Below are positions 1 to 64,000 of a stretch of 64,000 nucleotides of DNA, one piece after another. The number at the start of each line of letters is the position of its first letter. Position 1 is the stretch's first letter. A program made the position numbers and the translations under genes. The notes below the pieces were generated by a model. It was not told where the DNA came from. It ran no database searches and worked only from the letters and a program-made list of their open reading frames with translations. The stretch covers positions 81,216-145,215 of the forward strand of contig JBASTP010000002.1 in the NCBI GenBank assembly GCA_049274945.1. The letters are read 5' to 3'. This DNA comes from Patescibacteria group bacterium. Lineage in GTDB: Bacteria > Patescibacteriota > UBA1384 > GWA2-35-9 > JBASTP01.

Positions 1-433
1 AATCGAGTAATTGTTTTTTGAAGAGCTCATCTGTTCTTATGGCATTGATTATTTTCTTCAGTGAGATATCTAGAGAGCTGGTGTCAAAATTCAAGGACTG
101 ATACCTGGCAATAAATCCATAAGGATTTTCTCCATTAATGGCAAGGGGCATTATCTTTTTCCTTCTAGCAAAAGCAATTCCACATTCTTGATCAGTCCAG
201 TTGGATATTTTGTAATGGTCCGTGATAATGGGAATAAAAATATCGGTGCTATCTAGATGTCGCAAAATTACCTCTTGCCACTCATGAGAGGGAATAATAT
301 CTTCATGTGCTAAAAATATCTCGATGCCGTAACTTTCTAGACCGGACTTTATACGCCCGGCCAATTCCTTATCTTTAGTTGAATAGCTTAAAAATATTCT
401 AATAGTGCTAGGTACATTTCCAATAGTTTCCAT
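1..433 (-). CDS. TIR-domain protein, N-terminal ~144 aa; C-terminus lies beyond the window start
   Basis: Reverse-complement translation from ATG at 433 is open to position 1: METIGNVPSTIRIFLSYSTKDKELAGRIKSGLESYGIEIFLAHEDIIPSHEWQEVILRHLDSTDIFIPIITDHYKISNWTDQECGIAFARRKKIMPLAING... This matches the TIR_2 pattern (FLSYS...D, E-rich alphaC, W...E...A). Very AT-rich (~32% GC) compared with its neighbours. Absent from the ORF track because it has no in-window stop. Confidence 0.6.
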   Translation of the reverse strand, partial: METIGNVPSTIRIFLSYSTKDKELAGRIKSGLESYGIEIFLAHEDIIPSHEWQEVILRHLDSTDIFIPIITDHYKISNWTDQECGIAFARRKKIMPLAINGENPYGFIARYQSLNFDTSSLDISLKKIINAIRTDELFKKQLLD

Positions 434-434
434 G

Positions 435-505
435 CGGGGACGGAGGGGATCGAACCCCCGACTAGGGTTTTGGAGACCCTTGTGATACCACTTCACCACA
501 TCCCC
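435..505 (-). tRNA. tRNA-Trp (anticodon CCA)
   Basis: Reverse complement GGGGATGTGGTGAAGTGGTATCACAAGGGTCTCCAAAACCCTAGTCGGGGGTTCGATCCCCTCCGTCCCCG folds as a cloverleaf: 7-bp acceptor, anticodon loop CUCCAAA, T-loop TTCGATC. Confidence 0.85.
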
Positions 506-534
506 ATTACCGCCTAACGGCGGAAAACTAAATT

Positions 535-705
535 TTATTTTTTGCTCTCTTTATGCTCGGTGTGTTTGCGGCACTTGCGGCAAAACTTGGTAATCTCAAA
601 CTTCTTTTTAGCCTCGATCACCCCCTTCGACTTGCGCGAGGTGTAGTTGGTGTTGCCGCACACCGTGCAACGCAAGGCCATCAATTCTTTTTTGCTTTTT
701 GCCAT
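535..705 (-). CDS. rpmG: 50S ribosomal protein L33
   Basis: 56-aa ORF MAKSKKELMALRCTVCGNTNYTSRKSKGVIEAKKKFEITKFCRKCRKHTEHKESKK with the L33 CxxC...CxxC zinc ribbon. Below the 60-aa threshold of the ORF track. Confidence 0.85.
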   Translation of the reverse strand: MAKSKKELMALRCTVCGNTNYTSRKSKGVIEAKKKFEITKFCRKCRKHTEHKESKK

Positions 706-766
706 GTTATATTATTCCTTGTTTACTTACTGTGCTTGCCACGCGAAGCTCCAAAGGAGCGAAGTG

Positions 767-841
767 TGGAGCCGAGAGCGGGAATCGGACCCGCGGCCTT
801 TTGCTTACCATGCAAATGCTCTGCCACTGAGCTACCTCGGC
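767..841 (-). tRNA. tRNA-Thr (anticodon GGU), CCA encoded
   Basis: Reverse complement GCCGAGGTAGCTCAGTGGCAGAGCATTTGCATGGTAAGCAAAAGGCCGCGGGTCCGATTCCCGCTCTCGGCTCCA; anticodon loop AUGGUAA. The T-loop reads TCCGATT (C at position 55). Confidence 0.8.
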
Positions 842-1419
842 ATTAAACTAAATAGTAAATCTCGAAATTTTTTATTATGAAAGTAAACTGTCAAAACCCC
901 GTACTCACTTTTTTTCCGATATGTTCCCTTGGCCCTAGAAGGTGTAATAACAATTTTTTTGTGAAATTGGCTTCTCGGAACGTTTAAAACCTTTAACCAA
1001 TAATTTAAAACCGCCTCTGGATCAAGGTCATTAAAGATTTGCAGTCCAAATCTCAAATGATTCCTCTCAATTCTAAAGATTTTTACCAGAAAATCAATGA
1101 ATGTGTTAATTAATAAAGGATCAGAATTGCCCAATCGTATGGTGGTTTTATAAGTTTTTGCTCCTTCGCCCCAATATAAACCAATACCTAAACCCAACAA
1201 TTGCGCCTCTTCGAGAGTAGTGGGTTGTGTAAATAAGAAAGGATCTCCATCGGGATTATTCAATAGATATATCGCGTCGCTAATTGAACGTCTCTTAACC
1301 TGACGCTTCTCCATCCAATAGGCGACCTTGTGTAAAGAGCAATTCAGAAGAACAGCAATTTGTTGCATGGATTTCCCTTGCTTTAAATAGAAATCTTGGA
1401 GCACCTCCTTGGTAATCAT
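832..1419 (-). CDS. Free-standing protein with an N-terminal HTH and a single LAGLIDADG-like motif (homing-endonuclease-like)
   Basis: 195-aa ORF with a sigma-region-4-like HTH (SMQQIAVLLNCSLHKVAYWMEK) and the motif LLGLGIGLYWGEGAK...IRLGNSDPLLINTFIDFLVKIF, which resembles a LAGLIDADG helix plus downstream core. AT-rich. Its 3' end overlaps tRNA-Thr by 10 nt. Sits between tRNA-Tyr and tRNA-Thr. Confidence 0.45.
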   Translation of the reverse strand: MITKEVLQDFYLKQGKSMQQIAVLLNCSLHKVAYWMEKRQVKRRSISDAIYLLNNPDGDPFLFTQPTTLEEAQLLGLGIGLYWGEGAKTYKTTIRLGNSDPLLINTFIDFLVKIFRIERNHLRFGLQIFNDLDPEAVLNYWLKVLNVPRSQFHKKIVITPSRAKGTYRKKSEYGVLTVYFHNKKFRDLLFSLMPR

Positions 1420-1737
1420 AGTTCTATCATAACAGGCTTATGACGAGGGGTAAAGTAAATCCAAGCTAGTTTACAGGTCTACCATACAGTTCAGTCGGAA
1501 CCCCGACTTTGTGTAAGAGCTAATGGGCGAAATTAACCTAAATAGAAAATTTCTTATGGGTGGACGTTGATAAATCCTAATACCTTCTTTACTGTTAAAC
1601 TCAAATAGTCTTCCTGTAAAATCATCAGCCTTGAGCGGTTTTTTCAAATGTTTTTCAAGATCCAGCTCAGGAGGAAAACCCTGCTCTCTTGTGAGCTGCA
1701 ACGTATCATTGATTTCAATTAAACTTCCCATAATTTG

Positions 1738-1821
1738 TGCTGGGGGAGGGATTCGAACCCCCGAAGGCGTTGAGCCACGACGTTTACAGCGTCGCCTCGT
1801 TGTCCACTTGAGTACCCCAGC
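1738..1821 (-). tRNA. tRNA-Tyr (anticodon GUA), long variable arm
   Basis: Reverse complement GCTGGGGTACTCAAGTGGACAACGAGGCGACGCTGTAAACGTCGTGGCTCAACGCCTTCGGGGGTTCGAATCCCTCCCCCAGCA. Perfect 7-bp acceptor stem, anticodon loop CUGUAAA, A73 discriminator. Confidence 0.85.
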
Positions 1822-1873
1822 GCACATACATTATAGCTATAAGGTAAAAAATCCTCAACACACCTCCTGTCGC

Positions 1874-1913
1874 TTGACACTATCCCGGCGATGTGATGTA
1901 ATGATATTACATC
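1874..1913 (+). promoter_or_regulatory. Putative vapBC promoter/operator: TTGACA followed by the perfect inverted repeat GATGTAAT-GAT-ATTACATC, ending 1 nt before the ATG
   Basis: TTGACA at 1874-1879. 19-nt palindrome at 1895-1913, typical of an autoregulated RHH antitoxin operator. The mRNA is probably leaderless. Confidence 0.45.
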
Positions 1914-2195
1914 ATGAAACACCTGGTGAGAACCCAAATCAGTCTCCCGCAAGACCTGAAAGAGAAGATCACCCGCGAGGCGCGCCAGCGCAATATCAGC
2001 ATGGCGGAATACCTGCGCCAGGCAGCTGCCGCGTATGAGCGGAAAACGAAACTTACCCAAACCATGCGCCGGAAAATCGCCAACGAATTAAAAGGCAGCA
2101 TCAACCCAAAAACCGGCTGGGGATCAGTTGAACAGGTGAAGGAGTGGCTGCGGCGAGAACGCAATTTATCAGATGCCCGTCTTACTGGACTCTAA
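1914..2195 (+). CDS. Ribbon-helix-helix antitoxin (VapB/CopG-like)
   Basis: N-terminal RHH signature TQISLPQDLKEKITREARQRNISMAEYLRQA. Overlaps the downstream PIN gene by 23 nt. Confidence 0.7.
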   Translation: MKHLVRTQISLPQDLKEKITREARQRNISMAEYLRQAAAAYERKTKLTQTMRRKIANELKGSINPKTGWGSVEQVKEWLRRERNLSDARLTGL

Positions 2196-2553
2196 CATCT
2201 TGATCTATTATCTCCAGGACCAGCAACCATATGCTGACGCTGTAGAACAGTGGATTCAACAAGGCACCGTTGCCATTTCCGTTATCAGCATCGCCGAATA
2301 TCTATCGAAACCGCCTTTGGAGGGCACTGCCCCGCTCGAGAAAACCTTGTCGATCGTCGATGTGGTACCGGTTACCATTGAAATCGCAAAAACGGCCGGC
2401 GAGCTGCGGCATCGCCTGATTCGCAAACGCACTCGAGTCGCACTGATTGATTGCCTAATCGCGGCGACCGCCATTACCCGAGATTACCAAATTGCCACTG
2501 CTGATCGAAAAGGGTTCCCGTTCAAAGAACTCAAATTTGCGAAGTTCAAATAA
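2173..2553 (+). CDS. vapC: PIN-domain toxin VapC
   Basis: MPVLLDSNILIYYL...ALIDCLIAATA carries the conserved PIN acidic residues. Classic VapBC arrangement with the upstream antitoxin. Confidence 0.85.
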   Translation: MPVLLDSNILIYYLQDQQPYADAVEQWIQQGTVAISVISIAEYLSKPPLEGTAPLEKTLSIVDVVPVTIEIAKTAGELRHRLIRKRTRVALIDCLIAATAITRDYQIATADRKGFPFKELKFAKFK

Positions 2554-2555
2554 TA

Positions 2556-3068
2556 TCAACAACTTACTGTAACGGAAGGATCCAATGATTTACATGAAGG
2601 AGGGCTAGTCAAGACATCTTTCAAGGGACCCTGGCAACTATTGAAACCATTGGTAGTTGCCTTATTGACTGCAGTTTCGAAATCGAGCTTGTTGTCGTAG
2701 TCGCACTGCATTACTTTGCCAAGCCAGGCGGCGTTAGGGTTCTTAATGAATTGAGACTTTACGTTACAACCATGCTCACTTGGGCCAATAATCTCATATT
2801 GATAAGTCACGGTACCCACACTTAATGCCGCGAGATCTACACTGGGAGTATATCGAGTCGGCAGACACTGTTGAAATCGTTCGTTTATGCACTTTTTGGC
2901 AGGTTCCTCACGTTCTGGATATTCGAGGTTGGGGCTTCCGCAGTCCGCCACAGTGGTGGTCTTGCCTGCCAAAATTTGCCAAGCCACAGCTAAGATTAAG
3001 AGTAATGCCACAATAATTACGCTAGTCAAGAAACCGTTGGAAAGCCAAATCGATTCTTTATTAGTCAT
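2556..3068 (-). CDS. Hypothetical membrane-anchored or secreted Cys-rich protein
   Basis: 170-aa ORF with an N-terminal hydrophobic segment and at least 10 Cys. No recognisable family. Start ATG abuts the tRNA-Thr 3' end. Confidence 0.5.
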   Translation of the reverse strand: MTNKESIWLSNGFLTSVIIVALLLILAVAWQILAGKTTTVADCGSPNLEYPEREEPAKKCINERFQQCLPTRYTPSVDLAALSVGTVTYQYEIIGPSEHGCNVKSQFIKNPNAAWLGKVMQCDYDNKLDFETAVNKATTNGFNSCQGPLKDVLTSPPSCKSLDPSVTVSC

Positions 3069-3069
3069 G

Positions 3070-3141
3070 AGCCGAGGAGAGGATTTGAACCTCCGACCCG
3101 CGCTTTACAAAAGCGCCGCTCTACCACTGAGCTACCTCGGC
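3070..3141 (-). tRNA. tRNA-Thr (anticodon UGU)
   Basis: Reverse complement GCCGAGGTAGCTCAGTGGTAGAGCGGCGCTTTTGTAAAGCGCGGGTCGGAGGTTCAAATCCTCTCCTCGGCT; anticodon loop UUUGUAA. Confidence 0.8.
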
Positions 3142-3215
3142 TTGACCACTGAGTCCCGACGTTTCGGTCGGGAGGCCGACCCTGAAGGGCGTCGGCCCTA
3201 CCTCGGCACGGCTTA
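3142..3215 (-). repeat. tRNA-5'-fragment plus double-hairpin element immediately 5' of tRNA-Thr(UGU)
   Basis: The minus strand reads GCCGAGGTAG (a copy of the tRNA 5' end), then the hairpin GGCCGAC-N10-GTCGGCC, then the hairpin TCCCGAC-N6-GTCGGGA, then CTCAGTGGTCAA (D-loop-like), and then the intact tRNA. Confidence 0.5.
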
Positions 3216-3249
3216 ATTCTACCATAATCGAGCGGCGTTGAACGGCCAG

Positions 3250-3283
3250 CGAAGCCCCAATTGCCTAAGAGCGGATCACGGAG
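3250..3283. repeat. 34-nt exact repeat, copy 1: GCGAAGCCCCAATTGCCTAAGAGCGGATCACGGA
   Basis: Identical 34-mer at 32356-32389. Both copies are intergenic and lie 3' of a minus-strand gene. Confidence 0.7.
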
Positions 3284-3412
3284 GATTCGGCCGGGCTGGG
3301 TTCCTGAGCGAAGTCGAAGGAGAGGCCAAAACCGAGTGCCAGGGAGGGATTTGCCGCTGGAGCAAATCAACTCCCGGCGCTCGTGGCAATGGGGCGAGCC
3401 TGGCCGGGTAAA

Positions 3413-3910
3413 TTACCCCTCATGCAACTTATCGAGCATTGCCTTGTAGCGGTCGTTGGTTGAATCGAGCGACATTGCCTGTTTGAGCGCGGCTTCGGCC
3501 TTGCGCTTGTTACCCAGGCCCAAGTAAGCCATCGCCAAATTGTAGTGGCGCGCCGCCACCTGGCTATCGAAGCGTAGCACCGTGAGAAACGCATCACGGG
3601 CGTCTTTGTAGTTCTTCCGCTCAAGGTAAATAATGCCGAGTCTGTTGTATACCTTAGGTAGATCGGGTTTCGCGGCGGCGATTTTTAGGTAGTAGGCCTC
3701 GGCGGTGTCGTACTCGCGTGATTTGAAGGCCTGCTCTGCGCGAGCCAGCAACTCTTCCACAGAATTGGAATCGGTAACAGTGAGTGGTTTAGGAGTGTTG
3801 GAATCGGGCAAAACGCTCGTACTCCGGCCGATCGTGGTAAACGGCAAACGCTTCATGAGAATCACGAAGATTAAGCCAGCAACAAGGAGGGTAATAATTT
3901 CGAATGCCAT
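3413..3910 (-). CDS. TPR-repeat protein with an N-terminal transmembrane anchor
   Basis: MAFEIITLLVAGLIFVIL..., then TPR-like repeats (AEAYYLKIAAAKPDLPKVYNRLGIIYLERKNYKDARDAFLTVL...). Confidence 0.6.
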   Translation of the reverse strand: MAFEIITLLVAGLIFVILMKRLPFTTIGRSTSVLPDSNTPKPLTVTDSNSVEELLARAEQAFKSREYDTAEAYYLKIAAAKPDLPKVYNRLGIIYLERKNYKDARDAFLTVLRFDSQVAARHYNLAMAYLGLGNKRKAEAALKQAMSLDSTNDRYKAMLDKLHEG

Positions 3911-3911
3911 A

Positions 3912-4571
3912 CTAGCTACTTATTTTCACCAGCAGATTCTCGAGGAGGAGCCGCTCGTTGATGTTATAGACGAGCTGCCGTTTGGCCGTCAGACACTCCT
4001 CGATCAGCCGTTGGGTCGGCTCATCATATACCAAGGCTTCGCGGAGTGCAAGAACTAATGTGTCGATAAACTCCCTTGCCTGTTTTTGTTCGGCAAGCGT
4101 TCGGGCAAGGGTAAACTTCTCTTGAATTGACATTGCCGACAATTGCTTTGGAGCGGGGTAGCTGCCGAGCGGACTTGCGACACCTCCTAAGCGAACTTTT
4201 TCGAGCCGTGAGGCAAGGGTAATGGGAATGTCATCAACATGCTTGGCTTGGAAAAACATGAGGGTTCCCCCGGGTGGCTCCTCGACGATTTTAAGGAGCG
4301 CCGCCGCTGCCTCGCCCCAAAGTTTGCCGGCAATAAATGCTAGCTTGCCGCTACCGCCAAATGGCCGCACGATTAAACGCTTTATCAAACCGCGCACTTC
4401 ATCAATCGAAATCTCGGGTGAGTCAATCATCAGCCGATCGGCCGGGTGAATGGCCAGCCCACTGACGAGCTTATCAAAAAAATGTTTGGCTTCAGCAGGT
4501 TCTCCCACAAGGAGGTAGCCATGGGCGCCTTTACCCTCCTTGAGCTTAGTAATGAATTGATCAATCACCAT
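3912..4571 (-). CDS. holB: DNA polymerase III delta-prime subunit-like clamp-loader protein
   Basis: HGYLLVGE, an HPD...PE...IDEVR...FGG.GKLAFIAG block, and LLKIVEEPP (the LKTLEEPP motif). Degenerate P-loop, consistent with delta-prime. Confidence 0.65.
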   Translation of the reverse strand: MVIDQFITKLKEGKGAHGYLLVGEPAEAKHFFDKLVSGLAIHPADRLMIDSPEISIDEVRGLIKRLIVRPFGGSGKLAFIAGKLWGEAAAALLKIVEEPPGGTLMFFQAKHVDDIPITLASRLEKVRLGGVASPLGSYPAPKQLSAMSIQEKFTLARTLAEQKQAREFIDTLVLALREALVYDEPTQRLIEECLTAKRQLVYNINERLLLENLLVKISS

Positions 4572-4724
4572 GAGTATGTTGACACTACCGAGGTTCTGTG
4601 GTATTGTAAAGAAGGTTTAGGTTTTTCCGAAACCCCGCGGCCTACACCCAGGTTATCTGGTGGTCGAAACCGTTGGCAATACATTACTAACCCCCAGTTT
4701 ACCTGGGTCAATCCAAGCTATATT

Positions 4725-5012
4725 ATGGCTGAATTTCAAGACAAGGAACTCACCTGCCGCGATTGCGGCAAGCCGTTCATCTGGACCGCCGGAGAACAGG
4801 AGTTCTACAGCTCAAAAGGCTTTTCGAACCCTCCTGCTCGCTGCCCTGACGATCGCAAAAAAGCGAAAGAGCAGCGCAACTCCGAGCGCGTGATGTATCA
4901 AATCACGTGTGCCAATTGCGGCAAACCCGGTGAAGTCCCCTTCAAGCCACAGAACCCTGAGGGGCTCCTGTGTGCTGATTGTTTTAAAGAGAAACGCGCC
5001 CAAGCGGCTTAA
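4725..5012 (+). CDS. Zinc-ribbon protein (CxxC...FY..KGF...RC...C family)
   Basis: The track ORF 4446-5012 overlaps holB antisense. The plausible start is ATG 4725 (MAEFQDKELTCRDCGKPFIWTAGEQEFYSSKGFSNPPARCPDDRKK...CANCGKPGEV...CADCF). Upstream TTGACA-17-TATTGT at 4578-4606. Confidence 0.5.
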   Translation: MAEFQDKELTCRDCGKPFIWTAGEQEFYSSKGFSNPPARCPDDRKKAKEQRNSERVMYQITCANCGKPGEVPFKPQNPEGLLCADCFKEKRAQAA

Positions 5013-5205
5013 CGTCGCCTAGGTGGCGCAGCGTCCGCAAGCAACGGGAACAGAGCGTTTTCCCGGCGTGTTTGATGATGTTCGGCAAAAAGATCCGTTT
5101 AGTCCGGTGAAGTGAGTTGGGACGATTGTAACCGGTAACGGGCCGCTTGCCGCACCGTTCACAGATGCGTTCGGCATCATGCAGTCGAAGGGTTGTTTTA
5201 GCCAT
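4984..5205 (-). CDS. rpmB: 50S ribosomal protein L28
   Basis: CERCGKRPVTGYNRPNSLHRTKRIFLPN matches the L28 core (C..CGK....GN..SH...TKR). It has a roughly 10-aa N-terminal extension. Confidence 0.6.
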   Translation of the reverse strand: MAKTTLRLHDAERICERCGKRPVTGYNRPNSLHRTKRIFLPNIIKHAGKTLCSRCLRTLRHLGDVKPLGRVSL

Positions 5206-5240
5206 ACTTTGTATGCTAGCATACCTTCTAAAGGACGTCT

Positions 5241-5870
5241 ATGCTCTGGCAGCTACTTAGCTCCCCTTTTGAATTTGCCGGATTGCTCCTAGCGCTTGTT
5301 ACCGCCATCAGCTGGCACGAAGCGGCGCACGGTTTTATGGCGAACCGCCTTGGTGACGATACCCCTAAGCTTGCCGGGCGACTCACGCTTAACCCCCTAG
5401 CCCATCTCGATCCGATTGGCTCACTGTTTTTGCTCATTTTCGGTTTTGGCTGGGGTAAACCCGTGCCGATTAACTCAACAAAATTCCGCAATCCTGCGCT
5501 CGACGAGTTTAAAGTGGCAATCGCCGGGCCGCTCTCAAATATCATCCTGGCCACCGCCTTTGGCCTTTCGCTGCGCCTGCTTGGCGGATCCATTTCACAA
5601 AGCATCTTCGAACTGCTCTCTATTTTTGTATTCATTAATTTGGTGTTGGCGGTGTTTAATTTTCTGCCAATACCGCCGCTCGATGGTTCAAAACTGCTGC
5701 GCCTGGTGGTGCCGTTTGAAATCTACCTCATGATCGAGCAACTTGGCTTCCCGATCCTCATTGGGCTACTCCTCCTTTCGGCCATTGGGATACCAATTTT
5801 TAACACCGCAGTACTTGGACCCACGTCGGTCCTCTTCCAATTAATAACTGGTATCCAACCGACGTTTTAG
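5241..5870 (+). CDS. Site-2 protease / peptidase M50 family membrane metalloprotease
   Basis: HEAAHG (HExxH) within a transmembrane helix, polytopic membrane profile, and a later LDG motif. Confidence 0.7.
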   Translation: MLWQLLSSPFEFAGLLLALVTAISWHEAAHGFMANRLGDDTPKLAGRLTLNPLAHLDPIGSLFLLIFGFGWGKPVPINSTKFRNPALDEFKVAIAGPLSNIILATAFGLSLRLLGGSISQSIFELLSIFVFINLVLAVFNFLPIPPLDGSKLLRLVVPFEIYLMIEQLGFPILIGLLLLSAIGIPIFNTAVLGPTSVLFQLITGIQPTF

Positions 5871-5903
5871 ATACAATGCGGATCATGAGTGCGATCTGCG
5901 GAT

Positions 5904-5958
5904 CAGGGTGTGGCGCAGTTGGTAGCGCGTCCCGACGTACGTCGGGAAGGTCGCCGGA
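5904..5958 (+). pseudogene. tRNA-like 5' fragment in tandem with tRNA-Pro (acceptor plus D-arm retained, anticodon arm replaced by an 18-nt perfect palindrome)
   Basis: CAGGGTGTGGCGCAGTTGGTAGCGCG resembles the 5' half of tRNA-Pro. It is followed by TCCCGACGTACGTCGGGA (a perfect palindrome) and AGGTCGCCGGACA. There is no T-arm or acceptor 3' strand. Confidence 0.5.
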
Positions 5959-6031
5959 CAGGGTGTAGCTTAGTTGGTAAAGCGCCAGGCTGGGGGTCTG
6001 GAGATCCCGGGTCCGAGTCCCGGCACCCTGA
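5959..6031 (+). tRNA. tRNA-Pro (anticodon GGG)
   Basis: CAGGGTGTAGCTTAGTTGGTAAAGCGCCAGGCTGGGGGTCTGGAGATCCCGGGTCCGAGTCCCGGCACCCTGA. C1:G72, G37 and A73 are typical of bacterial tRNA-Pro. The T-loop reads TCCGAGT (C55). Confidence 0.75.
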
Positions 6032-6042
6032 CACAAAATATT

Positions 6043-8286
6043 ATGACCCAAACTACCTACACTAAAGCCGTAATTTCCCAAAAACTCGAGGACCGGTTCC
6101 TTACCACCCAGGTAATCGAACCAGATGATGCCGATTCAGAGCTCGGTACGCTCTTTGCGCTCGTCGAAATCACCCGGCCCTGGTACCCGAATGCTCAAAT
6201 CGGCCAGACTATTATCAACACCCTTAAACGCGAGTACTACCGCGGTAAATCTACTTCTGATCTCGAGAACTTCGAACAGGCCCTCAAGAAGGTAAACGAA
6301 ACGCTCGCCCGAATCACCGAAACTGGCGAGACCGACTGGATCGGCCGCCTTTCGTCGGTGATCGCCCTGCGAGTAGATAAACAAATCCACCTATCCTCGG
6401 CAGGCAATGCGCGCGGCTACCTACTGCGAGGCGGCAAGCTGGCCGAGGTAACTGAACCGAGTGTCCGGGCCGAAGAACCCCACCCGCTTGCCACCTTTTC
6501 ATCGATCGTCTCAGGAGAAATTACCACCAATGATGTGGTGTTACTCACGTCGCCAATCCTCATTGATGAGTTCGATAAAAACACCCTAAAAGACCTGATG
6601 ACCGACGAATCGAGCTACCAGGCCGCCACTAATATCATCAAACGCCTGCCTAAAGACAAACGTCGGATGGTTAACTTCTTAGTGCTCGGGGAGTCGCCCA
6701 AAACCGACGAGCGCTACCCCAGTGTGGTCTACCTTGATGAATCGGCAGGGGCAACCTCGACCGCCCTCAAAGATATAGTTACCAAACAAGTTATGCCTGC
6801 TCTCGAGGTGGGCATAGATGGGGCGAGTCGTGCGCTGGGCTTGGCGACAACCTACCTGCGAGAAAAAATCCTCCCGGAATCCAAACGGTTGGGCAAGCTC
6901 GCCTACGATCAAACCCGCAAACAAGCAGTCCCTTTTGTCCGGCAAACCATTACCAAAACCACCACCAAATTCAAGGAAGTTACCAAAGAAAAAGCCCCGA
7001 TTCATCAAAGCATCATTGGCAAAAATCTTTTCACGGTCCACGACTACCATGGGCCCAAGTCAGCTGCCGCCAAGGGGGAAAAAATAAAACTCCCTGTCCT
7101 ACGGCTGCCACCCCAAACCAAGGCCCGCTTGAGCTCGATTGGCGCGAGCTGGCTCGTCCGCGTGAAAAACTTTATTACAGAAGCTCGGCAGGGCAAGCGC
7201 CGTACCCAACTGCTCCTTGCCGGCGCCCTGGTGTTGGCGCTCATCCTCATCGTCTCAATCAGCGCGCAGCGCTCCACCTCAAGCTCAAAGGCTCGATTTA
7301 CTGATCAGCGGGAACGGCTCACCCAGGCGAAACGCCAAGCTGAGGAAGGTAAAACTGCCTTGATCTTCGGCCAGCAAGCCCAAGCGCAAAAACTCTTTGC
7401 CCAGGCGCTCGAGGGCGCTCGGTTTGCGGCGCCCCACCCCAAACTCAATGAAGAAGCCCAGTCAGTGCTCAGCGAAGTTGAAGGCCAACTCGACAAACTC
7501 ACCGCCACCACTCGGTTTAAGGACATGAAATCGATTCTTGAAATTGGCCAGGCAACCGGCATGGCAGAGTTTGATTCCAAAATCTGGGGGTTCAATGATT
7601 CAGGCAATTTGGTAGCCGCTAACCTGCTCGAAGGCACTACCGACCAAGTGGCGGCCGCCGAGAAAGCGGTCAAGGTAATCCTAACCGCCAAACAGGACGA
7701 TAAGCTATTCGGCCTTACTTCTGAAGCGCAACTCGTCCGGGGCCATCTCAAAGACAAAACCAACAAGGTTGTGCCAGCGCTCGAGGGCGCAACCCTTGGT
7801 AGCGGCAAAGACATGAAAATATTTGCCGGCAACCTCTACCTCCTTGATACCGAAGGTAACCAGGTTTGGCGCTATTCGCTTTCTGATGAAGGTTATAAAG
7901 GCGCCGCCGGGTTTTTCAAAAAGGGACCAGGGCTAGGGAGCGCCATAGGCATGGCGATCGACGGCGCGATTTATGTACTCCGAACCGACGGTAAAGTGGA
8001 TAAATATCTCAAGGGTGAAAAACAAGGGTTTAATCTTGCCGCCGCGCCCCAGCCCGACGAGACAATCAGCGACCCCAAAAAAATTGTGGCCGATGCCGAT
8101 TCGCTCTCGATCTTTATCCTAGACAACGCCAAAAACCGGCCGCGCCTAGTTGAGTATGGCAAGGACGGCAAGTACATTCACCAGTATGTATTCGAGCTCG
8201 GCTCGGTGGACGAGATCTACGTTGCCCCCCGCGGCCGCAAGGCGTGGCTCACCTCTGGCGGGAAGTTGTACGAAGTCAATTTATAG
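6043..8286 (+). CDS. Large hypothetical membrane protein (N-terminal cytoplasmic domain, one transmembrane segment, C-terminal repeat/beta-rich domain)
   Basis: 747 aa starting at MTQTTYTKAV. The track start at 5974 overlaps tRNA-Pro. Central transmembrane segment LLLAGALVLALILIVSI. C-terminal repeats such as GNLYLLDTEGNQVWRY and GAIYVLRTDGKVDKY. The N-terminal region loosely resembles a SpoIIE/PP2C-like fold (low confidence). Confidence 0.6.
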   Translation: MTQTTYTKAVISQKLEDRFLTTQVIEPDDADSELGTLFALVEITRPWYPNAQIGQTIINTLKREYYRGKSTSDLENFEQALKKVNETLARITETGETDWIGRLSSVIALRVDKQIHLSSAGNARGYLLRGGKLAEVTEPSVRAEEPHPLATFSSIVSGEITTNDVVLLTSPILIDEFDKNTLKDLMTDESSYQAATNIIKRLPKDKRRMVNFLVLGESPKTDERYPSVVYLDESAGATSTALKDIVTKQVMPALEVGIDGASRALGLATTYLREKILPESKRLGKLAYDQTRKQAVPFVRQTITKTTTKFKEVTKEKAPIHQSIIGKNLFTVHDYHGPKSAAAKGEKIKLPVLRLPPQTKARLSSIGASWLVRVKNFITEARQGKRRTQLLLAGALVLALILIVSISAQRSTSSSKARFTDQRERLTQAKRQAEEGKTALIFGQQAQAQKLFAQALEGARFAAPHPKLNEEAQSVLSEVEGQLDKLTATTRFKDMKSILEIGQATGMAEFDSKIWGFNDSGNLVAANLLEGTTDQVAAAEKAVKVILTAKQDDKLFGLTSEAQLVRGHLKDKTNKVVPALEGATLGSGKDMKIFAGNLYLLDTEGNQVWRYSLSDEGYKGAAGFFKKGPGLGSAIGMAIDGAIYVLRTDGKVDKYLKGEKQGFNLAAAPQPDETISDPKKIVADADSLSIFILDNAKNRPRLVEYGKDGKYIHQYVFELGSVDEIYVAPRGRKAWLTSGGKLYEVNL

Positions 8287-8514
8287 TTATCGTGCTAGAA
8301 CGACGTTCTCGAGTGAGGCACGCCGGAACTGTTGCGGCCGGTAGCGCTTCGAGACGCCCAATACCTCAAAACCAATCACATGTCCCTTGTCATCGAGGTC
8401 AACTACGACCCCTGGCTCTACTTCGCGGCTACGGCTAACATATTTGCGATCTTGAACCGCAAGGTAGAGTGCATCTGCTTGTTCGTCATATTCTATCTTC
8501 ATGGTCTTCTTCAA
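8287..8514 (-). CDS. DUF2283-like small protein (putative antitoxin partner)
   Basis: MKIEYDEQADALYLAV... is the typical DUF2283 start. 4-nt overlap with the upstream DUF4258-like gene. Confidence 0.5.
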   Translation of the reverse strand: MKKTMKIEYDEQADALYLAVQDRKYVSRSREVEPGVVVDLDDKGHVIGFEVLGVSKRYRPQQFRRASLENVVLAR

Positions 8515-8738
8515 TCACTTTTATCAACTGCGGTAATAATTTCGATTGCTCCACCGCGGCGCTTATATGATACCTGTAAGTAACGTTTACCGATATGCTT
8601 AAATGCGTTAATAACACTTTGATCTAACTGATAAGGTATTTGATGATCGGGATTCAAGAGAACTGTTCGCACCTCTCGCTCGGAAATTTTGCGCCACTTC
8701 ATTCGTCGCTTGGCGTGGCGAGTGTAAACAATCTTCAC
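8511..8738 (-). CDS. DUF4258-like small protein (putative toxin partner)
   Basis: 75 aa; pairs with the downstream DUF2283-like gene in a known two-gene arrangement. Confidence 0.5.
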   Translation of the reverse strand: MKIVYTRHAKRRMKWRKISEREVRTVLLNPDHQIPYQLDQSVINAFKHIGKRYLQVSYKRRGGAIEIITAVDKSD

Positions 8739-8916
8739 CGTTCTCCTTGTGAGCCGAGCATATCACGAACCGCCTTAGCATTGCAACCGCGGCCGCAAGG
8801 CGTGGATATTAATATTTCGTCCCTATCTTTTTAGAATAAATAACCATAACCGTTAACCGTAGCCGTTCCTAGAGCGGCGACAGGTAGCGCTCCTGGTATT
8901 TTGTTCAATTCAATCC

Positions 8917-8950
8917 CAAAGCGGTCGCCTCCGGCAGACCGCTTTTTTTA
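8917..8950 (+). terminator. Rho-independent terminator on the plus strand
   Basis: AAAGCGGTCGCCTCCGGCAGACCGCTTT stem followed by TTTTTTATT. No annotated plus-strand gene upstream, so there may be a small RNA at about 8790-8950. Confidence 0.5.
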
Positions 8951-9490
8951 TTCCGAGTTCCGTTTTTCGATTGCTTCGAGCACTTTTTCGACCAGCTGCT
9001 TGGGATTATCGGCGTAGATGATATGGCCCGGGCCGCGCTTGGCCACCTCCACGATATGGGGAATCTCATCGGCCATGCCGCCCGAACCCAGGAGTACGCC
9101 GATAATTTTATCTTCCTCGAATGAAGTAGTGAATTCGTTTAAGGTGCCAATCCTGCCGCAAATCGTGATCACGGCGTCTGAGAGTGTAGTGAGCAAGGTA
9201 TTACGGTGGGCGTAGCCAAACCCCGAGTAAAAAATAATGTCGTGGTGGTTGATCGGCAGTTTATAGGTGTTTTGGTGCTGTTTTGCGCTCCCGGCCGGCG
9301 AAAATCCAATCACCATGCCGCCGGCTTCTCTGGCACCCTGGGCCACGAACTCGGGCACCCCGGTGGTGGCGCCGGTAAGCACCACGCAATCGTGCTTCGC
9401 GAGTTCTTTACCCACCTCGAATGACATGTCCTTGCCGCTCACGGTGCACTCCCCTGCTGCGGCGCCCGATACTGCGATTTTATATTTCAT
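8948..9490 (-). CDS. LOG/TIGR00725-like Rossmann-fold protein
   Basis: Begins MKYKIAVSGAAAG... and contains VLTGATTG and ICGRIGTLNEF (a PGGxGTxxE-like motif). The track start at 9565 would overlap argS; ATG 9490 preferred. Confidence 0.55.
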   Translation of the reverse strand: MKYKIAVSGAAAGECTVSGKDMSFEVGKELAKHDCVVLTGATTGVPEFVAQGAREAGGMVIGFSPAGSAKQHQNTYKLPINHHDIIFYSGFGYAHRNTLLTTLSDAVITICGRIGTLNEFTTSFEEDKIIGVLLGSGGMADEIPHIVEVAKRGPGHIIYADNPKQLVEKVLEAIEKRNSE

Positions 9491-9492
9491 AG

Positions 9493-11097
9493 TTACATTT
9501 TTTCCGGCGCGCTTACGCCCATGAGGGTAAGGCAATGCTCGAGCACATTCATACTTGCCCTGCAAAGCCCAAGCAGCGCTTCCCGCTTCGCCCCCTCACT
9601 TTTTAGTACCGGCACCGATTCGTAAAAATCGTGGAAGAGGCTCGCGGTTTTCATAGCATAGTGGCTCAGGCGATGAACTTCAAGCGTCGCGCCCAGGTCG
9701 GCAACCAAATCCGGGTATGCCGTGAGCACCAGCACGAGTTGCCGAATTTTAGGATTGTCGAACTCTAAATCATTAACCCTTAACTCTGCACTCTTAACTC
9801 TCTCACTCCTCGTCACTTTTGCGAGAATCGAATGGATTCTCGCAATCGCGTATTGCACATAGTACACCGGATTGTCTTTACTCTGTTTTTTTGCCAACTC
9901 CAAGTCAAAATCCATGTGAGTGTTGGCATCGTGTAAGAGCATAAAAAAACGAAACGCGTCTTTGCCCACCTCCTCCAGCACCTCGCGGGCGGTCACAAAG
10001 GTACCGGCCCGCTTCGACATTTTGACCATTTCCTGCCCCCGCTTTACCCGGACAAACTGATAGAGAATAACCTTGAACTTATGCTGGTCGAAACCATAGA
10101 TCGAAGCTAACGCCCGCAGTTTAGGCACGTGGCCAACGGTATTACTGCCGAACACATCAACCACAAGATCGTAGCCGCTTTCAAATTTTTCTTTGTGATA
10201 CACCACGTCAGCGGTGAAATAAAGATACGAACCATCACTTTTCACGATAACCGCATCCTTATCCTTCAAAAAATCGTCTTTTGGAGCAAACCACGTCGCT
10301 CCGTCCTTTTTTTTGAGTAACCCTTTCTTGTCTAATTCGGTAAGCACCGCTCCGGCCTGCTCGTCTAACTCGCTTTCATGAACGACGCGATCAAACGAAA
10401 CACCCATGGCACGGCAATCATCAATAATTTCTTTAAACATCACCTCGACCGCCTTCATCCCAGCTTGGTGCGGATCGCTCACTTCGCTAATTTTTTGTTT
10501 GAGATCTTGTAGGTACTCACCTTGGTATTGCGTTCCTTGACCGGCCAGCGATTCCCCCAATTCTTTAATCTGGTTGCCCCGGTTGTTGTTGATGTACTCG
10601 CGCAGTACCTTGTAGCCATTAGCGGCGAGCACGTTTGCGATGGTGTCGCCCAGCGGCCCGCCGCGGGCGTTACCGATGTGGAGCGGCCCCGTGGGATTAG
10701 CCGACACAAACTCCACGCGCGCTTTCTTACTCTTAAAACGGTCGTTAGCTCCGTAGCCTGGCTTGACTGCGTGAGCTATGGCCCGTGCGAGAGCAGCACT
10801 AGAAAGTGTTATGTTCAGGAACCCCGGCGGAGCAACGGTAACACGTGCAAAATCCGCGTGATGTTTGAGTTTCTCCACCAAATCATTCGCGAGTGTGAGC
10901 GGTTGGCCACTCACATGCTTAGCCAAAACAAGCGCGAGATTGGAGGACACATCGCCGAACATTGGGTTAGGTGGCAAACTTACTACATGGCCCCGCAAAT
11001 TACCGGCCGAAGTATCGGCGACACGCTCAATAATTTCTCTAACAGTTTCAATCAATGTCGTCATGGAATTAGAAAGCAAACCAAGTGGCGAAGGCAA
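9493..11097 (-). CDS. argS: Arginyl-tRNA synthetase
   Basis: 534 aa. Class I motifs P..G.LHIGNARG and KMSKRAG. Overall ArgRS architecture. Confidence 0.9.
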   Translation of the reverse strand: MPSPLGLLSNSMTTLIETVREIIERVADTSAGNLRGHVVSLPPNPMFGDVSSNLALVLAKHVSGQPLTLANDLVEKLKHHADFARVTVAPPGFLNITLSSAALARAIAHAVKPGYGANDRFKSKKARVEFVSANPTGPLHIGNARGGPLGDTIANVLAANGYKVLREYINNNRGNQIKELGESLAGQGTQYQGEYLQDLKQKISEVSDPHQAGMKAVEVMFKEIIDDCRAMGVSFDRVVHESELDEQAGAVLTELDKKGLLKKKDGATWFAPKDDFLKDKDAVIVKSDGSYLYFTADVVYHKEKFESGYDLVVDVFGSNTVGHVPKLRALASIYGFDQHKFKVILYQFVRVKRGQEMVKMSKRAGTFVTAREVLEEVGKDAFRFFMLLHDANTHMDFDLELAKKQSKDNPVYYVQYAIARIHSILAKVTRSERVKSAELRVNDLEFDNPKIRQLVLVLTAYPDLVADLGATLEVHRLSHYAMKTASLFHDFYESVPVLKSEGAKREALLGLCRASMNVLEHCLTLMGVSAPEKM

Positions 11098-11156
11098 GCA
11101 AGATAACTAAAATTGGACCGCAGCCACAACCGCTGCACGGGTTAAACTCCGGAACG

Positions 11157-12353
11157 CTACCGCCCGAGCTTTTTCCCTTTACTGGTGACATGGGCAAACC
11201 TCCGTTTGCCTACTTGAATAATAAGGTCGGTTACTTCGATCTCGTCTTTGGGACTCAAGATTTGTTTACCGTGGACACGCACCCCGCCCTGCTCAATGAG
11301 TCGTGCCGCCTCCGAACGCGACTGAGCAAGTTTCGTAGCGATCAGCAATTCATGAACGGTGAGTTTTTTTTCGGAAATGGTGAATATGGGGATATCCTTG
11401 GGCATTTCCCGATCGCGGAACACGCGGTTAAACTCAGCCTCGGCCTCCTGCGCGGCCGGTTCGTCGTGCAACATCTCAACCATTAAGTGAGCGAGATGGG
11501 CTTTGGCATCGCGAGGGTGATTCCTGATTTCTTGTTTGACTTTTGCTAACGCCTCGAATGCCAAATCGGTCAACAGCTCAAAATATGGCACCACCAGCGC
11601 GTCGGGAATCGACATTACCTTACCGTAGATATCGCTCGGACTATCAGTGAGATTAATCGTGTTGCCTACTGATTTCGACATCTTCTCTTTGCCGTCGGTG
11701 CCGAGTAAGTATGGGGAAATTATGACATCCTGAGGCTCCTGACCATAGGCCTTTTGAATCAGCCGCCCGGTAATGAGATTAAATTTCTGCTCACTCGCAC
11801 CAAGCTCAACATCAGCCCTAACCGCCACCGAATCGTAGCCCTGGAGCAGCGGGTAGAGTGTCTCGTGGTGCATTAGTGAATGGCCGGCGGTCTTGCGCTT
11901 GGCAAACGTTTCGTGTGAAAGCAGGTGCCAGGTGGAGACTTTGCTGGCAAGCTCAATTATAGTATCGAGGCCAAAGTCATCAAACCACTCTGATTGCCAG
12001 CGAACTTCGGTTTTATCGGGGTTAAGAATCCTAAAAGCCTGCTCTTGGTATGCCTTGGCATTGGCTTTGACTTCCGATTCCGATAGCGAGGACCTCGTTT
12101 TATCGCGTCCCGAGGGATCGCCAATCCGCGCGGTAAAATCCCCAATAATCAATACGGCAGTGTGTCCCGCATCCTGGAACTGGCGCAGCTTACGCAGCCC
12201 CACGGTGTGGCCCAAATGCAAATCTGGTGCCGTGGGATCAATGCCAAGCTTAACGCGCAGGGCGTCGCCTTTCCCAAGGCGCTGGGCTAAGTGGTCCCGA
12301 TTAATCACCTCGATTACGCCGCGGGTAAGCAGCTGCTCGTTTGATGGCTTCAT
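11157..12353 (-). CDS. tyrS: Tyrosyl-tRNA synthetase
   Basis: GIDPTAPDLHLGHTV (HIGH) and KMSKSVGN (KMSKS), with a C-terminal S4-like domain. Confidence 0.9.
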   Translation of the reverse strand: MKPSNEQLLTRGVIEVINRDHLAQRLGKGDALRVKLGIDPTAPDLHLGHTVGLRKLRQFQDAGHTAVLIIGDFTARIGDPSGRDKTRSSLSESEVKANAKAYQEQAFRILNPDKTEVRWQSEWFDDFGLDTIIELASKVSTWHLLSHETFAKRKTAGHSLMHHETLYPLLQGYDSVAVRADVELGASEQKFNLITGRLIQKAYGQEPQDVIISPYLLGTDGKEKMSKSVGNTINLTDSPSDIYGKVMSIPDALVVPYFELLTDLAFEALAKVKQEIRNHPRDAKAHLAHLMVEMLHDEPAAQEAEAEFNRVFRDREMPKDIPIFTISEKKLTVHELLIATKLAQSRSEAARLIEQGGVRVHGKQILSPKDEIEVTDLIIQVGKRRFAHVTSKGKKLGR

Positions 12354-12400
12354 GTTGCTTTACTTTACCCTGAAAACCGCTATAATGTAAAGGAATCAAA

Positions 12401-15205
12401 ATGACCGCCTTCTTTAATCCGCTTGGGGTACGCGAAATCCGAGCCCAAGCTAAACGATCAAAAATATGGGGTCGGCTCAAGTTGCCCGACTTCAAGGCTC
12501 CGAAAACCTGGCTGACGATCGGCATCGTCGCTCTATTTTTGTTTGCCTGGGTCTCCAAGGATCTGCCTACCCCGGGCAGGATTAAACGTAAAGTTAATGT
12601 TGGCTCAACCCAGATTTTGGATCGCAACGGCGAGCTGGTGTTTGCCTTCTCCGGTGAACAAAAACGGCTCGTGATCCCCTTTTCCGACATGCCGGAAACG
12701 ATTCGGGATGCCACCATTGCGGTCGAAGACAAAGATTTTTACAAACACCTCGGCATCAAGCCCACCTCGATTCTCCGCGCCGCTTGGCACAACCTAACTA
12801 ATACCAAATCTACCCAAGGCGGCTCGACCATCACCCAGCAGTTTGTCAAAAACGCCCTCCTTAACCCCAAGAGAAACCTGTTGCGTAAAGTTAAAGAAGT
12901 CATCCTTTCGCTCGAACTCGAGGCGCTCTACTCTAAGGATAAAATTCTCGAACTCTACCTCAATGAAATCCCCTACGGCACCAATGCCTACGGTGTTGAG
13001 GCCGCCAGCCGCACCTATTTTGGCAAGCCCGCTAAGGAACTAACCCTCGCCGAGTCGGCAGTGCTCGCTGGCTTGCCCCAAGCCCCTACCTACTTCTCAC
13101 CGTACGGTTCGCACAAAGATGAGCTGCTTCGGCGTAAAAACTTTGTGCTCGAGAAAATGTACGAGCAACACTACATTGATACTGCTGAGTTCGATCAAGC
13201 CAAAACTCAGGAAATTAAATTCCAACCGCGGCGAGACTCAATTATCGCCCCTCACTTCGTCTTCTACATTCGGGAACAGCTAACCAAAAAGTACGGTGAG
13301 CGAGTGGTTTCAGAAGGCGGGCTCAAGGTTACCACAACGCTCGACTTAAAAATGCAGCGGATTGCCGAAGACTCAATCGAAGAAGGCGCCAAGCGGCTCG
13401 ACCGATTTGGCGCCAATAATGCCGCAGCCGTCGTGCTGGACACCAAAAGTGGCCAAGTGCTCGCCATGGTAGGCAGCCGCGACTACTTCAACGACGAAAT
13501 TGACGGCCAATTCAACGTCACCATCTCCAATCGCCAGCCGGGTTCGGCATTCAAACCAGTGGTGTACGCTACCGCGATGAAACGCAATGATTTCAATCCG
13601 GCTCGGGTGATTTTTGACCTTCCCACTACCTTTGGCACCGTTTCGCCGGGCGGGCCCCCTTATAAACCCGATAACTACGACGGCAAAAACCGCGGCCCGG
13701 TAACGGTGCGCCAGGCGCTCGCCAATTCACTCAACGTGCCGGCGGTCAAGGTGCTCGCGCTCACTGGCCTACCCGAGGTACTTAAAACCGCCAAAGATAT
13801 GGGTATCACCACGCTCAATGACCCCAACCGCTACGGCCTCTCGCTGGTGTTGGGCGGCGGCGAGGTAAAACTGATTGAGCTCACCAATGCCTGGGCAACA
13901 TTGCTGAACGATGGCACCTACTCCAAACCGGTCTCAATCTTGAAAGTTGAAGACACCCGGAGTGGCAAAGTCCTTGATGAGTTCAAACGGTCCGAGCAGC
14001 ACCGAGCCCTTGATAAACAGATTGCCTACGAAATTACCAATATCCTTTCTGACTCCGATGCCCGTTCACAAGTGTTCGGGTTCACCAACCTCTTTTCCGT
14101 CCCCGGCCACTCAGTGGCAGTAAAAACCGGCACCACCCAAGAATTCCGCGACGCCTGGGCAGTCGGCGGCAGTAAGCAGGTCGCCGTAGGGGTGTGGTCG
14201 GGCAACAGCAACAACAAGGCTATGAAAAAGGGCGCCGACGGTTCAACAGTTTCAATTCCCATGTGGAATAGCATTCTCTCCCAAATCCTCCGCGACTGGC
14301 AGGATGAGCCGTTTGTTAGGCCAGACGGGATCCAGGAAGTAACCGTCGAAAAATTCTCGAACAAACTGCCTTCAAACGCATCCCGCGAACTTACGACCGA
14401 CATCTTTGCTGCCTGGCAGGTTCCCAAAGACAAAGACGACATTAACGTAACCGTGCGGGTGAACAAAGCAACCGGCAAGCTTGCCACCGTGCTAACGCCT
14501 TCGGAGTTGATCGAAGAACGAGTCGTTACCAAAATCCATTCCGAGCGGCCCAACAATCCCGACTGGGAAGAGCCGGTCGCCCGCTGGGCGCAAGAAAATG
14601 GCTTTATCCAAGCCGAAGCGCCGAGCGAGCAAGATGACCTCTACACTTCTGAACGAGTACCGATTATCACCATTACCAAACCCAAAAACGATGGACAGGT
14701 AGAAGGGGTTTTTGAAATCACCGCCGAAGCTTCGGCTCATTTCGGCGTTAAGCAAGTTGGGTTTGCAATCGATAATGCCCCAATTGCCACGGCAGTCAAT
14801 GCTCCTTACACCACGAGCTACAACGCCAATAATCTTTCTGGCGGCAACCACATTCTCAAGGTAACTGTTGAAGACACCAACAGCGCTAAAATTTCAAAAG
14901 AGATCACCATCCTTGTGGTGCGCGGTTCAGAAATACCGATCATCGGAGCTGTCCAAGTTTCTGCAATTGCTACCTCAAAGGCGACCGTGACTTGGACTAC
15001 TTCAAAACCGGCCGATGGCCAGGTGGATTATGGCGCCACGAACTCACTGGGCGCCACGTCCTCAATCCAAGGAAACCACACCACCGAGCACATAATCGAG
15101 CTTACCAACCTGACTCCTAAAACCACCTATTACTTCCGCGCCCGTTCGAAAGATTCCTCCGGCAGTCAGGGTATCTCCACAATCTCGAGTTTTACGACCC
15201 AGTAA
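12401..15205 (+). CDS. Bifunctional class A penicillin-binding protein (glycosyltransferase plus transpeptidase) with a C-terminal FN3/Ig-like extension
   Basis: GT51 motifs (EDKDFYKH, GGSTITQQ), transpeptidase SAFKP/SLN/KTGT motifs, and a C-terminal YYFRARSKDSSG domain. Confidence 0.9.
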   Translation: MTAFFNPLGVREIRAQAKRSKIWGRLKLPDFKAPKTWLTIGIVALFLFAWVSKDLPTPGRIKRKVNVGSTQILDRNGELVFAFSGEQKRLVIPFSDMPETIRDATIAVEDKDFYKHLGIKPTSILRAAWHNLTNTKSTQGGSTITQQFVKNALLNPKRNLLRKVKEVILSLELEALYSKDKILELYLNEIPYGTNAYGVEAASRTYFGKPAKELTLAESAVLAGLPQAPTYFSPYGSHKDELLRRKNFVLEKMYEQHYIDTAEFDQAKTQEIKFQPRRDSIIAPHFVFYIREQLTKKYGERVVSEGGLKVTTTLDLKMQRIAEDSIEEGAKRLDRFGANNAAAVVLDTKSGQVLAMVGSRDYFNDEIDGQFNVTISNRQPGSAFKPVVYATAMKRNDFNPARVIFDLPTTFGTVSPGGPPYKPDNYDGKNRGPVTVRQALANSLNVPAVKVLALTGLPEVLKTAKDMGITTLNDPNRYGLSLVLGGGEVKLIELTNAWATLLNDGTYSKPVSILKVEDTRSGKVLDEFKRSEQHRALDKQIAYEITNILSDSDARSQVFGFTNLFSVPGHSVAVKTGTTQEFRDAWAVGGSKQVAVGVWSGNSNNKAMKKGADGSTVSIPMWNSILSQILRDWQDEPFVRPDGIQEVTVEKFSNKLPSNASRELTTDIFAAWQVPKDKDDINVTVRVNKATGKLATVLTPSELIEERVVTKIHSERPNNPDWEEPVARWAQENGFIQAEAPSEQDDLYTSERVPIITITKPKNDGQVEGVFEITAEASAHFGVKQVGFAIDNAPIATAVNAPYTTSYNANNLSGGNHILKVTVEDTNSAKISKEITILVVRGSEIPIIGAVQVSAIATSKATVTWTTSKPADGQVDYGATNSLGATSSIQGNHTTEHIIELTNLTPKTTYYFRARSKDSSGSQGISTISSFTTQ

Positions 15206-15207
15206 TA

Positions 15208-15480
15208 TCAATATCCTTTCTTGCGGTGGAATACGTCATGGATAACCACAATATCTTTTTCAATATCATATCGCATGCGGTATTTTCCGATACGAATCCT
15301 CCAAGCACCAATCGGTTCATTGGTAAGTTTTTGGATATCATGTTGCCTGGATAGGTTGTAAGGATCTTCTTGCAAAATTTGAACCATCCGATTGAGCCGT
15401 TGCTTTACCTCCAGGTCTCGCTTGGTCAGTTTTTCCGCCAGTTGGAAAGCCTTCCTTGTGAATTTGACTATAAAAGTCAT
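15208..15480 (-). CDS. RelE/ParE-family toxin
   Basis: 90 aa, basic, C-terminal ...VVIHDVFHRKKGY. Sits immediately downstream of a Phd/YefM-like gene. Confidence 0.65.
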   Translation of the reverse strand: MTFIVKFTRKAFQLAEKLTKRDLEVKQRLNRMVQILQEDPYNLSRQHDIQKLTNEPIGAWRIRIGKYRMRYDIEKDIVVIHDVFHRKKGY

Positions 15481-15488
15481 TCGGTGAG

Positions 15489-15764
15489 TTACGACTTATC
15501 TGGATATTTCCGGTGGAGTTCATCGAGCACTTGCTCAGCGAGGATAAGCCTACCTCCTTTGTAGTCGCGATAGCTTAATTCGAGGCGTTTCCGAAGATCA
15601 GGATCAATACTGTCGAGGTAATCCTCGTAATCATCGTAATTGGCGATCACGGCAACCGGGATGCCGTGTTTTTCGAGCACCACGTGCCCCCCTTTCTCTC
15701 GAATCTGTTCAACCACCCCGCCGAGTTTGACCCGGGCTTTTGAAATAGGTAATATTTTGATCAT
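15489..15764 (-). CDS. Phd/YefM-family antitoxin
   Basis: MIKILPISKARVKLGGVVEQI...VVLEKHGIPVAVI is the typical YefM N-terminus. Confidence 0.7.
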   Translation of the reverse strand: MIKILPISKARVKLGGVVEQIREKGGHVVLEKHGIPVAVIANYDDYEDYLDSIDPDLRKRLELSYRDYKGGRLILAEQVLDELHRKYPDKS

Positions 15765-15879
15765 ATCTAATCAATATACATCAATATCAATCGATTTGTA
15801 AATACTTTTGGGATAATATTTCTAAAATCTTATTTACCTTTATTCTGCGATCGTGAGATAACAGTACAATGCCATAATA

Positions 15880-15915
15880 AAAAAACCCTCAAGTTTTGAG
15901 GCCTGAGGGTTCGTG
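15880..15915 (-). terminator. Rho-independent terminator (hairpin CCCTCAGG...CTTGAGGG plus T7) downstream of the 15927-16733 gene
   Basis: Minus strand reads CGAACCCTCAGGCCTCAAAACTTGAGGGTTTTTTT. Confidence 0.6.
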
Positions 15916-15926
15916 GCAATTCTGAC

Positions 15927-16733
15927 TTAAACATGCCCAAGTTCCAGATAAATCCCCTGGGCATGGGCGTGCTCAATGAAAGCTTGATCTGACCAGTAAT
16001 AAGCAATCAATCGTCCGTCAAATTGACAGACCCCCTCCTTTGGACTTTTCAAGGTTGTATTCAGGTCAGACGAGTGGGAGGTAACTATGGGACACGTACG
16101 ATCGCTGTATTCCACAACCAAGTGATAGAATTCAGCAGGCTGCCAGTGATGTTGCCGAAAGTTGACGAGTGATTCTTTAGCTTCAAAGAACAACCGTTGT
16201 TCAAGAAAATCCAGATGTCGCCGGCTGCCTCGTATGATGGTCGAGTTGTGATCCTCACCCTCCCAAAATGGTCCTGGGATCTCGCATTGTATCCGTACCA
16301 CCTGGGGAATTGCCTTTAATAACTCAATCGAGTGAAACCAACCATCACTGATGAGTTCTGGGGTGTATTCTGGTCTCAGTGGAAAAACCGGGTTGCCTGT
16401 TCTTTTAGAACTAATAATCGCACGCCTTCGATCAACCACCAATCCAGTTGGTTTGGCTATGACTTTCTCAAAGAAAGGAAACCATGTTTCGTCATCAAGC
16501 AATGAAACAACTTTAGCCTTGATCTCTTCGGGGTGAAAAAGCAAGAACTTTACCTTCTCGGCAGTTGGACAGAGAAAAAAATCTGCTGTAACTTTAATCC
16601 TGCCAGTGACGAAATCGTACATACGGTATTCGATAACATCCGGAATCGAGCAAGATCCTTTTGGGACAATGCCAGTCTCAAAACAGGACATCTGCGTTCC
16701 CTCCATGTCTGCTACTATTGAACTGGTTGTCAA
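15927..16733 (-). CDS. Hypothetical protein (268 aa), no recognised domain
   Basis: Long ORF flanked by AT-rich non-coding DNA and its own terminator. Composition slightly lower in GC than the core. Confidence 0.5.
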   Translation of the reverse strand: MTTSSIVADMEGTQMSCFETGIVPKGSCSIPDVIEYRMYDFVTGRIKVTADFFLCPTAEKVKFLLFHPEEIKAKVVSLLDDETWFPFFEKVIAKPTGLVVDRRRAIISSKRTGNPVFPLRPEYTPELISDGWFHSIELLKAIPQVVRIQCEIPGPFWEGEDHNSTIIRGSRRHLDFLEQRLFFEAKESLVNFRQHHWQPAEFYHLVVEYSDRTCPIVTSHSSDLNTTLKSPKEGVCQFDGRLIAYYWSDQAFIEHAHAQGIYLELGHV

Positions 16734-16851
16734 TATGCAAGGTATTCTTGGTACTGCACAAGCCTAATAGCATCAAAAGTATATCAAAAAGATCAGGTAT
16801 TGTGAACCCATTAGAGAACCTTACAATACAATACAATAAATAACATGCCTT

Positions 16852-17799
16852 TCATTCTTTTGGCCTGACAAAAATCATCTTCCCGGCGGCGGTTTGGAAA
16901 ATCCGTTCTACCTCAGTGTCGATGTCTTGGCCAACGTACTGGCTGCCGTCCTCAACCACAATCATCGTACCGTCAGGCAAAAAACCAACGCCCTGCCCCC
17001 TACCTTTGCCTTTCTGGATCACCCTCACAAGGAGCGACTCGCCGGGCACCACCGCCGGGCGCAGTGAGTTAGCGAGTTCATTGACGTTCAACACCATTAC
17101 TCCCGAGATCGAGGCCACTTTATTCAAATTGTAGTCGCTCGTGATAATTCTCGCGCGCCGTGATTTGGCAACTTTAACAAGTTTTTCATCCACCTTGTCG
17201 GTGCGGGTCGGGTTGTCTTCAATAACCGCGAAGCCAACTTTCGGATGTTTTTGTAGATCGGTGAGCACCTCGAGTCCCCGTCTGCCCTTAGCCCGTTTAA
17301 TAGGATCAGCGGAGTCAGCCACATTCTGGAGTTCATTCAATACAAATCGGGGTACAATCAATTTATCGGTAATGAACCCAGTTTCGATCACCTCCGAAAT
17401 CCTGCCGTCAATGAGCGATGACGTGTCCAAGACGAGCTCGCGGCCCTCTTTGCGCTCTTCGGGATAGGCAAACGCGAGTAGGCGCTGATAGATTACGCTC
17501 GTCACGTCAGAGACTTTTCGCGATTGGGTAACGAAAAAGTCAAACACGACAATGGTAAGGAATGCCTGAACAATAAGCGGCAACCACTGGCCATACGCAC
17601 CCGGCAGCTGGCGGAAAAACCCAGCGGCAAGCGAGCCAACCAGTAATCCAAGGAGTAACCCGATAAGGCTAAAGATAAAATACGTCACCGGCACCCGGAA
17701 TAACCGCCGAGTCAGAAAGTACAGCACGAACGCCACGCCGAGCGCAACGACAAAGATTGTGAAGCCATCCTCGGGAATGTTTTGAAAAAAGTAGTTCAT
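16852..17799 (-). CDS. PIN plus TRAM domain membrane protein (YacL-like)
   Basis: N-terminal transmembrane helices, a PIN-like core (LVLDTSSLIDGRI...) and a C-terminal TRAM-like beta-barrel. Lies directly downstream of radA, as yacL does in Bacillus. Confidence 0.65.
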   Translation of the reverse strand: MNYFFQNIPEDGFTIFVVALGVAFVLYFLTRRLFRVPVTYFIFSLIGLLLGLLVGSLAAGFFRQLPGAYGQWLPLIVQAFLTIVVFDFFVTQSRKVSDVTSVIYQRLLAFAYPEERKEGRELVLDTSSLIDGRISEVIETGFITDKLIVPRFVLNELQNVADSADPIKRAKGRRGLEVLTDLQKHPKVGFAVIEDNPTRTDKVDEKLVKVAKSRRARIITSDYNLNKVASISGVMVLNVNELANSLRPAVVPGESLLVRVIQKGKGRGQGVGFLPDGTMIVVEDGSQYVGQDIDTEVERIFQTAAGKMIFVRPKE

Positions 17800-17802
17800 A
17801 TA

Positions 17803-19095
17803 TTACTTCTTGAGCAACTTTGCGATTAATTCACCAATGGTGCTTGCTTGTGGCGCGAGGATGTACCCCAACCGTTTTACCTCTTGCTCGCGGGCGTTTG
17901 CCTGAGACACTTTGCGGATCTCGCCGCTTAATCCAATCTCGCCAAAAATACAGATATTGCTTTCTGCCGCTAGATTCATTCGCGCCGAGGCGATCGCTAC
18001 TGCCACCGCAAGGTCAGCGGCGGGCTCCTTGAGTTTAACGCCTCCCACCACATTAATATAGATGTCTTGATCGGCGAGTTTGATGCCGGCGCGCTGCTGC
18101 AGCACCGCGGCAATCAAGTTTAACCGATTCACGTCAAACCCGTTGGCCGACCGTTTGGGGTAACCAAAGGCAGTGCCACTGGTGAGCGCCTGGACCTCTA
18201 CCAAGAACGGTCGGGTGCCCGACGTTGTACAGGTAATCACCGAGCCTGGCGCTTCACGCCGTTCTGACAAAAACAGCGACGAGGGATTTTTAATTTCCAC
18301 CAAACCCTTTTCGGTCATGGCGAACACGCCGATTTCGTCGGTGGCGCCAAAACGGTTCTTAACGCAGCGGAGAATCCGAAAATTCCGATACGGATCACCC
18401 TCAAGGTAGGCCACCGAGTCAACCAAGTGCTCGAGCATTCGTGGCCCGGCCACCGTGCCTTCCTTGGTAACGTGTCCTACTAAAATTACCGGTACCCGGC
18501 TCGATTTAGCAAATTGCTGGAGCCGCATGGCGCACTCCCGCACCTGCACGATTGAACCCGGGCTCGAAGGAAAATCGGGGTGGTAGACCGTCTGAATCGA
18601 ATCAACGATCAAAAGCTTGGTCTTTTCAGCCTCCAGAGTGTCTAGCATCTGGCCAATTTCAGATGCAGCCACTGCCTGGAATTGCCCCGCAAGGCCAATC
18701 CGCTCCGCTCGCAACTTAATTTGCTCGAGCGATTCTTCGGCAGAAAGATACACCGTGCCGGCAATCTTCTCGGCAACTTGCAGCAGGAGGGTTGACTTGC
18801 CAATGCCGGGATCGCCGCCAATGAGGGTAATGCTGCCGGGCACAATCCCCCCGCCAAACACCCGATCAAACTCAAACACCCCGGTTTCAATTCGGGAAAA
18901 ATCGGTTTGCACTACATCAGCGAGCAGTGAGAGTTGGAGAGGTTCTGTTTTCTGATGTCCCCTACTACCTATTCCCTTTGATACTGTAAACTCTTTGAGC
19001 GAGTTCCACTCCTGGCAGGTTGAGCACTGCCCCTGCCAGCGAATGAACTCCTCGCCGCAGTTAGAACAAACAAAGATCGTCTGGGATTTCGGCAT
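17803..19095 (-). CDS. radA: DNA repair protein RadA/Sms
   Basis: N-terminal C4 zinc finger (CSNCGEEF...CSTCQEW), RecA-like Walker A (GGDPGIGKSTLLLQ), KNRFG motif and a C-terminal Lon-like domain. Confidence 0.9.
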   Translation of the reverse strand: MPKSQTIFVCSNCGEEFIRWQGQCSTCQEWNSLKEFTVSKGIGSRGHQKTEPLQLSLLADVVQTDFSRIETGVFEFDRVFGGGIVPGSITLIGGDPGIGKSTLLLQVAEKIAGTVYLSAEESLEQIKLRAERIGLAGQFQAVAASEIGQMLDTLEAEKTKLLIVDSIQTVYHPDFPSSPGSIVQVRECAMRLQQFAKSSRVPVILVGHVTKEGTVAGPRMLEHLVDSVAYLEGDPYRNFRILRCVKNRFGATDEIGVFAMTEKGLVEIKNPSSLFLSERREAPGSVITCTTSGTRPFLVEVQALTSGTAFGYPKRSANGFDVNRLNLIAAVLQQRAGIKLADQDIYINVVGGVKLKEPAADLAVAVAIASARMNLAAESNICIFGEIGLSGEIRKVSQANAREQEVKRLGYILAPQASTIGELIAKLLKK

Positions 19096-19185
19096 AACAA
19101 CACATAGTAAACCCTATTGAAAACTAAGTCAAAATTTGTAATAATCCCCATCGAGTACTCTAAGTTCATTTACAAGGAGTGATAA

Positions 19186-19590
19186 ATGGCAACCACAAGC
19201 GCTGGGCGAGACAAGTGGTATAACCCCGTTAGCACTTTCGAGAGAAATCAAGCTATAGTTGTGAAGAATATTGGGGGTGGTGTCCGTTCGTCAAAAGACG
19301 ATCCTGATTTTTTTGTAGTAGAAACATCAGGCCTTGGTCCTATATGGGTACCCCAAGGAAATGACGTAGATGGTACCCCACACCTGAGAATTGAGGTGCA
19401 CCCGGAGATCAGTGGTGAGTACTTTGGAGGAGGCATGATCGATGTCAGCGGATATGGAAACAACACGTATGCTATTCTCGCATCTGCAACCGAAGAAGAA
19501 CTCTGTGAATTATTTGAACGAAATGGACTTGAATTCCCAGGCGTAACTGCTCGGTACGAGTTACTACCAAAATTAGTCAAAGTCAGTTAA
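19186..19590 (+). CDS. Hypothetical protein (134 aa)
   Basis: GGAG ribosome-binding site, with an upstream TTGAAA-16-TAATAAT promoter-like sequence at 19118-19146. No family recognised. Confidence 0.5.
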   Translation: MATTSAGRDKWYNPVSTFERNQAIVVKNIGGGVRSSKDDPDFFVVETSGLGPIWVPQGNDVDGTPHLRIEVHPEISGEYFGGGMIDVSGYGNNTYAILASATEEELCELFERNGLEFPGVTARYELLPKLVKVS

Positions 19591-19605
19591 CGCCTATTCT
19601 TCTCG

Positions 19606-19636
19606 ACCTTCACCACCGTAGCACACACGTGACTAC
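19606..19636 (+). terminator. Rho-independent terminator
   Basis: CCGTAGCACACACGTGACTACGG followed by TTTTTTG. Confidence 0.6.
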
Positions 19637-19707
19637 GGTTTTTTGTATCCGGCCCTTAAACCTCACACCTCCGAGGTATGAGGTTTAATTCAGTAACCGG
19701 CGAGAGG

Positions 19708-19833
19708 TACCAGCCGAGGGTGGGTTGCTAGCGCCACAGGAAGGGAGCATCCGATCACATAATACGGATTGTGATACGGAGCGACCGCTCCTGTAGAGCG
19801 CACACCCGAGGCGGTGCCCGAGCCAGGACCCGC
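19708..19833 (-). repeat. R150 repeat family, copy A (3'-UTR element of recJ)
   Basis: About 92% identical to 49357-49503 and shares conserved blocks with 25450-25595 (GCTAGCGCCRCAGGAAGGGAGCATC ... GGAGCGACCGCTCCTG ... CCCGAGCCAGGACCCG). Ends 3 nt from the recJ stop codon. Confidence 0.7.
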
Positions 19834-19835
19834 GA

Positions 19836-21506
19836 TTATTCCGCTTTCCGTATTCCCACCAACTTCAAATCCAAGTGGGTTCTGCCCTGCCAGGTGTTGA
19901 GCTGGGGCCAGAACGCCAGGTCAACCCGGCTGCCCACTGCAACCTGCGGCGCCTGGTCAGCCATGGAAAAACCAATTGCTTTAACGATCGCTTGCGAATG
20001 GTCAAACCCAACTTGGAGCTGCAAGTGGGCCTGCTCAGCACCCACCAATCGCGAACCCTTGACCACCACATTTTTGAGCGCAAGCACCGGATGGGGGTTC
20101 CCCACCCCGAACGGTTCCAAGGTGGAGAGGGTTTGGGTGAGGGCTATGGATAGCTCTTTAGGACTAATCTGGGCGTCAATCGTAATCCTCGGGATAAGAT
20201 CTTGATCGGATAGCTCCTTGTCAGCAAGCTTGCGAAGGGAACTATAAAAAGTGGCTAACTTACCCGAAGGCAGGCTTACCCCGGCGGCTCGGGCATGGCC
20301 GCCGAACGAGATTAAATCGGCCTTAAGTTTCTCAAGATTGTTAACAAGATGAAACGCATCAATCGAACGCGCCGAACCCTTGGCAATACCGTCTTCAATG
20401 CTTAACACAATGGCTGGGCGGTGGTGCTCGTCGGTCAATCTGCCGGCGACCAGGCCCACCACACCGGCGCCCCAGCCTTCCTTAGCTACGAGGATCACCT
20501 TATGGTGATCAAGGTTGCCTGAGGCGACCAGTGCCCTCGCCTCCTGCAACACCCGTTTAAGTTCTTCTTGGCGCTCAAGGTTAATGTCGCTCAGCGACTG
20601 CGCTAACTCTTTGGCTTGGACGCCATCGCGGGAAATCAGGAGGTAAAACGAACGCGAGGCATGGTCCATGCGGCCGGGCGCATTGATCCGCGGCGCCACA
20701 ATAAAACCAATCTGCCAACCGGAAATATCACCGTCGTGGAGCCCCGAAACTTCAAGCAGCGCCCGCAGCCCCAGCCGCTTGCGCTTAGCCATCACCATCA
20801 GGCCGTATTTCGCGATCAGCCGATTCTCTGAAGCGAGCGGCACCATATCTGAGATGGTTGAAATGGCGGCAAGATCCAGCTGCCAGCGGGAAAAATTGGG
20901 CTCATCGGCAGTGAGCGCCTGGGCCACCTTCCAGGCGAGGCCTCCTGCAGCATAATCCTTAAACTTTGATGGGCAGCCGGGCTGCTTGGGATTAATCACA
21001 ATCGCCTTGGGCAAGGTGCTACCGACCAAGTGGTGGTCAATGACGATCACATCCATCTTGGCTTTGCGGGCATAGGCAACCTCTTTTTCCGACCGTATGC
21101 CAAGATCAACGGTTAGAAGGAGCGTTACCCCTTCTTTTTTTAACGCATCGATCCCCTGTTTATTAAGGCCATACCCTTCGGCTCGCGAGGGAATATACAC
21201 CGATGCGTCCGGTCCACCCACCTTGAGCGCCAGGTAGTGGAGCGTTTCCCATAAAATGGCCGCCGCCGGAATGCCGTCGGCATCGTAGTCGGCAAAGATG
21301 CCAATTTTTTCTTTGCGTTCGATCGCTTGGGTAATCCGCTGAGTTGCCTCGGCTACACCCTTGATAGTGAACGGATCGATCGTGTCAGTCTCAAAATTTG
21401 GCTTGAGGAACCGCTCGTGCTCATCCTTTCCGATACCACGGTTCAGTAAAATCTGTTCAATCAGATCATCGGATTGCTTCGGAGCAAATTGCCAGCGCTT
21501 ATGCAT
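19836..21506 (-). CDS. recJ: Single-stranded-DNA-specific exonuclease RecJ
   Basis: DHH motifs (DYDADGI, VIVIDHH) and a DHHA1 domain. 556 aa. Confidence 0.85.
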   Translation of the reverse strand: MHKRWQFAPKQSDDLIEQILLNRGIGKDEHERFLKPNFETDTIDPFTIKGVAEATQRITQAIERKEKIGIFADYDADGIPAAAILWETLHYLALKVGGPDASVYIPSRAEGYGLNKQGIDALKKEGVTLLLTVDLGIRSEKEVAYARKAKMDVIVIDHHLVGSTLPKAIVINPKQPGCPSKFKDYAAGGLAWKVAQALTADEPNFSRWQLDLAAISTISDMVPLASENRLIAKYGLMVMAKRKRLGLRALLEVSGLHDGDISGWQIGFIVAPRINAPGRMDHASRSFYLLISRDGVQAKELAQSLSDINLERQEELKRVLQEARALVASGNLDHHKVILVAKEGWGAGVVGLVAGRLTDEHHRPAIVLSIEDGIAKGSARSIDAFHLVNNLEKLKADLISFGGHARAAGVSLPSGKLATFYSSLRKLADKELSDQDLIPRITIDAQISPKELSIALTQTLSTLEPFGVGNPHPVLALKNVVVKGSRLVGAEQAHLQLQVGFDHSQAIVKAIGFSMADQAPQVAVGSRVDLAFWPQLNTWQGRTHLDLKLVGIRKAE

Positions 21507-21523
21507 TTTTTATAATGTAGGTA

Positions 21524-21612
21524 AACAACCACAGATATCTGATCCACTGATTGACACTGATTAGGACTCCTATCTGTGTTTATCTGTGGAATAAATCAGT
21601 GGTTGTAGTCCT
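21524..21612. repeat. Division/cell-wall cluster junction element A (palindromic, CCACAGAT and CACTGAT motifs)
   Basis: AACCACAGATATCTGATCCACTGATTGACACTGATT...TATCTGTGTTTATCTGTGGAATAAATCAGTGGTTG. Related to the elements at 28986-29085, 30238-30322 and 33490-33530. Confidence 0.7.
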
Positions 21613-21615
21613 ACC

Positions 21616-22428
21616 TTATTTGTAATAAACATATCCTTCCACCCTCAAATCCACGTACTCTTTAATTTGGTCTTTTCGCTCGGTCCACACCAACTTGAGC
21701 GCCTCGAGCTGGCCGGCCAGCGAACGGCTGGTTTCAAAGAGCAAGCGCGGGCCGGTTTCGGTGTGGGCTTCGATCTGAAACGTCGATTGTTTTACGGTAA
21801 AATCCTTGATTTTAAGATCAACTGCTTGGGGTAACTCCGCCACTGCTCGCCGGACGAACTCAATAAAATCGGGGCTCACGACGGGCTGGTCTCGATTGAC
21901 CGCCAACCCTGATTCATCAACTACTTGCTTCGCAGCCTGGACGGTTGGGTGATCAGCCGGCACTTCCTTGTACGCATAGCCCTCCTTATCGAGCAAGTAG
22001 TACTTATCCTGGGATTTCCATAGGAGCACCGGGTCACGCTCAACTACTTGGATCCGCACAATGTCGGGCAGGCCGCGCACAATCTTAATGCGTTTAATTG
22101 AGGGCTGTTGCTCACGAAGTTTCTCCTCTGCCCGATGGCCGCCGAGCAAAAAAATGTTGCGGCCTTTGAGTTTTTCGATCTCGGCCTGCGTTTCCGGTTT
22201 CACTTCGCCTTGGATTTCGAGCTGCCGTACCTGGAACATCGGCGCGGTCAGCAAAAACCAAACGCCAATACCCAATACTGCAACGATTGCAATCGCCACA
22301 ACCCGACGGCCCGAAAACGGGAACGATGGGTCAGGCTTCGATTCTTCCGTCTGACCCAAAATACCGGGCTCGCGCCAAACCGGCTGCCGTTTGCTGCCCC
22401 CTACTTTTTTGCCAGGAAAAAAAATCAC
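21616..22428 (-). CDS. ftsQ: Cell division protein FtsQ/DivIB (POTRA domain)
   Basis: N-terminal transmembrane segment, a POTRA-like region (VRQLEIQGE...), and its position in the division/cell-wall cluster next to ddl. Confidence 0.6.
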   Translation of the reverse strand: MIFFPGKKVGGSKRQPVWREPGILGQTEESKPDPSFPFSGRRVVAIAIVAVLGIGVWFLLTAPMFQVRQLEIQGEVKPETQAEIEKLKGRNIFLLGGHRAEEKLREQQPSIKRIKIVRGLPDIVRIQVVERDPVLLWKSQDKYYLLDKEGYAYKEVPADHPTVQAAKQVVDESGLAVNRDQPVVSPDFIEFVRRAVAELPQAVDLKIKDFTVKQSTFQIEAHTETGPRLLFETSRSLAGQLEALKLVWTERKDQIKEYVDLRVEGYVYYK

Positions 22429-22504
22429 CTGAGGCTCATTGTATCAGATAACTATATTTATTGACTAACTATTGCTATAATATGACTGTTTCAACTTCAG
22501 TGAG

Positions 22505-22993
22505 GTGAGTATCTTGAAAATCAAGACTCTAGCACAGTGCCTGAAAGCAGCAGGTTGTTCAGCACCCATTGCTGAATGGATTGAGAGAGTAAGCGAAAGG
22601 ACACTGGACCTACTATTCATCATTGACCACGATGGCATCATCCGATTTGCTTCTCCTATGCATTCTAAAACATGGGAAGCATTGATCCTTCCAGGAAGCC
22701 GGTGTCAACCGTACTCTTTGTTAGGAACAGACTATTTCGGCCTTTTTAGGGTGAAACCAACGGATAAGAGGATTACAACAATCCCACTCTGGCGGGCGAT
22801 GCACGGCAAGCCGGTCGCGACGAAACCGCCGTACCCAATAATTGGCATGTGGAATAAGAAAACCTACGTAATTGAAACCCTTCCTGCGCGTACAAATCCA
22901 AACATCTACCTGGAAATGTGGAGACTGTCTGGACATCCCTCAGTATTTAAGACGCACGAAATGTTTTTGGATTTCCGACGTCCCTCCAGATAA
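22505..22993 (+). CDS. Stand-alone PAS-like domain protein (GTG start), antisense to the flanking division/cell-wall genes
   Basis: LDLLFIIDHDGIIRFASPMHSKTWEALILPGS...GKPVATKPPYPIIGMWNKKTYVIETLP resembles a PAS fold. Confidence 0.4.
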   Translation: MSILKIKTLAQCLKAAGCSAPIAEWIERVSERTLDLLFIIDHDGIIRFASPMHSKTWEALILPGSRCQPYSLLGTDYFGLFRVKPTDKRITTIPLWRAMHGKPVATKPPYPIIGMWNKKTYVIETLPARTNPNIYLEMWRLSGHPSVFKTHEMFLDFRRPSR

Positions 22994-23061
22994 ATCCTTA
23001 TAGGAAACTCCCCAAGAGACCACTTAATCTTAAGATGGCCTCTTTTTTGTTATCAGACCGA

Positions 23062-24105
23062 TTATTTTCCCCCCAACGCCAAGTGGATTAGTTTTTCTAT
23101 CAACTCCGAAAAATCGTAGCCGGCGCCGCGGGCGGCGTCAGGAAAGAGCGAGGTTGGCGTGAGGCCGGGGATGGTGTTGATTTCCAAAACGTACAAGTTT
23201 TGGCCCCGCGAAGCCTTGGCGAAGTGGGGCGAGCCCCAAATAAAATCTGTGCGGGAAAATCCGCGGCAGCCGATTACCGTATGGGCCTTGATTGCCCACT
23301 CCGTTACGAGTTTTTCGACAGTTTTTGGAATCCGCGCCGGAATAATGTGATCAGAACCCTCTTCCTCGTATTTTGAGGCGTAATCGTAAAATTCGCCCTT
23401 GTTGGCGATAATTTCGACCACCGGCAGGGCCTTCGGGTGCTCGTTGCCCAGTACCGCACAGGTTAGTTCGATGCCGTCAATGAACTGTTGCACAATCACA
23501 TCTTTGTTATATTTTTTCGCGAGGACAATCCCCTGTTTCAACTCTTTTTTATTGCGGCAAATACTCACCCCCAGCGAACTGCCGTGGTAATTCGGTTTAG
23601 TTACCACTGGAAAATCCGCCGTCTTTTTACCCCTGACTACTGCTCCCTGACTACTGACTACTGTATAATCCGGCACCCGCATCCCGGCATCGCGGAAGAG
23701 TGCGAGCGACCGCACTTTGTCCATGCCAAGGGCCGAAGCGAGCACCCCGGAACCGGTGTATGGAATTTTGAGCAGCTCAAGCACTGCCTGAATAGTACCG
23801 TCCTCGCCACCTTTGCCGTGCATCGCAATAAACGCCACATCAATTTTGCCAGAGAGTTCTTTTTGTTTGATTGGCACAAGCGCGTTTCCCCTGACTACTG
23901 GCTCCTGACTACTGACTACTAATTTGACCGGCCGTGCCAACCACTTGCCCTGCTTCGTTATCTCAATCGGCAGGACTTCAAATTTCTTGTTGGCGGTGAG
24001 CGCTTGTACTGCCGCCATCCCCGACGCAAGCGAAACCTCGCGTTCGCCCGAAGCTCCCCCCATTAGTACTGCAACTTTAATCTTCTTTGCCATAGTTATT
24101 ACCAC
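23062..24105 (-). CDS. ddl: D-alanine--D-alanine ligase
   Basis: MAKKIKVAVLMGGASGEREVSLASG, ATP-grasp motifs, C-terminal EINTIPG. Contains two in-frame copies of the peptide VVSSQ(E/G)(P/A)VVRG, encoded by AGTAGTCAG-type mini-repeats. Confidence 0.85.
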   Translation of the reverse strand: MVITMAKKIKVAVLMGGASGEREVSLASGMAAVQALTANKKFEVLPIEITKQGKWLARPVKLVVSSQEPVVRGNALVPIKQKELSGKIDVAFIAMHGKGGEDGTIQAVLELLKIPYTGSGVLASALGMDKVRSLALFRDAGMRVPDYTVVSSQGAVVRGKKTADFPVVTKPNYHGSSLGVSICRNKKELKQGIVLAKKYNKDVIVQQFIDGIELTCAVLGNEHPKALPVVEIIANKGEFYDYASKYEEEGSDHIIPARIPKTVEKLVTEWAIKAHTVIGCRGFSRTDFIWGSPHFAKASRGQNLYVLEINTIPGLTPTSLFPDAARGAGYDFSELIEKLIHLALGGK

Positions 24106-24174
24106 TAGTAAAAAGACCTAACCCTCCTTAGGCCTACACTCATTGTACCATATCCGAACCTGAAAATCAATGGT

Positions 24175-25404
24175 TTAGTGCTCACCTAGCAGCTGCTTCT
24201 CGATCCGCAGCAGCTCGTTGTACTTGGCAATCCGCTCACCGCGGTTTGGCGCCCCGGCTTTAATAAACTGGGAAGCGGTTGCCACGGCCAAGTGGGCAAT
24301 AAACGTATCCTCGGTCTCCCCTGCCCGATGCGAGATTTGCACCGCCATATTGGCATCCTTGGCGAGCTTGATCACCTGCAAGGTCTCGCTGAGCGTGCCA
24401 ATTTGGTTCGGTTTTACCGAGATTGAGTTAGCGGCCTTGCGCTCGATCCCCTGCCCCAGACGGGTGATGTTGGTGGAGAACAAATCGTCCCCGGTGATAA
24501 ACGCGCGTGGCCCGAGCCGCCCGGTAATAGCCGCCCAATCCTGCCAGTCGTCTTCTGCAAAAGGGTCCTCAAGCGTCTCGATGGGATACTCGGTAATCAG
24601 CCGGTCGTAGTAGTCAATCGGAGCATGGGGGTAGGTAACGGCTTTAAGATCGGCAATACCGCCAGCGGCCACGTCGATCGCAATCGAAACTTGGGAGCGC
24701 GGTTCGTAGCCAGCGCGGGCAATTGCCTCGGAAAGAATCTCGACCGCCTCTTCGTTGCTCGAAAACTGCGGCGCGTACCCGCCTTCCTCACCGACGTTAG
24801 TGGAAAGTTTGAGCGCTTCGAGCTGTTTACCGAGCGTCTCAAAGATTCGGCGGCCGATTTCGAGCTTCTCTCGAAAGGACATCTCGCCGGAGGGCACGAT
24901 CATGAAATCCTGGAACGGAATATTGTTGTCGGCGTGGACACCGCCGTTAATGAGGTTGAACATCGGGGTGGGCAGGTGGGCAATCGGCATACCCGGCGAG
25001 TAGAGATCCATAATGTGGCGATAGAGCGGCACGCCCCGTGCCGCCGCAGCGGCACGGGCAATCGCGAGCGATGTCCCCAAAATCGTATTAGCCCCCAAGT
25101 TAGATTTATCTTGGGTACCGTCGAGTTCAATTAAGTACTGATCAAGTTTAGCCTGCTCGATGGCATCTCGCCCCTTGATGGCCGGGCCAATCGAGGTGCG
25201 CAAGGTGTTGACCGATTTCGTAAGATCAGTCTGAATTTTAGCTTCATAGCGGCCCGTCAGAGCACCGGCCGGCACCGAAGCAACGCCGCGAGCCCCACCC
25301 TCGAGTACCACCGTGGCCTCGATCGTCGGCACGCCGCGCGAGTCAAGAATAATTTGGCCGTCAAGTGATTGAATTTTTGACAAAGCACCTCCTTTATGAT
25401 CCAT
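24175..25404 (-). CDS. eno: Enolase
   Basis: ILDSRGVPTIEATV; overall enolase architecture. 409 aa. Confidence 0.9.
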   Translation of the reverse strand: MDHKGGALSKIQSLDGQIILDSRGVPTIEATVVLEGGARGVASVPAGALTGRYEAKIQTDLTKSVNTLRTSIGPAIKGRDAIEQAKLDQYLIELDGTQDKSNLGANTILGTSLAIARAAAAARGVPLYRHIMDLYSPGMPIAHLPTPMFNLINGGVHADNNIPFQDFMIVPSGEMSFREKLEIGRRIFETLGKQLEALKLSTNVGEEGGYAPQFSSNEEAVEILSEAIARAGYEPRSQVSIAIDVAAGGIADLKAVTYPHAPIDYYDRLITEYPIETLEDPFAEDDWQDWAAITGRLGPRAFITGDDLFSTNITRLGQGIERKAANSISVKPNQIGTLSETLQVIKLAKDANMAVQISHRAGETEDTFIAHLAVATASQFIKAGAPNRGERIAKYNELLRIEKQLLGEH

Positions 25405-25449
25405 GCTAGCAGATTGACGGGTGGCGAAGTGGAGCCAAACCGAGGCAGT

Positions 25450-25595
25450 AAGCTAGCGCCGCAGGAAGGGAGCATCAGAGGACCGCAGCGAAGCGAGGTT
25501 CTCGGAGCGACCGCTCCTGCCGAAGTCGCCGTAGGCGACTGAGGCTGACCACTGCAGCAGAGCGCTGCCGAGGTTGGCCCGCGAGCCAGGACCCG
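25450..25595 (-). repeat. R150 repeat family, copy B (between the murB stop and the eno start)
   Basis: Shares the conserved blocks with copies A and C, but with different internal hairpins. Confidence 0.6.
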
Positions 25596-25613
25596 TCAAT
25601 TTGTTCCATTTTA

Positions 25614-26582
25614 TCACCACTGCCCAACGTACTCAATTTCTTCCTCGAGCACCTCGCCGGTTTTCTCACGCACCAGGGTGCGGATTCGTTCGGTAAGATC
25701 GCGAATATCAGAGCCACGAGCAGTACCAAGGTTCACAATCCAGTTAGCGTTCTTTGGCGAGAGTGCTGCCCCGCCCACCCTGAGCCGGTGGGCACCCGCC
25801 GCCCGAATCAAGTAGTTAGCGGTTTTCTTAATAAACTCGTCACTCTCAGTAAGCCCAGAGGGCCGACCCGCGGGATTTTTGAAAATTGAACCGGAGACCG
25901 TTTCTCCCTGTGGCTGCCGCTGCCGCCGCTTGCTATGCATCTCGCCGATTTTTCCGAGAATATCTTCGCGCTTGAACCGCTGAAACTGAACGGTAACCGT
26001 CAGAATAATGGGTTTTGGTTTACCTTCTTTGGCGAGTTGCTTAACCCTGCTCATCCGGTAGTCAAACGCGAACCAGGCATGATCAACTTGCTTAATGGTG
26101 CCATCGGGTAAAAGGAGGGTGGCCCCGCGCACGAAATCACCAATCATGCCGCCATACGCACCAGCGTTGCCGTAGACCGCACCGCCAATCGTGCCAGGAA
26201 TGGTGGCAAGGAACTCAAGACCACCGAGGTTACGCGCCGCCGCTTCCATAACCAGGCGAGCGCCGGGCACCCCGGCGTCAACGATGGCTTGCGACTTTTC
26301 GACCATCAAAGAAATATTTTTGGTTCGATTGTGGATTACGAGACCCGGAAAACCAAAATCCGAAAAAATGATGTTAGCGCCGCCACCCACTAAAAAGTAG
26401 GGCACGTTCGCTTGGGTTGCGAACGTAGCGGCCTCAATAATTTCCGCGCTGGTGTCGGCTTCAACATAAAAATCAGCCACGCCACCCAGGTGCATGGTGG
26501 TGTGCTCTGCCATCACTTCGTGTTCGCTAAAACGATCCCCAAACCGCTCCTTCATGGCGTCGGTGAATTGCGCGATAGTCAT
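25614..26582 (-). CDS. murB: UDP-N-acetylenolpyruvoylglucosamine reductase
   Basis: FAD-binding N-terminal domain (HTTMHLGGVADFYVEA) and a MurB C-terminal domain. Confidence 0.85.
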   Translation of the reverse strand: MTIAQFTDAMKERFGDRFSEHEVMAEHTTMHLGGVADFYVEADTSAEIIEAATFATQANVPYFLVGGGANIIFSDFGFPGLVIHNRTKNISLMVEKSQAIVDAGVPGARLVMEAAARNLGGLEFLATIPGTIGGAVYGNAGAYGGMIGDFVRGATLLLPDGTIKQVDHAWFAFDYRMSRVKQLAKEGKPKPIILTVTVQFQRFKREDILGKIGEMHSKRRQRQPQGETVSGSIFKNPAGRPSGLTESDEFIKKTANYLIRAAGAHRLRVGGAALSPKNANWIVNLGTARGSDIRDLTERIRTLVREKTGEVLEEEIEYVGQW

Positions 26583-27844
26583 AGCAGTCCTCTCCCCACT
26601 TCATTGATGTTCGTTGCCCCAACGGTAACCACGATATCGCCTGGTTTGATAATTCGCTTGAGACGGCTGACGATTGCGCCATAGTCTCCGTAGAATTCGG
26701 CTGATTTTCCAACTGCCCGGGCAAGGTCCTCGGAGGTTACCGAAACCGACTCGTCCCGACCTACCACTTGGTAGACTGGCGCAAGCAGCACCAGATCGGG
26801 TTGCCGTAATACTGCAACAAATTTATCAAAGAGGAGTTTGGTACGGCTCGCTTGATGGGGCTGGAATACCGCGATGAGCCGCACCTTAGGATACAACTCT
26901 CGCAGTGTTTTGAATACCACGGCAAGCTCGGCAGGGTGGTGGCCATAGTCGTCGTACACGGTCACCCCGCCACTTACCCCAAGCCGCTCGAGCCGGCGGC
27001 CTACCCCTTTAAAGTTATTGAGCGCGGTTTTGATAATCTGGGCTGGGATACCTAATTCATGGGCTAGGTGGGCTGCCAGCGTCGCGGCTAGGATGTTGTG
27101 TTCGCCGGGAACTTTGAGATGCACCCCGGGCCAAGGTTCTTTTGCGCTGACCGCTTTGACCTTACACTTGGCAGATTTAACTACTGCCCTAAGATTTTTA
27201 TCATCGCCGTTAATCACCAACACGCCATTACCGGGGATGAGTTTCACAAAATCGCGGAATACCCGAATGATTTGGGGCAACCCCTTGGGGAACGTATCGA
27301 GGTGCTCTGCATCAATATTGGTAATGATGGCAGCGCGCGGGACAAATTGTAAGAACTGTTTATCATATTCACAAGCTTCTGCCACCACATGACGACCATT
27401 ACCAATGCGATAGCTGGCATTAAACTCCTTGATGACCGCGCCGCTCGCAATGGTAGGGTCTACACCTGCCTCAACTAAAATCATCCCAAGCATCGCCGTA
27501 GTGGTAGACTTGCCGTGCGCCCCGGCAATTGCGACGCCAAGCTTGCCTGCTTCGGCCATGAGCCTACCAATCACCCAGGCGCGAGTTTTTATGGGAATGT
27601 TCAATTCCTGGGCCTTGGCTACTTCTTTGAATCCAGGTGATTGAGGGGTAATTGCTTGCGAGATCACTACTAAATCGAGTCCGCCGGCTGGCGGATTGGT
27701 GATGTGTTTGGGATCATGACCATCGGTCGCAAAATCACAACCACTAACGGCGAGCCCCCTGGCTTCTAATACCTTTGCCAACCCACCCATCGAAACCCCG
27801 TTAAGGCCGATCATGTGGACGCTTTTTATATCGTCGAGTTCCAT
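26579..27844 (-). CDS. murC: UDP-N-acetylmuramate--L-alanine ligase
   Basis: GAHGKSTTTAML P-loop and the Mur ligase three-domain layout. 4-nt overlap with murB. Confidence 0.9.
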   Translation of the reverse strand: MELDDIKSVHMIGLNGVSMGGLAKVLEARGLAVSGCDFATDGHDPKHITNPPAGGLDLVVISQAITPQSPGFKEVAKAQELNIPIKTRAWVIGRLMAEAGKLGVAIAGAHGKSTTTAMLGMILVEAGVDPTIASGAVIKEFNASYRIGNGRHVVAEACEYDKQFLQFVPRAAIITNIDAEHLDTFPKGLPQIIRVFRDFVKLIPGNGVLVINGDDKNLRAVVKSAKCKVKAVSAKEPWPGVHLKVPGEHNILAATLAAHLAHELGIPAQIIKTALNNFKGVGRRLERLGVSGGVTVYDDYGHHPAELAVVFKTLRELYPKVRLIAVFQPHQASRTKLLFDKFVAVLRQPDLVLLAPVYQVVGRDESVSVTSEDLARAVGKSAEFYGDYGAIVSRLKRIIKPGDIVVTVGATNINEVGRGLL

Positions 27845-27855
27845 GCGAGGCTATT

Positions 27856-28977
27856 CTAGCGTTTTTTTCGCAGAATTTCAAGGATAATCTGAGCGATGTG
27901 ACTTGCCGCATCGGGCTTGCCAAGGAGCGACATCTTGTTGGCCATTGCCCCGAGACGGAACTCGGAGCTCAGTAATTTTTTAAGGGTGTCAGCCAATTCC
28001 TCAACCGATACTTGGTGATCATCAATCATCAGCCCTCCTCCGGCGTGCGCGAAGATTTCGGCATTTTTGAGTTGGTGGCCAGAAGCGGCTGACCGAAGTG
28101 GCAGCAATATGGCTGGCTTACTCGCTGCGGCAAGCTCCGCGAGCGTTGAGGCGCCAGCACGAGACAGCACGAGATCAGATGCCACGAGCGCCTGGGGAAA
28201 CTCGCGTTTAAGAAAACTAACCACATGGTAGCGTTTGCGCTCATAAAGGGGAAGTTTTGCGCGAATCCGAGCAAGCCACTCGAGATCGTGTACCCCGGAA
28301 ATATGGATTATCTGGAACTCCTGAAGTAATTTCCCGGCAATCCGCGAAATAAGATGATTAATACGATGGGCACCCTGGGAGCCGCCCATCACAAGGAGCG
28401 TTTTATTGCGTGGATCAAAACCGATTTCCTTAAGATAGTTTTTGGCTGGCCGCAAAAATTCGCTCCGGACGGGAATACCGGTGTAGATAAGTTTTTTAGC
28501 GAACGGCACATTGCCCGGCTGCCGGCCGGACAGGTAGAACTTTTTTGGAAACCCAACCATTACAAACAGGGCGTGACGAGCAGCGATTCGATTAGCAAGG
28601 CCAAACACCGCATCCGACTCGTGCACAAGAATCGGTATCCCCAGCCCTTTGGCGGCAAGCACCACTGGCAGACTAACATAGCCACCCTTGGCGAGCACGA
28701 GGTCGGGCTTGAAACGGCGCAGCAGGTCCCGTGCCTTGAGATAACCGGCAACTACCCGGAATGGGTCAAATAGATTTTGAAGATCAACATAGCGCCGCAG
28801 TTTACCGACCGGAATCGCCTCAAACGGCACTACGCCGGCCGTTAGATCGCGCTCGATAGCCTTCGAACCAATATAGAGAAAGCGGCAGTCGGCCCGCTTA
28901 CGCAGCTCCTGGGCAACAACCAGGAGGGGCCAGACATGGCCTGCGGTGCCGCCGCCAGTTAAAACGATTTTATGCAT
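27856..28977 (-). CDS. murG: Undecaprenyldiphospho-muramoylpentapeptide beta-N-acetylglucosaminyltransferase
   Basis: MHKIVLTGGGTAGHVWP... GT28 N- and C-terminal domains. Confidence 0.85.
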   Translation of the reverse strand: MHKIVLTGGGTAGHVWPLLVVAQELRKRADCRFLYIGSKAIERDLTAGVVPFEAIPVGKLRRYVDLQNLFDPFRVVAGYLKARDLLRRFKPDLVLAKGGYVSLPVVLAAKGLGIPILVHESDAVFGLANRIAARHALFVMVGFPKKFYLSGRQPGNVPFAKKLIYTGIPVRSEFLRPAKNYLKEIGFDPRNKTLLVMGGSQGAHRINHLISRIAGKLLQEFQIIHISGVHDLEWLARIRAKLPLYERKRYHVVSFLKREFPQALVASDLVLSRAGASTLAELAAASKPAILLPLRSAASGHQLKNAEIFAHAGGGLMIDDHQVSVEELADTLKKLLSSEFRLGAMANKMSLLGKPDAASHIAQIILEILRKKR

Positions 28978-28985
28978 AAATTAAG

Positions 28986-29085
28986 GTAGTAAAACAACCA
29001 CTGATGTTAATCCACTGATAATCACTGATTGGGCATACCTGATCTGTGTTTATCTGTGGATCAAATATCTGTGGCTGTGATACTT
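28986..29085. repeat. Division/cell-wall cluster junction element B (inverted copy of element C)
   Basis: GGTAGTAAAACAACCACTGATG...TATCTGTGGATCAAATATCTGTGGCTGTGATAC. Its ends are reverse complements of the ends of element C. Confidence 0.7.
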
Positions 29086-29090
29086 CATTA

Positions 29091-30215
29091 TTATGTAACT
29101 GTTCGCTTCGAAATATTAAGTAATATCCCTACCCCAATAAGCAGTGTTACGAGCGCCGATCCGCCATAACTCACAAACGGCAACGGTATCCCGGTAAGCG
29201 GCACAATACCAAGGTTAGCGGCTATGTTAACAAAGCTCTGTCCGGCGACCCAGCTGGCAATACCAACCGCGAGGAGTTTACCAAAATCATCAGGAGCCTT
29301 CCGGGCTATTCGCAAGCCGCGGAGTGCGACAAATATCAGCGCTGCAAGAAGCGGAATTGTCCGTAGAAAGCCAAGTTCTTCTACAATCACCGCAAAAATA
29401 GCATCGGTATGAGCTTGCGGCAAGTAGAGATACTTCTGCCTGGAATTGCCAAATCCCAATCCAAGTAGTCCGCCTGAGCCAATCGCTAAGATGGTTTGGT
29501 TGAACTGATAACCGGAACCAAGCAGATCAGCCGAAGGATTGAGAAATGTCAAAAAACGCTGCCACCGGTAGCTTGAAAATCGGATCAGCACGAAAAACAG
29601 AGCGAGCGCACTAAGACCCCCACCTAACAAGTGGATGGTCCGGGCACCGGCGGCCCAAAACATTGAGGCGGCGATCAAACTAATCACAATCACGGTGCCG
29701 AGATCAGGCTGTTTTACGATGAGTCCAACAAGCAGCAGTAAAAGGAGTGAAAACGGGAACAACCCTGATTCTACATTCCTGATTGCCTCACCGCGACGCT
29801 CAAGCCAGGCCGCCAAGTAAATCACAAAGGTAAGTTTTACAAGCTCAGAGGGCTGAAGTAGCACCGGACCAAGGTTGATCCAGCGGCTCGCGCCGGAGAG
29901 TTTCAAGCCGATCCCGGGAATGAACACCAGGACAAGCAAAACAATTGAAATCCCCATAAGCGGACTCGCAATCTTGCGCCAAAATCGGTAGTCAATGTTT
30001 GCCGAGATGGCCAGCGCCAGCATGCCTACCACTACGGCAATCGCTTGGCGAGTGAGGTAGTACCAATTAGTACCGAAACGCTCAAACGAGATCACCACCG
30101 AGGAAGATGAGATCATTAAAATCCCGAACAGCGTGAGGGCTGTTACGACAAAGAGCAACCAATAATCAAAGCGTGGATAGAAAGCTTGCCGGTAACGACC
30201 GAGAATAGTAGCCAA
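29091..30215 (-). CDS. ftsW: Peptidoglycan glycosyltransferase FtsW (SEDS family)
   Basis: Ten-transmembrane SEDS profile. Positioned between murD and murG. Confidence 0.8.
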   Translation of the reverse strand: MATILGRYRQAFYPRFDYWLLFVVTALTLFGILMISSSSVVISFERFGTNWYYLTRQAIAVVVGMLALAISANIDYRFWRKIASPLMGISIVLLVLVFIPGIGLKLSGASRWINLGPVLLQPSELVKLTFVIYLAAWLERRGEAIRNVESGLFPFSLLLLLLVGLIVKQPDLGTVIVISLIAASMFWAAGARTIHLLGGGLSALALFFVLIRFSSYRWQRFLTFLNPSADLLGSGYQFNQTILAIGSGGLLGLGFGNSRQKYLYLPQAHTDAIFAVIVEELGFLRTIPLLAALIFVALRGLRIARKAPDDFGKLLAVGIASWVAGQSFVNIAANLGIVPLTGIPLPFVSYGGSALVTLLIGVGILLNISKRTVT

Positions 30216-30237
30216 TGAAGTTCCTCCTTAATAAGGA

Positions 30238-30322
30238 AGTATCACGACCACAGATATCTGATCCACTGATTTTCACTGATCTGTGATTATCTGTGGATTG
30301 ACATCAGTGGTTGTTTTACTAC
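30238..30322. repeat. Division/cell-wall cluster junction element C (overlaps the murD stop codon)
   Basis: GTATCACGACCACAGATATCTGATCCACTGATTTTCACTGATCTGTGATTATCTGTGGATTGACATCAGTGGTTGTTTTACTACC. Confidence 0.7.
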
Positions 30323-31623
30323 CTTCTTATCGATTCTAGCACAAGCTCTTTGAATCGCCGACCTCGCTCTTCCAAATTCCCGAATTGATCGTAGGAAGCG
30401 GCAGCTGGTGATAGGAGCACAATGTTGCCAGGGTTTGCCGATGACGTTGCAATTTCCATCGCCTGATCAAGCCCACCAGCGTGAATTGACCCTGGAATCA
30501 ATTTGTGGAGCACCCTACCGGTTTGGCCAATCAAAATTACCTGGCTCGTTCGCTCCTTGATTGGCCTCAGCAGCGGTTTTAGGTTGATTTTCTTGTCATA
30601 CCCGCCGGCGATCAAGATCACCGGCTTGCTAAACGAGCTGAGGGCGGCAATGGTGGCTTCGGGAGTGGTGGCGGCAGAGTCGTTGTAGAACTTTACGCCG
30701 TCGCGCTCGCCGACATATTCGAGAACGTGCTCAACACCCGGAAAAGTAGCTAGGGCCTGGTAGCTAGTAGCTAGCGACACACCGAAGAGTCGGCCGACTT
30801 CGGCAGCGAGGGTGGCGTTCATCAAATTATGTTCTCCCGGAACCCTTAGGGTTAACTGTTTGAGCGGCCGCTGTACCTTAACTAGGCTTGCCCGCGCGCC
30901 TTTGGCAATCTTTTGGACGTTTTTGTCGCGCCAGTTGAGCACCGCGAAGTCATCGCGTTTTTGAAATCTCACAATATTACACTTCGCATCCAGGTAGGCG
31001 CGCATCGTGTTGTGCCAATCCAGGTGGTCGGGCGTAATGTTCACGACTACCGAAATATTGGGTGATTTTTTGATAATCGGCAGCCAGGCAAGTTGGAACG
31101 ATGAAAGCTCGAGCACCACAAGGTCACTCGGTTTAATCTTATCTAGTTCCGAAAGTAACGATTTGCCAATATTGCCACCGAGCCAAATGTTTGAGTCTTT
31201 GAGTCTTTGAGTCTTTGAGTGTTTGAGCAGTGCAAAAATCATTCGCGCAACCGTTTCTTTGCCATTAGTCCCAGTTACCCCAATAATTTTTGCCGGGCAC
31301 CGTTCCATAAAAAGGTTGATTTCAGTTGTCATGGGGATACGCCATTTTGAGGCCATCTTGAGATAGGGTGAGTCGGGCTTAACGGCCGGGTTTACCACAA
31401 TAAGGTTGCTTTTTTTCAGCTCGCGGCTATCGTGTTTTCCGAGAATGAAATTGACTTTAAGACCTTTGAGTTTTTTGAGTGATTCTGTAAGTTCATCTGC
31501 GGTTTTGAGGTCAGTTACGGTAACCTGCGCGCCCCGAGCCACAAGCCAGCGGGTCACGCCAATTCCTCCCCCGAACCGCCCCAGCCCCATCACCAACACT
31601 TTTTTGCCTTTTAAATCAGTCAT
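30319..31623 (-). CDS. murD: UDP-N-acetylmuramoylalanine--D-glutamate ligase
   Basis: N-terminal Rossmann (KKVLVMGLGRFGGG), GVTGTNGKETV P-loop. Contains an in-frame 9-nt tandem repeat (CTCAAAGAC x4) at 31188-31230 and a GCTAGTAGCTAG mini-repeat at about 30760. Confidence 0.85.
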   Translation of the reverse strand: MTDLKGKKVLVMGLGRFGGGIGVTRWLVARGAQVTVTDLKTADELTESLKKLKGLKVNFILGKHDSRELKKSNLIVVNPAVKPDSPYLKMASKWRIPMTTEINLFMERCPAKIIGVTGTNGKETVARMIFALLKHSKTQRLKDSNIWLGGNIGKSLLSELDKIKPSDLVVLELSSFQLAWLPIIKKSPNISVVVNITPDHLDWHNTMRAYLDAKCNIVRFQKRDDFAVLNWRDKNVQKIAKGARASLVKVQRPLKQLTLRVPGEHNLMNATLAAEVGRLFGVSLATSYQALATFPGVEHVLEYVGERDGVKFYNDSAATTPEATIAALSSFSKPVILIAGGYDKKINLKPLLRPIKERTSQVILIGQTGRVLHKLIPGSIHAGGLDQAMEIATSSANPGNIVLLSPAAASYDQFGNLEERGRRFKELVLESIRR

Positions 31624-31634
31624 AAGATAAGATT

Positions 31635-32342
31635 TTACGATAATCCGACTACCGATACCATCACCCCGCCGATTTTTTCATGGGTGTGGTGGTAGGACCA
31701 GTAGCTGACGGGAAGCTCTGCGGTACACTTGGCTTGTGAGTCAATGTGCTCTGGCCTGATGCCCGCTTTAACGAGCTGATCAACTACTGCTTTTTTGAGA
31801 TCGATTCCGATCCTCCCCTCTTTCGGAGCCGAATCAGTGGGTAAAAGTTTGACGCGTTCATCTTCAGGTGCAACATCATAGTGCTTGCTGCAAATGAATG
31901 GCCCAAATTTGACGGTAATATTTGCCGGGTCACACTTAAAGTGCTTGACCATCTCGCCCACCATCTTGCCGGACAGTCCGTTTGTGGCACCGCGCCAGCC
32001 CACGTGAGCTACCCCAATCGCAACTGGACTCTCTCTAGTAACCCCTGGGGTTACTAGAGAAGACTCGTCAACAAAAAATAAAGGGATACAATCCGCATGA
32101 TAAACCGCGAGCCACAGATTGGGCGTTTTACTGATTAGGCCGTCGGTGTTTTTGCGCAATTGCGGCCGCTTAACCACGCCAACGCGATCGCCATGCGCCT
32201 GCTGCATGTACACTACCTTATTCGGGTTGACACCACGGCTAGCAAAAAAACGTTGATGGTTTGCATCAACTTGCTCTTTGGCGCCGAACTTATATGACAT
32301 ATTGCCGTCGGCGATCGTTGATGTAAAAATTTGTACTTTCAT
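31635..32342 (-). CDS. pgeF: Peptidoglycan editing factor PgeF/YfiH-like (DUF152)
   Basis: QQAHGDRV...YHADCIPLFFVDE...GVAHVGWRG motifs. Start taken at MKVQIF (32342); the track start at 32369 would lie inside the 34-nt repeat. Confidence 0.65.
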   Translation of the reverse strand: MKVQIFTSTIADGNMSYKFGAKEQVDANHQRFFASRGVNPNKVVYMQQAHGDRVGVVKRPQLRKNTDGLISKTPNLWLAVYHADCIPLFFVDESSLVTPGVTRESPVAIGVAHVGWRGATNGLSGKMVGEMVKHFKCDPANITVKFGPFICSKHYDVAPEDERVKLLPTDSAPKEGRIGIDLKKAVVDQLVKAGIRPEHIDSQAKCTAELPVSYWSYHHTHEKIGGVMVSVVGLS

Positions 32343-32355
32343 CTTATAAAGCGGC

Positions 32356-32389
32356 CTGCGAAGCCCCAATTGCCTAAGAGCGGATCACG
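32356..32389. repeat. 34-nt exact repeat, copy 2
   Basis: Identical to 3250-3283. Lies between the mraY stop and the pgeF start. Confidence 0.7.
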
Positions 32390-32412
32390 GATGGAGCGAA
32401 CTAAGCCGCTAC

Positions 32413-33465
32413 CTAGCCTCGCCCAAACAGCGCGATAAATAACCCAATCACCGCAAACACGGTGCCGGTTACCCAAAAGCGCATCGTCACCTTAGTTTCC
32501 GGCCAGCCGATCGCCTCTAGGTGGTGGTGGAACGGCGCCACAATAAATACCTTTTTATGAAATAGTTTCTTACTAGCAATCTGGATAATTGATGACAGCG
32601 TGTCGATCACAAATACAAAACCAATAATCGGTAGCACCAATGCAGTATTAGTGAGCATGGCAATCACCCCGAGGGTTGCCCCCAGGGCAAGCGAACCGGT
32701 ATCCCCCATAAAAAACCGCGCCGGGTAAATATTGAACCACGTGTAGGCTAGGGTTGCCCCAACCACCGTGCCACAGAAGGCTGCGAGCGCTACCTTGCCT
32801 TGCGAGAGCGCGATCACGGTGAACGCACCGAACACCACCGCCAGCAACCCACCCGCTAAGCCATCGAGGCCATCCGTCAAGTTCACGGCATTGGCTGAAG
32901 ACACAATCACGAGAATAAAGAGGGGCACATACCAAAAACCAATCTCGACATTCGGCGGCAAGCCGAAGAACCGGCCACCGGGAATATGAATCGCCGACCA
33001 ACCGAGCTTGGAATAAAACCACCAGGCACCGAGGGCGGCCAGCGCAATCAGCCAGAGCATTTTGACCCAAAAACTTAGCCCCGCCACACCATTACCATTG
33101 GCGCCCTTTACATTGATCAAATCATCCACCAGCCCGAGGATGCCGAACGCGGCAATCGTGAACGCCGGTAGGTACGTTTCGGCCCGCGACCAGTTGAAAA
33201 CTAGCGTGAGCCCAGCCACCACCAACCAAATCAGCACGCCTGCCATGGTTGGCACCCTTCGCTTGAGCTTATCGGCATGCAGTTTTTGGTAAAACACCGC
33301 CTTCTCGCCGGTAATTGCCCTGACCTTTGGTTTTTTCCAGAGCTTAAAATGGTAGAGCACCCAAGAAAGCACCGGGGTGAGGAGCATCGAAATCACAAAC
33401 CCAGCAACCACCAGGCCAAAAATAAAAATCAGGTCCTGAATTTGGAAAATAATTGTTTCGCTCAT
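32413..33465 (-). CDS. mraY: Phospho-N-acetylmuramoyl-pentapeptide transferase
   Basis: Polytopic membrane protein with MraY DD..D and HHH motifs (VAPFHHHLE). Confidence 0.9.
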   Translation of the reverse strand: MSETIIFQIQDLIFIFGLVVAGFVISMLLTPVLSWVLYHFKLWKKPKVRAITGEKAVFYQKLHADKLKRRVPTMAGVLIWLVVAGLTLVFNWSRAETYLPAFTIAAFGILGLVDDLINVKGANGNGVAGLSFWVKMLWLIALAALGAWWFYSKLGWSAIHIPGGRFFGLPPNVEIGFWYVPLFILVIVSSANAVNLTDGLDGLAGGLLAVVFGAFTVIALSQGKVALAAFCGTVVGATLAYTWFNIYPARFFMGDTGSLALGATLGVIAMLTNTALVLPIIGFVFVIDTLSSIIQIASKKLFHKKVFIVAPFHHHLEAIGWPETKVTMRFWVTGTVFAVIGLFIALFGRG

Positions 33466-33489
33466 GTAATACTCGATTTAATGTAGGGC

Positions 33490-33530
33490 GGCAACCACAG
33501 ATTTATGCCACAGATAACCACAGATTATTT
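33490..33530. repeat. Division/cell-wall cluster junction element D (three direct CCACAGAT repeats, overlaps the murF stop codon)
   Basis: GCAACCACAGATTTATGCCACAGATAACCACAGATTATTTC; spacings of 14 and 10 bp. Confidence 0.65.
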
Positions 33531-34751
33531 CACCAAAGCGTCGACAATCTCCTTGAACCCCATTCCATGCGACGCTTTTACGAGTATTGTATCCCCTTTA
33601 CGAACCTGTTGCAACAGAAAATCGGTTGCGCCATGTTTATCATCGAAATGTTTCCCACCCATCAGTTTAGCCAACGGGCCTACGGTGATGACAAGATCAG
33701 CGGATTGCCGGGCGGTTGCCCCTACCGCTTGGTGCGCCTGCCGGGCGGCGGAGCCAAGTTCAAACATGTCGCCAAGTACGGCAATGGTCCTGCCTTTTAT
33801 CTTTGCGAGCTCACCGAGCGCCAGGTCCATTGATACTGGATTGGCGTTGTAACTTGAATCAATGATCGTGCTGCCATGTTTGCCCCTAAGAGTATTAAAA
33901 CGACCCTGGGGCGGCTCGAACGACTTGATCACACGGTTGATGGTGGCAGCCCGCACCCCAAAGTAGCGGCCAACTGCCCGCGCCGCCCCGTCGTTAAACT
34001 TAAAACCTTGAGCTTTGATCCACACTGTTTTGGAAGATGTCCGGTCGCCCATTTTCCGCACCAAGGGATCATTGCCATTGAGTACCGCCAGGCCGTCTTG
34101 CGGCAGCGCAGCCACAATTTCGCCCTTCTCTTTAGCAATCTGGGCTCGTTTTCTGAAGAATTCGAGATGAGCGTCGCCCACATTAGTAACCACGGCAACA
34201 GTTGGTTTGACAAATGACAGGAGAAATTTGAAATCCCCGGGCATATCGGCGGCAAACTCGAGAACCCAGAGCTTGGGGTAGCTAGTAGCTAGCAACCAGT
34301 AGCTAGTAGCTAAGAAGGCCTTCAGGAGCCACCAGGGCCACTGCCAGAGACTAGGGCCGAGGTTTGGCCAATCGGGTTTAAACCCCAGGAGAGCAATGGG
34401 GATACCGGTTTTTGTAGAGAGTGAACCTGGACTGACCGCCACCCGATGGTGGTATTTCTGTTTAAGTACCTGGTAGATCAAAAATTTCAGGGTTGTTTTA
34501 CCAGCCGAACCTGTTACGACGACGAATTGTGGCCGGTGACGAGCGATCACCAGTGCAACGAGCAGCTTGAGATAGTTCTTGACAAAAAAGAGACCAAGAG
34601 TTCGCATAGATTGATTATACCTGTTAAAACGAGCTAAAGCAATCATCCAAGAATATTTTGTGATATACTGGATCAAAGCGATTGACAGTTTAATAATCCT
34701 GTGGTAAGATACCATCGCCTGGAATGGCCTTGAAAACCGAGCTTGAATCAC
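33525..34751 (-). CDS. murF: UDP-MurNAc-pentapeptide synthetase MurF-like Mur ligase
   Basis: VVVTGSAGKTTL P-loop. Position upstream of mraY. Short (408 aa). Contains two in-frame LLATSY repeats encoded by GTAGCTAGTAGCTA. Confidence 0.7.
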   Translation of the reverse strand: MIQARFSRPFQAMVSYHRIIKLSIALIQYITKYSWMIALARFNRYNQSMRTLGLFFVKNYLKLLVALVIARHRPQFVVVTGSAGKTTLKFLIYQVLKQKYHHRVAVSPGSLSTKTGIPIALLGFKPDWPNLGPSLWQWPWWLLKAFLATSYWLLATSYPKLWVLEFAADMPGDFKFLLSFVKPTVAVVTNVGDAHLEFFRKRAQIAKEKGEIVAALPQDGLAVLNGNDPLVRKMGDRTSSKTVWIKAQGFKFNDGAARAVGRYFGVRAATINRVIKSFEPPQGRFNTLRGKHGSTIIDSSYNANPVSMDLALGELAKIKGRTIAVLGDMFELGSAARQAHQAVGATARQSADLVITVGPLAKLMGGKHFDDKHGATDFLLQQVRKGDTILVKASHGMGFKEIVDALVK

Positions 34752-34765
34752 AACCTGAACGGCAA

Positions 34766-35467
34766 ATGCTGTCTGAAGAACGGGTTCTGAAGGCAGTGGA
34801 AACAGGGCAAAATGGGCCCCGCTTCAACTTCAAGAAATACCTTGAGGGTTTTTACAAAGGTTTTGCCCCGGACGCTCACGGCAGGTGGCCGACGGTTGGC
34901 AACGACAGTCATACAACAATCGCTGAACTCAACCAGCGAGCCTTTGATGACTGGCAATATGTTGAGAAAAACCAACCCCGGTTTGGGAACACCATCAAGG
35001 GTTGGGCGGCAGAGTGGCTGATTCTGAAATCGCTCGCTGAGCGGTACGATGGCGGTTTGAAATTCGAAAAAGGCACCGACCCGCTCACCGAAGCAAAGGG
35101 CGAAGATCTGAGGATGGAACTGCCCTTTAAAAATGAAAAACATTGGTTCCGCTTCGATATCACGGTCTCGGATGAAACGCAACTCCACGCCAAGCAAGAC
35201 CGCGCCGCAGCCGAAGCGAAATATCGCACCGAGCCACTTGAGACAATCGTGCCGTTGCCGGTTGGCAAATTGACGAAGGACCGTGAGCGGTTCATCCAAC
35301 TCCAACACTACCCTAGCCTCCGAACCGCGTTTGCCGAAACCTTGGTTGAGCAGTACATTCCCGCGCTGCTCGTTGAAAACCTCGGACCGCAGCTTCAAGC
35401 TCGGGGACTCAATGCCAAAGAGATTAGCAACCGAGCGCGCCTCATTCCCCATCCTGCGAGGAGGTGA
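34766..35467 (+). CDS. Hypothetical protein (about 233 aa)
   Basis: Protein-like composition, whereas the fully overlapping antisense ORF (34748-35470, minus) is F/R/L/C-rich. Start moved to ATG 34766 to clear murF. Confidence 0.5.
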   Translation: MLSEERVLKAVETGQNGPRFNFKKYLEGFYKGFAPDAHGRWPTVGNDSHTTIAELNQRAFDDWQYVEKNQPRFGNTIKGWAAEWLILKSLAERYDGGLKFEKGTDPLTEAKGEDLRMELPFKNEKHWFRFDITVSDETQLHAKQDRAAAEAKYRTEPLETIVPLPVGKLTKDRERFIQLQHYPSLRTAFAETLVEQYIPALLVENLGPQLQARGLNAKEISNRARLIPHPARR

Positions 35468-35653
35468 CAATGCGTGTCCACACGATTGCTTATCGGCCTA
35501 GCCACTTGGTTTTTTCGAAGAATCTATCTCCCGCTGTGGTGCCGGTACCGTTGGCACACTAAGCATTGCTCCAGTTGCAAAGGCAACCGTCACGCCTGCA
35601 ACTGTGATGCTTACTTCAGACTGATCGCCCGTTTCCACACTTGGATCCGAAAC

Positions 35654-35684
35654 TAAACGCTCCCGCCGCGGGAGCGTTTTTTTT
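35654..35684 (+). terminator. Rho-independent terminator (AACGCTCCCGCCGCGGGAGCGTT plus T8)
   Basis: Perfect 10-bp stem followed by TTTTTTTT. Confidence 0.65.
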
Positions 35685-35693
35685 AGCTGGAGC

Positions 35694-36386
35694 CTATCCT
35701 TCGGTAGTAACGTAGTTTGCCGAGATCCAACCCGTTTTGCCGGGTTCGTATTCAATCTGGTACCAACCGTCCTTTGTCTCAATCAGCTTGGCACTTTGGC
35801 CCGGGTTTAATTTACCCACTTCCTGGGCGCCGGTGTTCGGCTGGGCGCGTACGCGTAGCGAGCCAATATCCTGATCTTTGAGTTTTACTGACTTTGCACC
35901 ACCACTGACCGGAGTTGCCTTAACCGATTGTACGGGATTTTCCTTCTGACTCGTTGGCTTTGCGGGCGAGGCCGATTTTGCCTTGTTAATCGCCTCCATA
36001 ATCGGAGATTTTACCCCCACCTCTTCTATAAGCTGAATCTTTTCACGATTAATCAGCGTTTCGCCTTGTGGGCCATGGAGTTCTTGACCACGCTTTACTA
36101 AGTCGAGCTTAGAACCTTCGGGCTGCGTCTCCCCCGAAGGCACCGCCCGCAGATAGTAAACATTGCGCAAAGTAACGTACTGGCTCGTTTTATTCGCTAT
36201 GGTGCCGAAGTACGCTTGGTTATTATCCAAAAATACTCCAAAGTAGCGCTCGCCGGAACTACGCGAGATTAGCTTATCGACTACCGCCGGTAGTTTTACT
36301 TGTTTTTTGGAAACTAAATAACCCAGGAACGCTCCCGATACCACGAGTGCGCTCACCACCGAAGCGATAATCGACTTAGTATGCAT
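35694..36386 (-). CDS. Membrane-anchored protein with a C-terminal bacterial SH3 (SH3b) domain
   Basis: N-terminal transmembrane segment; C-terminal GSLRVRAQPNTGAQEVGKLNPGQSAKLIETKDGWYQIEYEPGKTGWISANYV is SH3_3-like. Confidence 0.6.
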   Translation of the reverse strand: MHTKSIIASVVSALVVSGAFLGYLVSKKQVKLPAVVDKLISRSSGERYFGVFLDNNQAYFGTIANKTSQYVTLRNVYYLRAVPSGETQPEGSKLDLVKRGQELHGPQGETLINREKIQLIEEVGVKSPIMEAINKAKSASPAKPTSQKENPVQSVKATPVSGGAKSVKLKDQDIGSLRVRAQPNTGAQEVGKLNPGQSAKLIETKDGWYQIEYEPGKTGWISANYVTTEG

Positions 36387-38287
36387 TAGAACTTAGTTAC
36401 GGTAATACGGTATGTTTCCGCAGCTGGATCGGCCAGGGCTGAAACACTCACGTTACAGCGCCTTACTCGAACCGTGTCTGCGGCGCTCACGTAGCCCCAA
36501 ATTGCGGAGTTAGCGGCCGGAGATGCCGGAGTGCCGACATGGACAGAGTCGCCAGTCGCTGCTCCGGTCAAGGTAATGGCACCCGATTCCTCACAGGTGC
36601 TTGCAGCCGTGGCACCAAAATCAATGCTTGAAGTACCTGAAACAACATCAAGTAATGTGGTGGTGCCAAGGTTCAATGAAACGAGTACTGCAGCGCCGCC
36701 TGTACCGATAGACCAGTTGTCGTCAATAATAGAGACGGTGGTGGCAGAAGAGGAACCAATCGCAATGGTGTTGGCCACCGCGCCAGTGCCGATACTGATC
36801 GAGTCGGCGGTGGTGGCGCCAGTGCCAATATTAATCGTGTCGGCGTTCGTACCGGTGCCGATCGCAATGGTGCGGGTCACATTGGTAGAACCAAGGTTCA
36901 AGGTAGTGGCAGCATTGGCGACATTGAAGGTGGCAGCCGTGGTGGAAAGATCGCCACCGTTAACGGCGATGTCGCCGCCGGTTGTAATATCACCCGAGGA
37001 ACCGGTAACATCAAAATTGGTTAGATCAAGATTTGCGGTCGTGCCAATAATTGCGTTATCCGCAATAGAGATCGCATTGGTGTAATCCGAATCGGTAATA
37101 TCAATTGCCGTGGTCTGGGCCGCCGAGGCCGAGAGCGTAAGCAAGCCCGTACCGGTAATCTGCCAATCATCGCCGCCGGTGATTGCTACGGTAGTTGAAG
37201 CATTATCATTACCGATCGCAATGGCATCGGCAGTGGAACGATGAGTAGCAATATTAATGGTATCAGCGCCCGATGCCGTAACACCGCCGATATCAATCGT
37301 TTTTGTAGCGGTTGAATCGGCAAAATTAAGGAGAGTGGCCGCACCGCCGATGTTTAACGTTTCAACACCGGTGTTGAGGAGATTAACTGTCGTAGCCGAT
37401 GAAGTAATGTCATCGCCAAACTGGGCATCGCCGGCAAAGGAAATATCCCCTTCAGCGTCCACCTTAAACTTGCTGGTGCCGTCCACAGCCACTCCGAGCA
37501 ACGTCCCGTTACTTGGAGCGCTCGCCGGGTTGATGTAGACCGGCCCGTCCGCCACCCCAGATCCGCCTGGTTTGGAAGTAAACTTGATTGCTCCCTCGGC
37601 AGTATCGCCTTCGTCGGATCTAAGTAGCACCCCAGGAAGCAAGCCACCTATCTTTGCGGCATTGACATTGGTGATGGCCGATCCATCAAGCGAACCGAAA
37701 TAGCTCGAGGTGAAACTGGCAATCTTGCCGTCCTTACCGATAATTTCAACATCGCCGACTTTAATCGCCTGGCTCGTGGTGAGAGCGCCACTTGTATTGA
37801 CTAGGAGCCCTCCTGTGCCCACGCGGAAACCTTCGAGCAACGTGAGTTCTTGATTAAAGGTAGATTTGCCGGTAACTTTCCCACCGCTCAACGGCAAAAA
37901 TTGGGTAACCGAAGGAACGGGAGTCGGCTTCGGAGCCGGTGCGGGAGTTGGCGTGGGCTTGGGGGTCGCCGATGGCGCCGGTGTCTCGATTGGGTTTGGT
38001 CGCAGGGTTGGTGTAGGAGTTTGTACCGGTTTTGGGGTAGTAATCGGTTTCGACGGCTTCTGGCTATCGGCCTGGGCAAAAAAACCCGAGAAAAAATTTT
38101 TCAATGACTGAAAAATTCCCGTCTGATTATTAGAACTGTCCTGAATGCCGCGAACAACTCTGTTAGTTTGCTTATCATGGGATGCAAACGTATTACCGGA
38201 AGAACCAACAATAACTAAGCCTGCAATCGCCAGGGTTATAAAAAAGCGAAAACTAAATTTAGCCAGGTTAACTCCCCCTCCGGTCAT
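36386..38287 (-). CDS. Large surface-exposed repeat protein (Pro/Thr-rich linker plus Thr/Gly/Ala-rich beta-helix-like repeats)
   Basis: 633 aa. N-terminal transmembrane/signal segment, a PTPTP linker, and many TINIGTGATTADSISIGTG-type repeats. Upstream extended -10 (TGTTGTATAAT) and a GAGGGGAG ribosome-binding site. Confidence 0.6.
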   Translation of the reverse strand: MTGGGVNLAKFSFRFFITLAIAGLVIVGSSGNTFASHDKQTNRVVRGIQDSSNNQTGIFQSLKNFFSGFFAQADSQKPSKPITTPKPVQTPTPTLRPNPIETPAPSATPKPTPTPAPAPKPTPVPSVTQFLPLSGGKVTGKSTFNQELTLLEGFRVGTGGLLVNTSGALTTSQAIKVGDVEIIGKDGKIASFTSSYFGSLDGSAITNVNAAKIGGLLPGVLLRSDEGDTAEGAIKFTSKPGGSGVADGPVYINPASAPSNGTLLGVAVDGTSKFKVDAEGDISFAGDAQFGDDITSSATTVNLLNTGVETLNIGGAATLLNFADSTATKTIDIGGVTASGADTINIATHRSTADAIAIGNDNASTTVAITGGDDWQITGTGLLTLSASAAQTTAIDITDSDYTNAISIADNAIIGTTANLDLTNFDVTGSSGDITTGGDIAVNGGDLSTTAATFNVANAATTLNLGSTNVTRTIAIGTGTNADTINIGTGATTADSISIGTGAVANTIAIGSSSATTVSIIDDNWSIGTGGAAVLVSLNLGTTTLLDVVSGTSSIDFGATAASTCEESGAITLTGAATGDSVHVGTPASPAANSAIWGYVSAADTVRVRRCNVSVSALADPAAETYRITVTKF

Positions 38288-38365
38288 TATTAAGTACTCC
38301 CCTCTATAGTGCTTCTATAATGTATATTATACAACATTATGGCGACCTTTGCAAGTTGTCAATAG

Positions 38366-40090
38366 CTAATTGTTTGGAATTGGCTGGTTTGGCTGTACCT
38401 GATAGTAGGTTAAAATCTGCTTGGCCAGTTTGCCGAAGGTCGGCGCGGCCGAGGACTCGGCAAATTCCACATTCTTCGGCCGATCAAATTTTACGAGCAT
38501 AGCAAACTTGGGATCATCGGCCGGGAAAAAGCCGCCGAAGCTGCCAATGTGGGCATTTTCAAGGTAGCCGGCGCCGGAAGGATTGGGAATCTGGGCCGTG
38601 CCGGTTTTACCTGCCACCTTAAAACCTGGCACCTTGGCTTTTTTGCCGTGGCCGTTTTCAACCACGGAAATGAGCATCTGGGTAACCAGGTGGGCAGTTT
38701 CTGGCTTGATTGCCTCGCCCAGCTGCTTTGGTTCGAACTTAACTTCAGTGCCGTCGGGCCGGATCATTTTTTCCACAAGGTAAGGGCGCATCAGCTTGCC
38801 GCCGTTTGCCAAGGTTGCGTAGGCATTAACGAGCTGGAGCGGCGTCATGGAGATGCCTTGGCCAAATGAAAGTGTGGCGCGGTGAATGTCACGCCAATTT
38901 TTAAGCTCGGGAAGTGTGCCAGTTGTTTCGCCGCTTACATCAACGCTGGTTTTGACGCCAATGCCAAAGCGCTTAAAATTCTCATGCATCGCTTCGTTGC
39001 CGATTAAATTGGCAAGATAAACCAAACACACGTTATCGGAATTCTCAAGGCATTGAGTTACGTTTTCCTGGCCAAAACTCTTATCCTGCGCGGTGTGGAT
39101 TTCGTAGCCCTGCACCACCACCATATTAGAAAAATTACCCGAGGTTTCCGCCGTAATCTTGCCGACATTAAGCCCCCCGGCTACCACAATCGGTTTGACG
39201 ATTGATCCCGGCTCGTAGACCGCTGACACAATGGGATTTAAAAACACTTTTTGATCCTCGGGCTTGACCTCGTTAAACGTATTGGGATCGTATTCAGGAG
39301 CACTCGCCAACGCTAAAATCGCGCCGGTTTTCACATCCATTACAATCACCTGGCCGGCATCTGCCGCATACTTTTCGATCCCCTCTTGCAACGCTTGTTC
39401 AACCATAAACTGAACGTTGCTGTCTACCGTGAGGTGAAAATCAGAGCCGTCCCTGGCTTCTCTGGATCGAGCAACCGAAATAAACCGGCCCTTGTTGTCC
39501 TTCTCGGCGAGCACCGCGCCCGGCGCCCCCTTGAGCTCCGCATTGTAAAAACCTTCGATGCCGTAGCGGCCCTCTGCCTCAAAATCAACAAACCCAAGGA
39601 TATGGGCCGCAAAGGATTGTTCGGGATAAAATCGAACGTGTTCGGGAATAGTCAGAACTCCCGGGAGGGCAAGTTTTTCAATTTCCTTAGCTTTCGGTTC
39701 GTCGACGCGCCGCTTAATGGGAGGCACGTAGAGCTTTTGATTATTGATCTTCTCGAAAATCGCTTGTTCCTGATCCTTCATATCGAGTTTTTCGGCAAGC
39801 AATTTGGCCACTTGGTGGCGATCTTCGGTATTTTTAGGAACTACAAGGATTTGATATTTTGCGGCGGTTAGGGCCACGGGTACCGGACCATCCTTGCTGC
39901 GCAGGTAAATTGCTCCACGCTTGGGCGGCAATTCCTGACGGGTAAAGTGCTGGGCTTTGGCGAGTTCTTTAGCTTGAGCGTGAAAAATAATCGATTTTTC
40001 AAATAATCTCGCTACCACCGTGCCAAACAACACAAAAAAAACCACCCCAAGGATGGTGATACGATTTTGCAGGAGGGGTAGCCGTGTCAT
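38366..40090 (-). CDS. ftsI: Peptidoglycan D,D-transpeptidase FtsI/PBP2-type class B PBP
   Basis: N-terminal transmembrane anchor, dimerisation domain, and transpeptidase motifs SIVKP, SDN, KTGT. Confidence 0.85.
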   Translation of the reverse strand: MTRLPLLQNRITILGVVFFVLFGTVVARLFEKSIIFHAQAKELAKAQHFTRQELPPKRGAIYLRSKDGPVPVALTAAKYQILVVPKNTEDRHQVAKLLAEKLDMKDQEQAIFEKINNQKLYVPPIKRRVDEPKAKEIEKLALPGVLTIPEHVRFYPEQSFAAHILGFVDFEAEGRYGIEGFYNAELKGAPGAVLAEKDNKGRFISVARSREARDGSDFHLTVDSNVQFMVEQALQEGIEKYAADAGQVIVMDVKTGAILALASAPEYDPNTFNEVKPEDQKVFLNPIVSAVYEPGSIVKPIVVAGGLNVGKITAETSGNFSNMVVVQGYEIHTAQDKSFGQENVTQCLENSDNVCLVYLANLIGNEAMHENFKRFGIGVKTSVDVSGETTGTLPELKNWRDIHRATLSFGQGISMTPLQLVNAYATLANGGKLMRPYLVEKMIRPDGTEVKFEPKQLGEAIKPETAHLVTQMLISVVENGHGKKAKVPGFKVAGKTGTAQIPNPSGAGYLENAHIGSFGGFFPADDPKFAMLVKFDRPKNVEFAESSAAPTFGKLAKQILTYYQVQPNQPIPNN

Positions 40091-40298
40091 ATTTTAGAAA
40101 AATTATCTGGCTCGGGTACCGCCTCGGGCGTGCGCTCTACTCGCCTCCGGCTCGCCCTCCGCCTCGCTGCTTGGTAGCTCCTGCCCTTCGACAAGCTCGG
40201 GGTCCCGTCGTCCAGGCAGCTCAGCGGGGCAGGAGCGCTTCGCTTCCTGTGGCGCTAGCAACCCGCCTTCGGCTGGTACCTCTCGCTAAACAGCTTAA

Positions 40299-40541
40299 TT
40301 ATTTCGGAGCCTCGAGTCCTGAGTTGGTAAGTTTCTGCGCCTCGGCTAGGGACTTGAGGCGCAACGTCTCAATCTCGAGCCGCTCGTTTTCTTCCTGCAA
40401 ACCCTGTTTGGTTAGCTCGAGCTCACGCACTTTGTAATTTTTGGTCGCCGATTGGGACGACTGGGCAAGATAAAACAGCGCCAGCGCCGCCAAAATGAGC
40501 AAGGTAATGAACCGCAACGAGAGTGGTCCGACTTGGATCAC
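40299..40541 (-). CDS. ftsL: FtsL-like small membrane coiled-coil protein (GTG start; true start uncertain)
   Basis: One transmembrane segment plus a coiled-coil (ELELTKQGLQEENERLEIETLRLKS). Position between ftsI and mraZ. Confidence 0.5.
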   Translation of the reverse strand: MIQVGPLSLRFITLLILAALALFYLAQSSQSATKNYKVRELELTKQGLQEENERLEIETLRLKSLAEAQKLTNSGLEAPK

Positions 40542-41045
40542 TTGGTTAATGGTTCGCTTTTGGATCCCCAGCGCGGCGGTGTTCCGATTAGTGATGGTGA
40601 GTGAGATGGTAACTCCTTATTGAAACAAAAAAGCTTAAAGTAATTGGCGGCCGGCAGCGGTGGAAAGCTTCCCCGTGGCGTCTCTCCCGATTTTGAAGTC
40701 GTGATTGAGCCATTTTTGAGGGAACCCCTCCTTTTGCTTTGTGTTTTTTAAAGAAAGATTAGTCCTTTTTATTTTGATCCCAGCTCACCCTTAATGGGTG
40801 GGTCAGGACACATGTGCCGCTGCCGACCTATCCATAAAACAAAAATAAGTTGAAAACAGCTTGTTCATCAGCTCACGTGTGCGCTTTATGCTTCGCACCC
40901 TGCGCCACTCCGCTTGGCAGCTCAACGCACTAAGCGTGCATTTCGCTCCAGGCTGCGCGGCGGGGTTGGAGCAGCGCCTTCGGCGCTTTCCAATGCGCTA
41001 GCGACCCACGTTCGCTTGATGAACTTCGCGTTTTCTCGATAACCG

Positions 41046-41477
41046 TCAGATGTCCAACGACTGAAGGTGCGTCAGTAATTCCTCGCGCGATGATGTGGCA
41101 GTTTTCTTGAGTTTTTCCCAGCGGCTCCCCTGCCAAACCTCAATCTTGTTATACATACCGATCACCACGGCCTCAGTGCTAATACCGGCATATTCCCTAA
41201 GGAATTGCGGTATGAGCGCGCGGCCCTGGCGGTCGAATTCTACTTCTATTGCCCCTGATAGCATAAACCTCGCAAAGGCGCGGCCCTTGGGGTTACTCAT
41301 GGGAATAGCTGCCAATTTCTGGGCTAGTTTTTCCCACTCTGCTCGCGGATACACTACTAAATTAACATCGTCACCTCGGGTAATTACGGCACCCTTGCCT
41401 AGTTCTCTGCGAAACCGGTATGGCATGGCCAAGCGACCTTTTCCGTCAATTGTGTGCTCGAATTCTCCGATAAACAT
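41046..41477 (-). CDS. mraZ: Transcriptional regulator MraZ
   Basis: Duplicated SpoVT/AbrB-like halves with DxxxR motifs (IDGKGRLAMP / FDRQGRALIP). Confidence 0.85.
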   Translation of the reverse strand: MFIGEFEHTIDGKGRLAMPYRFRRELGKGAVITRGDDVNLVVYPRAEWEKLAQKLAAIPMSNPKGRAFARFMLSGAIEVEFDRQGRALIPQFLREYAGISTEAVVIGMYNKIEVWQGSRWEKLKKTATSSREELLTHLQSLDI

Positions 41478-41519
41478 GGCTAATATGTGCAGGTGCTGGG
41501 AGTAGTACCCGCTTTCCCC

Positions 41520-41566
41520 TAGTTATCCACTTATTCTACTACTTTTCCCCACTTTTATCCACAATA
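41520..41566 (-). promoter_or_regulatory. MraZ-box-like direct repeats (GTGGATAAAA / GTGGGGAAAA / GTAGTAGAAT / GTGGATAACT, about 10-12 bp periodicity) upstream of mraZ
   Basis: Minus strand reads TTGTGGATAAAAGTGGGGAAAAGTAGTAGAATAAGTGGATAACTAGG, 40-85 nt upstream of the mraZ ATG. Resembles the E. coli GTGGG-repeat MraZ operator. Also contains a perfect DnaA-box 9-mer, TTATCCACA. Confidence 0.5.
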
Positions 41567-41702
41567 GTAACATGGCTTGGATCCTTGTCAAGCCCCCCTC
41601 CCACTCTGCCCCACTAAGGCGCCCTACTCACTCTGCGTACGCCCAATAAACAAAAAAAGCGTTCCTCTATCGGAACGCTAGTAACTGCCTATTAGTTTTC
41701 GA

Positions 41703-42488
41703 CTAAGTACCGGCAAACACGGTGTACTGTTTACTAGGCACCATGAGAAAGGCTGATTCTGTTTTCAAGAGGCTCATGAAGGTCGGGTAGTGAATAATTT
41801 CGTTAATATCATGGGGCGACCTCACTTGGAGATCTAGGCTTTGGATGTCTGTATCAAACTCGTGGCCTTTCAAATTTCCAGCGATTACTTTGGCTGTTTT
41901 GACCAATCGCACATCACCGATGACCTCAATGAGAAGCTCAAAATCATTACCGCAGTATTGTGCAAGTAACTCAACATTCTGCTGAGAAAGTAACATTCGT
42001 GACGCTCCATAACAGCCCGCCGCGGTGATTCCAAAACAGCAGATTAGCCGCTTGCCCCAGGGTGTCGTGGTCGCTAGTGCAACGCCGTAATCACGATTGC
42101 CGTGCACCAATTTGTACTGGGAACCAGTGATGATATCGTTTAACGCATTGCCTCGCCCAATAGTGAACCGCCGGGCGGGAATCGCTTTAAGGATTGATCG
42201 TACCAGCAGACACTTGGTCAGGCAACCAACAACAACGAGGTGCTGATCTTGAGGGACCGCATCATCGCTAGGCCGCCACGTATTCATTATACCTACTGGG
42301 TAGAGCTGCCCAAACATCATCTGAAACTCGCTGGTCACTCGCCAGTAGTCGGTCGGTCTGTTAGGATCTTTCCTGTATGTAGGCGGGATAAGTAGAAAGC
42401 TCGGCCTGAGACCGCCGTAGATTCGCATGAAACGAGAATAAGTAAGCAGTATTGTGTCTTGGGGTCCATTGGTGCTGACCTCAACCAT
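41703..42488 (-). CDS. Hypothetical protein (261 aa), possibly with a Rossmann-like core; own promoter
   Basis: Upstream TTGCAA-16-TATATAAT and a GGAGGTG ribosome-binding site. Gly-rich segments (VVVGCLTK..., ICCFGITAAGCYG). No family recognised. Confidence 0.45.
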   Translation of the reverse strand: MVEVSTNGPQDTILLTYSRFMRIYGGLRPSFLLIPPTYRKDPNRPTDYWRVTSEFQMMFGQLYPVGIMNTWRPSDDAVPQDQHLVVVGCLTKCLLVRSILKAIPARRFTIGRGNALNDIITGSQYKLVHGNRDYGVALATTTPWGKRLICCFGITAAGCYGASRMLLSQQNVELLAQYCGNDFELLIEVIGDVRLVKTAKVIAGNLKGHEFDTDIQSLDLQVRSPHDINEIIHYPTFMSLLKTESAFLMVPSKQYTVFAGT

Positions 42489-42686
42489 AACAACATCACC
42501 TCCAAAAATTCACGTGCAACTACTTGGATTATATACCTATCTAGACCTAGGTTGCAAGAGTATTGTGACGCTCTCTGGAAAATCGCGAGGCCTTAGCGCT
42601 CTTGTTTGCTGTAGTATACAACCGCAGCGATTGTTGCGAGGACCAGGAGACCGAAAATGATTAGAACAATGTTTTCCGGTTTCATA

Positions 42687-42884
42687 TCACTTTTTATTTT
42701 TTTGCCGCTTATCGTATTCCATCGCAAAAATAAACAGGAACAAACCCATCGCAAGCGATGCGGTATAAACAATTAATAGATTCAATCCAACATCTGTGGT
42801 CATTGGTTTGCATTTTTGGACAGTAATCCAGCAAGAGTCACAAAGCCAACTGCTATGATTATACCGACAGCCACAGTGTACCAT
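42687..42884 (-). CDS. Small hypothetical membrane protein (65 aa)
   Basis: C-terminal transmembrane helix (LLIVYTASLAMGLFLFIFAM). Low confidence because of its size. Confidence 0.3.
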   Translation of the reverse strand: MVHCGCRYNHSSWLCDSCWITVQKCKPMTTDVGLNLLIVYTASLAMGLFLFIFAMEYDKRQKNKK

Positions 42885-43009
42885 TTAATCGGCGCCGGCA
42901 AAGTTGGGAGAAATGCTCCCACTACCAGTGACCCAAAAATAATTTTGCCACCATCCAGGAAGAATTCGGAAAAGACTTTTCTCATCGGCTCATTCCCATT
43001 GTAACTCAT
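42800..43009 (-). CDS. Small hypothetical membrane protein (69 aa; overlaps the previous ORF)
   Basis: Two predicted transmembrane helices. A further 33-aa transmembrane ORF lies at 42583-42685. Confidence 0.3.
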   Translation of the reverse strand: MSYNGNEPMRKVFSEFFLDGGKIIFGSLVVGAFLPTLPAPIKWYTVAVGIIIAVGFVTLAGLLSKNANQ

Positions 43010-43164
43010 AGAGACTCTTGACTCAACGTGTGCCCATTGACATCCCCACTAACCCCAACCCGCGCTCAATGCGCACCCCCTCCCGATGTCACATCGGGAG
43101 GGTTTTTATGAGATTTTTTTAGCCAAATAATCCTTGAGCTCCTTGAGCTTTACTCGTTCTTGTT

Positions 43165-44169
43165 TTAACTCTTAAAGACTTTCTCGCGCTCTTCTTGATA
43201 ATTTGGATCAAAAGTAATTTTCGTAGCGGTGACTAAAAACACTGGAATATCATTGGGGAGTTTATCAAGATCCAAAGCGCCCATTCTTTCTAAATCCTGT
43301 CTCTCAAGGCGTTTTTTAACTATACCCTCAAACCTTACGGCACGTTTATTCGTATTAACATTCATAAGTCCTGTTGTCTCCTGACTTCTATTAAAAATAA
43401 ACTCTTCGTCAACTGGAATATTAAAGATGACACAAGATTGCATCTCTTTTTTAGAGGCTTCTCCTCCGAGGTAGAATAAAATTGGTCTTTGAGATGCATA
43501 TACCCCCTCATCCCAAGCGTTAGCCACGCCTGGAATAAGCATAAAATCAGAACCATCAGCGACCTTATCTGATTCAATACTGCTTACGTGAAAATATGAA
43601 GTATGCTCTTTGATTTGATGTTCAATCTGTTCATAAACTATTCGTTGTGCCCGCATCTCCTTAAGATTATCACGTCCCATTTTAATCATACCACTTACAC
43701 TATCCAGAATTGCCCATCGCTCGTTTGGTTCAGTGGTCTCTCTCAGCCCCTGTAATTTACCTATCTCTTCATCCAACCAAGCCAAAATCATCCGATAATC
43801 TCGCATAGGCAACGGTTCGTGATTTTTATGCAGTTTTGTCATCATTTCTGATAAGAAATCCTGCTCATTTTGAGATTCTGAACGCAGATGCTCAAGAACG
43901 ACTAAAGTTTTTTCAGACCCCGATTCTTTGACTATACAATCGACAACTAGATCGGGTGATTTAAGAGTTAATTCGACCATTTTTTTTGGATTACTGGAAC
44001 CAAATTCAATAACTTGATGAGCTAATTCACGGGCCTTTTGCAGCCTTGGTTTATTGGTCGCATTCAATTCGTCAATAAGTTGTGATTCTAACATTACGGT
44101 GTTGCCACCGTTGCTTTGTTCTAAGGAGGTATTTTCTGGTTTAGGTTGTTCTATTTTTTCTTCATCCAT
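43165..44169 (-). CDS. Hypothetical protein (334 aa) in an AT-rich islet
   Basis: GC visibly lower (about 38%) than the flanking core genes. No recognised domain. Confidence 0.5.
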   Translation of the reverse strand: MDEEKIEQPKPENTSLEQSNGGNTVMLESQLIDELNATNKPRLQKARELAHQVIEFGSSNPKKMVELTLKSPDLVVDCIVKESGSEKTLVVLEHLRSESQNEQDFLSEMMTKLHKNHEPLPMRDYRMILAWLDEEIGKLQGLRETTEPNERWAILDSVSGMIKMGRDNLKEMRAQRIVYEQIEHQIKEHTSYFHVSSIESDKVADGSDFMLIPGVANAWDEGVYASQRPILFYLGGEASKKEMQSCVIFNIPVDEEFIFNRSQETTGLMNVNTNKRAVRFEGIVKKRLERQDLERMGALDLDKLPNDIPVFLVTATKITFDPNYQEEREKVFKS

Positions 44170-44195
44170 TTGTCGTGATTACTATTTATAAAGAT

Positions 44196-45524
44196 TTACT
44201 CGATCTTTTGAGATAAGTAGTTCTTAAGGTCTTTAATCGTCACCCGCTGCTGTTTCATGGAATCGCGGTCGCGGACGGTAACCGATTGGTCTTTGAGCGT
44301 GTCAAAATCAACCGTAATGCAAAAAGGCGTTCCGATTTCGTCTTGACGGCGGTAGCGCCGGCCAATTGAACCGGAATCATCGTACTCAACATGCCATTCT
44401 TTTTTAAGATCATGGTAAATGTCCTGAGAAACTTCAGGGAGCTTATCTTTATTCACCAGGGGAAATACCGCCGCCTTGATCGGCGCAACCCGAGGATTAA
44501 AATGTAATACTTCCTCAACTTCTTTCACTGCCTTGGTGGTTACGGTCCGGCCACCCTCGACCGCTTCATAACTTTCGAGCATGAACATTAAAAGATTGCG
44601 GTCAAGTCCAGTCGAAGTTTCGATAATATAGGGAGTCAACCTCTTACCAGTTTTTTCATCGAATACCGAAAGATCTTTACCCGAAAATTTGCTGTGGCGG
44701 GACAAATCCCAATCTCCCCTATTGTGGATGCCCTCGAGTTCCTTCCAACCAAACGGAAACTTATATTCAATATCGATTGCCCGTTTGGCGTAGTGGGCAA
44801 GCTCGTCTTTGCCATGTTCATGAAATCTTAGATGATCTTTGTTAATGCCGAGCGCCAGGTAATAATCCATGCGTTGCTTTTGCCAATATGCAAACCATGT
44901 ATCAGCTTCAGTTGGATGAATGAAAAACTGCATTTCCATTTGTTCAAACTCGCGCAACCGAAATAAAAAGTGTCCAATCGTAATTTCATTACGGAATGCT
45001 TTACCTACTTGGGCGATACCAAATGGCAGTGACTTTCTTGTTGACTCTTTTACGTTGACGAAGTTGACATAAATCCCTTGAGCAGTTTCACCACGCAAAT
45101 ATGTTTTGGTCTTTGATCCTTCTACCGTACCGAGTCTGGTTTCCACAAGTAAATTGAATTGCTTGGGTGCCATGAATTCGTGGATGTGATGATCAGTTTC
45201 GTCTTTTTTCGGCGCCATATCTTGCCGGAAACGCTGGTGGCATTTTTTGCACTCAACGAGCGGGTCGGTAAAACCGGCGCCGGTATGCCCCGATGCCTCC
45301 CATACGCTCGGCGCCATGAGAATGTTGCTGTCAATGAGCACTATGTCATCTCGTTCGCGCGTCATAGTATGAATCCAGATGTCTTTAAGATTATTTTTTA
45401 GCTCAACACCAATTGGACCGTAATCATACACGCCGCTCAACCCACCGTAAATTTCAGAGGAGGGGAAAATAAACCCCCGGCGCTTGGCGAGCGAGACGAT
45501 TTGTTCCATTAAATCTTGTGGCAT
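44196..45524 (-). CDS. glyQS: Glycyl-tRNA synthetase (dimeric GlyQS type)
   Basis: IVSLAKRRGFIFPSSEIYGGLSGVYDYGPIGVELKNN, FRNEI, GLDR and SIGRRYRRQDEIGTPF are GlyRS hallmarks. Confidence 0.9.
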   Translation of the reverse strand: MPQDLMEQIVSLAKRRGFIFPSSEIYGGLSGVYDYGPIGVELKNNLKDIWIHTMTRERDDIVLIDSNILMAPSVWEASGHTGAGFTDPLVECKKCHQRFRQDMAPKKDETDHHIHEFMAPKQFNLLVETRLGTVEGSKTKTYLRGETAQGIYVNFVNVKESTRKSLPFGIAQVGKAFRNEITIGHFLFRLREFEQMEMQFFIHPTEADTWFAYWQKQRMDYYLALGINKDHLRFHEHGKDELAHYAKRAIDIEYKFPFGWKELEGIHNRGDWDLSRHSKFSGKDLSVFDEKTGKRLTPYIIETSTGLDRNLLMFMLESYEAVEGGRTVTTKAVKEVEEVLHFNPRVAPIKAAVFPLVNKDKLPEVSQDIYHDLKKEWHVEYDDSGSIGRRYRRQDEIGTPFCITVDFDTLKDQSVTVRDRDSMKQQRVTIKDLKNYLSQKIE

Positions 45525-45534
45525 GATTTAATTA

Positions 45535-45975
45535 TTAGACAAATTGAGCATTCAGTTTATCCCCTAACCAATCAAAATCTCGTTTGTTACGAGACACAAG
45601 AATTAAGTTTTGATTCATTGCAGTGGCAGCAATGATACTATCGGGTATAAATTTATATCGGAGTCGTTGCTCTTTTAACCTTCTATCACGAATTATTTGA
45701 GCCGCCGCCTCAATGTGCCAATCAACGCCAATAGTGGTAACAAAATTCTGTATCTCTAAAATTTTTGCCCGTTTTTCGGGATAGTTTGCACTATCGTGCA
45801 TCAGTAATTCAAGGATTGTAATCTTTGATATTCGGGCATCGGGATGGAGATCGTGAGGAAAATATTGATGAAATACATCACTAATGCTGCGCCATCCACG
45901 TAAATGATCAATAATCAGATCAGTATCAATGAGATATTGGGACACAACTAATCCTTTGGAATACCCTTTTCCCAA
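45535..45975 (-). CDS. vapC: PIN-domain toxin VapC
   Basis: YLIDTDLIIDHL...DSIIAATA. Lies downstream of, and overlapping, an RHH gene. Confidence 0.7.
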   Translation of the reverse strand: MGKGYSKGLVVSQYLIDTDLIIDHLRGWRSISDVFHQYFPHDLHPDARISKITILELLMHDSANYPEKRAKILEIQNFVTTIGVDWHIEAAAQIIRDRRLKEQRLRYKFIPDSIIAATAMNQNLILVSRNKRDFDWLGDKLNAQFV

Positions 45976-46217
45976 TTGCCTCTAATAGAACGAACATATT
46001 CAACACCGTCCGTAAAATTCCACTTGTTTGTGCTCGCTTGATCCAAAAATTTTGATAATCTATCAAGATTTCCTCTGGATTTTGATTGATTTGTTTTTGC
46101 CAATTTATCCACAACAAGCTCTCGAATAAAACCGGACCGAGTCTCAAAATCGCGTTTTGCGGCTTCATCAACATCTTTCAATAACTTGTCAGGAATAGAA
46201 ATCATCACCTTTGCCAT
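45948..46217 (-). CDS. Ribbon-helix-helix antitoxin (VapB/CopG-like)
   Basis: MAKVMISIPDKLLKDVDEAAKRDFETRSGFIRELV is an RHH signature. Confidence 0.65.
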   Translation of the reverse strand: MAKVMISIPDKLLKDVDEAAKRDFETRSGFIRELVVDKLAKTNQSKSRGNLDRLSKFLDQASTNKWNFTDGVEYVRSIRGNWEKGIPKD

Positions 46218-46260
46218 AATAATCTAATTCTATAATTTTTATATACTTTGTCAATACTGC

Positions 46261-47340
46261 TTAACAATTATAAACCCGTGGTAGTTCAACGGGAATGCGG
46301 GTAAGAACTTCGTGTGTGTTAGTGTCGAGCAGTTTTGCGAGATCAAGCGCCGTAATGGCTTGATTGCCAGAACCACCTATTAGGATTACTTCGTCACCAA
46401 CGGTTAGTTTTTTAGTGAGATCGGTGGCATCGATTATTGTCATTGACATTGCCACCCTACCCAGCACCGGGCAGCGCACGCCTTCAACAAGAATTGCGCC
46501 TTTATTTGAAAGGTTGCGGCTGTAGCCTTCGGCATAGCCAGCGCCCACTACCGCAACAGTGCTATCGCGCTTGGTTTTGTACGTACTGCCATACCCCACC
46601 AGCTGTCCTTTTGCCACCTGCTTAACGGAAATAATTTTTGCTTTCCAACTGAGCACGGGTTCCAGTTCGCCTGACGAAGCATCGGCAAAATAGCCATATA
46701 GGGCAATCCCCGGCCGCACGAGATCCAAGTGGCTTTCAGGAATGTTAAAAATCGCTCCGGAATTTGCGGCGTGTTTGAGGACGTTCTTGCCGAGCGTATT
46801 AGTTAAACTACGGTACTCGTCGAGTTGTTTTTTGGTATAGGGAAAGTCAGAATCACTCGAGGCAAAATGGGTAAATACGCCTTCCAAAAGTAGCTCACTA
46901 GGTAAATCGGCGAGGATTTGCGCTGCCTGTTTGGGAGCCATGCCTAACCGGTTGAGCCCAGTCTCAATTTTTAAGTGGACAAACGCCGCCTTACCGACTT
47001 TTTTGGCCGCATCGGCAAACAATTTCACGTGCGCAGGGTCGTAGAGCGTAAGGCGGAACTCACTCCTTATTGCCTCGGGCAGGTTTTCTGGCTCGGTATG
47101 GGTTAAAATCAAAATGTTACCGACAATTCCGCTATCGCGCAGGGTAGCTGCTTCATTAAAACTGGTAACACCAAACCAGCCCACCCCTTGTTCTTGCAGA
47201 AAACGGGCAACCTCAATCATGCCGTGGCCATAGGCATTGGCTTTAACAATAGCCATTACACCGCTTTTGGGCGCTTTACGCGAAATAATTTCCAAATTAT
47301 GGGCAAGCGCTTTTAAATTAATTTCGAGCCAGGTGGTCAT
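46261..47340 (-). CDS. alr: Alanine racemase
   Basis: PLP-lysine motif AIVKANAYGHG, TIM-barrel plus C-terminal beta domain. Confidence 0.85.
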   Translation of the reverse strand: MTTWLEINLKALAHNLEIISRKAPKSGVMAIVKANAYGHGMIEVARFLQEQGVGWFGVTSFNEAATLRDSGIVGNILILTHTEPENLPEAIRSEFRLTLYDPAHVKLFADAAKKVGKAAFVHLKIETGLNRLGMAPKQAAQILADLPSELLLEGVFTHFASSDSDFPYTKKQLDEYRSLTNTLGKNVLKHAANSGAIFNIPESHLDLVRPGIALYGYFADASSGELEPVLSWKAKIISVKQVAKGQLVGYGSTYKTKRDSTVAVVGAGYAEGYSRNLSNKGAILVEGVRCPVLGRVAMSMTIIDATDLTKKLTVGDEVILIGGSGNQAITALDLAKLLDTNTHEVLTRIPVELPRVYNC

Positions 47341-48077
47341 AAGAGGTTTTTCACTGTTTTAAGCTCAATTTTAGTCTGCCAGCGGAAGAAATCGTAGACG
47401 AGCTGGAAAAAGTTTTCCCCAAACCGTTCATCAGCCATAATCTTTGGCAAGATTGCCGTGTCAGAGCCCTTGAGCAATCTCAGCAATTTTACCAGTTTTG
47501 GCTCGATTGGTGTAGCGGCTGCATCTGAGCCCGCATGTTCGCGGTGGAGCAACCCGCCTTGAGCATGGGACCAAAAAAGTTCCCCTTCTTGCAGCTGCCG
47601 GTGGCAAAACAGGCACTTGTTGAGCTCGGGTGTAACCCCTTCCAGTGCTAAAAAGTTCAGTAAAAACCAAGCGGCAAGAAGGTGCCGCGGTTCGCCGGCA
47701 CTTTCTATGAAATCGAGCGCTTGTTGGAGAAGGTTAAAAATAGGCCGCTGGGCAGTCCCCTCTTCCGTCAACCGATTAACCACCTCGGCACAAAAAAAAG
47801 CCAGTTCAGTGCGTCTAAAATCGCGGTGGATCGCCGGGTATACCTTGATCGGCGCCACCTCGGCCACGGTGTAACTGGAATTGCCCTGAACAAGATGAAA
47901 CTGTGAAAGATACAGCAACTCGAGGCCTCCTGCGAGTTTCGAGAGTGTGCGGCGCACGGCTTTAGCCTTCACCGTAAGTTTGCCGGACGATTCCGAAAAA
48001 ATGGTGACGAGCCGGTCCGCCTCGTTCACGTTAGCGCGCTTTAGAATGACGGCTTGTGTTTTGAGACTGCGTTTCAT
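47337..48077 (-). CDS. recO: DNA repair protein RecO
   Basis: N-terminal OB fold (AVILKRANVNEADRLVTIFS), a Cys-containing zinc region (CLFCHRQ). 4-nt overlap with alr. Confidence 0.7.
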   Translation of the reverse strand: MKRSLKTQAVILKRANVNEADRLVTIFSESSGKLTVKAKAVRRTLSKLAGGLELLYLSQFHLVQGNSSYTVAEVAPIKVYPAIHRDFRRTELAFFCAEVVNRLTEEGTAQRPIFNLLQQALDFIESAGEPRHLLAAWFLLNFLALEGVTPELNKCLFCHRQLQEGELFWSHAQGGLLHREHAGSDAAATPIEPKLVKLLRLLKGSDTAILPKIMADERFGENFFQLVYDFFRWQTKIELKTVKNLL

Positions 48078-48807
48078 GGGCCTTTTGTGCCAGCTCCAGG
48101 TGCTTAAGGGTGTTAATGCCGATTGCTTCCGAGATATCTGTTACCGGCACGGCAATCGCCCGCTTGCCTTGCTCCACTGCTAACTCGAGCAGATCGGTGA
48201 GATAGTACTCTTTCGAGATTGGATTTTTGGCAATTTTGGGCAGGTTTTGCCAAAGAAATTTGTTTTCAACGAGCCAGGGTCCGGCATTCTTCCAATTAAA
48301 GTTCTTTCTTTGTGCAGCGGTTGTGTTTTTTTCTTCAACAATTTTAGTAACATGGCCACTTTTGTCGGTAATCAGAAGACCGAGTCCGAGATAATTAGGG
48401 GCTTTGGCTGAGGCAATGGCAAGTGTCGCACCAGTTTTTTTAACACGTTCAATCATTCGTCTCAATGTTACTACGGAAACGAGCGGATTATCGCCATTTA
48501 CGATAAAAGTATGACCAGATTTATTAGCAAGAAATTTCCGAGCTTGCTGTGCAGCATGAGCAGTACCCAGTTGGGGTTTCTGCCATACATATTGGTAATT
48601 CCTGCCCAATTCCTTCATGACTTTATCTCCGTGAAAACCAACCACGATAATGGGTCGAGAAATCGCCAAATCTTTGAGTGCCTCTACCGTACGCCTAATC
48701 ATGGGACGACCTGATAATTGGTACAAAACTTTTGGACGATCATTGGAATTGATTCTTGTCCCTTTGCCTGCTGCTAAAACAATTGCATATAAGTTTGCCA
48801 TTCCCAC
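48031..48807 (-). CDS. Sugar-phosphate nucleotidyltransferase (GlmU N-terminal-domain-like)
   Basis: AIVLAAGKGTRI and a GT-A fold signature. Lacks a C-terminal acetyltransferase hexapeptide domain. Confidence 0.6.
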   Translation of the reverse strand: MGMANLYAIVLAAGKGTRINSNDRPKVLYQLSGRPMIRRTVEALKDLAISRPIIVVGFHGDKVMKELGRNYQYVWQKPQLGTAHAAQQARKFLANKSGHTFIVNGDNPLVSVVTLRRMIERVKKTGATLAIASAKAPNYLGLGLLITDKSGHVTKIVEEKNTTAAQRKNFNWKNAGPWLVENKFLWQNLPKIAKNPISKEYYLTDLLELAVEQGKRAIAVPVTDISEAIGINTLKHLELAQKAHETQSQNTSRHSKAR

Positions 48808-48911
48808 ATTTTATACCTGTTTTTGCCACAAAAAAAGCCCTTCGACTCGGCCGCAGTAAGCGGCCTCGCTCAGGGCTTGAAAATAGGTATGGTAGGTATG
48901 GTGGGAAATAC

Positions 48912-49109
48912 TTATGATGCCTGTTCGAGGTTTCGCCGAACGGCTTCTAACTGCTTGCGAACGCCTGCTAGTCTTAACTCGAGCTGCGGTTTGTCGCAAT
49001 CGGGAACACCATTGTTTAATGCTCTCTCTATGTTAACCTGCTCACCGCAAAGGTCAGCAAACTCTCTCGTGAGAGCAAGATACCTATTGCTTAGTTCGTA
49101 ACTGTCCAT
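48912..49109 (-). CDS. Small coiled-coil hypothetical protein (65 aa)
   Basis: Start MDSYELS preceded by a GGAGGT ribosome-binding site. Low-complexity helical sequence. Confidence 0.35.
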   Translation of the reverse strand: MDSYELSNRYLALTREFADLCGEQVNIERALNNGVPDCDKPQLELRLAGVRKQLEAVRRNLEQAS

Positions 49110-49356
49110 TCCAGTACCTCCAGATTGTTCCGGTGCCAACCCTTCGACAAGCTCAGGCTAAACGAAAAACCGCCTTGTCGGCGGCCCTTCGAAAGTGAAA
49201 TGTTTTTGTGATTTCAGCAATCGCAAGGTACCGCCCTCTCATCAAGGAGAATAATGACTCCAAGAGCAAGTTTGGTTCTTACTGAATGCTTCATCACACT
49301 ATATAATTTACCGACAGTAAGACGAGTTGTCAAGTATTTTAGCGGGCGGCGAAGGG

Positions 49357-49503
49357 TGCCAGTCGAGGGTGGGTTGCTAACGCCACAGGAAGGGAGCATC
49401 CGATCACAAATTACGAATTGTGATACGGAGCGACCGCTCCTGCCCCGCGGAGCGGGGTCCGAAGGATAGAGTGCACACCCGAGGCGGTACCCGAGCCAGA
49501 CCG
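49357..49503 (-). repeat. R150 repeat family, copy C (3'-UTR element of mutM; carries an extra 24-nt hairpin insert)
   Basis: About 92% identical to copy A, apart from the insert CCCCGCGGAGCGGGGTCCGAAGGA. Confidence 0.7.
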
Positions 49504-49510
49504 CTCAAAA

Positions 49511-50383
49511 TTACTTTTGACACACCGGGCAATAGTGCGCGCTGCGGCCACCCATTTTCTTGCGCTCGATTACCCCTCCATCTTTACGCGAACACTTGTT
49601 GCCATCCTTCTGGTAGGCTTTTGCCAGACTGTAGAATGTGCCAAGCGCGCCAGAGAGGTTACGGAATGCGGAAAATGAGGTGCCGCCAGCCGCAACAGAC
49701 CAGTTGAGAATCTTTGGGGTACAACTCACAATCCTGCGCCACTCAATACCGGTAATTGTTTTTACCCGACGAAACGGATGGACTTTCGCACAATAGAGAA
49801 TCTCATCTGAATAAATATTGCCAATCCCGGCAATGAGCGATTGATCCATGAGAAATTGTTTCACCCACATACCCGGCCGCCGGGCAGCCAGCGCCGCCAT
49901 GGCTTTGACATTAAAATCTTTTGACAGCGGCTCGACGCCAAGTTCTCCACCCATTGCGGTAGCTTCCTGACCATGAAGCACCACCCGCATCCAGCCAAAC
50001 TTACGCAAATCGTTAAAATAAAGGTGGGAACCGTCGGTAAATTCAACGATCACGTGGGTATGTTTATGGGGTGGCACTTGATCGTAGACTTTTTGGGGAT
50101 GCCCGCCCACCAATCCGTCGGAGTTTGGGCCATCCTTGGTGTAAATCAGTTGTCCGGTCAGCTTTAGGTGGATAACCAGCGACTTACCATTTGAAAGCGG
50201 CACATAAAGCAGTTTAGCGCGCCGATTGACTGATTGCACTTTGGCGCCAATAATATCGTCGCCACCTACTAGAAAACTTTTGCGATGGCGCACCTCAATA
50301 TCCTTGATGGTTTTCCCAACAATCGTATTCTGGAGTCCGCGACGCAGGATTTCTACTTCTGGCAGCTCAGGCATGTTGATCAA
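49511..50383 (-). CDS. mutM: Formamidopyrimidine-DNA glycosylase
   Basis: N-terminal MPELPEVE, H2TH domain, C-terminal zinc finger CPVCQK. Confidence 0.85.
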   Translation of the reverse strand: MINMPELPEVEILRRGLQNTIVGKTIKDIEVRHRKSFLVGGDDIIGAKVQSVNRRAKLLYVPLSNGKSLVIHLKLTGQLIYTKDGPNSDGLVGGHPQKVYDQVPPHKHTHVIVEFTDGSHLYFNDLRKFGWMRVVLHGQEATAMGGELGVEPLSKDFNVKAMAALAARRPGMWVKQFLMDQSLIAGIGNIYSDEILYCAKVHPFRRVKTITGIEWRRIVSCTPKILNWSVAAGGTSFSAFRNLSGALGTFYSLAKAYQKDGNKCSRKDGGVIERKKMGGRSAHYCPVCQK

Positions 50384-50394
50384 TTATACACACA

Positions 50395-50423
50395 AAAAAG
50401 ACACCAACCATGGTGTCTTTTTT
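50395..50423. terminator. Bidirectional-looking hairpin (AAGACACCAACCATGGTGTCTT) flanked by an A-run and a T-run
   Basis: 11-bp stem. T6 on the plus strand and T6 on the minus strand. A 44-aa transmembrane mini-ORF (50434-50568, minus) lies upstream. Confidence 0.5.
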
Positions 50424-50625
50424 GTGGTTGCCGTTATTTGCTTGGTACGGCGAGCATCCACAGTCCCATGATCACCAGGTATGCCCCAACGATCGTGGTG
50501 GCTGAGTCCTTGAGCAAGAATACAAGGATCCCTGCAACCAAGGAGAGGACCGGGTGTACGTACTTCATTATGCCTCCCGGATACCCCGAAAAATTAATGA
50601 TAATTTCGGGTACCTTACTTCTAGA

Positions 50626-51930
50626 CTACAGCAGGGTTGGCTGGACTGTCAACCCTTCGACTCGACTCCGCTCGCTCACGGCATCGCCAAACACCGAAAC
50701 TTTACCATACTCACCATCGTAGCCCGGTTCAATACTAATCGTGCCCTCCCGCACGCGGCGCAGCCCCTCGATAATGCGCGGATCGAGCCGGCCCTCGAGC
50801 TCATTGAGCGGAGCATCCACCAGGAGGGCATATTCGTTACCAAAATCGCTAATAATTTTTTGGTAGCGGTCTTTGATAAATTGACTCGCTTCTCCTTTGC
50901 CCAATGCCTCTGAAATAATTTGCGATAATTGCACGAGTTTTTTGAACGGCGGGCGGGTAATGCCCGATGCTTTGGCCGCCTCCTCAACGCTGCGGTCAGC
51001 CAACGCGTCCACGCGGTATTCAACCCCCACGGTTACCGGCCGCTCACACTTGGGACAAATGCCATTCAATTCTTTTGTCTGGGCCGGCGAGAGCCGCACC
51101 TTGTGCTCGCGGTGCCCGTCCCAATGATATTTGCCCTCTTCCGGGAAAAATTCGATGGTGTAATCAATGCGCGGGGTAATTGTTGGCTTCCAAGTCTTTG
51201 CCGTCGAATTCTTAATGGCCTCAATAATCGTATCGTAACTCGGCTCCTCCATCTCAAAAATCGTGGCTTCGCGCATTAAGTTACCGCCCGAGTGGCCGTC
51301 CCCTGCTGAAACAATGGCCACATGATCGAGCGATGAAAGCCGCCAGTTCATGAGCGGGTCGGAAGACAGGCCGGTTTCAATAGCATGGATATGCTGGGCC
51401 TGATCGCCGAAACATTCCTCAATCGAATCAAATCCGGACATCGAACCAAACAGTGAAAACCAGGGGGTCCAGGCGTGCGCCGGAATAATTTCGATGCGTG
51501 GGTCAATTGATTTAAGAAGTTTCACTAAATCATGGGCCGAAATGCCAAAAATCGGCCGGCCGTCGGCATACAGGTTGCCACGCTTGCCAAGTTCTGTGTT
51601 AATTTTTGCAACCGTTTCGAGCGACGGCGCTAAAATCACGTTGTGAATGCGGCGCAACTTGCCGCCCTGGCTATAAATGCTCGAAATTTCCGAGGTTAAT
51701 ATGTAAAAAGGGCCGGTTTCGTCATCACCCACTCGCCGATATAGCCCATTTCCCAGCGGCTCGAGCTGTTTTTTTAGTTCTGCAAACCAAAGCGGGTGGG
51801 TAAAATCCGCTGAACCGATTAGACCAATCCCTTTAATTTTACTCCAGTTATAGAGACCCTCAACGTCAAGGTTTTTTGATGTGGCGCGGGAATATTTGGA
51901 ATGAAGATGGAGATCGGCAATCAGGCGCAT
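50626..51930 (-). CDS. PHP-domain protein, EndoQ/TIGR00375-like
   Basis: MRLIADLHLHSKYSRATS (PHP motif I), further His/Asp clusters, and a C-terminal zinc ribbon CPKCERPV. Confidence 0.55.
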   Translation of the reverse strand: MRLIADLHLHSKYSRATSKNLDVEGLYNWSKIKGIGLIGSADFTHPLWFAELKKQLEPLGNGLYRRVGDDETGPFYILTSEISSIYSQGGKLRRIHNVILAPSLETVAKINTELGKRGNLYADGRPIFGISAHDLVKLLKSIDPRIEIIPAHAWTPWFSLFGSMSGFDSIEECFGDQAQHIHAIETGLSSDPLMNWRLSSLDHVAIVSAGDGHSGGNLMREATIFEMEEPSYDTIIEAIKNSTAKTWKPTITPRIDYTIEFFPEEGKYHWDGHREHKVRLSPAQTKELNGICPKCERPVTVGVEYRVDALADRSVEEAAKASGITRPPFKKLVQLSQIISEALGKGEASQFIKDRYQKIISDFGNEYALLVDAPLNELEGRLDPRIIEGLRRVREGTISIEPGYDGEYGKVSVFGDAVSERSRVEGLTVQPTLL

Positions 51931-51932
51931 GA

Positions 51933-51952
51933 CCAGATGTTATCACATCTGG
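51933..51952 (-). promoter_or_regulatory. Palindrome CCAGATGT-TATC-ACATCTGG immediately upstream of the EndoQ-like start (putative operator)
   Basis: Perfect 8-bp arms, 2 nt from the ATG. Partially conserved in the duplicate at 52921-52990. Confidence 0.35.
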
Positions 51953-51999
51953 AGTGCAAAATTCAAAGTGAAAAATGGAAAGTTAATCATCAATACCAT

Positions 52000-52374
52000 T
52001 CAATTTCCTGAAGGCGCTTGAATGCTTATCACTTCTCCTTCAATATGGCCGCTTAAATCGTAATAATTATCCGATTGATCGGGAACTATCTTACCACGGA
52101 TTGTGAGTTTAGTACCGTCTCCAGCAAGATACTTTGGCAACGGCAACCCAGTGACATTTTTTAAATCATAAAATTTGCCATCCGCTGTCCTAAAACCAAA
52201 CCTACACTCCGTTGTAGTAACATTACTTTTTATCCTATGGGGCACACAAGTTGTTTCGGCAGTGATCAGGGGAATAGCAGATGACTTATTCACCTTCATT
52301 ACATAATATCCAACGAGTCCTAGCAAAGTTAGTGCAAGAATACTTCCCAGAATAATAAGTACAATACGTATCAT
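52000..52374 (-). CDS. Small membrane-anchored hypothetical protein (124 aa, start MIRIV)
   Basis: AGGGGGA ribosome-binding site 7 nt upstream. The track ORF extends upstream through the poly-G tract (FGGGGGR) only as a translational artefact. Confidence 0.45.
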   Translation of the reverse strand: MIRIVLIILGSILALTLLGLVGYYVMKVNKSSAIPLITAETTCVPHRIKSNVTTTECRFGFRTADGKFYDLKNVTGLPLPKYLAGDGTKLTIRGKIVPDQSDNYYDLSGHIEGEVISIQAPSGN

Positions 52375-52394
52375 AATATTTCCCCCTGAAACTA

Positions 52395-52445
52395 CTTTTT
52401 CCTCTACTCTACCCCCCCCCCCCCCGAAGGAATTATGCAAGGGGG
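52395..52445 (-). promoter_or_regulatory. Promoter with a 14-nt homopolymeric G tract (C14 on the plus strand, 52412-52425) in the -35/-10 spacer
   Basis: Minus strand reads TTGCAT-AATTCCTTC-G14-TAGAGT. Spacer is 23 nt. A paralogous copy lies at 53700-53745. Confidence 0.5.
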
Positions 52446-52774
52446 TACTCGCGACCGTATTTCTTGACTTCAGCAAGCCAGGGAGAATCAGCGGTTTGGT
52501 ATTCTTGCTCGGAGGCAATGTGGGCTTCAATTAAAGGAGAAATTTGAGCGGCGATAATATTCATTTTTGCCAACTCGTTGAAATCGTCTTTCTTTTCAAA
52601 CTCTGGCGAAACCACTAAAAAATCGATGTCACTCCAGTCGTGCACATCCCCTTTCGTATAGGATCCGAATAACACTAAACGAGACACCGGATACCCTGCT
52701 TGCTCAAGAACGATCCGGTAGTCTTGCGCCAGTTTAGCAATTTCTTGCTGGGTTAATTTTGGTTTAAAAACCAT
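52433..52774 (-). CDS. Minimal nucleotidyltransferase (MNT, pol-beta superfamily), toxin-antitoxin component
   Basis: LVLFGSYTKGDVHDWSDIDFLVV matches GS...G...D.D. Confidence 0.7.
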   Translation of the reverse strand: MVFKPKLTQQEIAKLAQDYRIVLEQAGYPVSRLVLFGSYTKGDVHDWSDIDFLVVSPEFEKKDDFNELAKMNIIAAQISPLIEAHIASEQEYQTADSPWLAEVKKYGREYPLA

Positions 52775-52924
52775 TGGAGTAATTCCTTACAAAATTTTTG
52801 AGATCGAGTTGCTGCTTCGCAACTTTAAAGTCCTCTTTTGCTTTTTGTTGCCAAAATTCGATTTTATCTTGTAGCTCCACACTTACATGATACGCTTTAT
52901 TAACTGATTTTAGAAGGGCCAATG
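52764..52924 (-). CDS. Short HEPN-like helical ORF upstream of the MNT gene (possibly truncated; TTG start)
   Basis: KAYHVSVELQDKIEFWQQKAKEDFKVAKQQL. The longer track ORF reads through the duplicated EndoQ-like fragment. Confidence 0.3.
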
Positions 52925-52990
52925 GAGATCGGCAATGAGACGCATGGCCAGATAGTACCACATCTGGAGTGAAAAATTGAGAGCTATTTG
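52921..52990 (-). pseudogene. Duplicated promoter/5' fragment of the EndoQ-like gene (about 85% identical to 51900-51965)
   Basis: Encodes an 11-codon remnant MRLIADLHWPF* and retains the CCAGAT...ATCTGG palindrome. Confidence 0.55.
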
Positions 52991-53682
52991 GTCTTTCGGA
53001 GTTCGTAAACCGCCCAGAAATCTTGTATGAAATCCACTGCAACAGGTTTTGCGGAATATGGATAGGTTTGAAGCGACCTTACATCACCTTCGTGAAATTC
53101 GAATAAATCACCCGATTTTCCCCCAGAATCTTGAGCAGTTTGGTCTGCCTTCTGTTTCAGTTCGATCAGAGCATTGGCCCGTGCTTTCTCTTTTAATTGC
53201 GTGATGGTTTTATCATCAAACTTCAGCTCGGGACCATTGACTCTTGATACCCCAAGAGCTGTAACCGTGTTGGCAATATCTTGCGCTTTTGCAATATCCC
53301 TGATCGTAATTTCTATTGTAGCGTTTCCTTCATAACCGTTTGCCGGGCCGCCTCCCTCTATTCCAGAATAACTCTGATTAACTGAAATTGATCCGGTTTT
53401 AATATCTGAATCGCTAACCCCTTTAGCCTTTAGCGCAGTAAGTAGTGCGGATATCTTTTCATTGGTTTTTTGACGCGTAACATCAGCGGCCTTATCTTTT
53501 TCGTTCACGTCTATTGATAATTCGGCAAGATCAGGAACGGCCTGTACTTTACCTTCTCCTGTTACGGTGATCTCCGATACATTATTGATTGAAAATTCCC
53601 AAGGACGCCAAACAATAAGACCAATCGCGATGATTGCAACAAGGATGAGCGCAAAAATTTGCCAAAAATTGAATCGCATCAT
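52984..53682 (-). CDS. SIMPL-domain (DUF541) periplasmic/membrane-anchored protein
   Basis: N-terminal transmembrane segment. ITVTGEGKVQAVPDLAELSIDV fits the SIMPL core. Confidence 0.65.
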   Translation of the reverse strand: MMRFNFWQIFALILVAIIAIGLIVWRPWEFSINNVSEITVTGEGKVQAVPDLAELSIDVNEKDKAADVTRQKTNEKISALLTALKAKGVSDSDIKTGSISVNQSYSGIEGGGPANGYEGNATIEITIRDIAKAQDIANTVTALGVSRVNGPELKFDDKTITQLKEKARANALIELKQKADQTAQDSGGKSGDLFEFHEGDVRSLQTYPYSAKPVAVDFIQDFWAVYELRKTK

Positions 53683-53699
53683 TCCCCATTTTCCCTATT

Positions 53700-53745
53700 A
53701 CTTTCCTCTACTCTACCCCCCGACGGGAAAATGCAAGAGGGCTAT
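53700..53745 (-). promoter_or_regulatory. Paralogous promoter with a 6-nt G tract in the spacer (TTGCAT-TTTCCCGTC-G6-TAGAGT, spacer 15 nt)
   Basis: The -35 and -10 hexamers, and the downstream GTAGAGGAAAG, are shared with the 52395-52445 copy. Confidence 0.5.
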
Positions 53746-54134
53746 AGTTTTTTCCAAAGTTTTTGTAAAGCGCGGTCGGAAGTAACAAAGTTATTGGTTT
53801 TAGCCTTTTTTGCCATCAGTACAATTAAACAATCATCAAAACTTACTCCGGAACTTTTTTGGTATAAATCGAGCGCCTCAAAGAGCAACTTTTTATCTTC
53901 AACCAAACAATTAGGCACACTAAGTAGCATAAAAATTCTATCCGTCAATGCTTGTTTAGATATTTTGTAGTATGTCCGCGAAGTCCACTCAAATTCGAGG
54001 ATTACCGGCAACGGCAAAAAGAGAACAAGCGATCCCTCTTGTGCTTGTTTCATTAATGTAAAAGATCTTTTGTTGACTGGCCGTTCTAAAAAATAATCAA
54101 GTAAAATATTGGTATCAAGCGCGACTGTTTTCAC
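53742..54134 (-). CDS. vapC: PIN-domain toxin VapC
   Basis: ALDTNILLDYF ... DCLIVLMA. Confidence 0.7.
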   Translation of the reverse strand: MKTVALDTNILLDYFLERPVNKRSFTLMKQAQEGSLVLFLPLPVILEFEWTSRTYYKISKQALTDRIFMLLSVPNCLVEDKKLLFEALDLYQKSSGVSFDDCLIVLMAKKAKTNNFVTSDRALQKLWKKL

Positions 54135-54400
54135 TTGCGTTTTTTTACAATCTCGAGGGCAGCGAGATATTTAGCTTGCTCAATGGCATACGAACGGGGC
54201 TTACCGTCATCATACTTGCTCAGCGAACCGGCGAGCTCTAAAATTCGAGATTCTGATTTAGGAACTGCCGTAAACCCCAAACGAGTGGGCGTCACTTCAA
54301 ATTTGGTGCCGGGCTTTACCGCCAGCTTGCGCCGCACCGCTTTAGGAACAGTAAACTGACCTTTAGAGGTAAGAGTAGTAATATATGGTTTTTCTTGCAT
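54131..54400 (-). CDS. AbrB/MazE/SpoVT-family antitoxin
   Basis: TLTSKGQFTVPKAVRRKLAVKPGTKFEV is a swapped-hairpin barrel signature. Confidence 0.65.
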   Translation of the reverse strand: MQEKPYITTLTSKGQFTVPKAVRRKLAVKPGTKFEVTPTRLGFTAVPKSESRILELAGSLSKYDDGKPRSYAIEQAKYLAALEIVKKRK

Positions 54401-54457
54401 ATTAATTCCTTACGTTTATTGTAAGTCTCCTTACGTTTTGTGTCAATAAGCTATGTA

Positions 54458-55261
54458 TTACTCAGTCCTCAAGAGATACCCGCGCTGGCGGGCGATGCGG
54501 AACATGTACATAAAGAAGGATACGGCGGCGAAAAGATATCCAAAATTTAGCCCAAACGCCCAAGCGAGCTCAGTAACCGGAATTTGACCGGTGGTAATAA
54601 CGCTACGCATGCCCTCGAACACGTGAGACAGAGGCAAAAACCCGGCAATTGATTGCAGCCACTGAGGAAACACCGAAACCGGATAAAACACCGCGGCAAA
54701 CGGCTGAATAGCAAAGGCAATCCCCCACGCCAACACCTCTGCGCCCACACCGTAGCGTAAAATTACTGCCGTAGCAAAAATGCCAAACACCCAGCCCGAG
54801 AACAATAAATTGAGCACAAACGGCAAAAGCGACGGCCCGAGTGAGAAAATATTAAAAGTGTACAATAACCACGCGATAATGCTTGTCACAATAAAACTCG
54901 CAAAAATTTTAATAAAACCGGTCGCAAGAATCCCAGCTAAAAATTCATGCTCATTGAGCGGCGTGACAAATAAATTAAACAGATTTTTTGACCATAATTC
55001 CTCTAAAAAACCGATGGAAACGCCAAGGCTTGAACGCAAGAATACTTCCCACAAAATGATCGCGCCAATAAGAAATTGGAGTACATTCGTAACAAACGTA
55101 GAATTACCAAACATCTCAGAATTGCTCAAAAATAAGGTGATAAATCCCCAAAGCACAAGTTCTAAGGTTGGCCAGTAAAAAATTTCAATGAGCCGCGGTA
55201 ATGACCTGCGATAAAGATATAAATATCTCAGCACCAGTCCAAAAATACGGCGAGTGTTCAT
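54458..55261 (-). CDS. ABC-2 type transporter permease
   Basis: Six-transmembrane profile. Translationally coupled to the upstream ATPase gene (4-nt overlap). Confidence 0.7.
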   Translation of the reverse strand: MNTRRIFGLVLRYLYLYRRSLPRLIEIFYWPTLELVLWGFITLFLSNSEMFGNSTFVTNVLQFLIGAIILWEVFLRSSLGVSIGFLEELWSKNLFNLFVTPLNEHEFLAGILATGFIKIFASFIVTSIIAWLLYTFNIFSLGPSLLPFVLNLLFSGWVFGIFATAVILRYGVGAEVLAWGIAFAIQPFAAVFYPVSVFPQWLQSIAGFLPLSHVFEGMRSVITTGQIPVTELAWAFGLNFGYLFAAVSFFMYMFRIARQRGYLLRTE

Positions 55262-55986
55262 CTTGCCTCCCGGGTTAACTCAATAAACGCTTGCTCTAAA
55301 TCCCCTTTTCCGTGGCGCCGTGCAATATTAGCCGGAGAACCCTGGGCCACAATAGCGCCATGATCCAAAAAAATTACCCGGTCTACAATTTGACGCACCT
55401 CAGCCATATTGTGTGAAGTATAGAGAATAGTAAGTTTATGACGACGGTGCAAATCTTTAAGAAGCGCGCGGACTTTGTGCGCCACCACTGGGTCAAGTGA
55501 AGCGGTTGGTTCATCAAGAAATAAAATTTCCGGGTCGTTAATGAATACTTTGGCTAAATTGAGCCGGGTTTGCTGTCCGGATGACAATTTTCCAACAAGA
55601 GTATTTTTAATGTCAGCAAGATCAAAAAGGGTAATGAGTTCAGTAATTTTTGCCCGTAAATTTGGCACTTGATAGAGATGACCAAATACAGTTAATGATT
55701 CTTGGACCGTAAGATTATAGGGCATGATAATATAGGCCGATGAAAAATTGACGCGTTGCAGAATAACCTGCCGGTCTTTCGCGATATCTTTGCCAAAAAT
55801 TTTAACGCTTCCTGAGGTCGGCTCAAGTAAGCCCAAAAGCATTTGAATCGTGGTGGTTTTACCGGCGCCATTAGGACCAAGGAATCCCAAAATCTCTCCC
55901 TCTCGCACCACAAAGGACACCTTGTCTACGGCAATGGTTTTGTCAAACTTTTTCGTGAGGTTTTTAACTTCGATGATGTTTGACAT
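55258..55986 (-). CDS. ABC transporter ATP-binding protein
   Basis: Walker A GPNGAGKTT, signature LSSGQQ, Walker B ILFLDEPT. Confidence 0.85.
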   Translation of the reverse strand: MSNIIEVKNLTKKFDKTIAVDKVSFVVREGEILGFLGPNGAGKTTTIQMLLGLLEPTSGSVKIFGKDIAKDRQVILQRVNFSSAYIIMPYNLTVQESLTVFGHLYQVPNLRAKITELITLFDLADIKNTLVGKLSSGQQTRLNLAKVFINDPEILFLDEPTASLDPVVAHKVRALLKDLHRRHKLTILYTSHNMAEVRQIVDRVIFLDHGAIVAQGSPANIARRHGKGDLEQAFIELTREAR

Positions 55987-56027
55987 GAGTTCCTTTCTCA
56001 GATTTTTCGTAAGTTGGGTGTTGGCGA

Positions 56028-56147
<120 letters not shown>

Positions 56148-56310
56148 AAAGGTGGGTTGCTCTCTCTCGGAATGAATCCCAGAGTTGGAACAGGTAAGCA
56201 TTTGACCGATTAGTACGCCTTGGCTCAAACCCTTGCGGGTCTTCCACCTAGCGCCTATCAAGGTCGTGGTCTTCGACCGGTCTATAACGAAGTCTAATCT
56301 TGGGGAGGGC

Positions 56311-56341
<31 letters not shown>

Positions 56342-56419
56342 GCCCGAGCATAGCTACCCAGCACTGCCCTTGGTAGGACAACTGGTACACCAGAGGCTCG
56401 GCTCCTCCGGTCCTCTCGT

Positions 56420-57165
56420 CACGTACTCTTCTATCACTAGAAGCGTAGACTATATCTTCACCCACCTTAGGCGGGGCCGGCATATTAGCTGCCTTTCGGC
56501 AACTCTCAAGCAGATGCTTTCAGTCGTTACGGGGTCAAGCCTAAAACCTCATATAATTCGTCTTTGGTTTTCTTTCTTCGAGTGACGTAGTTTTGCTGCT
56601 GCACACTCAGTATTAAATCAACCAGGTATCTCTTCTCTCTAGGAATCAAACGCAATTCACCTTTTTGAGAGAGTAGTATTGCTGCCTTGTAGATGGCTCT
56701 CGCCTGGATTTTTTTGAAACGGATATATGGCAATAATTTTTTAAGAATTCGTGCCACCTGTTGAAAACCATTAATCCGTAATTCAGTAATACCATCATTT
56801 CGGCGCGAGATATATCCGATCTTGATCCTTTTCTGAATCCACATTAACGGTTGTTCATGACGGCTATCTTGGTAAAAACAGATCGTAACCATGAATCTGT
56901 GACCAAGATTGCCATCTTTCCGTTTCTTGACTTGAAGCATTAAGCTCCCGTCACCATCAAGAAAACCAGCAATATATGCAAAATGAGTTGTAGACTGACT
57001 TCCCACGGTATTGTCTTAACTGGTTTGTGGTCCTCAAGTTAATTGTCTCACAATTTGCTGACCGAAGCAAACTGCCTGCAATGCACTAACCACTATTCCA
57101 ATTAAGATTCCACCGTTATAAGCCGGATTGTCATGCTCGATTGCTCGAACAAGTAGCAATTATTT
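56420..57165 (-). mobile_element. Group I intron D inserted inside the sarcin-ricin loop (between CCUAGU and ACGAGAGG, near E. coli U2656/A2657); carries a LAGLIDADG ORF
   Basis: Exon junction restores CTAGT|ACGAGAGGACCGG. Intron ends ...GATATAGTCTACGC...GTACGTG (terminal G), with P7-like GACTAT/ATAGTC pairing. Confidence 0.65.
56527..57006 (-). CDS. LAGLIDADG homing endonuclease (single motif, 159 aa) within intron D
   Basis: HFAYIAGFLDGDGSLML... Confidence 0.8.
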   Translation of the reverse strand: MGSQSTTHFAYIAGFLDGDGSLMLQVKKRKDGNLGHRFMVTICFYQDSRHEQPLMWIQKRIKIGYISRRNDGITELRINGFQQVARILKKLLPYIRFKKIQARAIYKAAILLSQKGELRLIPREKRYLVDLILSVQQQNYVTRRKKTKDELYEVLGLTP

Positions 57166-57216
57166 ACTAGGAGGGGAACCCCTCAGACTTCAACGCCCAC
57201 AGCAGATGAGGACCGA

Positions 57217-57564
57217 CAGTCTGTTGCTTGATAACCACATCCATAACCGAAATGTATCTGTGGCGCCCAGCACCTTTTGAATAAAAGGTACTGGATCTGC
57301 ATGTCGCCATGCAGCTCGGACTATATCTTCCTCGCCTTTTCAGGCGGGTCTAGCGTATAGTCTCTGAGGATTTCTGCATTACTGCAGATCTTTCCTGCTG
57401 ATTGTCTCCGTAGGTACAGCACCGTATGGCGCGTACCGTAGTCCAACCGGTTGCCCGTTGGAATTTTAGAGAGTTTCCAGCATATAGTCCCGACGGCCTT
57501 ACGGTGTCGGGATCCCGATCTCTTTCGAGCATCGGGACTAAATTTTGAGACAGCAAGGTTGTTT
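57217..57564 (-). mobile_element. Group I intron C, ORF-less (348 nt), inserted at GAGACAGU|UCGGUCC (peptidyl-transferase-centre A2602 region, near L2593-2604)
   Basis: Exons rejoin as ...GTCGCAAGACAGT|TCGGTCCTCATCTGCTGTGGGCG. P7-like GGGACTATATG ... GATATAGTCCG. Terminal G. Confidence 0.6.
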
Positions 57565-57664
57565 ACTGTCTTGCGACGTTCTGAACCCAGCTCACGTGGC
57601 GTTTTAACTGGCGAACAGCCAGACCCTTGGGCGCTGCTCCACGCCCAGGATACGCCGAGCCGAC

Positions 57665-58555
57665 CATGTTTCTCCATGATTACTCATGGCATAGACTATA
57701 TCACCATCCCGCGTTTGGCGGGAGTTCGGCGTCTGATCTACTATTAGAGCAGATCTCACCCGTCTCGCATTAGTTAGAGTCCTCATATAATGCGATAGGG
57801 ATCAGTCGTTACGGGGTTATTGAGAAGCAACTTTATATCGCATGATTGGGGGTATAAAGGGTCGAATGATTTTATGGAGCTTTCGTGATTCAGTATTATT
57901 GAAATACATTCGAAGACCTCTTCCTCCATCTTGATACGCTTTTGCTCGTAAACCAAAGTTTTGGTCTAAAGCTTCAATGAGTAGTTGAATGTCTTTTGGA
58001 TCGAACGCATGGGTCGAGATGCTAGATGTTTTACCTCCATTGAGGTTACCGTCATCCATATACCAAGTGGCTAATGATCGTGGCGACAACATTTCTGAAA
58101 TGTTCAACGGCACTATTTTCTTGCCGTTTCGATAAAACTGTTTGTGGATTTGCGTTAGAATGGGGTGCCGAAAGGTTCGAAACCACCAAGATTTCGTCAC
58201 GTTCTCTCCATCTAAACTAACAAATCTCTGTTGGATGCCACTCGGAGCCCATTTCTTAAATGCTCGCCACTTCCATAAAACATAATCTCTAAATTTTGCC
58301 CCATGTTCGATTTTAAAGTTTGCATTCTTTGCATCGTGACCAACCCTCATTGTGCCATCGCCCAAAAGGGAACCTATTACGATTGATTCCTGACGAGGTT
58401 TCAATCGTAGTCTTCTCTTTCGAGCAATCAACATTTTTGTTTGTGACATTGCTTCTTTGTAAACTTCCCTCGGTATTACCCTCTTTCCTAATTATATCAG
58501 GAGTAGGGCTCCACCGATATAAGCCAAATTTTTCATGCAGGATTGCTCCTGCAAG
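57665..58555 (-). mobile_element. Group I intron B inserted at CACCUCGAU|GUCGGCUC (near L2500-2504); carries a LAGLIDADG ORF
   Basis: Upstream exon follows GGGATAACAGGCTGATCGGGCCCAAGAGTCCATATCGACGGCCCGGTTTGGCACCTCGAT. Downstream exon resumes GTCGGCTCGGCGTATCCTGGG. Confidence 0.7.
57817..58449 (-). CDS. LAGLIDADG homing endonuclease (double motif, 210 aa) within intron B
   Basis: [10 protein letters not shown] and WYMDDGNL motifs. Confidence 0.8.
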
Positions 58556-58612
58556 CGACATTTCTATCGAGGTGCCAAACCGGGCCGTCGATATGGACTC
58601 TTGGGCCCGATC

Positions 58613-58649
<37 letters not shown>

Positions 58650-59062
58650 TCTAGCAGTCTCGTACCTGACTAGAGGATCACTAACTCCGCCTTTCGGCAC
58701 TGCGCGGCTTGTTTGCCTTGCAGTTAAGCTGGCATATGGGTTTGCCCTATCATCTGGATTTCCATCCCAGACTAGCCAACCTTTGAACTCCTCCGTTACC
58801 TTTTGGGAGGACGCCGCCCCAGCGAAACTACCCACCAACCACTGTTCCCCAACAAACGTCGGGGTTAGAATTTCCAATCGTCGAGAGGGGTTTTTCATGG
58901 TCGCCCTTGCGGGCTCCCCCATCACTACACACGAACAATCAAAAACTCAATGGCAAGCTGTAGTAAAGCTCCACGGGGTCTTTCCGTCTTGCTGCGGGTA
59001 CAGCGCATCTTCACGCTGATTGTAATTTCACCGGGTCCCTGGTTGAGACAGTTTCCAGACCG

Positions 59063-59647
59063 TTATGCCATTCGTGCGGGTCGGAACTTCGTGTTCACCC
59101 CACTATTACTAGTGGCACTGACTATATCTTTCAAGATAGAACGATATTTACGATTTCCACTGTTCATCTGATTAGCTAGCTGCTCAATCTTCGCCAAACC
59201 ATGTTCATTTATATGTTCGTGATTTAGCATTAAACTACAGATTTCCTTGAATAGTAGAAAGTCTCGTTGTTTCTCGGATTGTAATGGAAACTGATCGAAA
59301 AACGGGATAATTCTTTCCATTAAATCTTTTAGCGATCTTACTTCATACTTCAATGTTTTATCAGAATAATCAGGGCGGATTGAACCGCATCCAAAATGTT
59401 TCTGCATCTGAAATAATACGTTTGCTCGATCACTATTTTGACTTACCGAGAAACTCGGTCTCACTTCCCATCCAGTCTTAATTGATGCCCGAGGATTAAA
59501 TGAAACACAGAAACATCCTTCGCCATCAACATATCCCGAGATGTAAAATGAGAAATCTCGTTGTGATATTGTTCTATTTTGAGTCGGCGTATTAGTTATC
59601 ATTTTGATAACTCTCGGCCCGAAGGCCTCAGTCGATACGGGGTCCAA
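59063..59647 (-). CDS. LAGLIDADG homing endonuclease (194 aa) of intron A; its last 9 codons read across the 3' splice site into the 23S exon
   Basis: YISGYVDGEGCFCV motif. C-terminal ...VNTKFRPARMA* is encoded by the exon sequence AAGTTCCGACCCGCACGAATGGCATAA. Confidence 0.8.
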   Translation of the reverse strand: MDPVSTEAFGPRVIKMITNTPTQNRTISQRDFSFYISGYVDGEGCFCVSFNPRASIKTGWEVRPSFSVSQNSDRANVLFQMQKHFGCGSIRPDYSDKTLKYEVRSLKDLMERIIPFFDQFPLQSEKQRDFLLFKEICSLMLNHEHINEHGLAKIEQLANQMNSGNRKYRSILKDIVSATSNSGVNTKFRPARMA

Positions 59648-59757
59648 CTGTAGTGGACTTCCCTCGGTATTACCCTTCTTAATTATATCAAGAATAGGGC
59701 TTCACCGATATTAGCCGACAAGGGCAAGCGGATCTCGGCCGCACGCCGGATCCTTGT
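59090..59757 (-). mobile_element. Group I intron A inserted at CUUGUCGGGU|AAGUUCCGACC (near L1951); carries a LAGLIDADG ORF
   Basis: Exon 1 ends ...GGTAGCGAAATTCCTTGTCGGGT. Intron ends ...GATATAGTCAGTGCC...GAACACG. Exon resumes AAGTTCCGACCCGCACGAATGG. Confidence 0.7.
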
Positions 59758-60737
59758 ACCCGACAAGGAATTTCGCTACCATCGAACGGTTCATGTATGT
59801 TAACTCATGGTCTCCCATGAGATCGGACTATATCATCTCCAATGGTGGAGTCTGGCGTATAGTCTCTGAGGGTTCCCATCCCATGGGATGGGCCTTCCCT
59901 GCTGATTGTCTCCGTAGTCCAACCGCTTGCGCGTTGGAATTTTAGAGAGTTTCCAGCATATAGCCAGATTTTTGTTATCGATAACTACTAACCTTAATAG
60001 TTACCGCTGCCGTTCACTCGCGCTTAGGTTTGGAGCTCATGCACAGCTTGCGCCATGCAATCACCCCGCCCCGTAACGTACGAGCACTGGGCAGGCATCA
60101 CTCCGTATACGTCCCTCAAAGGGTTCTGCACGGAGCTAAGTTTTTGTTAAACAGTCGCCTGGAACTCGTTTGCTGCGATCCCGACTTTACGTCGGGACAG
60201 GGCATATCCCTAAGTTACGCCCGATTTTTTGCCGAGTTCCTTAACCAGGGTTTTCCCGATCACCTGAGGCTACTCGCCTCGTCCACCGGAGGCGGTTTGC
60301 GGTACGGTTACCAACTGTAGTGGCCTGCCACTTTTCTAGACGCCCGCTCCCCCAGACGCTACGTAGCCGTAGCAACATCTGAGCTTGCAAACGTGTCATG
60401 ACAGGATAGTCTATTGGTAGTGCCGGAATATTGACCGGCTGTCCTTCTCTTTTGTACAAAAATTAGGACCGACTAACCCCCCGCCGATTGCCGTTGCGGA
60501 GGAAACCTTGGACATGCGGTGGCCTGATTTTTCATCAGGCTAATACGTTACTCATGCCGGCATTCTCACTCCCATACGCTCCAGGGTCGCTTACGCTTCC
60601 CCTTCACTGCAAATGGGACGCTCCCCTACCACGCCGATGCATAGCATCGACATCCGTAGCTTCGGTAAAGGCCTTAAGCCCCGTTGAATTTTCGGCGCAA
60701 TCCACCAATCGGCCAGTGAGCTGTTACGCTATCTTTG

Positions 60738-60775
<38 letters not shown>

Positions 60776-61335
60776 GGGTGAATTACTTCCTTCTCCACTG
60801 AGGCCTTATTTAGGGACCTTAGCTGACGGTCTGGGTTGTTTCCCTTTTGACTCGTGAAGCTTAGCCCTCACGGTCTGACTAGCCGCCTCAAACCCTCGGC
60901 ATTCGGAGTTTGGTTGGATTTGACACCCGAAGGTGCCAAAATCCATTCAGTGCTCTACCTCCGAGGATGTAGCGGCCGCTATACCTATGCATATTTCGGG
61001 GAGAACCAGCTATCTCCGGGTTCGCTTGGCATATTACCCCTATCCCCAAGTCATCCCCTAGTTTTGCCACACTAGTGGGTTCGGACCTCCCCCCGACTTT
61101 CATCGGGGTTCATCCTGCTCAGGGATAGATCACCCGGTTTCGGGTCTATCCGATCGGACTCATCGCCCTATTAGGACTCGCTTTCGCTGCGGCTCGTCGC
61201 CTGAGGCGACTTAACCTTGCCCGAGCGGATAACTCGCCGGCTCATTCTTCAAAAGGCACGCCGTCACCCCGCCAAAGGCGGGGCTCCGACTCCTTGTAAG
61301 CACATGGTTTCAGGTACTATTTCACTCCCCTACCC

Positions 61336-61382
<47 letters not shown>

Positions 61383-62243
61383 GAAAGCATATTTAGCCTT
61401 AGGAGACGATCCTCCCATATTCTTCCCACTGGATTTCACGTGTCCAATGGTACTTTTCTTTGGCACTAGGCCAAAGGATCAATCACGGAGCACGACACAG
61501 TTTTGGCTACGGGGCTATTACCCGCTCTGGCCGGCCTTTCCAGACTCGTTCGCCTACCATGTTATGGCGCTTTCGATCGAGGCTCTTCCCGTTTCGCTCG
61601 CCACTACTCCGGGAATCGCAAAAGAACATTAAAGTTGACAAACGGCTGACTATAATTCAGCCGTCCACCAGCTCGAATACTCTCTTTCCCCCTAACGGGG
61701 GATGTTGCTTTCTTGTCCTCTGCTTACTGAGATGTTTCAGTTCGGCAGGTGCCCAATCCCGATATAATCGGGATTAACGCGTCTTCCACGCGCTGGGTTG
61801 CCCCATTCGGAGATCCCCGGATCAATGCTTCGTTGCCAGCTCCCCGAGGCTTATCGCAGGCTCGTACGTCCTTCTTCGGTGCTTTCCGCCAAGGCATCCA
61901 CCATGTGCCCTTATTCGCTTACCTGTTCCGACTCTGAGAGTAATCTGAGGGCGAAACCCTCGGTTTCTCCCTCAGCGCTCGCGTCGGCAAAGCCGACCCC
62001 GATGCAAAATCGGGGCTTCGCGCTCGCTGCTCCCTCTTCCGCTGTAAAAGCATTGAGGAAACGAGATTACTTTTCGGAACTTGTTACTTTTTGTTCAAGT
62101 TCAGGGTTTAAAAAAGTCCGCTCCAGGCGGACTCATTGCAATGAACTACCTAAAACATAGCCTTAGTTCATTGGAACCAGTCCTCCTGGGAAATAGCTAG
62201 TTGTTGGCGGGTAACCATATGTTGTTTTGTCTGAACCAACCCT

Positions 62244-62272
62244 ATTATCAGCCGCTACTGCGACCTTGTCAA
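62244..62272 (-). promoter_or_regulatory. Candidate rRNA promoter: TTGACA-17-GATAAT on the minus strand, about 300 nt upstream of the 23S 5' end
   Basis: TTGACA is the reverse complement of 62267-62272; GATAAT is the reverse complement of 62244-62249. The spacer is 17 nt. Confidence 0.5.
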
Positions 62273-62347
62273 CCCCTTCGACAAGCTCAGGGTTGATACT
62301 GAGCAAGGTCGAAGTATCAAGCCCTATAATTTAGCCGTTTTACGAAC

Positions 62348-63076
62348 TTACTTTACTTCGACTTCCTTGCGGACCTTCTCGACGATTTCCTTAGCTGCAC
62401 TCTGGCCACCCAAACCGAACGCGAGACCACCGGCAATGGCAAGGAGGGCAACTAAACCAGTGAAGAGGGTCTGCAGGAAGATAGTGGCAATCCCTAACTG
62501 TGACAGTGCGGCAATTATGGCAAAGGTGAGGATGGCATACTTAGTTACCGATCCTGCCAGGTCGGAGAAAGAAAGCTTCGCAGCCTGGGCGCTACCCCGT
62601 ACCACTCTCGAAAGGAAGTGGGCAAAGATTGCGCCAACAAGCAAGGTAAGCGCGGCACCGATCACGTTCGCCGAGTAGCTAACGAGACGGTCCAAGAAGC
62701 TCGAAACCTGAGGAAGCCCAAGCACCTGGGCAGCGGCAACAAATGATACCAGCATAATAATCCATTTGATGCCCGCGGCAACCAAGCCCGTGGTGTCCTT
62801 GCGGCTGTCGGCTTTCTTGATCACCTCTTCAACCCTGACTTTTTCAAAGAGGGTTTGGAGGCCGACTGCCCGGAGCACGTTATCAACCACCCACTCTAAA
62901 AACGCGGCGACAATCCACCCAACGATGACAATGAGCGCGGCGCCGATAAGAGCAGGGATAAAGTTGATGATCCGAGTGATAATATCCGACAGAGCGTTTG
63001 AAACGGCTAAACTCCAATCTGATACTGAATATGGCATAGTAGTAAAAGAATGAATAAAAATTACTAATAAGTTCAA
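62348..63076 (-). CDS. Membrane protein with conserved-transmembrane-helix repeats (MscS N-terminal-like)
   Basis: Several amphipathic/transmembrane repeats of the form ...VG.IVAAFLE.VV.N.L... 242 aa. Confidence 0.55.
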   Translation of the reverse strand: MNLLVIFIHSFTTMPYSVSDWSLAVSNALSDIITRIINFIPALIGAALIVIVGWIVAAFLEWVVDNVLRAVGLQTLFEKVRVEEVIKKADSRKDTTGLVAAGIKWIIMLVSFVAAAQVLGLPQVSSFLDRLVSYSANVIGAALTLLVGAIFAHFLSRVVRGSAQAAKLSFSDLAGSVTKYAILTFAIIAALSQLGIATIFLQTLFTGLVALLAIAGGLAFGLGGQSAAKEIVEKVRKEVEVK

Positions 63077-63152
63077 GATAACTCGACCTGGTCGCCTGAG
63101 GCGACCACCTTGTTACCTTATTCTAGTATAGCCTCCTGAGGGATGGTGTCAA

Positions 63153-63716
63153 ATGAATGGTTGCAAACCATTGTATAGATGCATTGGAAGCGGTATGATC
63201 AAACGTTGTTCTTTAAGAACTGGGGGTAAACCCATGGAAAGACGCCCTGACCGTACCATTAATCTATGGCGATCAACTAACGGAATCCACTTCCGAGGCA
63301 CAAGTACCGATGGGCAAGGCGTGACCTTCTGTCGTGTTCAACCGATCGTAAGTGATATGATAACAGAAGAAAAAAACGTCTTTGTTACTGGAGTAGATGT
63401 ACTTGCAGAAAACTTTCCCTATCTACCTGAGATGAGAGAAGGTAGCGATTTTTGTAGACAAGGTGCAATCCATAAATACCCTGGAACGTTTTATTTTCTG
63501 ACACTCTGGGATGAAAAAGGTCGTAGTGGTAACGGCGGCTATCATCTGCTTTTTGCCGTCGCCGACTTTCAAGGCCATGGGACACATATTGTATTTAACA
63601 ACCGCAACTCACTCGGGTGGCCAGATCCAAATCTTACTGCCGATGAGCTAGCGCAATGCCAAAGGATAACCCTGGAATATCTTCCCGGTGGCTTGGGACA
63701 ATTCTTCGAAATCTAA
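63153..63716 (+). CDS. Hypothetical protein (187 aa)
   Basis: ORF followed by a strong terminator. No family recognised. The start may instead be the internal MERRPDR. Confidence 0.4.
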   Translation: MNGCKPLYRCIGSGMIKRCSLRTGGKPMERRPDRTINLWRSTNGIHFRGTSTDGQGVTFCRVQPIVSDMITEEKNVFVTGVDVLAENFPYLPEMREGSDFCRQGAIHKYPGTFYFLTLWDEKGRSGNGGYHLLFAVADFQGHGTHIVFNNRNSLGWPDPNLTADELAQCQRITLEYLPGGLGQFFEI

Positions 63717-63744
63717 CTACAAACCCTCGTTCTCAACCACAAAA

Positions 63745-63782
63745 AGAACTCACGTAACGTGAGTCTTTTTTTGTGGTGTTTG
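63745..63782 (+). terminator. Rho-independent terminator (ACTCACGTAACGTGAGT plus T7)
   Basis: Hairpin followed by CTTTTTTTGTGG. Confidence 0.6.
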
Positions 63783-64000
63783 TTTGAAAAAGTCAGAACC
63801 CATTTTGCGGAGAACCCCCAATGACCGCCTCCGCTTCGCTCCGGCGGAACGCTCGGGCGCGGCGGAATTCCCCCCACACCCCCCTTCCGCCGCGCCCTCG
63901 CTTTGAAAGCCGTCGTCATTCAGACCAACGAAGCTGGCACGCCACAAGTGGATTTATTATAGCTTGCCTTCCTTTATCAATTCAATTGATGACTTTCCGG

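Follow-up and report, generated by a model that had tools for sequence, protein, structure and literature searches.

A candidate stand-alone TIR effector and a putative free-standing homing endonuclease inserted in a Patescibacteria tRNA cluster

In a patescibacterium of a Berkelbacteria-like lineage, the cluster tRNA-Thr(UGU)/tRNA-Tyr/tRNA-Thr(GGU)/rpmG/tRNA-Trp carries independent accessory insertions, among them a TIR-domain gene beside tRNA-Trp and a gene, ORF195, that runs into tRNA-Thr(GGU). The best joint explanation of these two genes, which we hold with moderate confidence, is that the former encodes a TIR effector acting alone and the latter a free-standing homing endonuclease. The window, that is, the whole stretch of DNA analysed, is 64,000 nt long. 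The features of the cluster, in window coordinates, are:

1 to 433, minus strand: TIR gene, codons 1-144 (full protein 242 aa, TIR plus C-terminal helical domain)
434 to 505, minus strand: tRNA-Trp (CCA) (ARAGORN; Rfam tRNA, 65 bits)
535 to 705, minus strand: rpmG, ribosomal protein L33, zinc-ribbon type (ORF; 95% identical to Ca. Berkelbacteria L33, P0135)
767 to 841, minus strand: tRNA-Thr (GGU), intron-less (ARAGORN; Rfam, 66.5 bits)
832 to 1419, minus strand: ORF195, HTH plus single LAGLIDADG-fold domain (ORF list)
1471 to 1731, minus strand: ORF88, an AT-rich frame in the interval that separates tRNA-Tyr from ORF195 (GC 37.8%)
1737 to 1821, minus strand: tRNA-Tyr (GUA) (ARAGORN)
1914 to 2195, plus strand: RHH antitoxin (Pfam RHH_1, E=5e-8)
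2173 to 2553, plus strand: PIN toxin (Pfam PIN, E=6e-17)
2556 to 3068, minus strand: ORF170, Cys-rich with an N-terminal hydrophobic segment (ORF; starts 1 nt after tRNA-Thr(UGU))
3069 to 3141, minus strand: tRNA-Thr (UGU) (ARAGORN)
3413 to 3910, minus strand: TPR-protein gene, the left synteny anchor common with the relative L165 (blastn 84% over 435 nt, L165 1-432)

All features listed in the first-pass annotation of this DNA are present where it had placed them, and four corrections to it were needed. A second, independent contig of 2 kb (Logan, L001) matches window positions 1-1768 at 100% identity and reaches 259 nt beyond the window; because it carries the same arrangement, misassembly in a single record does not explain what is seen here. 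No second copy of the TIR gene or of ORF195 is found within the window. The TIR gene starts (ATG, 433-431) 1-2 nt past the 3′ end of tRNA-Trp and, as had been noticed earlier, leaves the window edge: its frame is open through position 1, and the remainder lies beyond.

Comparison with relatives indicates that both genes are accessory. In the closest available relative, a Ca. Berkelbacteria contig (L165; L33 95% identical in amino acids, rpmG 90% and the TPR gene 84% in nucleotides), tRNA-Tyr and tRNA-Thr(GGU) are separated by 3 nt with ORF195 absent, and a Pterin_4a gene follows 6 nt after tRNA-Trp with the TIR gene absent. Given this compact cluster without either gene, the TIR gene and ORF195 are accessory here, which agrees with their original description as inserted genes. 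In another relative (L166), ORF195 is also absent, a scarred 160-nt spacer being found instead, and two different ORFs occupy the site of the TIR gene. ORF195 is therefore a presence/absence polymorphism at one site. It had also been assumed that tRNA-Trp and rpmG are normally followed by secE, nusG and rplK. This applies to more distant L33-bearing contigs (L167 and L168) and not to this lineage: in the nearest relatives a Pterin_4a gene follows tRNA-Trp, and neither SecE nor NusG is encoded among the first genes after tRNA-Trp in any of 17 Patescibacteria loci. Displacement of secE/nusG by the TIR gene was accordingly rejected for this lineage, the relatives having no nusG, secE or rplK after tRNA-Trp.

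Both genes are also AT-rich. The window averages 49.6% GC (sd 5.1, 432-nt windows), but the TIR fragment reaches only 36.3% and ORF195 36.6%, and only 2.4% of the 432-nt windows fall below 38%. The AT-richness first pointed out is thus real, at about 2.6 sd, with these values replacing the 32% and 52% given initially. The bias recurs in homologous loci: ORF195 has a lower GC content than its flanks in 37 of 37 loci (by 13 points here), and TIR-family genes in 93% of 73 loci.

ORF195, which carries the locus tag WAP74_00825, is the more informative of the two genes. Its sequence and predicted structure point to a probable free-standing homing endonuclease. The HTH takes up the N-terminus, to about residue 55, and one LAGLIDADG-fold domain follows, from about residue 65 to 195; the presence of an HTH and one LAGLIDADG-like element had been recognised correctly from the start. 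The motif, LLGLGIGLYWGEG, contains Glu85. In the AF2 model (pLDDT 91) the motif helix covers residues 69-85 and ends with W83-G84-E85-G86, so that an acidic residue of the metal-binding type (Glu85) is found at its C-terminal end. All of the 120 homologs compared have Glu85 as well as Gly at 76, 78, 80, 84 and 86. Comparison of the model with known structures recovered the LAGLIDADG core fold, and it is at this level only that ORF195 is linked to LAGLIDADG proteins, sequence searches being negative. Specifically, no LAGLIDADG family was obtained with Pfam LAGLIDADG_1/2/3 (E≤1), in an NCBIfam search, or in phmmer and profile searches against PDB; alignment to I-CreI with hhalign, using a hand-entered I-CreI sequence, gave a probability of 0.08, i.e. 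no signal. The N-terminus matches PHROG families annotated as 'HNH endonuclease'.

The ORF195 family is very large and uniform, with more than 860 unannotated proteins from Patescibacteria, 194-198 aa long and 55-61% identical. Of the 84 loci examined, nearly all have the family member just upstream (5′) of a tRNA-Thr gene, with GGU as the anticodon in almost every case, and 51-75 of the 84 have the same site. The TAG stop codon coincides with tRNA-Thr positions 8-10 (U8-A9-G10) in 51 of the 84 loci, and in most of the others tRNA-Thr starts within about 25 nt. The same holds in the window, where the first 10 nt of tRNA-Thr(GGU) are the last 10 nt of ORF195 and TAG is at tRNA positions 8-10; the overlap is with the 5′ end of the tRNA, not with the 3′ end as was first reported. 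The location between tRNA-Tyr and tRNA-Thr was given correctly, but this is more than an ad hoc insertion, as the family keeps to this position almost without exception. One subgroup is present at another tRNA cluster, Asp/Met/Thr(CGU), and the distant relatives found on phage contigs all lie inside tRNA arrays (7 of 7 distinct ones).

ORF195 shares features with several known homing endonucleases. Like the single-motif, homodimeric enzymes I-CreI, I-CeuI, I-MsoI and I-Vdi141I, it has one alpha-beta-beta-alpha-beta-beta-alpha-type domain, and its Gly-rich helix has an invariant acidic end (GEG versus GDG); it would presumably act as a homodimer. Unlike the I-CreI group, it is not encoded by an intron or intein, has an extra N-terminal HTH, sits between bacterial tRNA genes and gives no Pfam LAGLIDADG or I-CreI profile signal. 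As for genomic setting, SegB of phage T4 is a precedent for a free-standing homing endonuclease gene in a tRNA cluster (PMC2330249), and F-CphI and mobE carry out 'collaborative homing' beside intron-containing genes (PMC6083498, PMC2790892). Like SegB, ORF195 is a free-standing nuclease-type gene between tRNA genes that is present or absent among relatives. Like F-CphI and mobE, it may be accompanied by an intron: at least 15 loci of the family have a group I intron, without an ORF of its own, in the adjacent tRNA-Thr(GGU). SegB is a GIY-YIG, F-CphI an EndoVII-like and mobE an HNH enzyme, whereas ORF195 is of the LAGLIDADG type with predicted cleavage and homing. Unlike the other three, ORF195 resides in a cellular genome, not in a phage, and the overlap of its stop codon with the tRNA is conserved. 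The proposed mechanism resembles that of SegB in the T4 tRNA cluster: ORF195 would cut the tRNA-Tyr/tRNA-Thr junction, or else tRNA-Thr, in alleles that lack ORF195, and would then be copied into the cut allele through repair. A point against it is that the tRNA-Thr(GGU) of the window is intron-less and lies beside ORF195, so that only alleles unlike the resident one can be targets.

Alternatively, ORF195 may be a domesticated LAGLIDADG-HTH protein that is vertically inherited and occasionally lost. In that case it might bind DNA to regulate the tRNA/rpmG operon, or assist, in the manner of a maturase, the group I intron found in the tRNA-Thr(GGU) of many relatives. We regard domestication as possible but do not favour it. 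In its favour, first, the degree of conservation equals that of L33, and family members diverge in step with the L33 beside them (Mantel r=0.57, p≤0.0005), which is consistent with a gene that has long been inherited vertically and may serve the host. Second, the size and uniformity of the family, its fixed position by tRNA-Thr(GGU) and the recurrent intron in the adjacent tRNA are in line with domestication, as is the GC content of the family, which partly follows that of the host (28-49% versus 37-56%). Third, decaying copies are expected of a purely selfish element, and the best 80 metagenomic copies, from a search that favours intact ones, are all intact, which counts against such an element. 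On the other hand, there is no variation at the metal-binding Glu85 or in the Gly-rich LAGLIDADG helix. In WhiA, a LAGLIDADG-derived transcription factor, the two LAGLIDADG domains are degenerate and have lost the catalytic residues, and the HTH is C-terminal; ORF195 resembles WhiA in fold only, having one domain, its HTH at the N-terminus and the acidic Glu85. Also against domestication are the absence of ORF195 from the two closest relatives, one with the 3-nt and the other with the scarred spacer, and its GC content here, 13 points under that of the genome. The paralogous subgroup at the other tRNA cluster and the relatives in phage tRNA arrays likewise indicate mobility. Finally, a pure maturase role does not fit, since ORF195 is kept where the tRNA has no intron, as in this window.

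The intron-bearing loci suggest a wider, more doubtful extension of the homing endonuclease reading. The available passages of a 2026 survey of group I introns in Patescibacteria tRNA genes (PMC13011429) describe tRNA-Thr(GGU) introns at position 36/37 that are missed by RF00028. The same insertion as described in these passages is seen in relatives, with the same Rfam miss (no Intron_gpI match to the tRNA-Thr insertion at gathering or at E≤1), whereas the tRNA-Thr(GGU) of the window is intron-less. In the same passages, homing endonuclease genes are sought only inside the introns, most of which are concluded to have none, and the passages searched contain no mention of an upstream free-standing LAGLIDADG gene. 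It is conceivable, though rather unlikely, that the ORF195 family represents phylum-wide free-standing LAGLIDADG homing endonucleases that mobilise ORF-less tRNA-Thr(GGU) introns in trans, with expression coupled to tRNA processing. This would be 'collaborative homing' in a cellular genome, the nuclease being supplied in trans to the tRNA introns. The coupling is suggested by the overlap: RNase P cleavage would remove the stop codon of ORF195, so its expression may depend on tRNA processing. If true, this would account for the spread of endonuclease-less tRNA introns in Patescibacteria, a point left open by the survey.

In any case, the most conserved tRNA cluster of Patescibacteria houses, in hundreds of genomes, a site-specific nuclease-type gene that overlaps a tRNA and is publicly unannotated. 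If active, the endonuclease would be a rare free-standing case fixed at a cellular tRNA locus and a candidate driver of tRNA-intron mobility in Patescibacteria, and it might provide new meganuclease specificities. If domesticated, it would be a lineage-specific factor of a tRNA/ribosomal-protein operon in organisms with minimal genomes.

The N-terminal TIR domain of the other gene product, noted from the beginning, is genuine. Pfam TIR_2 (PF13676) matches residues 13-118 of the fragment with 70 bits (cut-off 28) and the full-length protein (P0001) with 68.5 bits. The protein has the flavodoxin-like TIR fold, and TIR NADases of bacteria, AbTIR for example, are among its structural matches. In the alignment with L6, Glu83 falls on the Glu of 'WCLMEL'; this position we take to be catalytic, as known from plant and SARM1 TIR work. 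Glu83, W79 and the FLSYS and FLAHED motifs are invariant in 13 family members. The C-terminal domain (about 110 aa) is all-helical, belongs to no Pfam family, gives no STING or SAVED match and is found fused to TIR only. The family (267 confirmed matches, of which the best 80 loci were inspected) spans both Bacteria and Archaea, including CPR, DPANN, Acidobacteriota, Bacteroidota, Chloroflexota and others; a look-up of the exact P0001 sequence gave no match, and the best match among the genome contigs searched is 51%. Proximity to tRNA genes was considered as a family trait and rejected, a tRNA being found within 1 kb in only 2 of 83 loci.

The initial proposal of a horizontally acquired defence gene belonging to a Thoeris, TIR-STING or Pycsar-like system, with partners just outside the window, is only partly supported. 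Most likely the protein is a single-gene TIR effector. Its TIR domain looks competent for catalysis, and it probably cleaves NAD+. It would act alone, like SpbK and similar single-gene effectors, with the helical domain as a sensor or oligomerisation module; cleavage of NAD+ through Glu83 would stop the growth of the infected cell or make a signal. It differs from known stand-alone TIR effectors (SpbK of B. subtilis SPbeta, AbTIR and BcTIR) in the extra, TIR-exclusive helical domain. Association of the family with defence islands is weak: restriction-modification (R-M) genes are near the TIR-family gene in only about 10-15% of loci.

That the protein is instead a component of a multi-gene system (Thoeris-, CBASS/Pycsar- or retron-like) with a partner just past position 1 seems improbable. 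The TIR gene does leave the window, its downstream region is seen for 259 nt only, and there are weak matches to defence models: partial ones to PADLOC ThsB (E=4e-8), 48 bits with NCBIfam ThcB4 and 16 bits with the CAP12-type TIR. However, the last two are far under their cut-offs (220 and 24.7), and no PADLOC or NCBIfam defence model is matched at threshold. The ThsB-type TIR model (PF08937) has no match to the full-length protein and gives 13.5 bits with P0005 (cut-off 21.2). Moreover, among 146 immediate neighbours in 78 TIR-family loci there is no recurrent one, whether SIR2, SLOG, Macro, STING, SAVED or cyclase. Within four genes on either side, neighbour clusters reach at most 6 loci and are all R-M-like. 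In contrast to Thoeris ThsB, no ThsA lies beside the gene in these 78 loci; in contrast to the TIR effectors of CBASS and Pycsar (TIR-STING, TIR-SAVED, CAP12), no nucleotide sensor is fused to the protein and no cyclase is among the neighbours in these loci. Synteny with L165 and L166 predicts Pterin_4a as the next gene. A non-immune role, as a toxin or addiction module or as an effector of an episymbiont against its host cell, is very improbable: it would suit a lone gene whose catalytic Glu is intact, in a cluster where a toxin-antitoxin pair is also inserted, the structural matches to AbTIR and the parallel with NAD+-depleting TIR virulence factors of pathogens, but there is neither a signal peptide nor a secretion-associated neighbour, no antitoxin-like small ORF recurs alongside, and the family also occurs in free-living phyla and archaea. 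The TIR gene by itself is a routine addition to the many known bacterial TIR proteins; its combination of TIR and helical domain is a recurrent two-domain architecture unnamed in current defence-system catalogues.

A third insertion, not listed in the first-pass annotation, consists of ORF170 and the RHH/PIN toxin-antitoxin pair between tRNA-Thr(UGU) and tRNA-Tyr. ORF170 has no family match in profile searches and no match in the fetched loci. ORF88 has no Pfam, NCBIfam, PHROG or PADLOC match, and by tblastn it matches none of the fetched loci except the identical L001. As no homolog was found, ORF88 is probably not a gene and was treated as non-coding; it is more likely a spacer carried along with the insertion. 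The TIR gene, ORF170 and ORF88 all begin 1-6 nt past a tRNA 3′ end and so might give leaderless mRNAs. L165 does not have the RHH/PIN pair, and its tRNA-Thr(UGU) and tRNA-Tyr are 64 nt apart. Import of tRNA-Thr(GGU) together with ORF195 was considered, and the idea was dropped because tRNA identities are too uniform to reveal it either way, L165 ranking 18th of 38 for tRNA-Thr(GGU) and 17th for tRNA-Thr(UGU). In the window, the first 24 nt of the two tRNA-Thr genes are alike save for one mismatch (repeat D3).

The LAGLIDADG-like gene is a more notable element of the window than the TIR gene. The features noted in the first-pass annotation are confirmed, and their interpretation holds in part. 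The window opens with a compact RNA/protein cluster on the minus strand, whose genes run towards lower coordinates (plus-strand coordinates, low to high; minus-strand order):

3069-3141, minus strand, tRNA-Thr(UGU)
2556-3068, minus strand, ORF170, Cys-rich protein whose N-terminal segment is hydrophobic
1914-2553, plus strand (opposite to the cluster), RHH/PIN pair
1737-1821, minus strand, tRNA-Tyr
1471-1731, minus strand, ORF88, an 88-codon open frame
832-1419, minus strand, ORF195, HTH plus single LAGLIDADG-fold protein
767-841, minus strand, tRNA-Thr(GGU)
535-705, minus strand, rpmG
434-505, minus strand, tRNA-Trp
start at 433, running off the window edge, minus strand, TIR ORF (translation METIGNVPSTIRIFLSYSTKDK...)

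The TIR fragment, ORF195 and the 88-codon frame have GC contents of 36.3%, 36.6% and 37.8%, respectively, against a window mean of 49.6% (sd 5.1, 432-nt windows) and 47-53% in rpmG, TPR and holB. The first-pass annotation was thus correct in substance in calling the TIR and LAGLIDADG-like ORFs AT-rich, although its figures (32% vs 52%) were somewhat off. It had also placed the ORF195 stop at the 3′ end of tRNA-Thr, whereas the overlap is actually with the 5′ end of tRNA-Thr(GGU): the ORF ends in ATG-CCG-AGG-TAG, which continues into GCCGAGGTAGCTCAG, and the TAG occupies positions 8-10 of the tRNA. The first 24 nt of this tRNA (818-841) are those of tRNA-Thr(UGU) (3118-3141), with one base different. 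A Logan contig from a sequencing run (L001) is 100% identical across window positions 1-1768, which rules out an artefact of one record's assembly.

Sequence libraries detect only the N-terminal HTH in ORF195 (weak HTH_23 and GerE matches), and residues 3-49 match two PHROG families annotated as HNH endonuclease (E=4e-7). At E<=1e-3 the family counts 865 proteins; its top 120 members are all 177-250 aa long and 53-64% identical. No Pfam domain except an occasional HTH is found in them, and their records carry the names 'hypothetical' or 'helix-turn-helix domain-containing'. Among the invariant residues are G76, G78, G80, W83, G84, E85 and G86. The AF2 model (120 sequences, pLDDT 91.2) contains, in order, three short helices forming the HTH, a motif helix at 69-85, and alternating strands and helices. 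LuxR/sigma-region-4 HTH domains match the N-terminus at the fold level, and the remaining fold matches are as follows.

Fold matches of ORF195, with scores
I-Tsp061I, 7.3
I-DmoI, 7.0
E-DreI, 6.8
PI-PfuI, 6.4
I-CvuI and I-CeuI, 6.1
I-Vdi141I, 5.8
I-MsoI, 5.5-5.7
I-CreI, 5.4
LAGLIDADG-derived WhiA, 7.3 and 6.8

Therefore, the LAGLIDADG-like motif initially called from the sequence is right at the fold level; LAGLIDADG membership by sequence profile fails.

The position of the gene was compared in 84 loci: the window itself, 80 loci from metagenomes and three long contigs with a homolog. In 51 of the 84, window counted, the TAG forms positions 8-10 of a tRNA-Thr gene; in most of the others a tRNA-Thr 5′ end lies 0-25 nt past the stop, or the ORF extends 21 nt into the tRNA. 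Upstream are tRNA-Thr(UGU) and/or tRNA-Tyr, and downstream usually rpmG and tRNA-Trp. One subgroup (L121, L123, L130, L132, L136, L157 and L160) is sited at tRNA-Asp/Met/Thr(CGU) instead of Tyr/Thr(GGU), and several of its loci show another tRNA-like 5′ end (GCCGAYGTAGCTCAG) directly after the stop codon. In the IMG/VR database, 8 relatives were found (L170-L177), 25-40% identical mostly across the LAGLIDADG domain, on large phage contigs of 98-497 kb. Two of the 8 are near-duplicates; on all 7 distinct contigs, checked for tRNAs, the gene lies inside a tRNA array. What sets ORF195 apart is that it is fused to tRNA-Thr(GGU) in a fixed arrangement, is abundant in one phylum and lacks annotation; our literature search found no published description of the family.

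In at least 15 loci (L085, L086, L087, L089, L090, L100, L103, L111, L113, L116, L126, L141, L146, L154 and L161), the tRNA escapes ARAGORN owing to about 200-260 nt of inserted sequence after CCATGGT. The split tRNA-Thr(GGU) reads GCC....TAGCTCAG...CCATGGT, then the insertion, then the matching 3′ half (AAGGAGT...acceptor complement), with the break after the anticodon at position 36/37 (for example, L085 4257-4530). Rfam RF00028 misses the insertion in these relatives' loci. It is the Patescibacteria 36/37 group I intron of tRNA-Thr(GGU), which a 2026 tRNA-intron survey describes as invisible to RF00028; the same survey sought endonuclease genes inside introns only (PMC13011429). The window's own tRNA-Thr(GGU) has no intron.

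The gene is present or absent among close relatives. The window L33 protein, the product of rpmG, is 95% identical to that of Ca. Berkelbacteria GCA_016196985.1 (L165), where nucleotide identity is 84% in the TPR gene and 90% in rpmG. The order in L165 is TPR, tRNA-Thr(UGU), 64 nt, tRNA-Tyr, 3 nt, tRNA-Thr(GGU), rpmG, tRNA-Trp, 6 nt, Pterin_4a, without ORF170, RHH/PIN, ORF88, ORF195 or TIR in the cluster. ORF195 is also absent from a second relative, L166 (L33 84%), whose 160-nt spacer (88-247) carries repeated GCCGAGATAGC pseudo-5′-ends. In L166, two unrelated ORFs (107 and 191 aa, no Pfam match) lie at 649-1544 between tRNA-Trp and Pterin_4a, a gap that is occupied by the TIR gene in the window and appears to be an insertion hot spot. 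The two layouts show that all inter-tRNA gaps and the tRNA-Trp 3′ flank are variable among near relatives. In every one of the 37 loci that span 5 kb or more, the ORF195 homolog is poorer in GC than its flanks, by 6.8 points on average; the deficit of 13 points in the window is near the extreme.

Partial tRNA duplications are present in the spacers of both relatives. The L166 repeats, CAGTTG(ATAAnAT)GCCGAGATAGC, resemble the ORF195/tRNA junction, and at 520-700 of L165 the 5′ and 3′ parts of tRNA-Thr(UGU) are duplicated. Such duplications may have been left behind by past insertions or deletions. In the window, tRNA-Thr(UGU) and tRNA-Tyr are separated by a third insertion (1914-3068), made up of ORF170, for which no homolog was found, and the RHH/PIN toxin-antitoxin pair, whose GC content (50-53%) is native; the same site in L165 has 64 nt only.

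ORF195, a predicted nuclease, resembles LAGLIDADG homing endonucleases in its fold, its invariant acidic residue and its presence in some relatives but not others, yet it shows no profile match to them. In our reading, the tRNA-Thr locus has long been home to this site-specific LAGLIDADG element, which is most likely a free-standing homing endonuclease subject to loss and regain. Because it has a single LAGLIDADG domain, the protein would pair as a homodimer. It would cut the ORF-less allele, with the gene copied in by repair, and may work together with the ORF-less intron next to it. There are precedents in SegB of the T4 tRNA cluster (PMC2330249) and in collaborative homing (PMC6083498, PMC2790892). 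A domesticated function is a serious alternative, and three observations speak against simple selfishness. First, the higher the identity between two ORF195 homologs, the higher it tends to be between the L33 proteins encoded beside them (Mantel Spearman r=0.57, p<=0.0005, 36 loci). Second, the family is as conserved as L33 (mean 57% vs 50%). Third, the presence of the intron follows the ORF195 tree only loosely: nearest neighbours agree in intron state in 48 of 67 cases, on an intron list compiled in part by hand.

The TIR protein matches Pfam TIR_2 at residues 13-118 (70 bits, cut-off 28). Its best match among PDB sequences is the flax L6 TIR, with Glu83 (in WTDQEC) aligned to the Glu of L6 WCLMEL, the catalytic Glu site of NADase TIRs. 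The N-terminal TIR domain claimed in the first-pass annotation is hereby confirmed. In Pfam, nucleoside deoxyribosyltransferase and DUF4062, both flavodoxin-like, as well as the CAP12 and ThsB TIR models remain below threshold; the PADLOC ThsB models match only partially (E about 4e-8), and NCBIfam ThcB4 reaches 48 bits (cut-off 220). The protein has the defining features of a TIR domain and lacks the hallmarks of Thoeris ThsB and CBASS/Pycsar effectors. The C-terminal domain alone retrieved 39 proteins from 1.8 billion representatives, and every longer one rescanned has a TIR domain directly upstream. A group of proteins of about 335 aa is extended at the N-terminus by about 115 aa ahead of the TIR and helical domains; the longer variants of this kind (about 335-355 aa) include P0140, P0141, P0143, P0155, P0158, P0161 and P0168, and also L002, L003, L009, L010, L012 and L016. 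In one 495-aa protein, the TIR joined to this helical domain is of the CAP12 type.

Species-representative genomes contain 267 confirmed loci of this family, spanning CPR, DPANN and other archaea, Acidobacteriota, Bacteroidota, Chloroflexota, Nitrospirota and Proteobacteria, and the gene's GC is below that of its flanks in 93% of 73 loci. Genes were called around it in 78 loci. Among ±4 neighbours no family exceeds 6 loci, the recurrent ones being type I, IIG and III R-M components. The 146 immediate neighbours (Pfam and PADLOC) include 4 Methylase_S, 3 ResIII, 2 MmeI and 2 Eco57I, and none is SIR2, SLOG, Macro, STING, SAVED or a cyclase. A defence system with hidden partners, as proposed from the sequence alone, is thus unlikely, no partner family having emerged. 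We conclude that the TIR gene is a self-contained TIR and helical-domain module that moves horizontally without dependence on a fixed partner and sometimes lands in R-M islands; it is an ordinary accessory module, probably of a single gene. Defence or abortive infection via NAD+ cleavage would be the most economical explanation of its role: the protein would act in immunity by oligomerisation-dependent NAD+ cleavage via Glu83, under the control of the helical domain. Adjacency to tRNAs was rejected as a family trait (2 of 83 loci).

The starts of TIR, ORF88 and ORF170 lie 1-6 nt past the 3′ ends of tRNA-Trp, tRNA-Tyr and tRNA-Thr(UGU), at junctions 431-435, 1729-1737 and 3066-3070, respectively. 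Together with the end of ORF195 within a tRNA, this suggests that tRNA processing may define the mRNA ends in the cluster, and that the starts just after tRNAs may belong to leaderless mRNAs made by tRNA 3′ processing. Likewise, Pterin_4a in L165 starts 6 nt past tRNA-Trp, and rpmG in L166 starts directly after tRNA-Thr. From tRNA-Tyr to the start of the window, no terminator-like site was found. Hexamers resembling promoters, by consensus match only, are located before tRNA-Tyr (1830-1858), 7 nt ahead of the ORF195 ATG (1426-1454) and, ahead of tRNA-Thr, within the 3′ end of ORF195 (867-894).

Elsewhere in the window, 43165-46217 is a second AT-rich stretch (36-41% GC). It contains a 334-aa ORF and, judged by eye, a glycyl-tRNA synthetase-like gene (from its translation) and a candidate further PIN/RHH toxin-antitoxin pair. 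More low-GC patches are present at about 53.4-55, 56.5 and 59.0-59.3 kb.

Follow-up and report, generated by a model that had tools for sequence, protein, structure and literature searches.

Broken tRNA copies with short palindromes beside intact tRNA-Thr and tRNA-Pro genes in a Patescibacteria group bacterium: possible scars of tRNA-gene replacement

Two tRNA genes in the window (the whole stretch of 64,000 nucleotides analysed here) are directly preceded by a partial copy of a cognate tRNA (Table 1). At the first, tRNA-Thr(UGU), the leader contains GCCGAGGTAG and CTCAGTGGT, copies of tRNA positions 1-10 and 11-19, with two adjacent hairpins of 7-bp stems lying between them. By our own arithmetic, the chance expectation for exact matches of 10 and 9 nt to tRNA-Thr, in this order and within 70 nt, is ~1e-8. 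The putative promoter of this gene was missed by a consensus scan; if it is real, the relic would form the start of the tRNA-Thr transcript.

Table 1. Features of the two tRNA loci and of two further hairpin copies in the window
Feature	Position	Strand	Basis
Intact tRNA-Thr(UGU), working copy	3069..3141	(-)	ARAGORN; Rfam tRNA model, 71.9 bits
CAA spacer between relic and intact tRNA-Thr(UGU)	3142-3144	(-)	Read from sequence
CTCAGTGGT, copy of tRNA-Thr positions 11-19, 3' piece of relic D-arm	3145-3153	(-)	Sequence
Hairpin 2 of double hairpin, TCCCGAC-CGAAAC-GTCGGGA	3154..3173	(-)	Independent fold in leader
Hairpin 1 of double hairpin, GGCCGAC-GCCCTTCAGG-GTCGGCC	3174..3197	(-)	Leader fold; identical stem and place in L168
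GCCGAGGTAG, copy of tRNA-Thr(UGU) positions 1-10, relic acceptor strand	3198..3207	(-)	Sequence
Putative promoter, TTCAAC-15 nt-TGgTAGAAT	3216..3242	(-)	Read by eye; GGTAGAAT conserved in L168
TACAAT (putative -10 box), then local duplication TGCGGATCA-TGAGTGCGATC-TGCGGATCA	5872..5903	(+)	Sequence and relatives
Relic of resident tRNA-Pro(GGG), CAGGGTGTGGCGCAGTTGGTAGCGCG: acceptor strand, D-arm, G26	5904..5929	(+)	L169 comparison
Perfect 18-nt palindrome TCCCGACGTACGTCGGGA in the exact place of the 17-nt anticodon arm	5930..5947	(+)	Alignment to relatives
AGGTCGCCGGA: AGGTCGCCGG (variable loop and relic T-stem 5' strand), then A; relic end	5948..5958	(+)	L161, L164
Intact tRNA-Pro(GGG), different allele	5959..6032	(+)	ARAGORN; Rfam tRNA model; relatives
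Double hairpin (TCCCGAT..ATCGGGA, then TCCCGAC..GTCGGGA), P2 region of 23S rRNA group I intron	57488..57537	(-)	Pattern and Rfam model
TCCCGAC-GTAAA-GTCGGGA, native 23S rRNA helix	60179..60197	(-)	Alignment to 23S rRNA

The fragment upstream of tRNA-Pro(GGG) totals 55 nt and covers tRNA positions 1-26 and 44-53. Its 26-nt CAGGGTGTGGCGCAGTTGGTAGCGCG matches positions 1-26 of the L169 tRNA-Pro exactly and has one mismatch each to the tRNA-Pro genes of L081 and L166, while its identity to the start of the intact tRNA-Pro next to it is 81%; AGGTCGCCGG is identical in L161 and L164. The intact gene equals that of the distant L002 over positions 1-48, its T-stem matches L166 and L169, and its D-arm and anticodon stem differ from those of the relic. 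Six relatives, in which the adjacent M50 protease is 77-94% identical, have a single tRNA-Pro at this site. Because the fragment matches that single gene, it appears to be the displaced resident gene, the resident and incoming alleles being assigned by parsimony. The palindrome in the relic is absent from the orthologous tRNA-Pro genes of relatives, and the local duplication upstream adds 20 nt relative to L081.

ARAGORN and the Rfam tRNA model (E<=1) recovered five intact tRNAs only, and neither called the Thr fragment (positions 1-19) or the Pro fragment. Both fragments and their hairpins are therefore present as the first-pass annotation had described them, and they are, as it had supposed, true partial copies and not functional tRNAs. 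The surrounding window ORFs, from 832 to 8286, encode a TPR protein, DNA polymerase III delta', a zinc-finger protein, L28, an M50 protease, a PIN protein, and unknowns. No integrase was found among them or in the gene tables of the relatives' examined stretches, and no recombinase or nuclease tied to the tRNA events was found in the stretches examined. ORF 832-1419, which abuts tRNA-Thr(GGU), looks LAGLIDADG-like by eye only, and family and structure searches with it gave no significant match. An HNH_repeat protein directly follows tRNA-Pro in L161 (E = 2.5e-14), and in L076 a GIY-YIG-like ORF lies between or near tRNA genes.

The Thr leader of the window recurs in L168 (89% protein identity) as the 5' half of an older tRNA-Thr. 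The order of elements is the same in both (xxGTAG, GGCCGAC..GTCGGCC, TCCCGAC..GTCGGGA, CTCAGYGGT), with GCCGAGGTAG of the window relic corresponding to GCCCGCGTAG of the outer tRNA-Thr in L168; CTCAGYGGT also stands 3' of the hairpins in L063, as CTCAGTGGT does in the window. The window and L168 share identical hairpin stems, whereas loops and flanks have diverged. In L168 the 5' half runs on to TTTTG and is followed by CCCGCCTGCC.., an intact tRNA-Thr, ..CGGGCAG, and then a matching 3' half, whose acceptor strand CGCGGGC pairs with the 5' GCCCGCG. The intact tRNA-Thr thus sits in the anticodon loop of an outer tRNA-Thr, and one hairpin of this region is nested inside the loop of another. The region folds as a nested cloverleaf at -146.6 kcal/mol (z = -9.0). 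We conclude that the window Thr fragment is probably a truncated remnant of the 5' half of an outer tRNA, which is seen whole in L168. The tRNA-Thr is interrupted in L169, which lacks the D-arm hairpins of L168 and the window, and uninterrupted in L162, where the anticodon loop is read through with the same upstream flank, on a contig that stops 3 nt beyond the junction. Together with the plain tRNA-Pro of the six relatives, this provides the empty-site comparison that the first-pass annotation had proposed.

The same architecture occurs in other Patescibacteria. In its full form, a loop of an outer cognate tRNA encloses an intact tRNA whose leader and trailer are base-paired; this loop is mostly the anticodon loop, near positions 34-36. 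The acceptor strands of the outer halves are still complementary, and the other loops contain hairpins; in distant Patescibacteria such nesting with hairpins in other loops of the broken copy was seen for Thr, Trp, Arg, and Val. Cognate tRNA fragments, nested or flanking, were found in L014 and L063 (fold z = -6.9) and also in L021/L068, L101, L005, L004, L076, and L001, and the cargo tRNA matches the target tRNA in every case. Compensated pairs distinguish the outer from the inner acceptor stems, so both were once working alleles. The pairing of leader and trailer around the inner tRNA uses different sequences in each lineage. No target-site duplications were visible at the junctions read. 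We found no published description of an intact tRNA gene inside the loop of a broken cognate tRNA gene.

The hairpins form a recurring family that is tied to tRNA genes and their fragments, as had been proposed from the window alone. TCCCGAC-N(2-12)-GTCGGGA occurs 4 times in the window versus 0.01 expected, and the CCGAC core is present in 5 of the 85 perfect hairpins there with stems of at least 7 bp. Across 1.99 Mb, the looser TCCCGA..TCGGGA pattern has 25 non-redundant matches against 3.3 in shuffles (~8-fold), and 10 of these are no more than 200 nt from a tRNA, a category of sequence that makes up 4.7% of the total. Tandem hairpin pairs stand beside a tRNA and a fragment in the window, L168, L004, L063, and L076. 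Hairpin positions vary among close relatives. The rpmB gene of L081 carries a hairpin as an in-frame insertion of ~20 nt that is absent from the window, L161, L162, and L163, and hairpins of the TCCCGA family also occur in phage intergenic regions. Three features expected of a short mobile palindrome were observed, namely copies above chance, presence or absence at orthologous sites, and tandem or nested copies. In the P2 region of the 23S rRNA intron, the second hairpin is inserted with respect to the Rfam model. The copy in the 23S rRNA itself is a native helix, so not all copies are insertions, and another copy forms part of an ordinary terminator, so the motif is not exclusively mobile.

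We propose, with a probability of roughly 0.55, that both window features are accounted for by scars of tRNA-gene replacement together with a family of short GC-rich palindromes. Both fragments are dead older copies of the cognate tRNA, broken and truncated, with hairpins replacing arms, and the intact copy immediately 3' of each has a different sequence history. The window versions are the nested form in truncated shape, their outer 3' halves lost. The first-pass annotation had suggested a hairpin element that duplicates the 5' part of its target, and overall its interpretation is partly supported. That mechanism is not supported, because the Pro fragment represents the former resident gene, with its 26 nt equal to L169, and the intact gene is another allele, while the Thr fragment is a truncated outer 5' half whose 3' counterpart is kept in L168.

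A processing leader, one of the two origins that it considered, is among the alternatives to replacement that we weighed, and we consider it unlikely, if the least so of them. Here the hairpins, and perhaps the outer halves, would be selected structures of the tRNA precursor that could guide processing by RNase P, RNase Z, or RNase III, shield the 5' end, or insulate the tRNA against read-through, with the tRNA-like pieces exapted or incidental. In the window, L168, and L063, the double hairpin agrees in its stems and in its position (10/11). A relative at 60% identity carries two different hairpins directly 5' of tRNA-Thr, and when L021 is compared with L068, compensatory changes are seen in the two D-loop hairpins of the outer tRNA-Trp. 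The precursors also fold far better than shuffled sequences, and the leader and trailer around the inner tRNA form a pair with lineage-specific sequences, as if structure rather than sequence were conserved. Plain tRNAs without such leaders in L081, L163, L166, L169, and L162 nevertheless imply that the leader is dispensable; the hairpin occurs as well in a protein-coding region, a group I intron, and phage intergenic regions; and the tRNA-derived parts have eroded between L021 and L068 and survive in truncated form in the window. The leader proposal still keeps some probability through the conservation of the stems and their covariation between L021 and L068. The identical stems in the window and L168, with the compensatory changes of L021/L068, do point to selection on the hairpins, that is, to function and not junk, and this counts against the replacement reading.

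An att scar left by an integrase element, the second origin considered in the first-pass annotation, is somewhat more doubtful still, the idea being that an element integrated in a tRNA gene has lost nearly all of its DNA and left a partial tRNA copy plus an attP arm in the form of the hairpins. Integration is classically marked by tRNA fragments next to intact tRNAs (PMC9897764), in L076, L010, and L045 the intact tRNA is followed by a 3' tRNA fragment and a duplicated trailer, and the window tRNA-Pro looks chimeric, its 5' two-thirds being foreign and its T-arm native; to us the 18-nt palindrome with its 7-bp arms also resembles a recombinase core site. The fit to a classical remnant is poor, however: there is no integrase within the loci examined and no element body, with 3 nt (Thr) and 0 nt (Pro) between fragment and intact gene; the window fragments are 5' parts and not the 3' part with the crossover core; a complete inner tRNA with both outer halves cannot come from a single crossover; and the junctions had no match among 2.9 million viral contigs. 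It is improbable, to a greater degree, that the outer tRNAs once held self-splicing introns in their anticodon loops, a frequent situation in Patescibacteria, with the hairpins as leftover peripheral helices of these introns. Group I introns are known at 33/34, 35/36, and 36/37 in Patescibacteria tRNAs (PMC13011429), the nested inserts of L168, L001, L021, and L068 lie at 34/35-35/36 and can end in G, with junctions reading TTTT|G...G|GTAA in L168 and L001, and a double hairpin that includes the 14-mer ATCGGGATCCCGAC is common to the P2 region of the window 23S intron and the flank of the L076 tRNA-Trp half. The insert is an intact tRNA and not a ribozyme, however, and the RF00028 core, a model that does find two introns in the window 23S gene, had no match at E<=1 in window 1-8000 or L076 5000-7500. 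L014 and L076 lack the terminal G, the hairpins of L076 abut the 3' exon although P2 is the 5' end of an intron, and the window relics are broken in the D-arm (Thr) and the T-stem (Pro), with their hairpins in the D-stem or replacing the anticodon arm and not within the anticodon loop. Least credible is an assembly artefact, by which two strain alleles were concatenated or a palindrome was made by the assembler. The source is a metagenome-assembled genome and several related contigs break inside or beside these tRNAs, but the features lie deep within a 166-kb contig and the architecture recurs in independent NCBI, ENA, JGI, and Logan assemblies of different lineages.

Bacterial REP/BIME elements and Rickettsia palindromic elements are comparable short palindromes. 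Mitochondrial GC clusters, double-hairpin elements, and repetitive hairpin-forming elements are likewise hairpin repeats (PMC4478555, PMC2800124). Like GC clusters, double-hairpin elements, and REP elements, the Patescibacteria hairpins are short, GC-rich, over-represented, position-variable, and often two adjacent hairpins, and they occupy sites in intergenic DNA, introns, rRNA, and, in frame, a protein gene (L081 rpmB). They differ in their unrelated sequences, in their hosts (a CPR bacterium and phages), and in their tight association with tRNAs and tRNA fragments, and no RAYT or other transposase was identified in the stretches examined. Integrative elements (tyrosine-integrase phages, ICEs, and islands) leave partial tRNA copies as attL/attR (Reiter 1989 and Williams 2002, cited in PMC9897764). 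Such scars share with our loci a truncated copy beside an intact cognate that can be a chimera of resident and incoming sequence, but in the known cases an integrase-bearing element keeps the copies kilobases apart and the fragment is normally the 3' part. Here, in contrast, the copies lie 0-3 nt apart with hairpins at the junctions and no integrase in the examined stretches, and what remains of the broken gene is a 5' part or both halves enclosing a complete inner tRNA. The tRNA group I introns (PMC13011429) share the phylum, the anticodon-loop target (33/34 to 36/37), and the constraint that insertion must leave the tRNA supply intact; in the nested tRNAs, which lack a ribozyme core, a whole-tRNA cargo would restore function by replacement instead of splicing, and the outer gene is dead. 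In archaeal and algal disrupted tRNA genes, the halves are similarly separated by other sequence with acceptor strands that still pair, and split, permuted, or BHB-intron halves are rejoined into working tRNAs by splicing endonuclease and ligase (PMC4390854). The outer copies here differ in having large insertions in other arms, and no bulge-helix-bulge was found at the L168 junction, where a helix, a 3-nt bulge, a 6-bp helix, and a 2x3 internal loop are predicted, not 3-4-3. As with free-standing homing endonucleases of the T4 SegB type (PMC13096335), nuclease genes lie among tRNA genes that undergo local rearrangement or amplification, although here the link is circumstantial, through the HNH_repeat protein of L161, the GIY-YIG-like ORF of L076, and the putative window ORF. 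In our rating, tRNA-targeted mobile DNA and hairpin repeats are the known phenomena to which the features belong.

For tRNA-gene replacement, the events may have run as follows. An incoming tRNA allele with short self-pairing flanks would be inserted by recombination into the resident gene, presumably guided by homology since the cargo always matches the target, and the trigger may be breaks made by homing-type nucleases, whose genes adjoin tRNA genes in these genomes. The TCCCGAY..RTCGGGA and GGCCGAC..GTCGGCC hairpins would behave like palindromic elements of the REP or GC-cluster type, either as the ends of the inserted DNA or by landing in RNA-gene loops and surviving only in the dead copy. 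The double hairpin lies exactly at the breakpoint in L076 and L063, which suggests that it was part of the inserted DNA and not a later arrival. Today the relics would be without function, a structured 5' leader transcribed from the old promoter and probably removed whole by RNase P, and because the hairpins fold on their own the relic would be kept from mispairing with the tRNA. The old gene is destroyed but a replacement is supplied, so that such an insertion would be tolerated and hard to lose.

Comparison with related loci shows that the partial tRNA sequences beside tRNA-Thr(UGU) and tRNA-Pro(GGG) in the window are what remains of cognate tRNA genes that were displaced. In the complete form of the arrangement, an intact (inner) tRNA gene lies within a loop of a broken (outer) one. 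Direct reading confirmed the sequence described at both loci by the first-pass annotation, and the fragments are real partial tRNA copies as it had claimed, neither of which scores as a tRNA with ARAGORN or Rfam. No other known RNA was recognized in them by ARAGORN or by an Rfam search of window positions 1-8000 at E<=1. The proposal that a hairpin element duplicates the 5' part of its tRNA target was not borne out, as comparison with the related loci L169 and L168 points to relics of replaced genes. The host belongs to the Patescibacteria (CPR), and among the species-level genomes of the collection a Berkelbacteria MAG comes closest (56% identity). ARAGORN and Rfam find five tRNA genes in the window (Trp, Thr(GGU), Tyr, Thr(UGU), and Pro(GGG)), and position 55 of the T-loop is C in tRNA-Pro and tRNA-Thr(GGU).

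Positions and make-up of tRNA copies, hairpins and associated features in the window and in loci from other Patescibacteria (L numbers)
Locus	Feature	Position	Strand	Remark
Window	195-aa ORF	832-1419	minus	low-GC stretch between tRNA-Tyr and tRNA-Thr(GGU)
Window	~1.25-kb block	1822-3068		between tRNA-Thr(UGU) and tRNA-Tyr; inserted relative to L168 and L001
Window, Thr	relic acceptor piece GCCGAGGTAG	3207-3198	minus	tRNA-Thr positions 1-10
Window, Thr	hairpin GGCCGAC..GTCGGCC	3197-3174	minus	perfect 7-bp stem
Window, Thr	hairpin TCCCGAC..GTCGGGA	3173-3154	minus	perfect 7-bp stem; directly abuts GGCCGAC hairpin
Window, Thr	relic D-arm piece CTCAGTGGT	3153-3145	minus	tRNA-Thr positions 11-19; then CAA, then intact tRNA
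Window	M50 protease gene	5241-5870
Window, Pro	relic acceptor strand and D-arm of tRNA-Pro	5904-5929	plus
Window, Pro	perfect 18-nt palindrome	5930-5947	plus	in place of 17-nt anticodon arm
Window, Pro	relic variable loop and 5' strand of T-stem	5948-5957	plus	intact tRNA-Pro begins at 5959
Window	23S rRNA gene in pieces	56199-61924	minus	group I introns 59804-60006 and 57297-57557
L161, L164	tRNA-Pro(GGG)-like gene	1193-1268 (L161); 1322-1397 (L164)		identical in both
L081	TCCCGAC-GTAAC-GTCGGGA	5344-5362	minus	in frame in rpmB (ribosomal protein L28)
L168	piece 1, GCCCGCGTAG			3' of TPR gene; 5' half of outer tRNA-Thr begins
L168	pieces 2-3, GGCCGAC..GTCGGCC, then TCCCGAC[TCCCGACGCAAGGTCGGGA]CGTCGGGA			hairpins
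L168	pieces 4-5, CTCAGCGGTAGAGCAGCTGTTTTG, then CCCGCCTGCCTTGATAT			upstream of inner tRNA
L168	piece 6, intact tRNA-Thr(UGU)			inner gene; acceptor GCCGCCC
L168	pieces 7-8, CAAGGCATTTCGGGCAG, then GTAAACAGC..CCGACCGCGGGCT			downstream of inner tRNA
L063	full nested tRNA-Thr(GGU)			double hairpin at 10/11, second before 3' half, another hairpin in T-loop
L021, L068	nested tRNA-Trp			two hairpins in D-loop of outer copy
L101	tRNA-Arg in D-loop of outer tRNA-Arg
L014	nested tRNA-Thr			perfect 12-bp inverted repeats
L005, L004	5' relics with hairpins			Val (L005), Thr (L004)
L076	3' halves of Trp, Tyr, Thr			3' of intact genes; double hairpin abuts each
L001	tRNA-Thr			flanked by degenerate remains of outer anticodon arm
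L005	loop-less perfect 20-nt palindrome CCTGCCTGCCGGCAGGCAGG	~18432-18451		beside tRNA
L021	loop-less perfect 20-nt palindrome CCTGCCTGTCGGCAGACAGG	14850-14869		beside tRNA

Orthologous Pro loci (M50 identity 74-94%) were gathered by a metagenome scan and protein look-ups. Four of them (L081, L163, L166, and L169) have a plain single tRNA-Pro(GGG) directly 3' of the M50 gene, and two (L161 and L164) have one noncanonical tRNA-Pro at this site. The D-arm of the window fragment, GCGCAG..AGCGC, is present in all six, the tRNA-Pro of L169 is identical to the fragment over 26/26 nt, and AGGTCGCCGG in the fragment corresponds to the variable loop and T-stem found in L161 and L164. The intact window tRNA-Pro differs from the fragment's type in its D-arm (GCTTAGTTGGTAAAGC) and anticodon stem; its positions 1-48 are identical to the tRNA-Pro of the distant L002, while its T-stem agrees with L166 and L169. 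Judged from these matches, the Pro fragment is the old resident tRNA-Pro gene. By parsimony the GCGC type would be ancestral in the clade and broken in the window lineage, where another allele, possibly a chimera, now works. The hairpin in the fragment does not match the resident anticodon arm, and its origin by mutation or inversion of that arm was rejected. A small duplication, TGCGGATCA..TGCGGATCA, is found at 5877-5905 of the window and is missing from L081. The tRNA-Pro-like gene of L161 and L164 lacks both G18G19 (D-loop AGTTAGTTA) and T54-Psi55-C56 (T-loop GGCAGAG), so that both partners of the D-loop/T-loop contact are gone, and ARAGORN does not call it.

The net result at the window's Thr locus is a repeat of tRNA nucleotides 1-19 with a 44-nt double hairpin between G10 and C11 of the repeat. 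L168, which comes from the same assembly as L163 and has 89% M50 identity, shares with the window the promoter-like GGTAGAAT, the junctions of the hairpins with GTAG before and CTCAGYGGT after them, and both hairpin stems. The first and last tRNA-like pieces of L168 are halves of one tRNA-Thr(UGU) with complementary acceptors (GCCCGCG and CGCGGGC), interrupted in the anticodon loop, 34/35-35/36, by a segment that holds a complete tRNA-Thr. The predicted fold of this 256-nt region is a cloverleaf within a cloverleaf (-146.6 kcal/mol, z = -9.0). Unlike L168, the window relic ends in the D-loop and its 3' half is missing; the sequence indicates that the Thr leader of the window was once part of an outer tRNA-Thr, whose 5' half it retains in truncated form. 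An interrupted 5' half of the same kind (..GCGCTTTTG, then CCTGCCCGCC.., then another tRNA) is found in L169, without the D-arm hairpins. Since L162, with an upstream flank identical to that of L169, reads through the loop uninterrupted as TTTTGTAA (its contig stops 3 nt past the junction), occupied and empty sites exist among close relatives, and the empty sites sought by the first-pass annotation are seen for both Thr and Pro. Occupancy and hairpin positions differ among these close relatives. No target-site duplications were seen at the junctions read.

Besides a PIN-domain toxin gene (2173-2553), the 1.25-kb block has a small upstream ORF and a 170-aa orphan ORF that starts at the tRNA-Thr 3' end. 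A search of 5.8 billion proteins returned only the 170-aa ORF itself and gained no extra relatives. GC-rich noncoding DNA of ~200 nt (3211-3412) separates the TPR gene from the tRNA-Thr leader; it is without an Rfam match, has CCCCATTGCCAC...CTCGACTTCGCTC in common with L171, a relative with 66% TPR identity, and may represent an additional repeat or a small RNA. Its motif CCTGAGCGAAGTCGAAGG (3303-3322) reappears as an inverted pair 3' of tRNA-Pro in L166.

A survey for partial tRNA copies and orphan T-arms, with matches read individually, covered 170 loci (1.98 Mb, 198 tRNAs) and showed the pattern to be general in the phylum; without exception the cargo tRNA and the broken gene were cognates. 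In the cases that preserve both outer strands (L168, L063, and L021/L068), each of the two acceptor stems, outer and inner, is self-complementary, yet they are unlike each other, differing in L063 by one compensated pair. The two copies were therefore once both functional alleles and not a local copy and its decay product. The predicted fold of the L063 nested region has z = -6.9. The inner tRNA is bracketed by CCYGCCYGCC..GGCAGGCGGG in Thr, Trp, and Arg cases. The bracket is also found without cargo, at times as a loop-less palindrome, and 30 of its 224 copies lie <=80 nt from a tRNA; the window has a single, unrelated copy of CCYGCCYGCC. The L005 and L021 palindromes, whose arms are the same as brackets of nested tRNAs elsewhere, look like empty bracket versions. 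Tandem repeats 3' of tRNA-Tyr in L010 (720-925) and of tRNA-Ser in L045 (6270-6460), whose repeat unit joins the tRNA 3' end, starting in the T-loop, to a trailer of ~70-90 nt and which lack a TCCCGA-family hairpin, are a different kind of scar.

The tRNA-associated hairpin element of the first-pass annotation is real. Its pattern occurs in 4 copies in the window against 0.01 expected, and the CCGAC core is found in 5 of 85 perfect window hairpins (stem >=7 bp). In the surveyed loci TCCCGA..TCGGGA has 25 non-redundant matches versus 3.3 in shuffled sequence, 10 of which fall <=200 nt from a tRNA, a zone making up 4.7% of the sequence. Tandem pairs adjoin a tRNA and fragment in the window, L168, L004, L063, and L076, and in L168 one hairpin copy lies within the loop of another. 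The L081 rpmB hairpin is a ~20-nt insertion in a variable N-terminal extension, missing from the window, L161, L162, and L163. The same double hairpin, with the 14-mer ATCGGGATCCCGAC, is located in P2 of a window 23S group I intron, where one of its two hairpins is inserted compared with the Rfam model. Five viral contigs from IMG/VR (L174 and L176-L179) have the pair TCCCGAC-TGAA-GTCGGGA then TCCCGAT-CGTT-GTCGGGA between head-module genes; their terminase, portal, and HK97-type major head genes mark them as tailed-phage fragments, and an assignment to ssDNA phages was rejected. The double hairpin may serve to link CPR phages to their hosts. Among the window copies, 60179-60197 aligns to a native 23S helix and was rejected as an insertion, and 43081-43099 belongs to an ordinary terminator. 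Besides its two group I introns, the 23S gene has insertions of about 352 and 756 nt in the 3' domain. Because it is over-represented, tandem, variable in position, nested, and present in an intron and in phage, the family behaves like REP elements and like mitochondrial GC clusters and double-hairpin elements (PMC4478555, PMC2800124), and it may have a sequence-specific function such as protein binding. An origin of the double palindromes by P-nucleotide addition or from hairpin-capped breaks was rejected, since their arms are no copies of flanking tRNA sequence.

Several known systems resemble these loci in part. Classical att scars (PMC9897764) likewise leave a partial tRNA copy, but they differ from these loci in spacing, polarity, the integrase, and the nested form. 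The group I introns of Patescibacteria tRNAs (PMC13011429) target the same loop as the nested loci; a ribozyme core is not detectable at the tRNA sites, and the relics were rejected as group I remnants. Archaeal split or bulge-helix-bulge tRNAs share paired halves with the nested loci but not the bulge-helix-bulge splicing motif, which is absent from the predicted fold of L168. Searches of the open-access literature yielded no account of nested tRNA genes in CPR, nor of the TCCCGA hairpin family there.

Displacement of cognate tRNA genes would proceed by insertion of an incoming tRNA into the resident gene, with homology as the probable guide since the cargo tRNA matches the target tRNA in every case, and the arrangement would be tolerated because a working tRNA gene is supplied. 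The old promoter would drive the relic as a 5' leader, which RNase P would remove; promoter candidates TGgTAGAAT (Thr) and TACAAT (Pro) were picked out by eye and not found by a consensus scan. Insertion may be triggered by nucleases, as homing-type genes lie near tRNAs. An HNH_repeat (homing-endonuclease-associated) gene is found directly 3' of tRNA-Pro in L161. A GIY-YIG-like ORF was noticed by eye 5' of tRNA-Tyr in L076. The 195-aa ORF of the window ends inside tRNA-Thr(GGU), its stop TAG being tRNA positions 8-10, and its motif LLGLGIGLYWGEG is LAGLIDADG-like by eye. It is missing from L168 and L001, where tRNA-Tyr and tRNA-Thr(GGU) are 4-82 nt apart. Pfam and PDB sequence searches with this putative homing endonuclease and its AlphaFold model (pLDDT 49) did not help to identify it, and it has no similarity to the L161 HNH_repeat protein. 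In 2.9 million viral contigs the junction TCGGGACTCAG..GGTAGAGC had one chance match, in a coding region, and GGTAGAGC..TTTTGCCYGCC had none.

A broader and tentative reading, to which we give a probability of roughly 0.3, is that Patescibacteria have an undescribed class of miniature tRNA replacement cassettes, with loops of cognate tRNA genes as their homing sites. Such a cassette would be an intact tRNA gene between hairpin-forming inverted repeats, e.g., CCYGCCYGCC..GGCAGGCGGG or TCCCGAY..RTCGGGA, and by homing into a loop of the cognate resident tRNA it would kill the old copy, supply a new one, and so spread between strains. Loop-less perfect palindromes, such as that of the tRNA-Pro relic, would be empty cassettes or excision footprints, and the double hairpins, which phages also carry, would serve as the structure recognized by a putative host or phage enzyme acting on hairpins.

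Selfish DNA is known to occupy an essential tRNA gene in two ways, through self-splicing introns and through integrases that rebuild the gene. In practical terms, nested loci lead to tRNA genes being missed or wrongly called in CPR genomes and to broken contigs, and the hairpin family offers a convenient marker with which to track down the enzyme that recognizes it and to link phages to CPR hosts. If the nesting reflects a homing-type process, it would add a third means by which selfish DNA can reside in an essential tRNA gene without host death, and it would help explain the fast turnover of tRNA acceptor stems and alleles among close CPR relatives.

Follow-up and report, generated by a model that had tools for sequence, protein, structure and literature searches.

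A family of GC-rich, rod-shaped repeats in the intergenic spacers of Berkelbacteria-like Patescibacteria

The window, a 64,000-nt stretch of a contig from a Patescibacteria group bacterium, carries several copies of a structured element next to its housekeeping genes. Copy A (19697–19834, + strand, 73 bits with the covariance model) lies between recJ, which is on the − strand with its stop codon at 19836–38, and the terminator of ORF134 on the + strand. Copy B (25415–25598, + strand) is a full-length copy (TGACGGG...CCCGTCA) in the murB–eno spacer, and copy C (49341–49505, + strand) adjoins mutM. The stop codons of recJ, murB (25614–16), and mutM (49511–13) are 1, 15, and 5 nt past the ends of the elements, respectively. 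An earlier note on this DNA had described these three copies, and they are real: the blocks CGCCRCAGGAAGGGAGCATC (with up to three mismatches) and GGAGCGACCGCTCCTG (with up to two) each occurred exactly three times, where the note had located them, while 0.00 and 0.01 matches were expected by chance from shuffles. The identities that it had given to the adjoining genes were confirmed as RecJ, MurB, and Fpg/MutM, and copy B is followed by enolase, as it had said. Copies A and C, for which it had reported about 92% identity, are 92% identical over 96 nt and 94% identical over 33 nt. Copy C belongs to the subfamily of copy A and has an extra hairpin; the reported insert length of 24 nt is exact (CCCCGCGGAGCGGGGTCCGAAGGA, placed between CTCCTG and TAGAG). 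The boundaries of the copies had been drawn too short. Alignment with copies from elsewhere showed that the true units begin 10–35 nt further 5′ and extend from GCGGGUGGCGAAG... to ...CAGGACCCGC.

The family is also larger than the three copies first listed. The window contains five type-1 elements (A, B, and C on the + strand, D and H on the − strand) and two elements of a sister family, type 2, whose end architecture is as in type 1. Type-1 copies are imperfect palindromes of 110–220 nt without an ORF. Copy D (40107–40286, − strand) was found by a repeat search. Its arms are 94% complementary to the arms of copy A, and it ends 16 nt upstream of the ATG (40090) of ftsI (the PBP/FtsI gene) in the sense orientation. 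Copy H (40859–41030, − strand) was found by a motif scan and the covariance model, with a weak match of 13.7 bits. It is divergent, in that the architecture is kept and the arm sequences differ yet still pair, and it starts 15 nt after the mraZ stop codon, again in the sense orientation. The type-2 copy T2a (3243–3406, + strand, fold z = −5.0) has the ends GGCCAG-CGAAG-CCCC ... GGGG-CGAG-C-CUGGCC and an interior that differs from type 1; a − strand TPR gene has its stop codon 6 nt away from the 3′ end of this copy. T2b (32350–32410, + strand) is a 61-nt short form in a 70-nt spacer between the mraY-like and Cu-oxidase_4 genes. The two repeat families make up about 1.7% of the housekeeping region of the window.

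All copies fold into a long rod, formed by pairing of the 5′ and 3′ arms along their full extent. From the outside in, its helices are P1 (GCGGGU/ACCCGC), P2a (GGC/GCC), P2b, P3, and P4. A first internal loop, GAA/GA, follows P2a and is replaced by three Watson–Crick pairs in one subfamily; a second loop, C-GA-G/C-GA-G, lies between P3 and P4. The arms contain conserved purine–purine mismatches at both places (GGC-GAA-GC/GC-GA-GCC and C-GA-G/C-GA-G). A K-turn reading of GGC-GAA-GC/GC-GA-GCC was rejected because its bulge is 1 nt, not the 3 nt of the Kt-7 consensus, and an SRP-like reading of GGAAGGGAGCA was rejected because no SRP model matched. P1 (7–8 bp, covarying) is found in about 10 of the 14 aligned copies. 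It is absent from copy A, which is without the 5′ half of this terminal stem, from D, L008, and E, and also from H, which is outside that alignment. The conserved single strands of the apical junction read UAAGCAAGCGCC(A/G) and YAGAGCG on the 5′ and 3′ sides, respectively. The apical hairpin H-a (19737–19793 in copy A, + strand) has a variable tip and a nearly invariant base (CAGGAAGGGAGC...GCGACCGCUCCUG), which reads CAGGA-A-GG-GA-GC ... GC-GA-CC-GC-UCCUG. Beyond H-a there are zero, one, or two further hairpins, which are perfectly paired and wholly different between copies; entire hairpin tips are swapped from one copy to another. The rod persists without the core in copies D, F, and H. In copy D, all that is left of H-a is CAGGA-A-GCGAAGC-GC-UCCUG, alongside about 100 nt of other hairpins. 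The most compact copy, from upstream of mraY in the relative L017, is 113 nt long and has a fold z-score of −6.8. The most conserved part of the element is internal (H-a and the junction) and not at the termini, unlike in classical MITEs.

The earlier note had taken the conserved helices and variable stem-loops as the mark of a structured element, and covariation confirmed this. The covariance model that it had named as a check also helped to turn up copy H in the window. Since MAFFT and RNAalifold alignments misregistered the arms between subfamilies, covariation was tested on 14 copies aligned by hand, after excision of the variable tips and with N padding. In this alignment, which was fitted to the structure and so biases pair counts towards it, paired cells reached 96.1% compared with 84.6% in shuffles, and none of 500 shuffles reached the observed value. 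Pairing dropped to 33–46% in controls with slid partners. Double compensatory changes were seen in 13 of 33 pairs, and they fall between a handful of subfamilies, so that they represent few independent events. Examples are GCCAA/UUGGC, GUGCC/GGUAC, and GCCCA/UGGGC in one helix, GGCAG/CUGCC, GGGUG/CACCC, and GGGAG/CUCCC in another, and CAGGA/UCCUG and UUGGA/UCCAA in a third. Arm-templated correction of palindromic DNA can also produce double changes, with no need for selection on RNA.

The two strands are not equivalent. Folding favours the + strand in 10 of 11 copies (−71.5 kcal/mol, against −58.8 kcal/mol for the − strand, in the compact copy), and the mismatches of the + strand comprise 39 purine–purine (32 G.A and 7 A.A) and 6 pyrimidine–pyrimidine cases, the excess being the conserved tandem G.A motifs. 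Along with an invariant core next to covarying arms, this asymmetry would fit independently transcribed small RNAs in many copies, where the + strand is the RNA and the H-a core and junction are a putative protein-binding or catalytic centre. We consider such small RNAs quite improbable. G.U and A.C mismatches are equally frequent (7 and 5) and thus uninformative on the strand, the core can be lost while the rod is kept, as in D, F, and H, and neither a consistent promoter upstream nor a consistent terminator downstream of the elements was found. Moreover, copies abut coding sequence or sit 1–20 nt away from it on both sides. By GC skew, the + strand of the elements is lagging-strand sequence and the structured strand is mostly leading-strand template, which does not clearly favour the usual lagging-template ssDNA model.

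From a uniform orientation of the copies, the earlier note had placed the elements in 3′ UTRs. Copies D and H are sense, however, and orientation is mixed overall, with about 12 copies antisense and 5 sense to presumed transcription. In relatives, copies were found upstream and downstream of genes, both sense and antisense. This mixed orientation indicates that the family is not a 3′-UTR element. A termination element, another candidate of the note, did not hold up either, as no hairpin with a U-tract was called at any of the five window copies on either strand. Since the transcribed strand varies by copy and promoters or terminators do not consistently accompany the elements, it is hard to argue for a function that depends on one RNA strand. 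The neighbouring genes are recJ, radA, murB, eno, mutM, ftsI, mraZ, metK, secF, ybaB, and genes for transketolase, aminoacyl-tRNA synthetase, and a GH-like protein. They are mostly single housekeeping genes with no shared function. A promoter-like site (TTGAGT-17-TAAAAT with an upstream TG) was noticed at 25608–25636 on the − strand, within the 3′ end of murB. An eno transcript from this putative promoter would carry the reverse complement of copy B as its 5′ leader.

The RecJ of the window is 100% identical to a protein from a Patescibacteria MAG, and its nearest relatives are annotated as Candidatus Berkelbacteria. Eight true copies came from a metagenome scan, all of them in a single sample (Ga0213870). 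On the contigs of close relatives that encode RecJ or MurB homologues, there were another five type-1 copies, a stub, and a type-2 copy. In total, 13 further type-1 copies and one further type-2 locus were found in relatives, which are Berkelbacteria-like Patescibacteria. The core pattern had only one match in 185,579 species genomes, a chance match inside a Rhizobium gene, and viral contigs, plasmids, and phages gave no element matches. Judged from these searches, only a narrow clade carries the element family. Literature searches turned up no published account of such CPR elements.

Copies have been gained and lost between genomes with orthologous proteins that are 75–94% identical. At the recJ–radA junction, the window has copy A and ORF134, L011 (RecJ 90% identical) has an empty spacer of 14 nt, and L012 and L013 (87%) have a type-2 element. 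Upstream of mraY, the window has no copy and L017 (MurB 94% identical) has the 113-nt copy. After a 315-aa PIN-like gene, L012 has a copy and the window has none. In the murB–eno spacer, the window has the full copy B and L017 also has a full copy, while L018 (86%) has an unrelated AT-rich palindrome and L019 (75%) has a 27-nt stub. The stub, TGACGGGAGGCGAGCCAGGACCCGTCA, is made of the two ends of copy B joined at a GCGA repeat that faces itself across the stem. At orthologous loci of L003 and L004 (flanking protein 77% identical), the copies belong to different subfamilies, and the one in L004 is nearly identical to copy B, which occupies a different locus in the window. In L006, a full copy is nested between the ends of another. 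By these site comparisons, copies move or get replaced often, selection or homogenization keeps the arms and the core constant, and the tips behave as exchangeable cassettes; no clean filled-versus-empty junction was recovered among the compared sites.

ORF134 (19186–19590, + strand) has a good ribosome-binding site and its own terminator, a hairpin with a T-run at 19624–19645, and it has no Pfam domain. Since it is absent from the recJ–radA junction of L011, it is a strain-specific insertion beside copy A. The idea that the elements carry cargo genes was rejected, because ORF134 and a 177-aa ORF beside copy E are unrelated and neither has a Pfam domain. Other AT-rich palindromic repeats were seen in L017 (1178–1360 and 4512–4636) and L018 (4371–4479). 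They occupy spacers where the window has a type-1 element, a type-2 element, or no element, and several repeat families seem to use the intergenic spacers of this clade as general landing sites.

The murB–eno copies of the window and L017 are identical at 124 of 126 arm positions (98%), and both of their hairpin tips have been replaced. The murB genes are 87.5% identical overall and 70% identical at third codon positions. Read from the sequences, the arm identity means purifying selection or ongoing homogenization, and such constancy is unlike a purely selfish, decaying insert. Conservation at this orthologous site keeps a host-selected cis-acting RNA alive as the main rival to a mobile repeat. 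The element would then protect mRNA ends, serve as an RNase III-type processing site, or insulate genes from one another, and it would have spread by occasional duplication. In line with this, the arms at murB–eno are far more conserved than the synonymous sites, the ends are kept even in the L019 stub, many copies within operons must be transcribed because they lie 10–20 nt from start or stop codons, and the structure is strongly supported, with fold z-scores down to −6.8. Yet the transcribed strand varies between copies (about 12 antisense and 5 sense), whereas the G.A mismatches are on one strand only. The same spacers are without copies in close relatives, there is no terminator signature, and the neighbouring genes have no function in common. 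We regard a cis-acting RNA as unlikely, but as an alternative to be taken seriously.

The elements were compared with known RNA and mobile element classes. A search of Rfam 15 with the window, copy A, and eight related contigs found no match at the elements under either gathering or permissive thresholds, which agrees with the earlier note's impression that they are not obviously an RNase P RNA, SRP RNA, or tmRNA. Elsewhere in the window, the only Rfam matches were rRNA, tRNA, and group I introns. The note had also listed an IS200/IS605 end of the kind that gives rise to omega-RNAs. A relic of an insertion sequence or a guide-type RNA (an IS200/IS605 end, a TnpB/IscB omega-RNA, or an IS110-type bridge RNA) would be compatible with structured, multi-copy elements of 110–220 nt that have no target-site duplications. 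But no tnpA, tnpB, iscB, or IS110 recombinase gene adjoins any of about 20 copies, and the Rfam omega-RNA, HEARO, and IS605-orfB models did not match any copy at E values up to 5–10. In addition, the whole element is one palindrome and not a scaffold with a guide, and its variable parts are perfectly paired tips and not open, guide-holding loops. Such a relic is very improbable and is largely refuted within the analysed sequence. A TnpB gene with an omega-RNA at L003 and L004 was rejected, because the preceding 374-aa genes are 77%-identical orthologues without a transposase or TnpB domain. Weak, sub-threshold glycoside-hydrolase matches were found in only one of the two 374-aa proteins.

Like MITEs, the elements are short, non-coding, and multi-copy, and their sites are filled or empty in relatives. 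Target-site duplications, which the earlier note had proposed to look for, were not seen: no common direct repeat flanks about 12 copies. No transposase, RAYT, TnpB, or integrase gene was found beside any copy or in the annotated part of the window, and neither a cognate autonomous IS with the same ends nor a Y1 transposase was found in the window and 18 related loci (about 147 kb in total). Among the candidates of the note, a miniature non-autonomous mobile element fits best.

Several copies lie directly after stop codons and at the borders of strain-variable segments (ORF134 at A, AbiEii at F, and the 177-aa ORF at E). They could therefore be attC-like sites for single-stranded DNA recombination that mark the insertion boundaries of accessory genes. 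The likeness extends to attC sites such as the Vibrio VCR, which are imperfect palindromes of about 60–140 nt just after ORFs, with conserved mismatches, a structure that is more conserved than the sequence, and a variable central structure. However, the present elements end in GCGGGU...ACCCGC and contain no RYYYAAC/GTTRRRY (R″/R′) core sites, and no intI or other integrase gene was seen in the window or the related loci. They occur in both orientations next to single housekeeping genes for the most part, without cassette arrays, and their structured strand is mostly leading-strand template. Thus, attC-like sites are very unlikely.

REP, REPIN, and BIME sequences are mobilized by RAYT, an IS200/IS605-type Y1 transposase. 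The present elements are similar to them in being GC-rich imperfect palindromes in AT-rich spacers, often within 20 nt of stop codons, with conserved stem mismatches and without target-site duplication. Both also have subfamilies, persist at orthologous sites, and are restricted to lineages. REPs are defined by a length of 20–40 nt, a stem of 8–9 bp, and a GTAG or CGTC tag, and they often form inverted dimers (PMC3733652). The present elements differ from REPs by their unit length of 110–220 nt, four stacked helices, and a branched apex. Their most conserved part is apical, no RAYT was seen, and their terminal tetranucleotide varies (GACG or AGCG). A terminal CGTC is found in only one subfamily (B, L004, L017B, and the L019 stub), and the other subfamilies end in CGCT. 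ERIC/IRU (127 bp), Correia/NEMIS, RUP, BOX, and enterobacterial RU-1/2/3 are small mobile sequences (PMC2229807, PMC2759123). In common with this group, the present elements are 100–200-nt, full-length rods that are found in either orientation within transcripts, have internal indels that result in size classes, and consist of modular hairpin units, as in BOX. They differ in having no sequence similarity to the group, in being from a different phylum (CPR), and in their invariant internal core. Target duplications (TA or other), as known from Correia elements and many MITEs, are absent from the present elements. TwoAYGGAY and other multi-copy RNA motifs (Rfam RF01731) also have covarying stems, conserved loops, an association with repeats, and dozens of intergenic copies per genome. 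The present family has no Rfam match and different loop sequences, and its transcription as discrete RNAs is unsupported.

We therefore consider the chances slightly better than even that these elements are lineage-specific, GC-rich, rod-shaped interspersed repeats, that is, non-coding and non-autonomous DNA that spreads and turns over between the spacers of Berkelbacteria-like CPR. The closest tradition is that of REP, ERIC, and MITE sequences, and the family is probably an undescribed family of bacterial interspersed palindromic repeats that is a member of no defined one. For these repeats, we infer that a folded single strand would be recognized by a trans-acting factor and then copied or recombined. 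The recognized strand could be DNA exposed at replication, or RNA if the element is co-transcribed, and the recognized parts would be the arms and the H-a core. The interior may be lost by slippage between short direct repeats that face each other (GCGA...GCGA), which would leave stubs. Any effect on the host would come from a very stable hairpin lying within mRNAs, whichever its orientation. A bolder proposal is that the elements are a new mobile structured nucleic acid defined by its internal three-way junction and invariant G.A hairpin (CAGGAAGGGAGC/GCGACCGCUCCUG), not by its termini. The core would then be a putative site for a CPR recombinase, a reverse transcriptase, or self-cleavage, and the element would grow by cassette-like tip exchange. 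We regard this proposal as a long shot.

Streamlining and a scarcity of mobile DNA are considered typical of CPR/Patescibacteria genomes. The repeats described here turn over between related genomes while their arms stay almost invariant, and they probably help to fragment the assemblies of these organisms. If a dedicated enzyme reads the folded core, it would represent new machinery for recognizing single-stranded DNA or RNA in an uncultivated phylum. If there is no such enzyme, the repeat family would still be useful as a strain marker, and it warns against taking such rods for riboswitches or small RNAs.

Other features of the window were also noticed. The 23S rRNA gene apparently spans about 5.7 kb (56172–61944, − strand), and no 16S gene was found upstream of it in the window. 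This region contains a match to the Rfam LSU model (58515–61924), two group I intron matches (59804–60006 and 57297–57557) whose introns share repeats, and three LAGLIDADG ORFs (59063–59647, 57817–58449, and 56527–57006). A 28-nt stem pairs 61917–61944 with 56172–56199, just before the 5S gene (56019–56135). A second, AT-rich palindromic repeat family with the words CCACAGAT/ATCTGTGG and CCACTGAT is present at 21509–21620, 28979–29092, 30228–30328, and 33479–33507. Each copy is just upstream of the start of a − strand gene (recJ, murG-like, ftsW-like, and mraY-like), and the family could be an operator/promoter module or another mobile repeat. The 20-mer CCCTTCGACAAGCTCRGGGT occurs three times, at 40184–40203 inside copy D, at 49140–49159 about 200 nt from copy C, and at 62274–62293 in the 23S leader. 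Read on the − strand, the 20-mer folds into a small hairpin, CCC-UGAGCUUGUCGAA-GGG, and a similar module is present in copy F of L011. Two 62-nt stretches (51907–51968 and 52922–52983), 1015 nt apart and 85% identical, overlap the starts of − strand ORFs and may be duplicated gene starts or leaders. Finally, the 23S–5S spacer contains ACCTGCGAAAGGTGGGTTGCT (56141–56161), which matches a segment of the 5′ arm in copy A (GGTGGGTTGCT) at 81% identity, and this likeness is probably due to chance.
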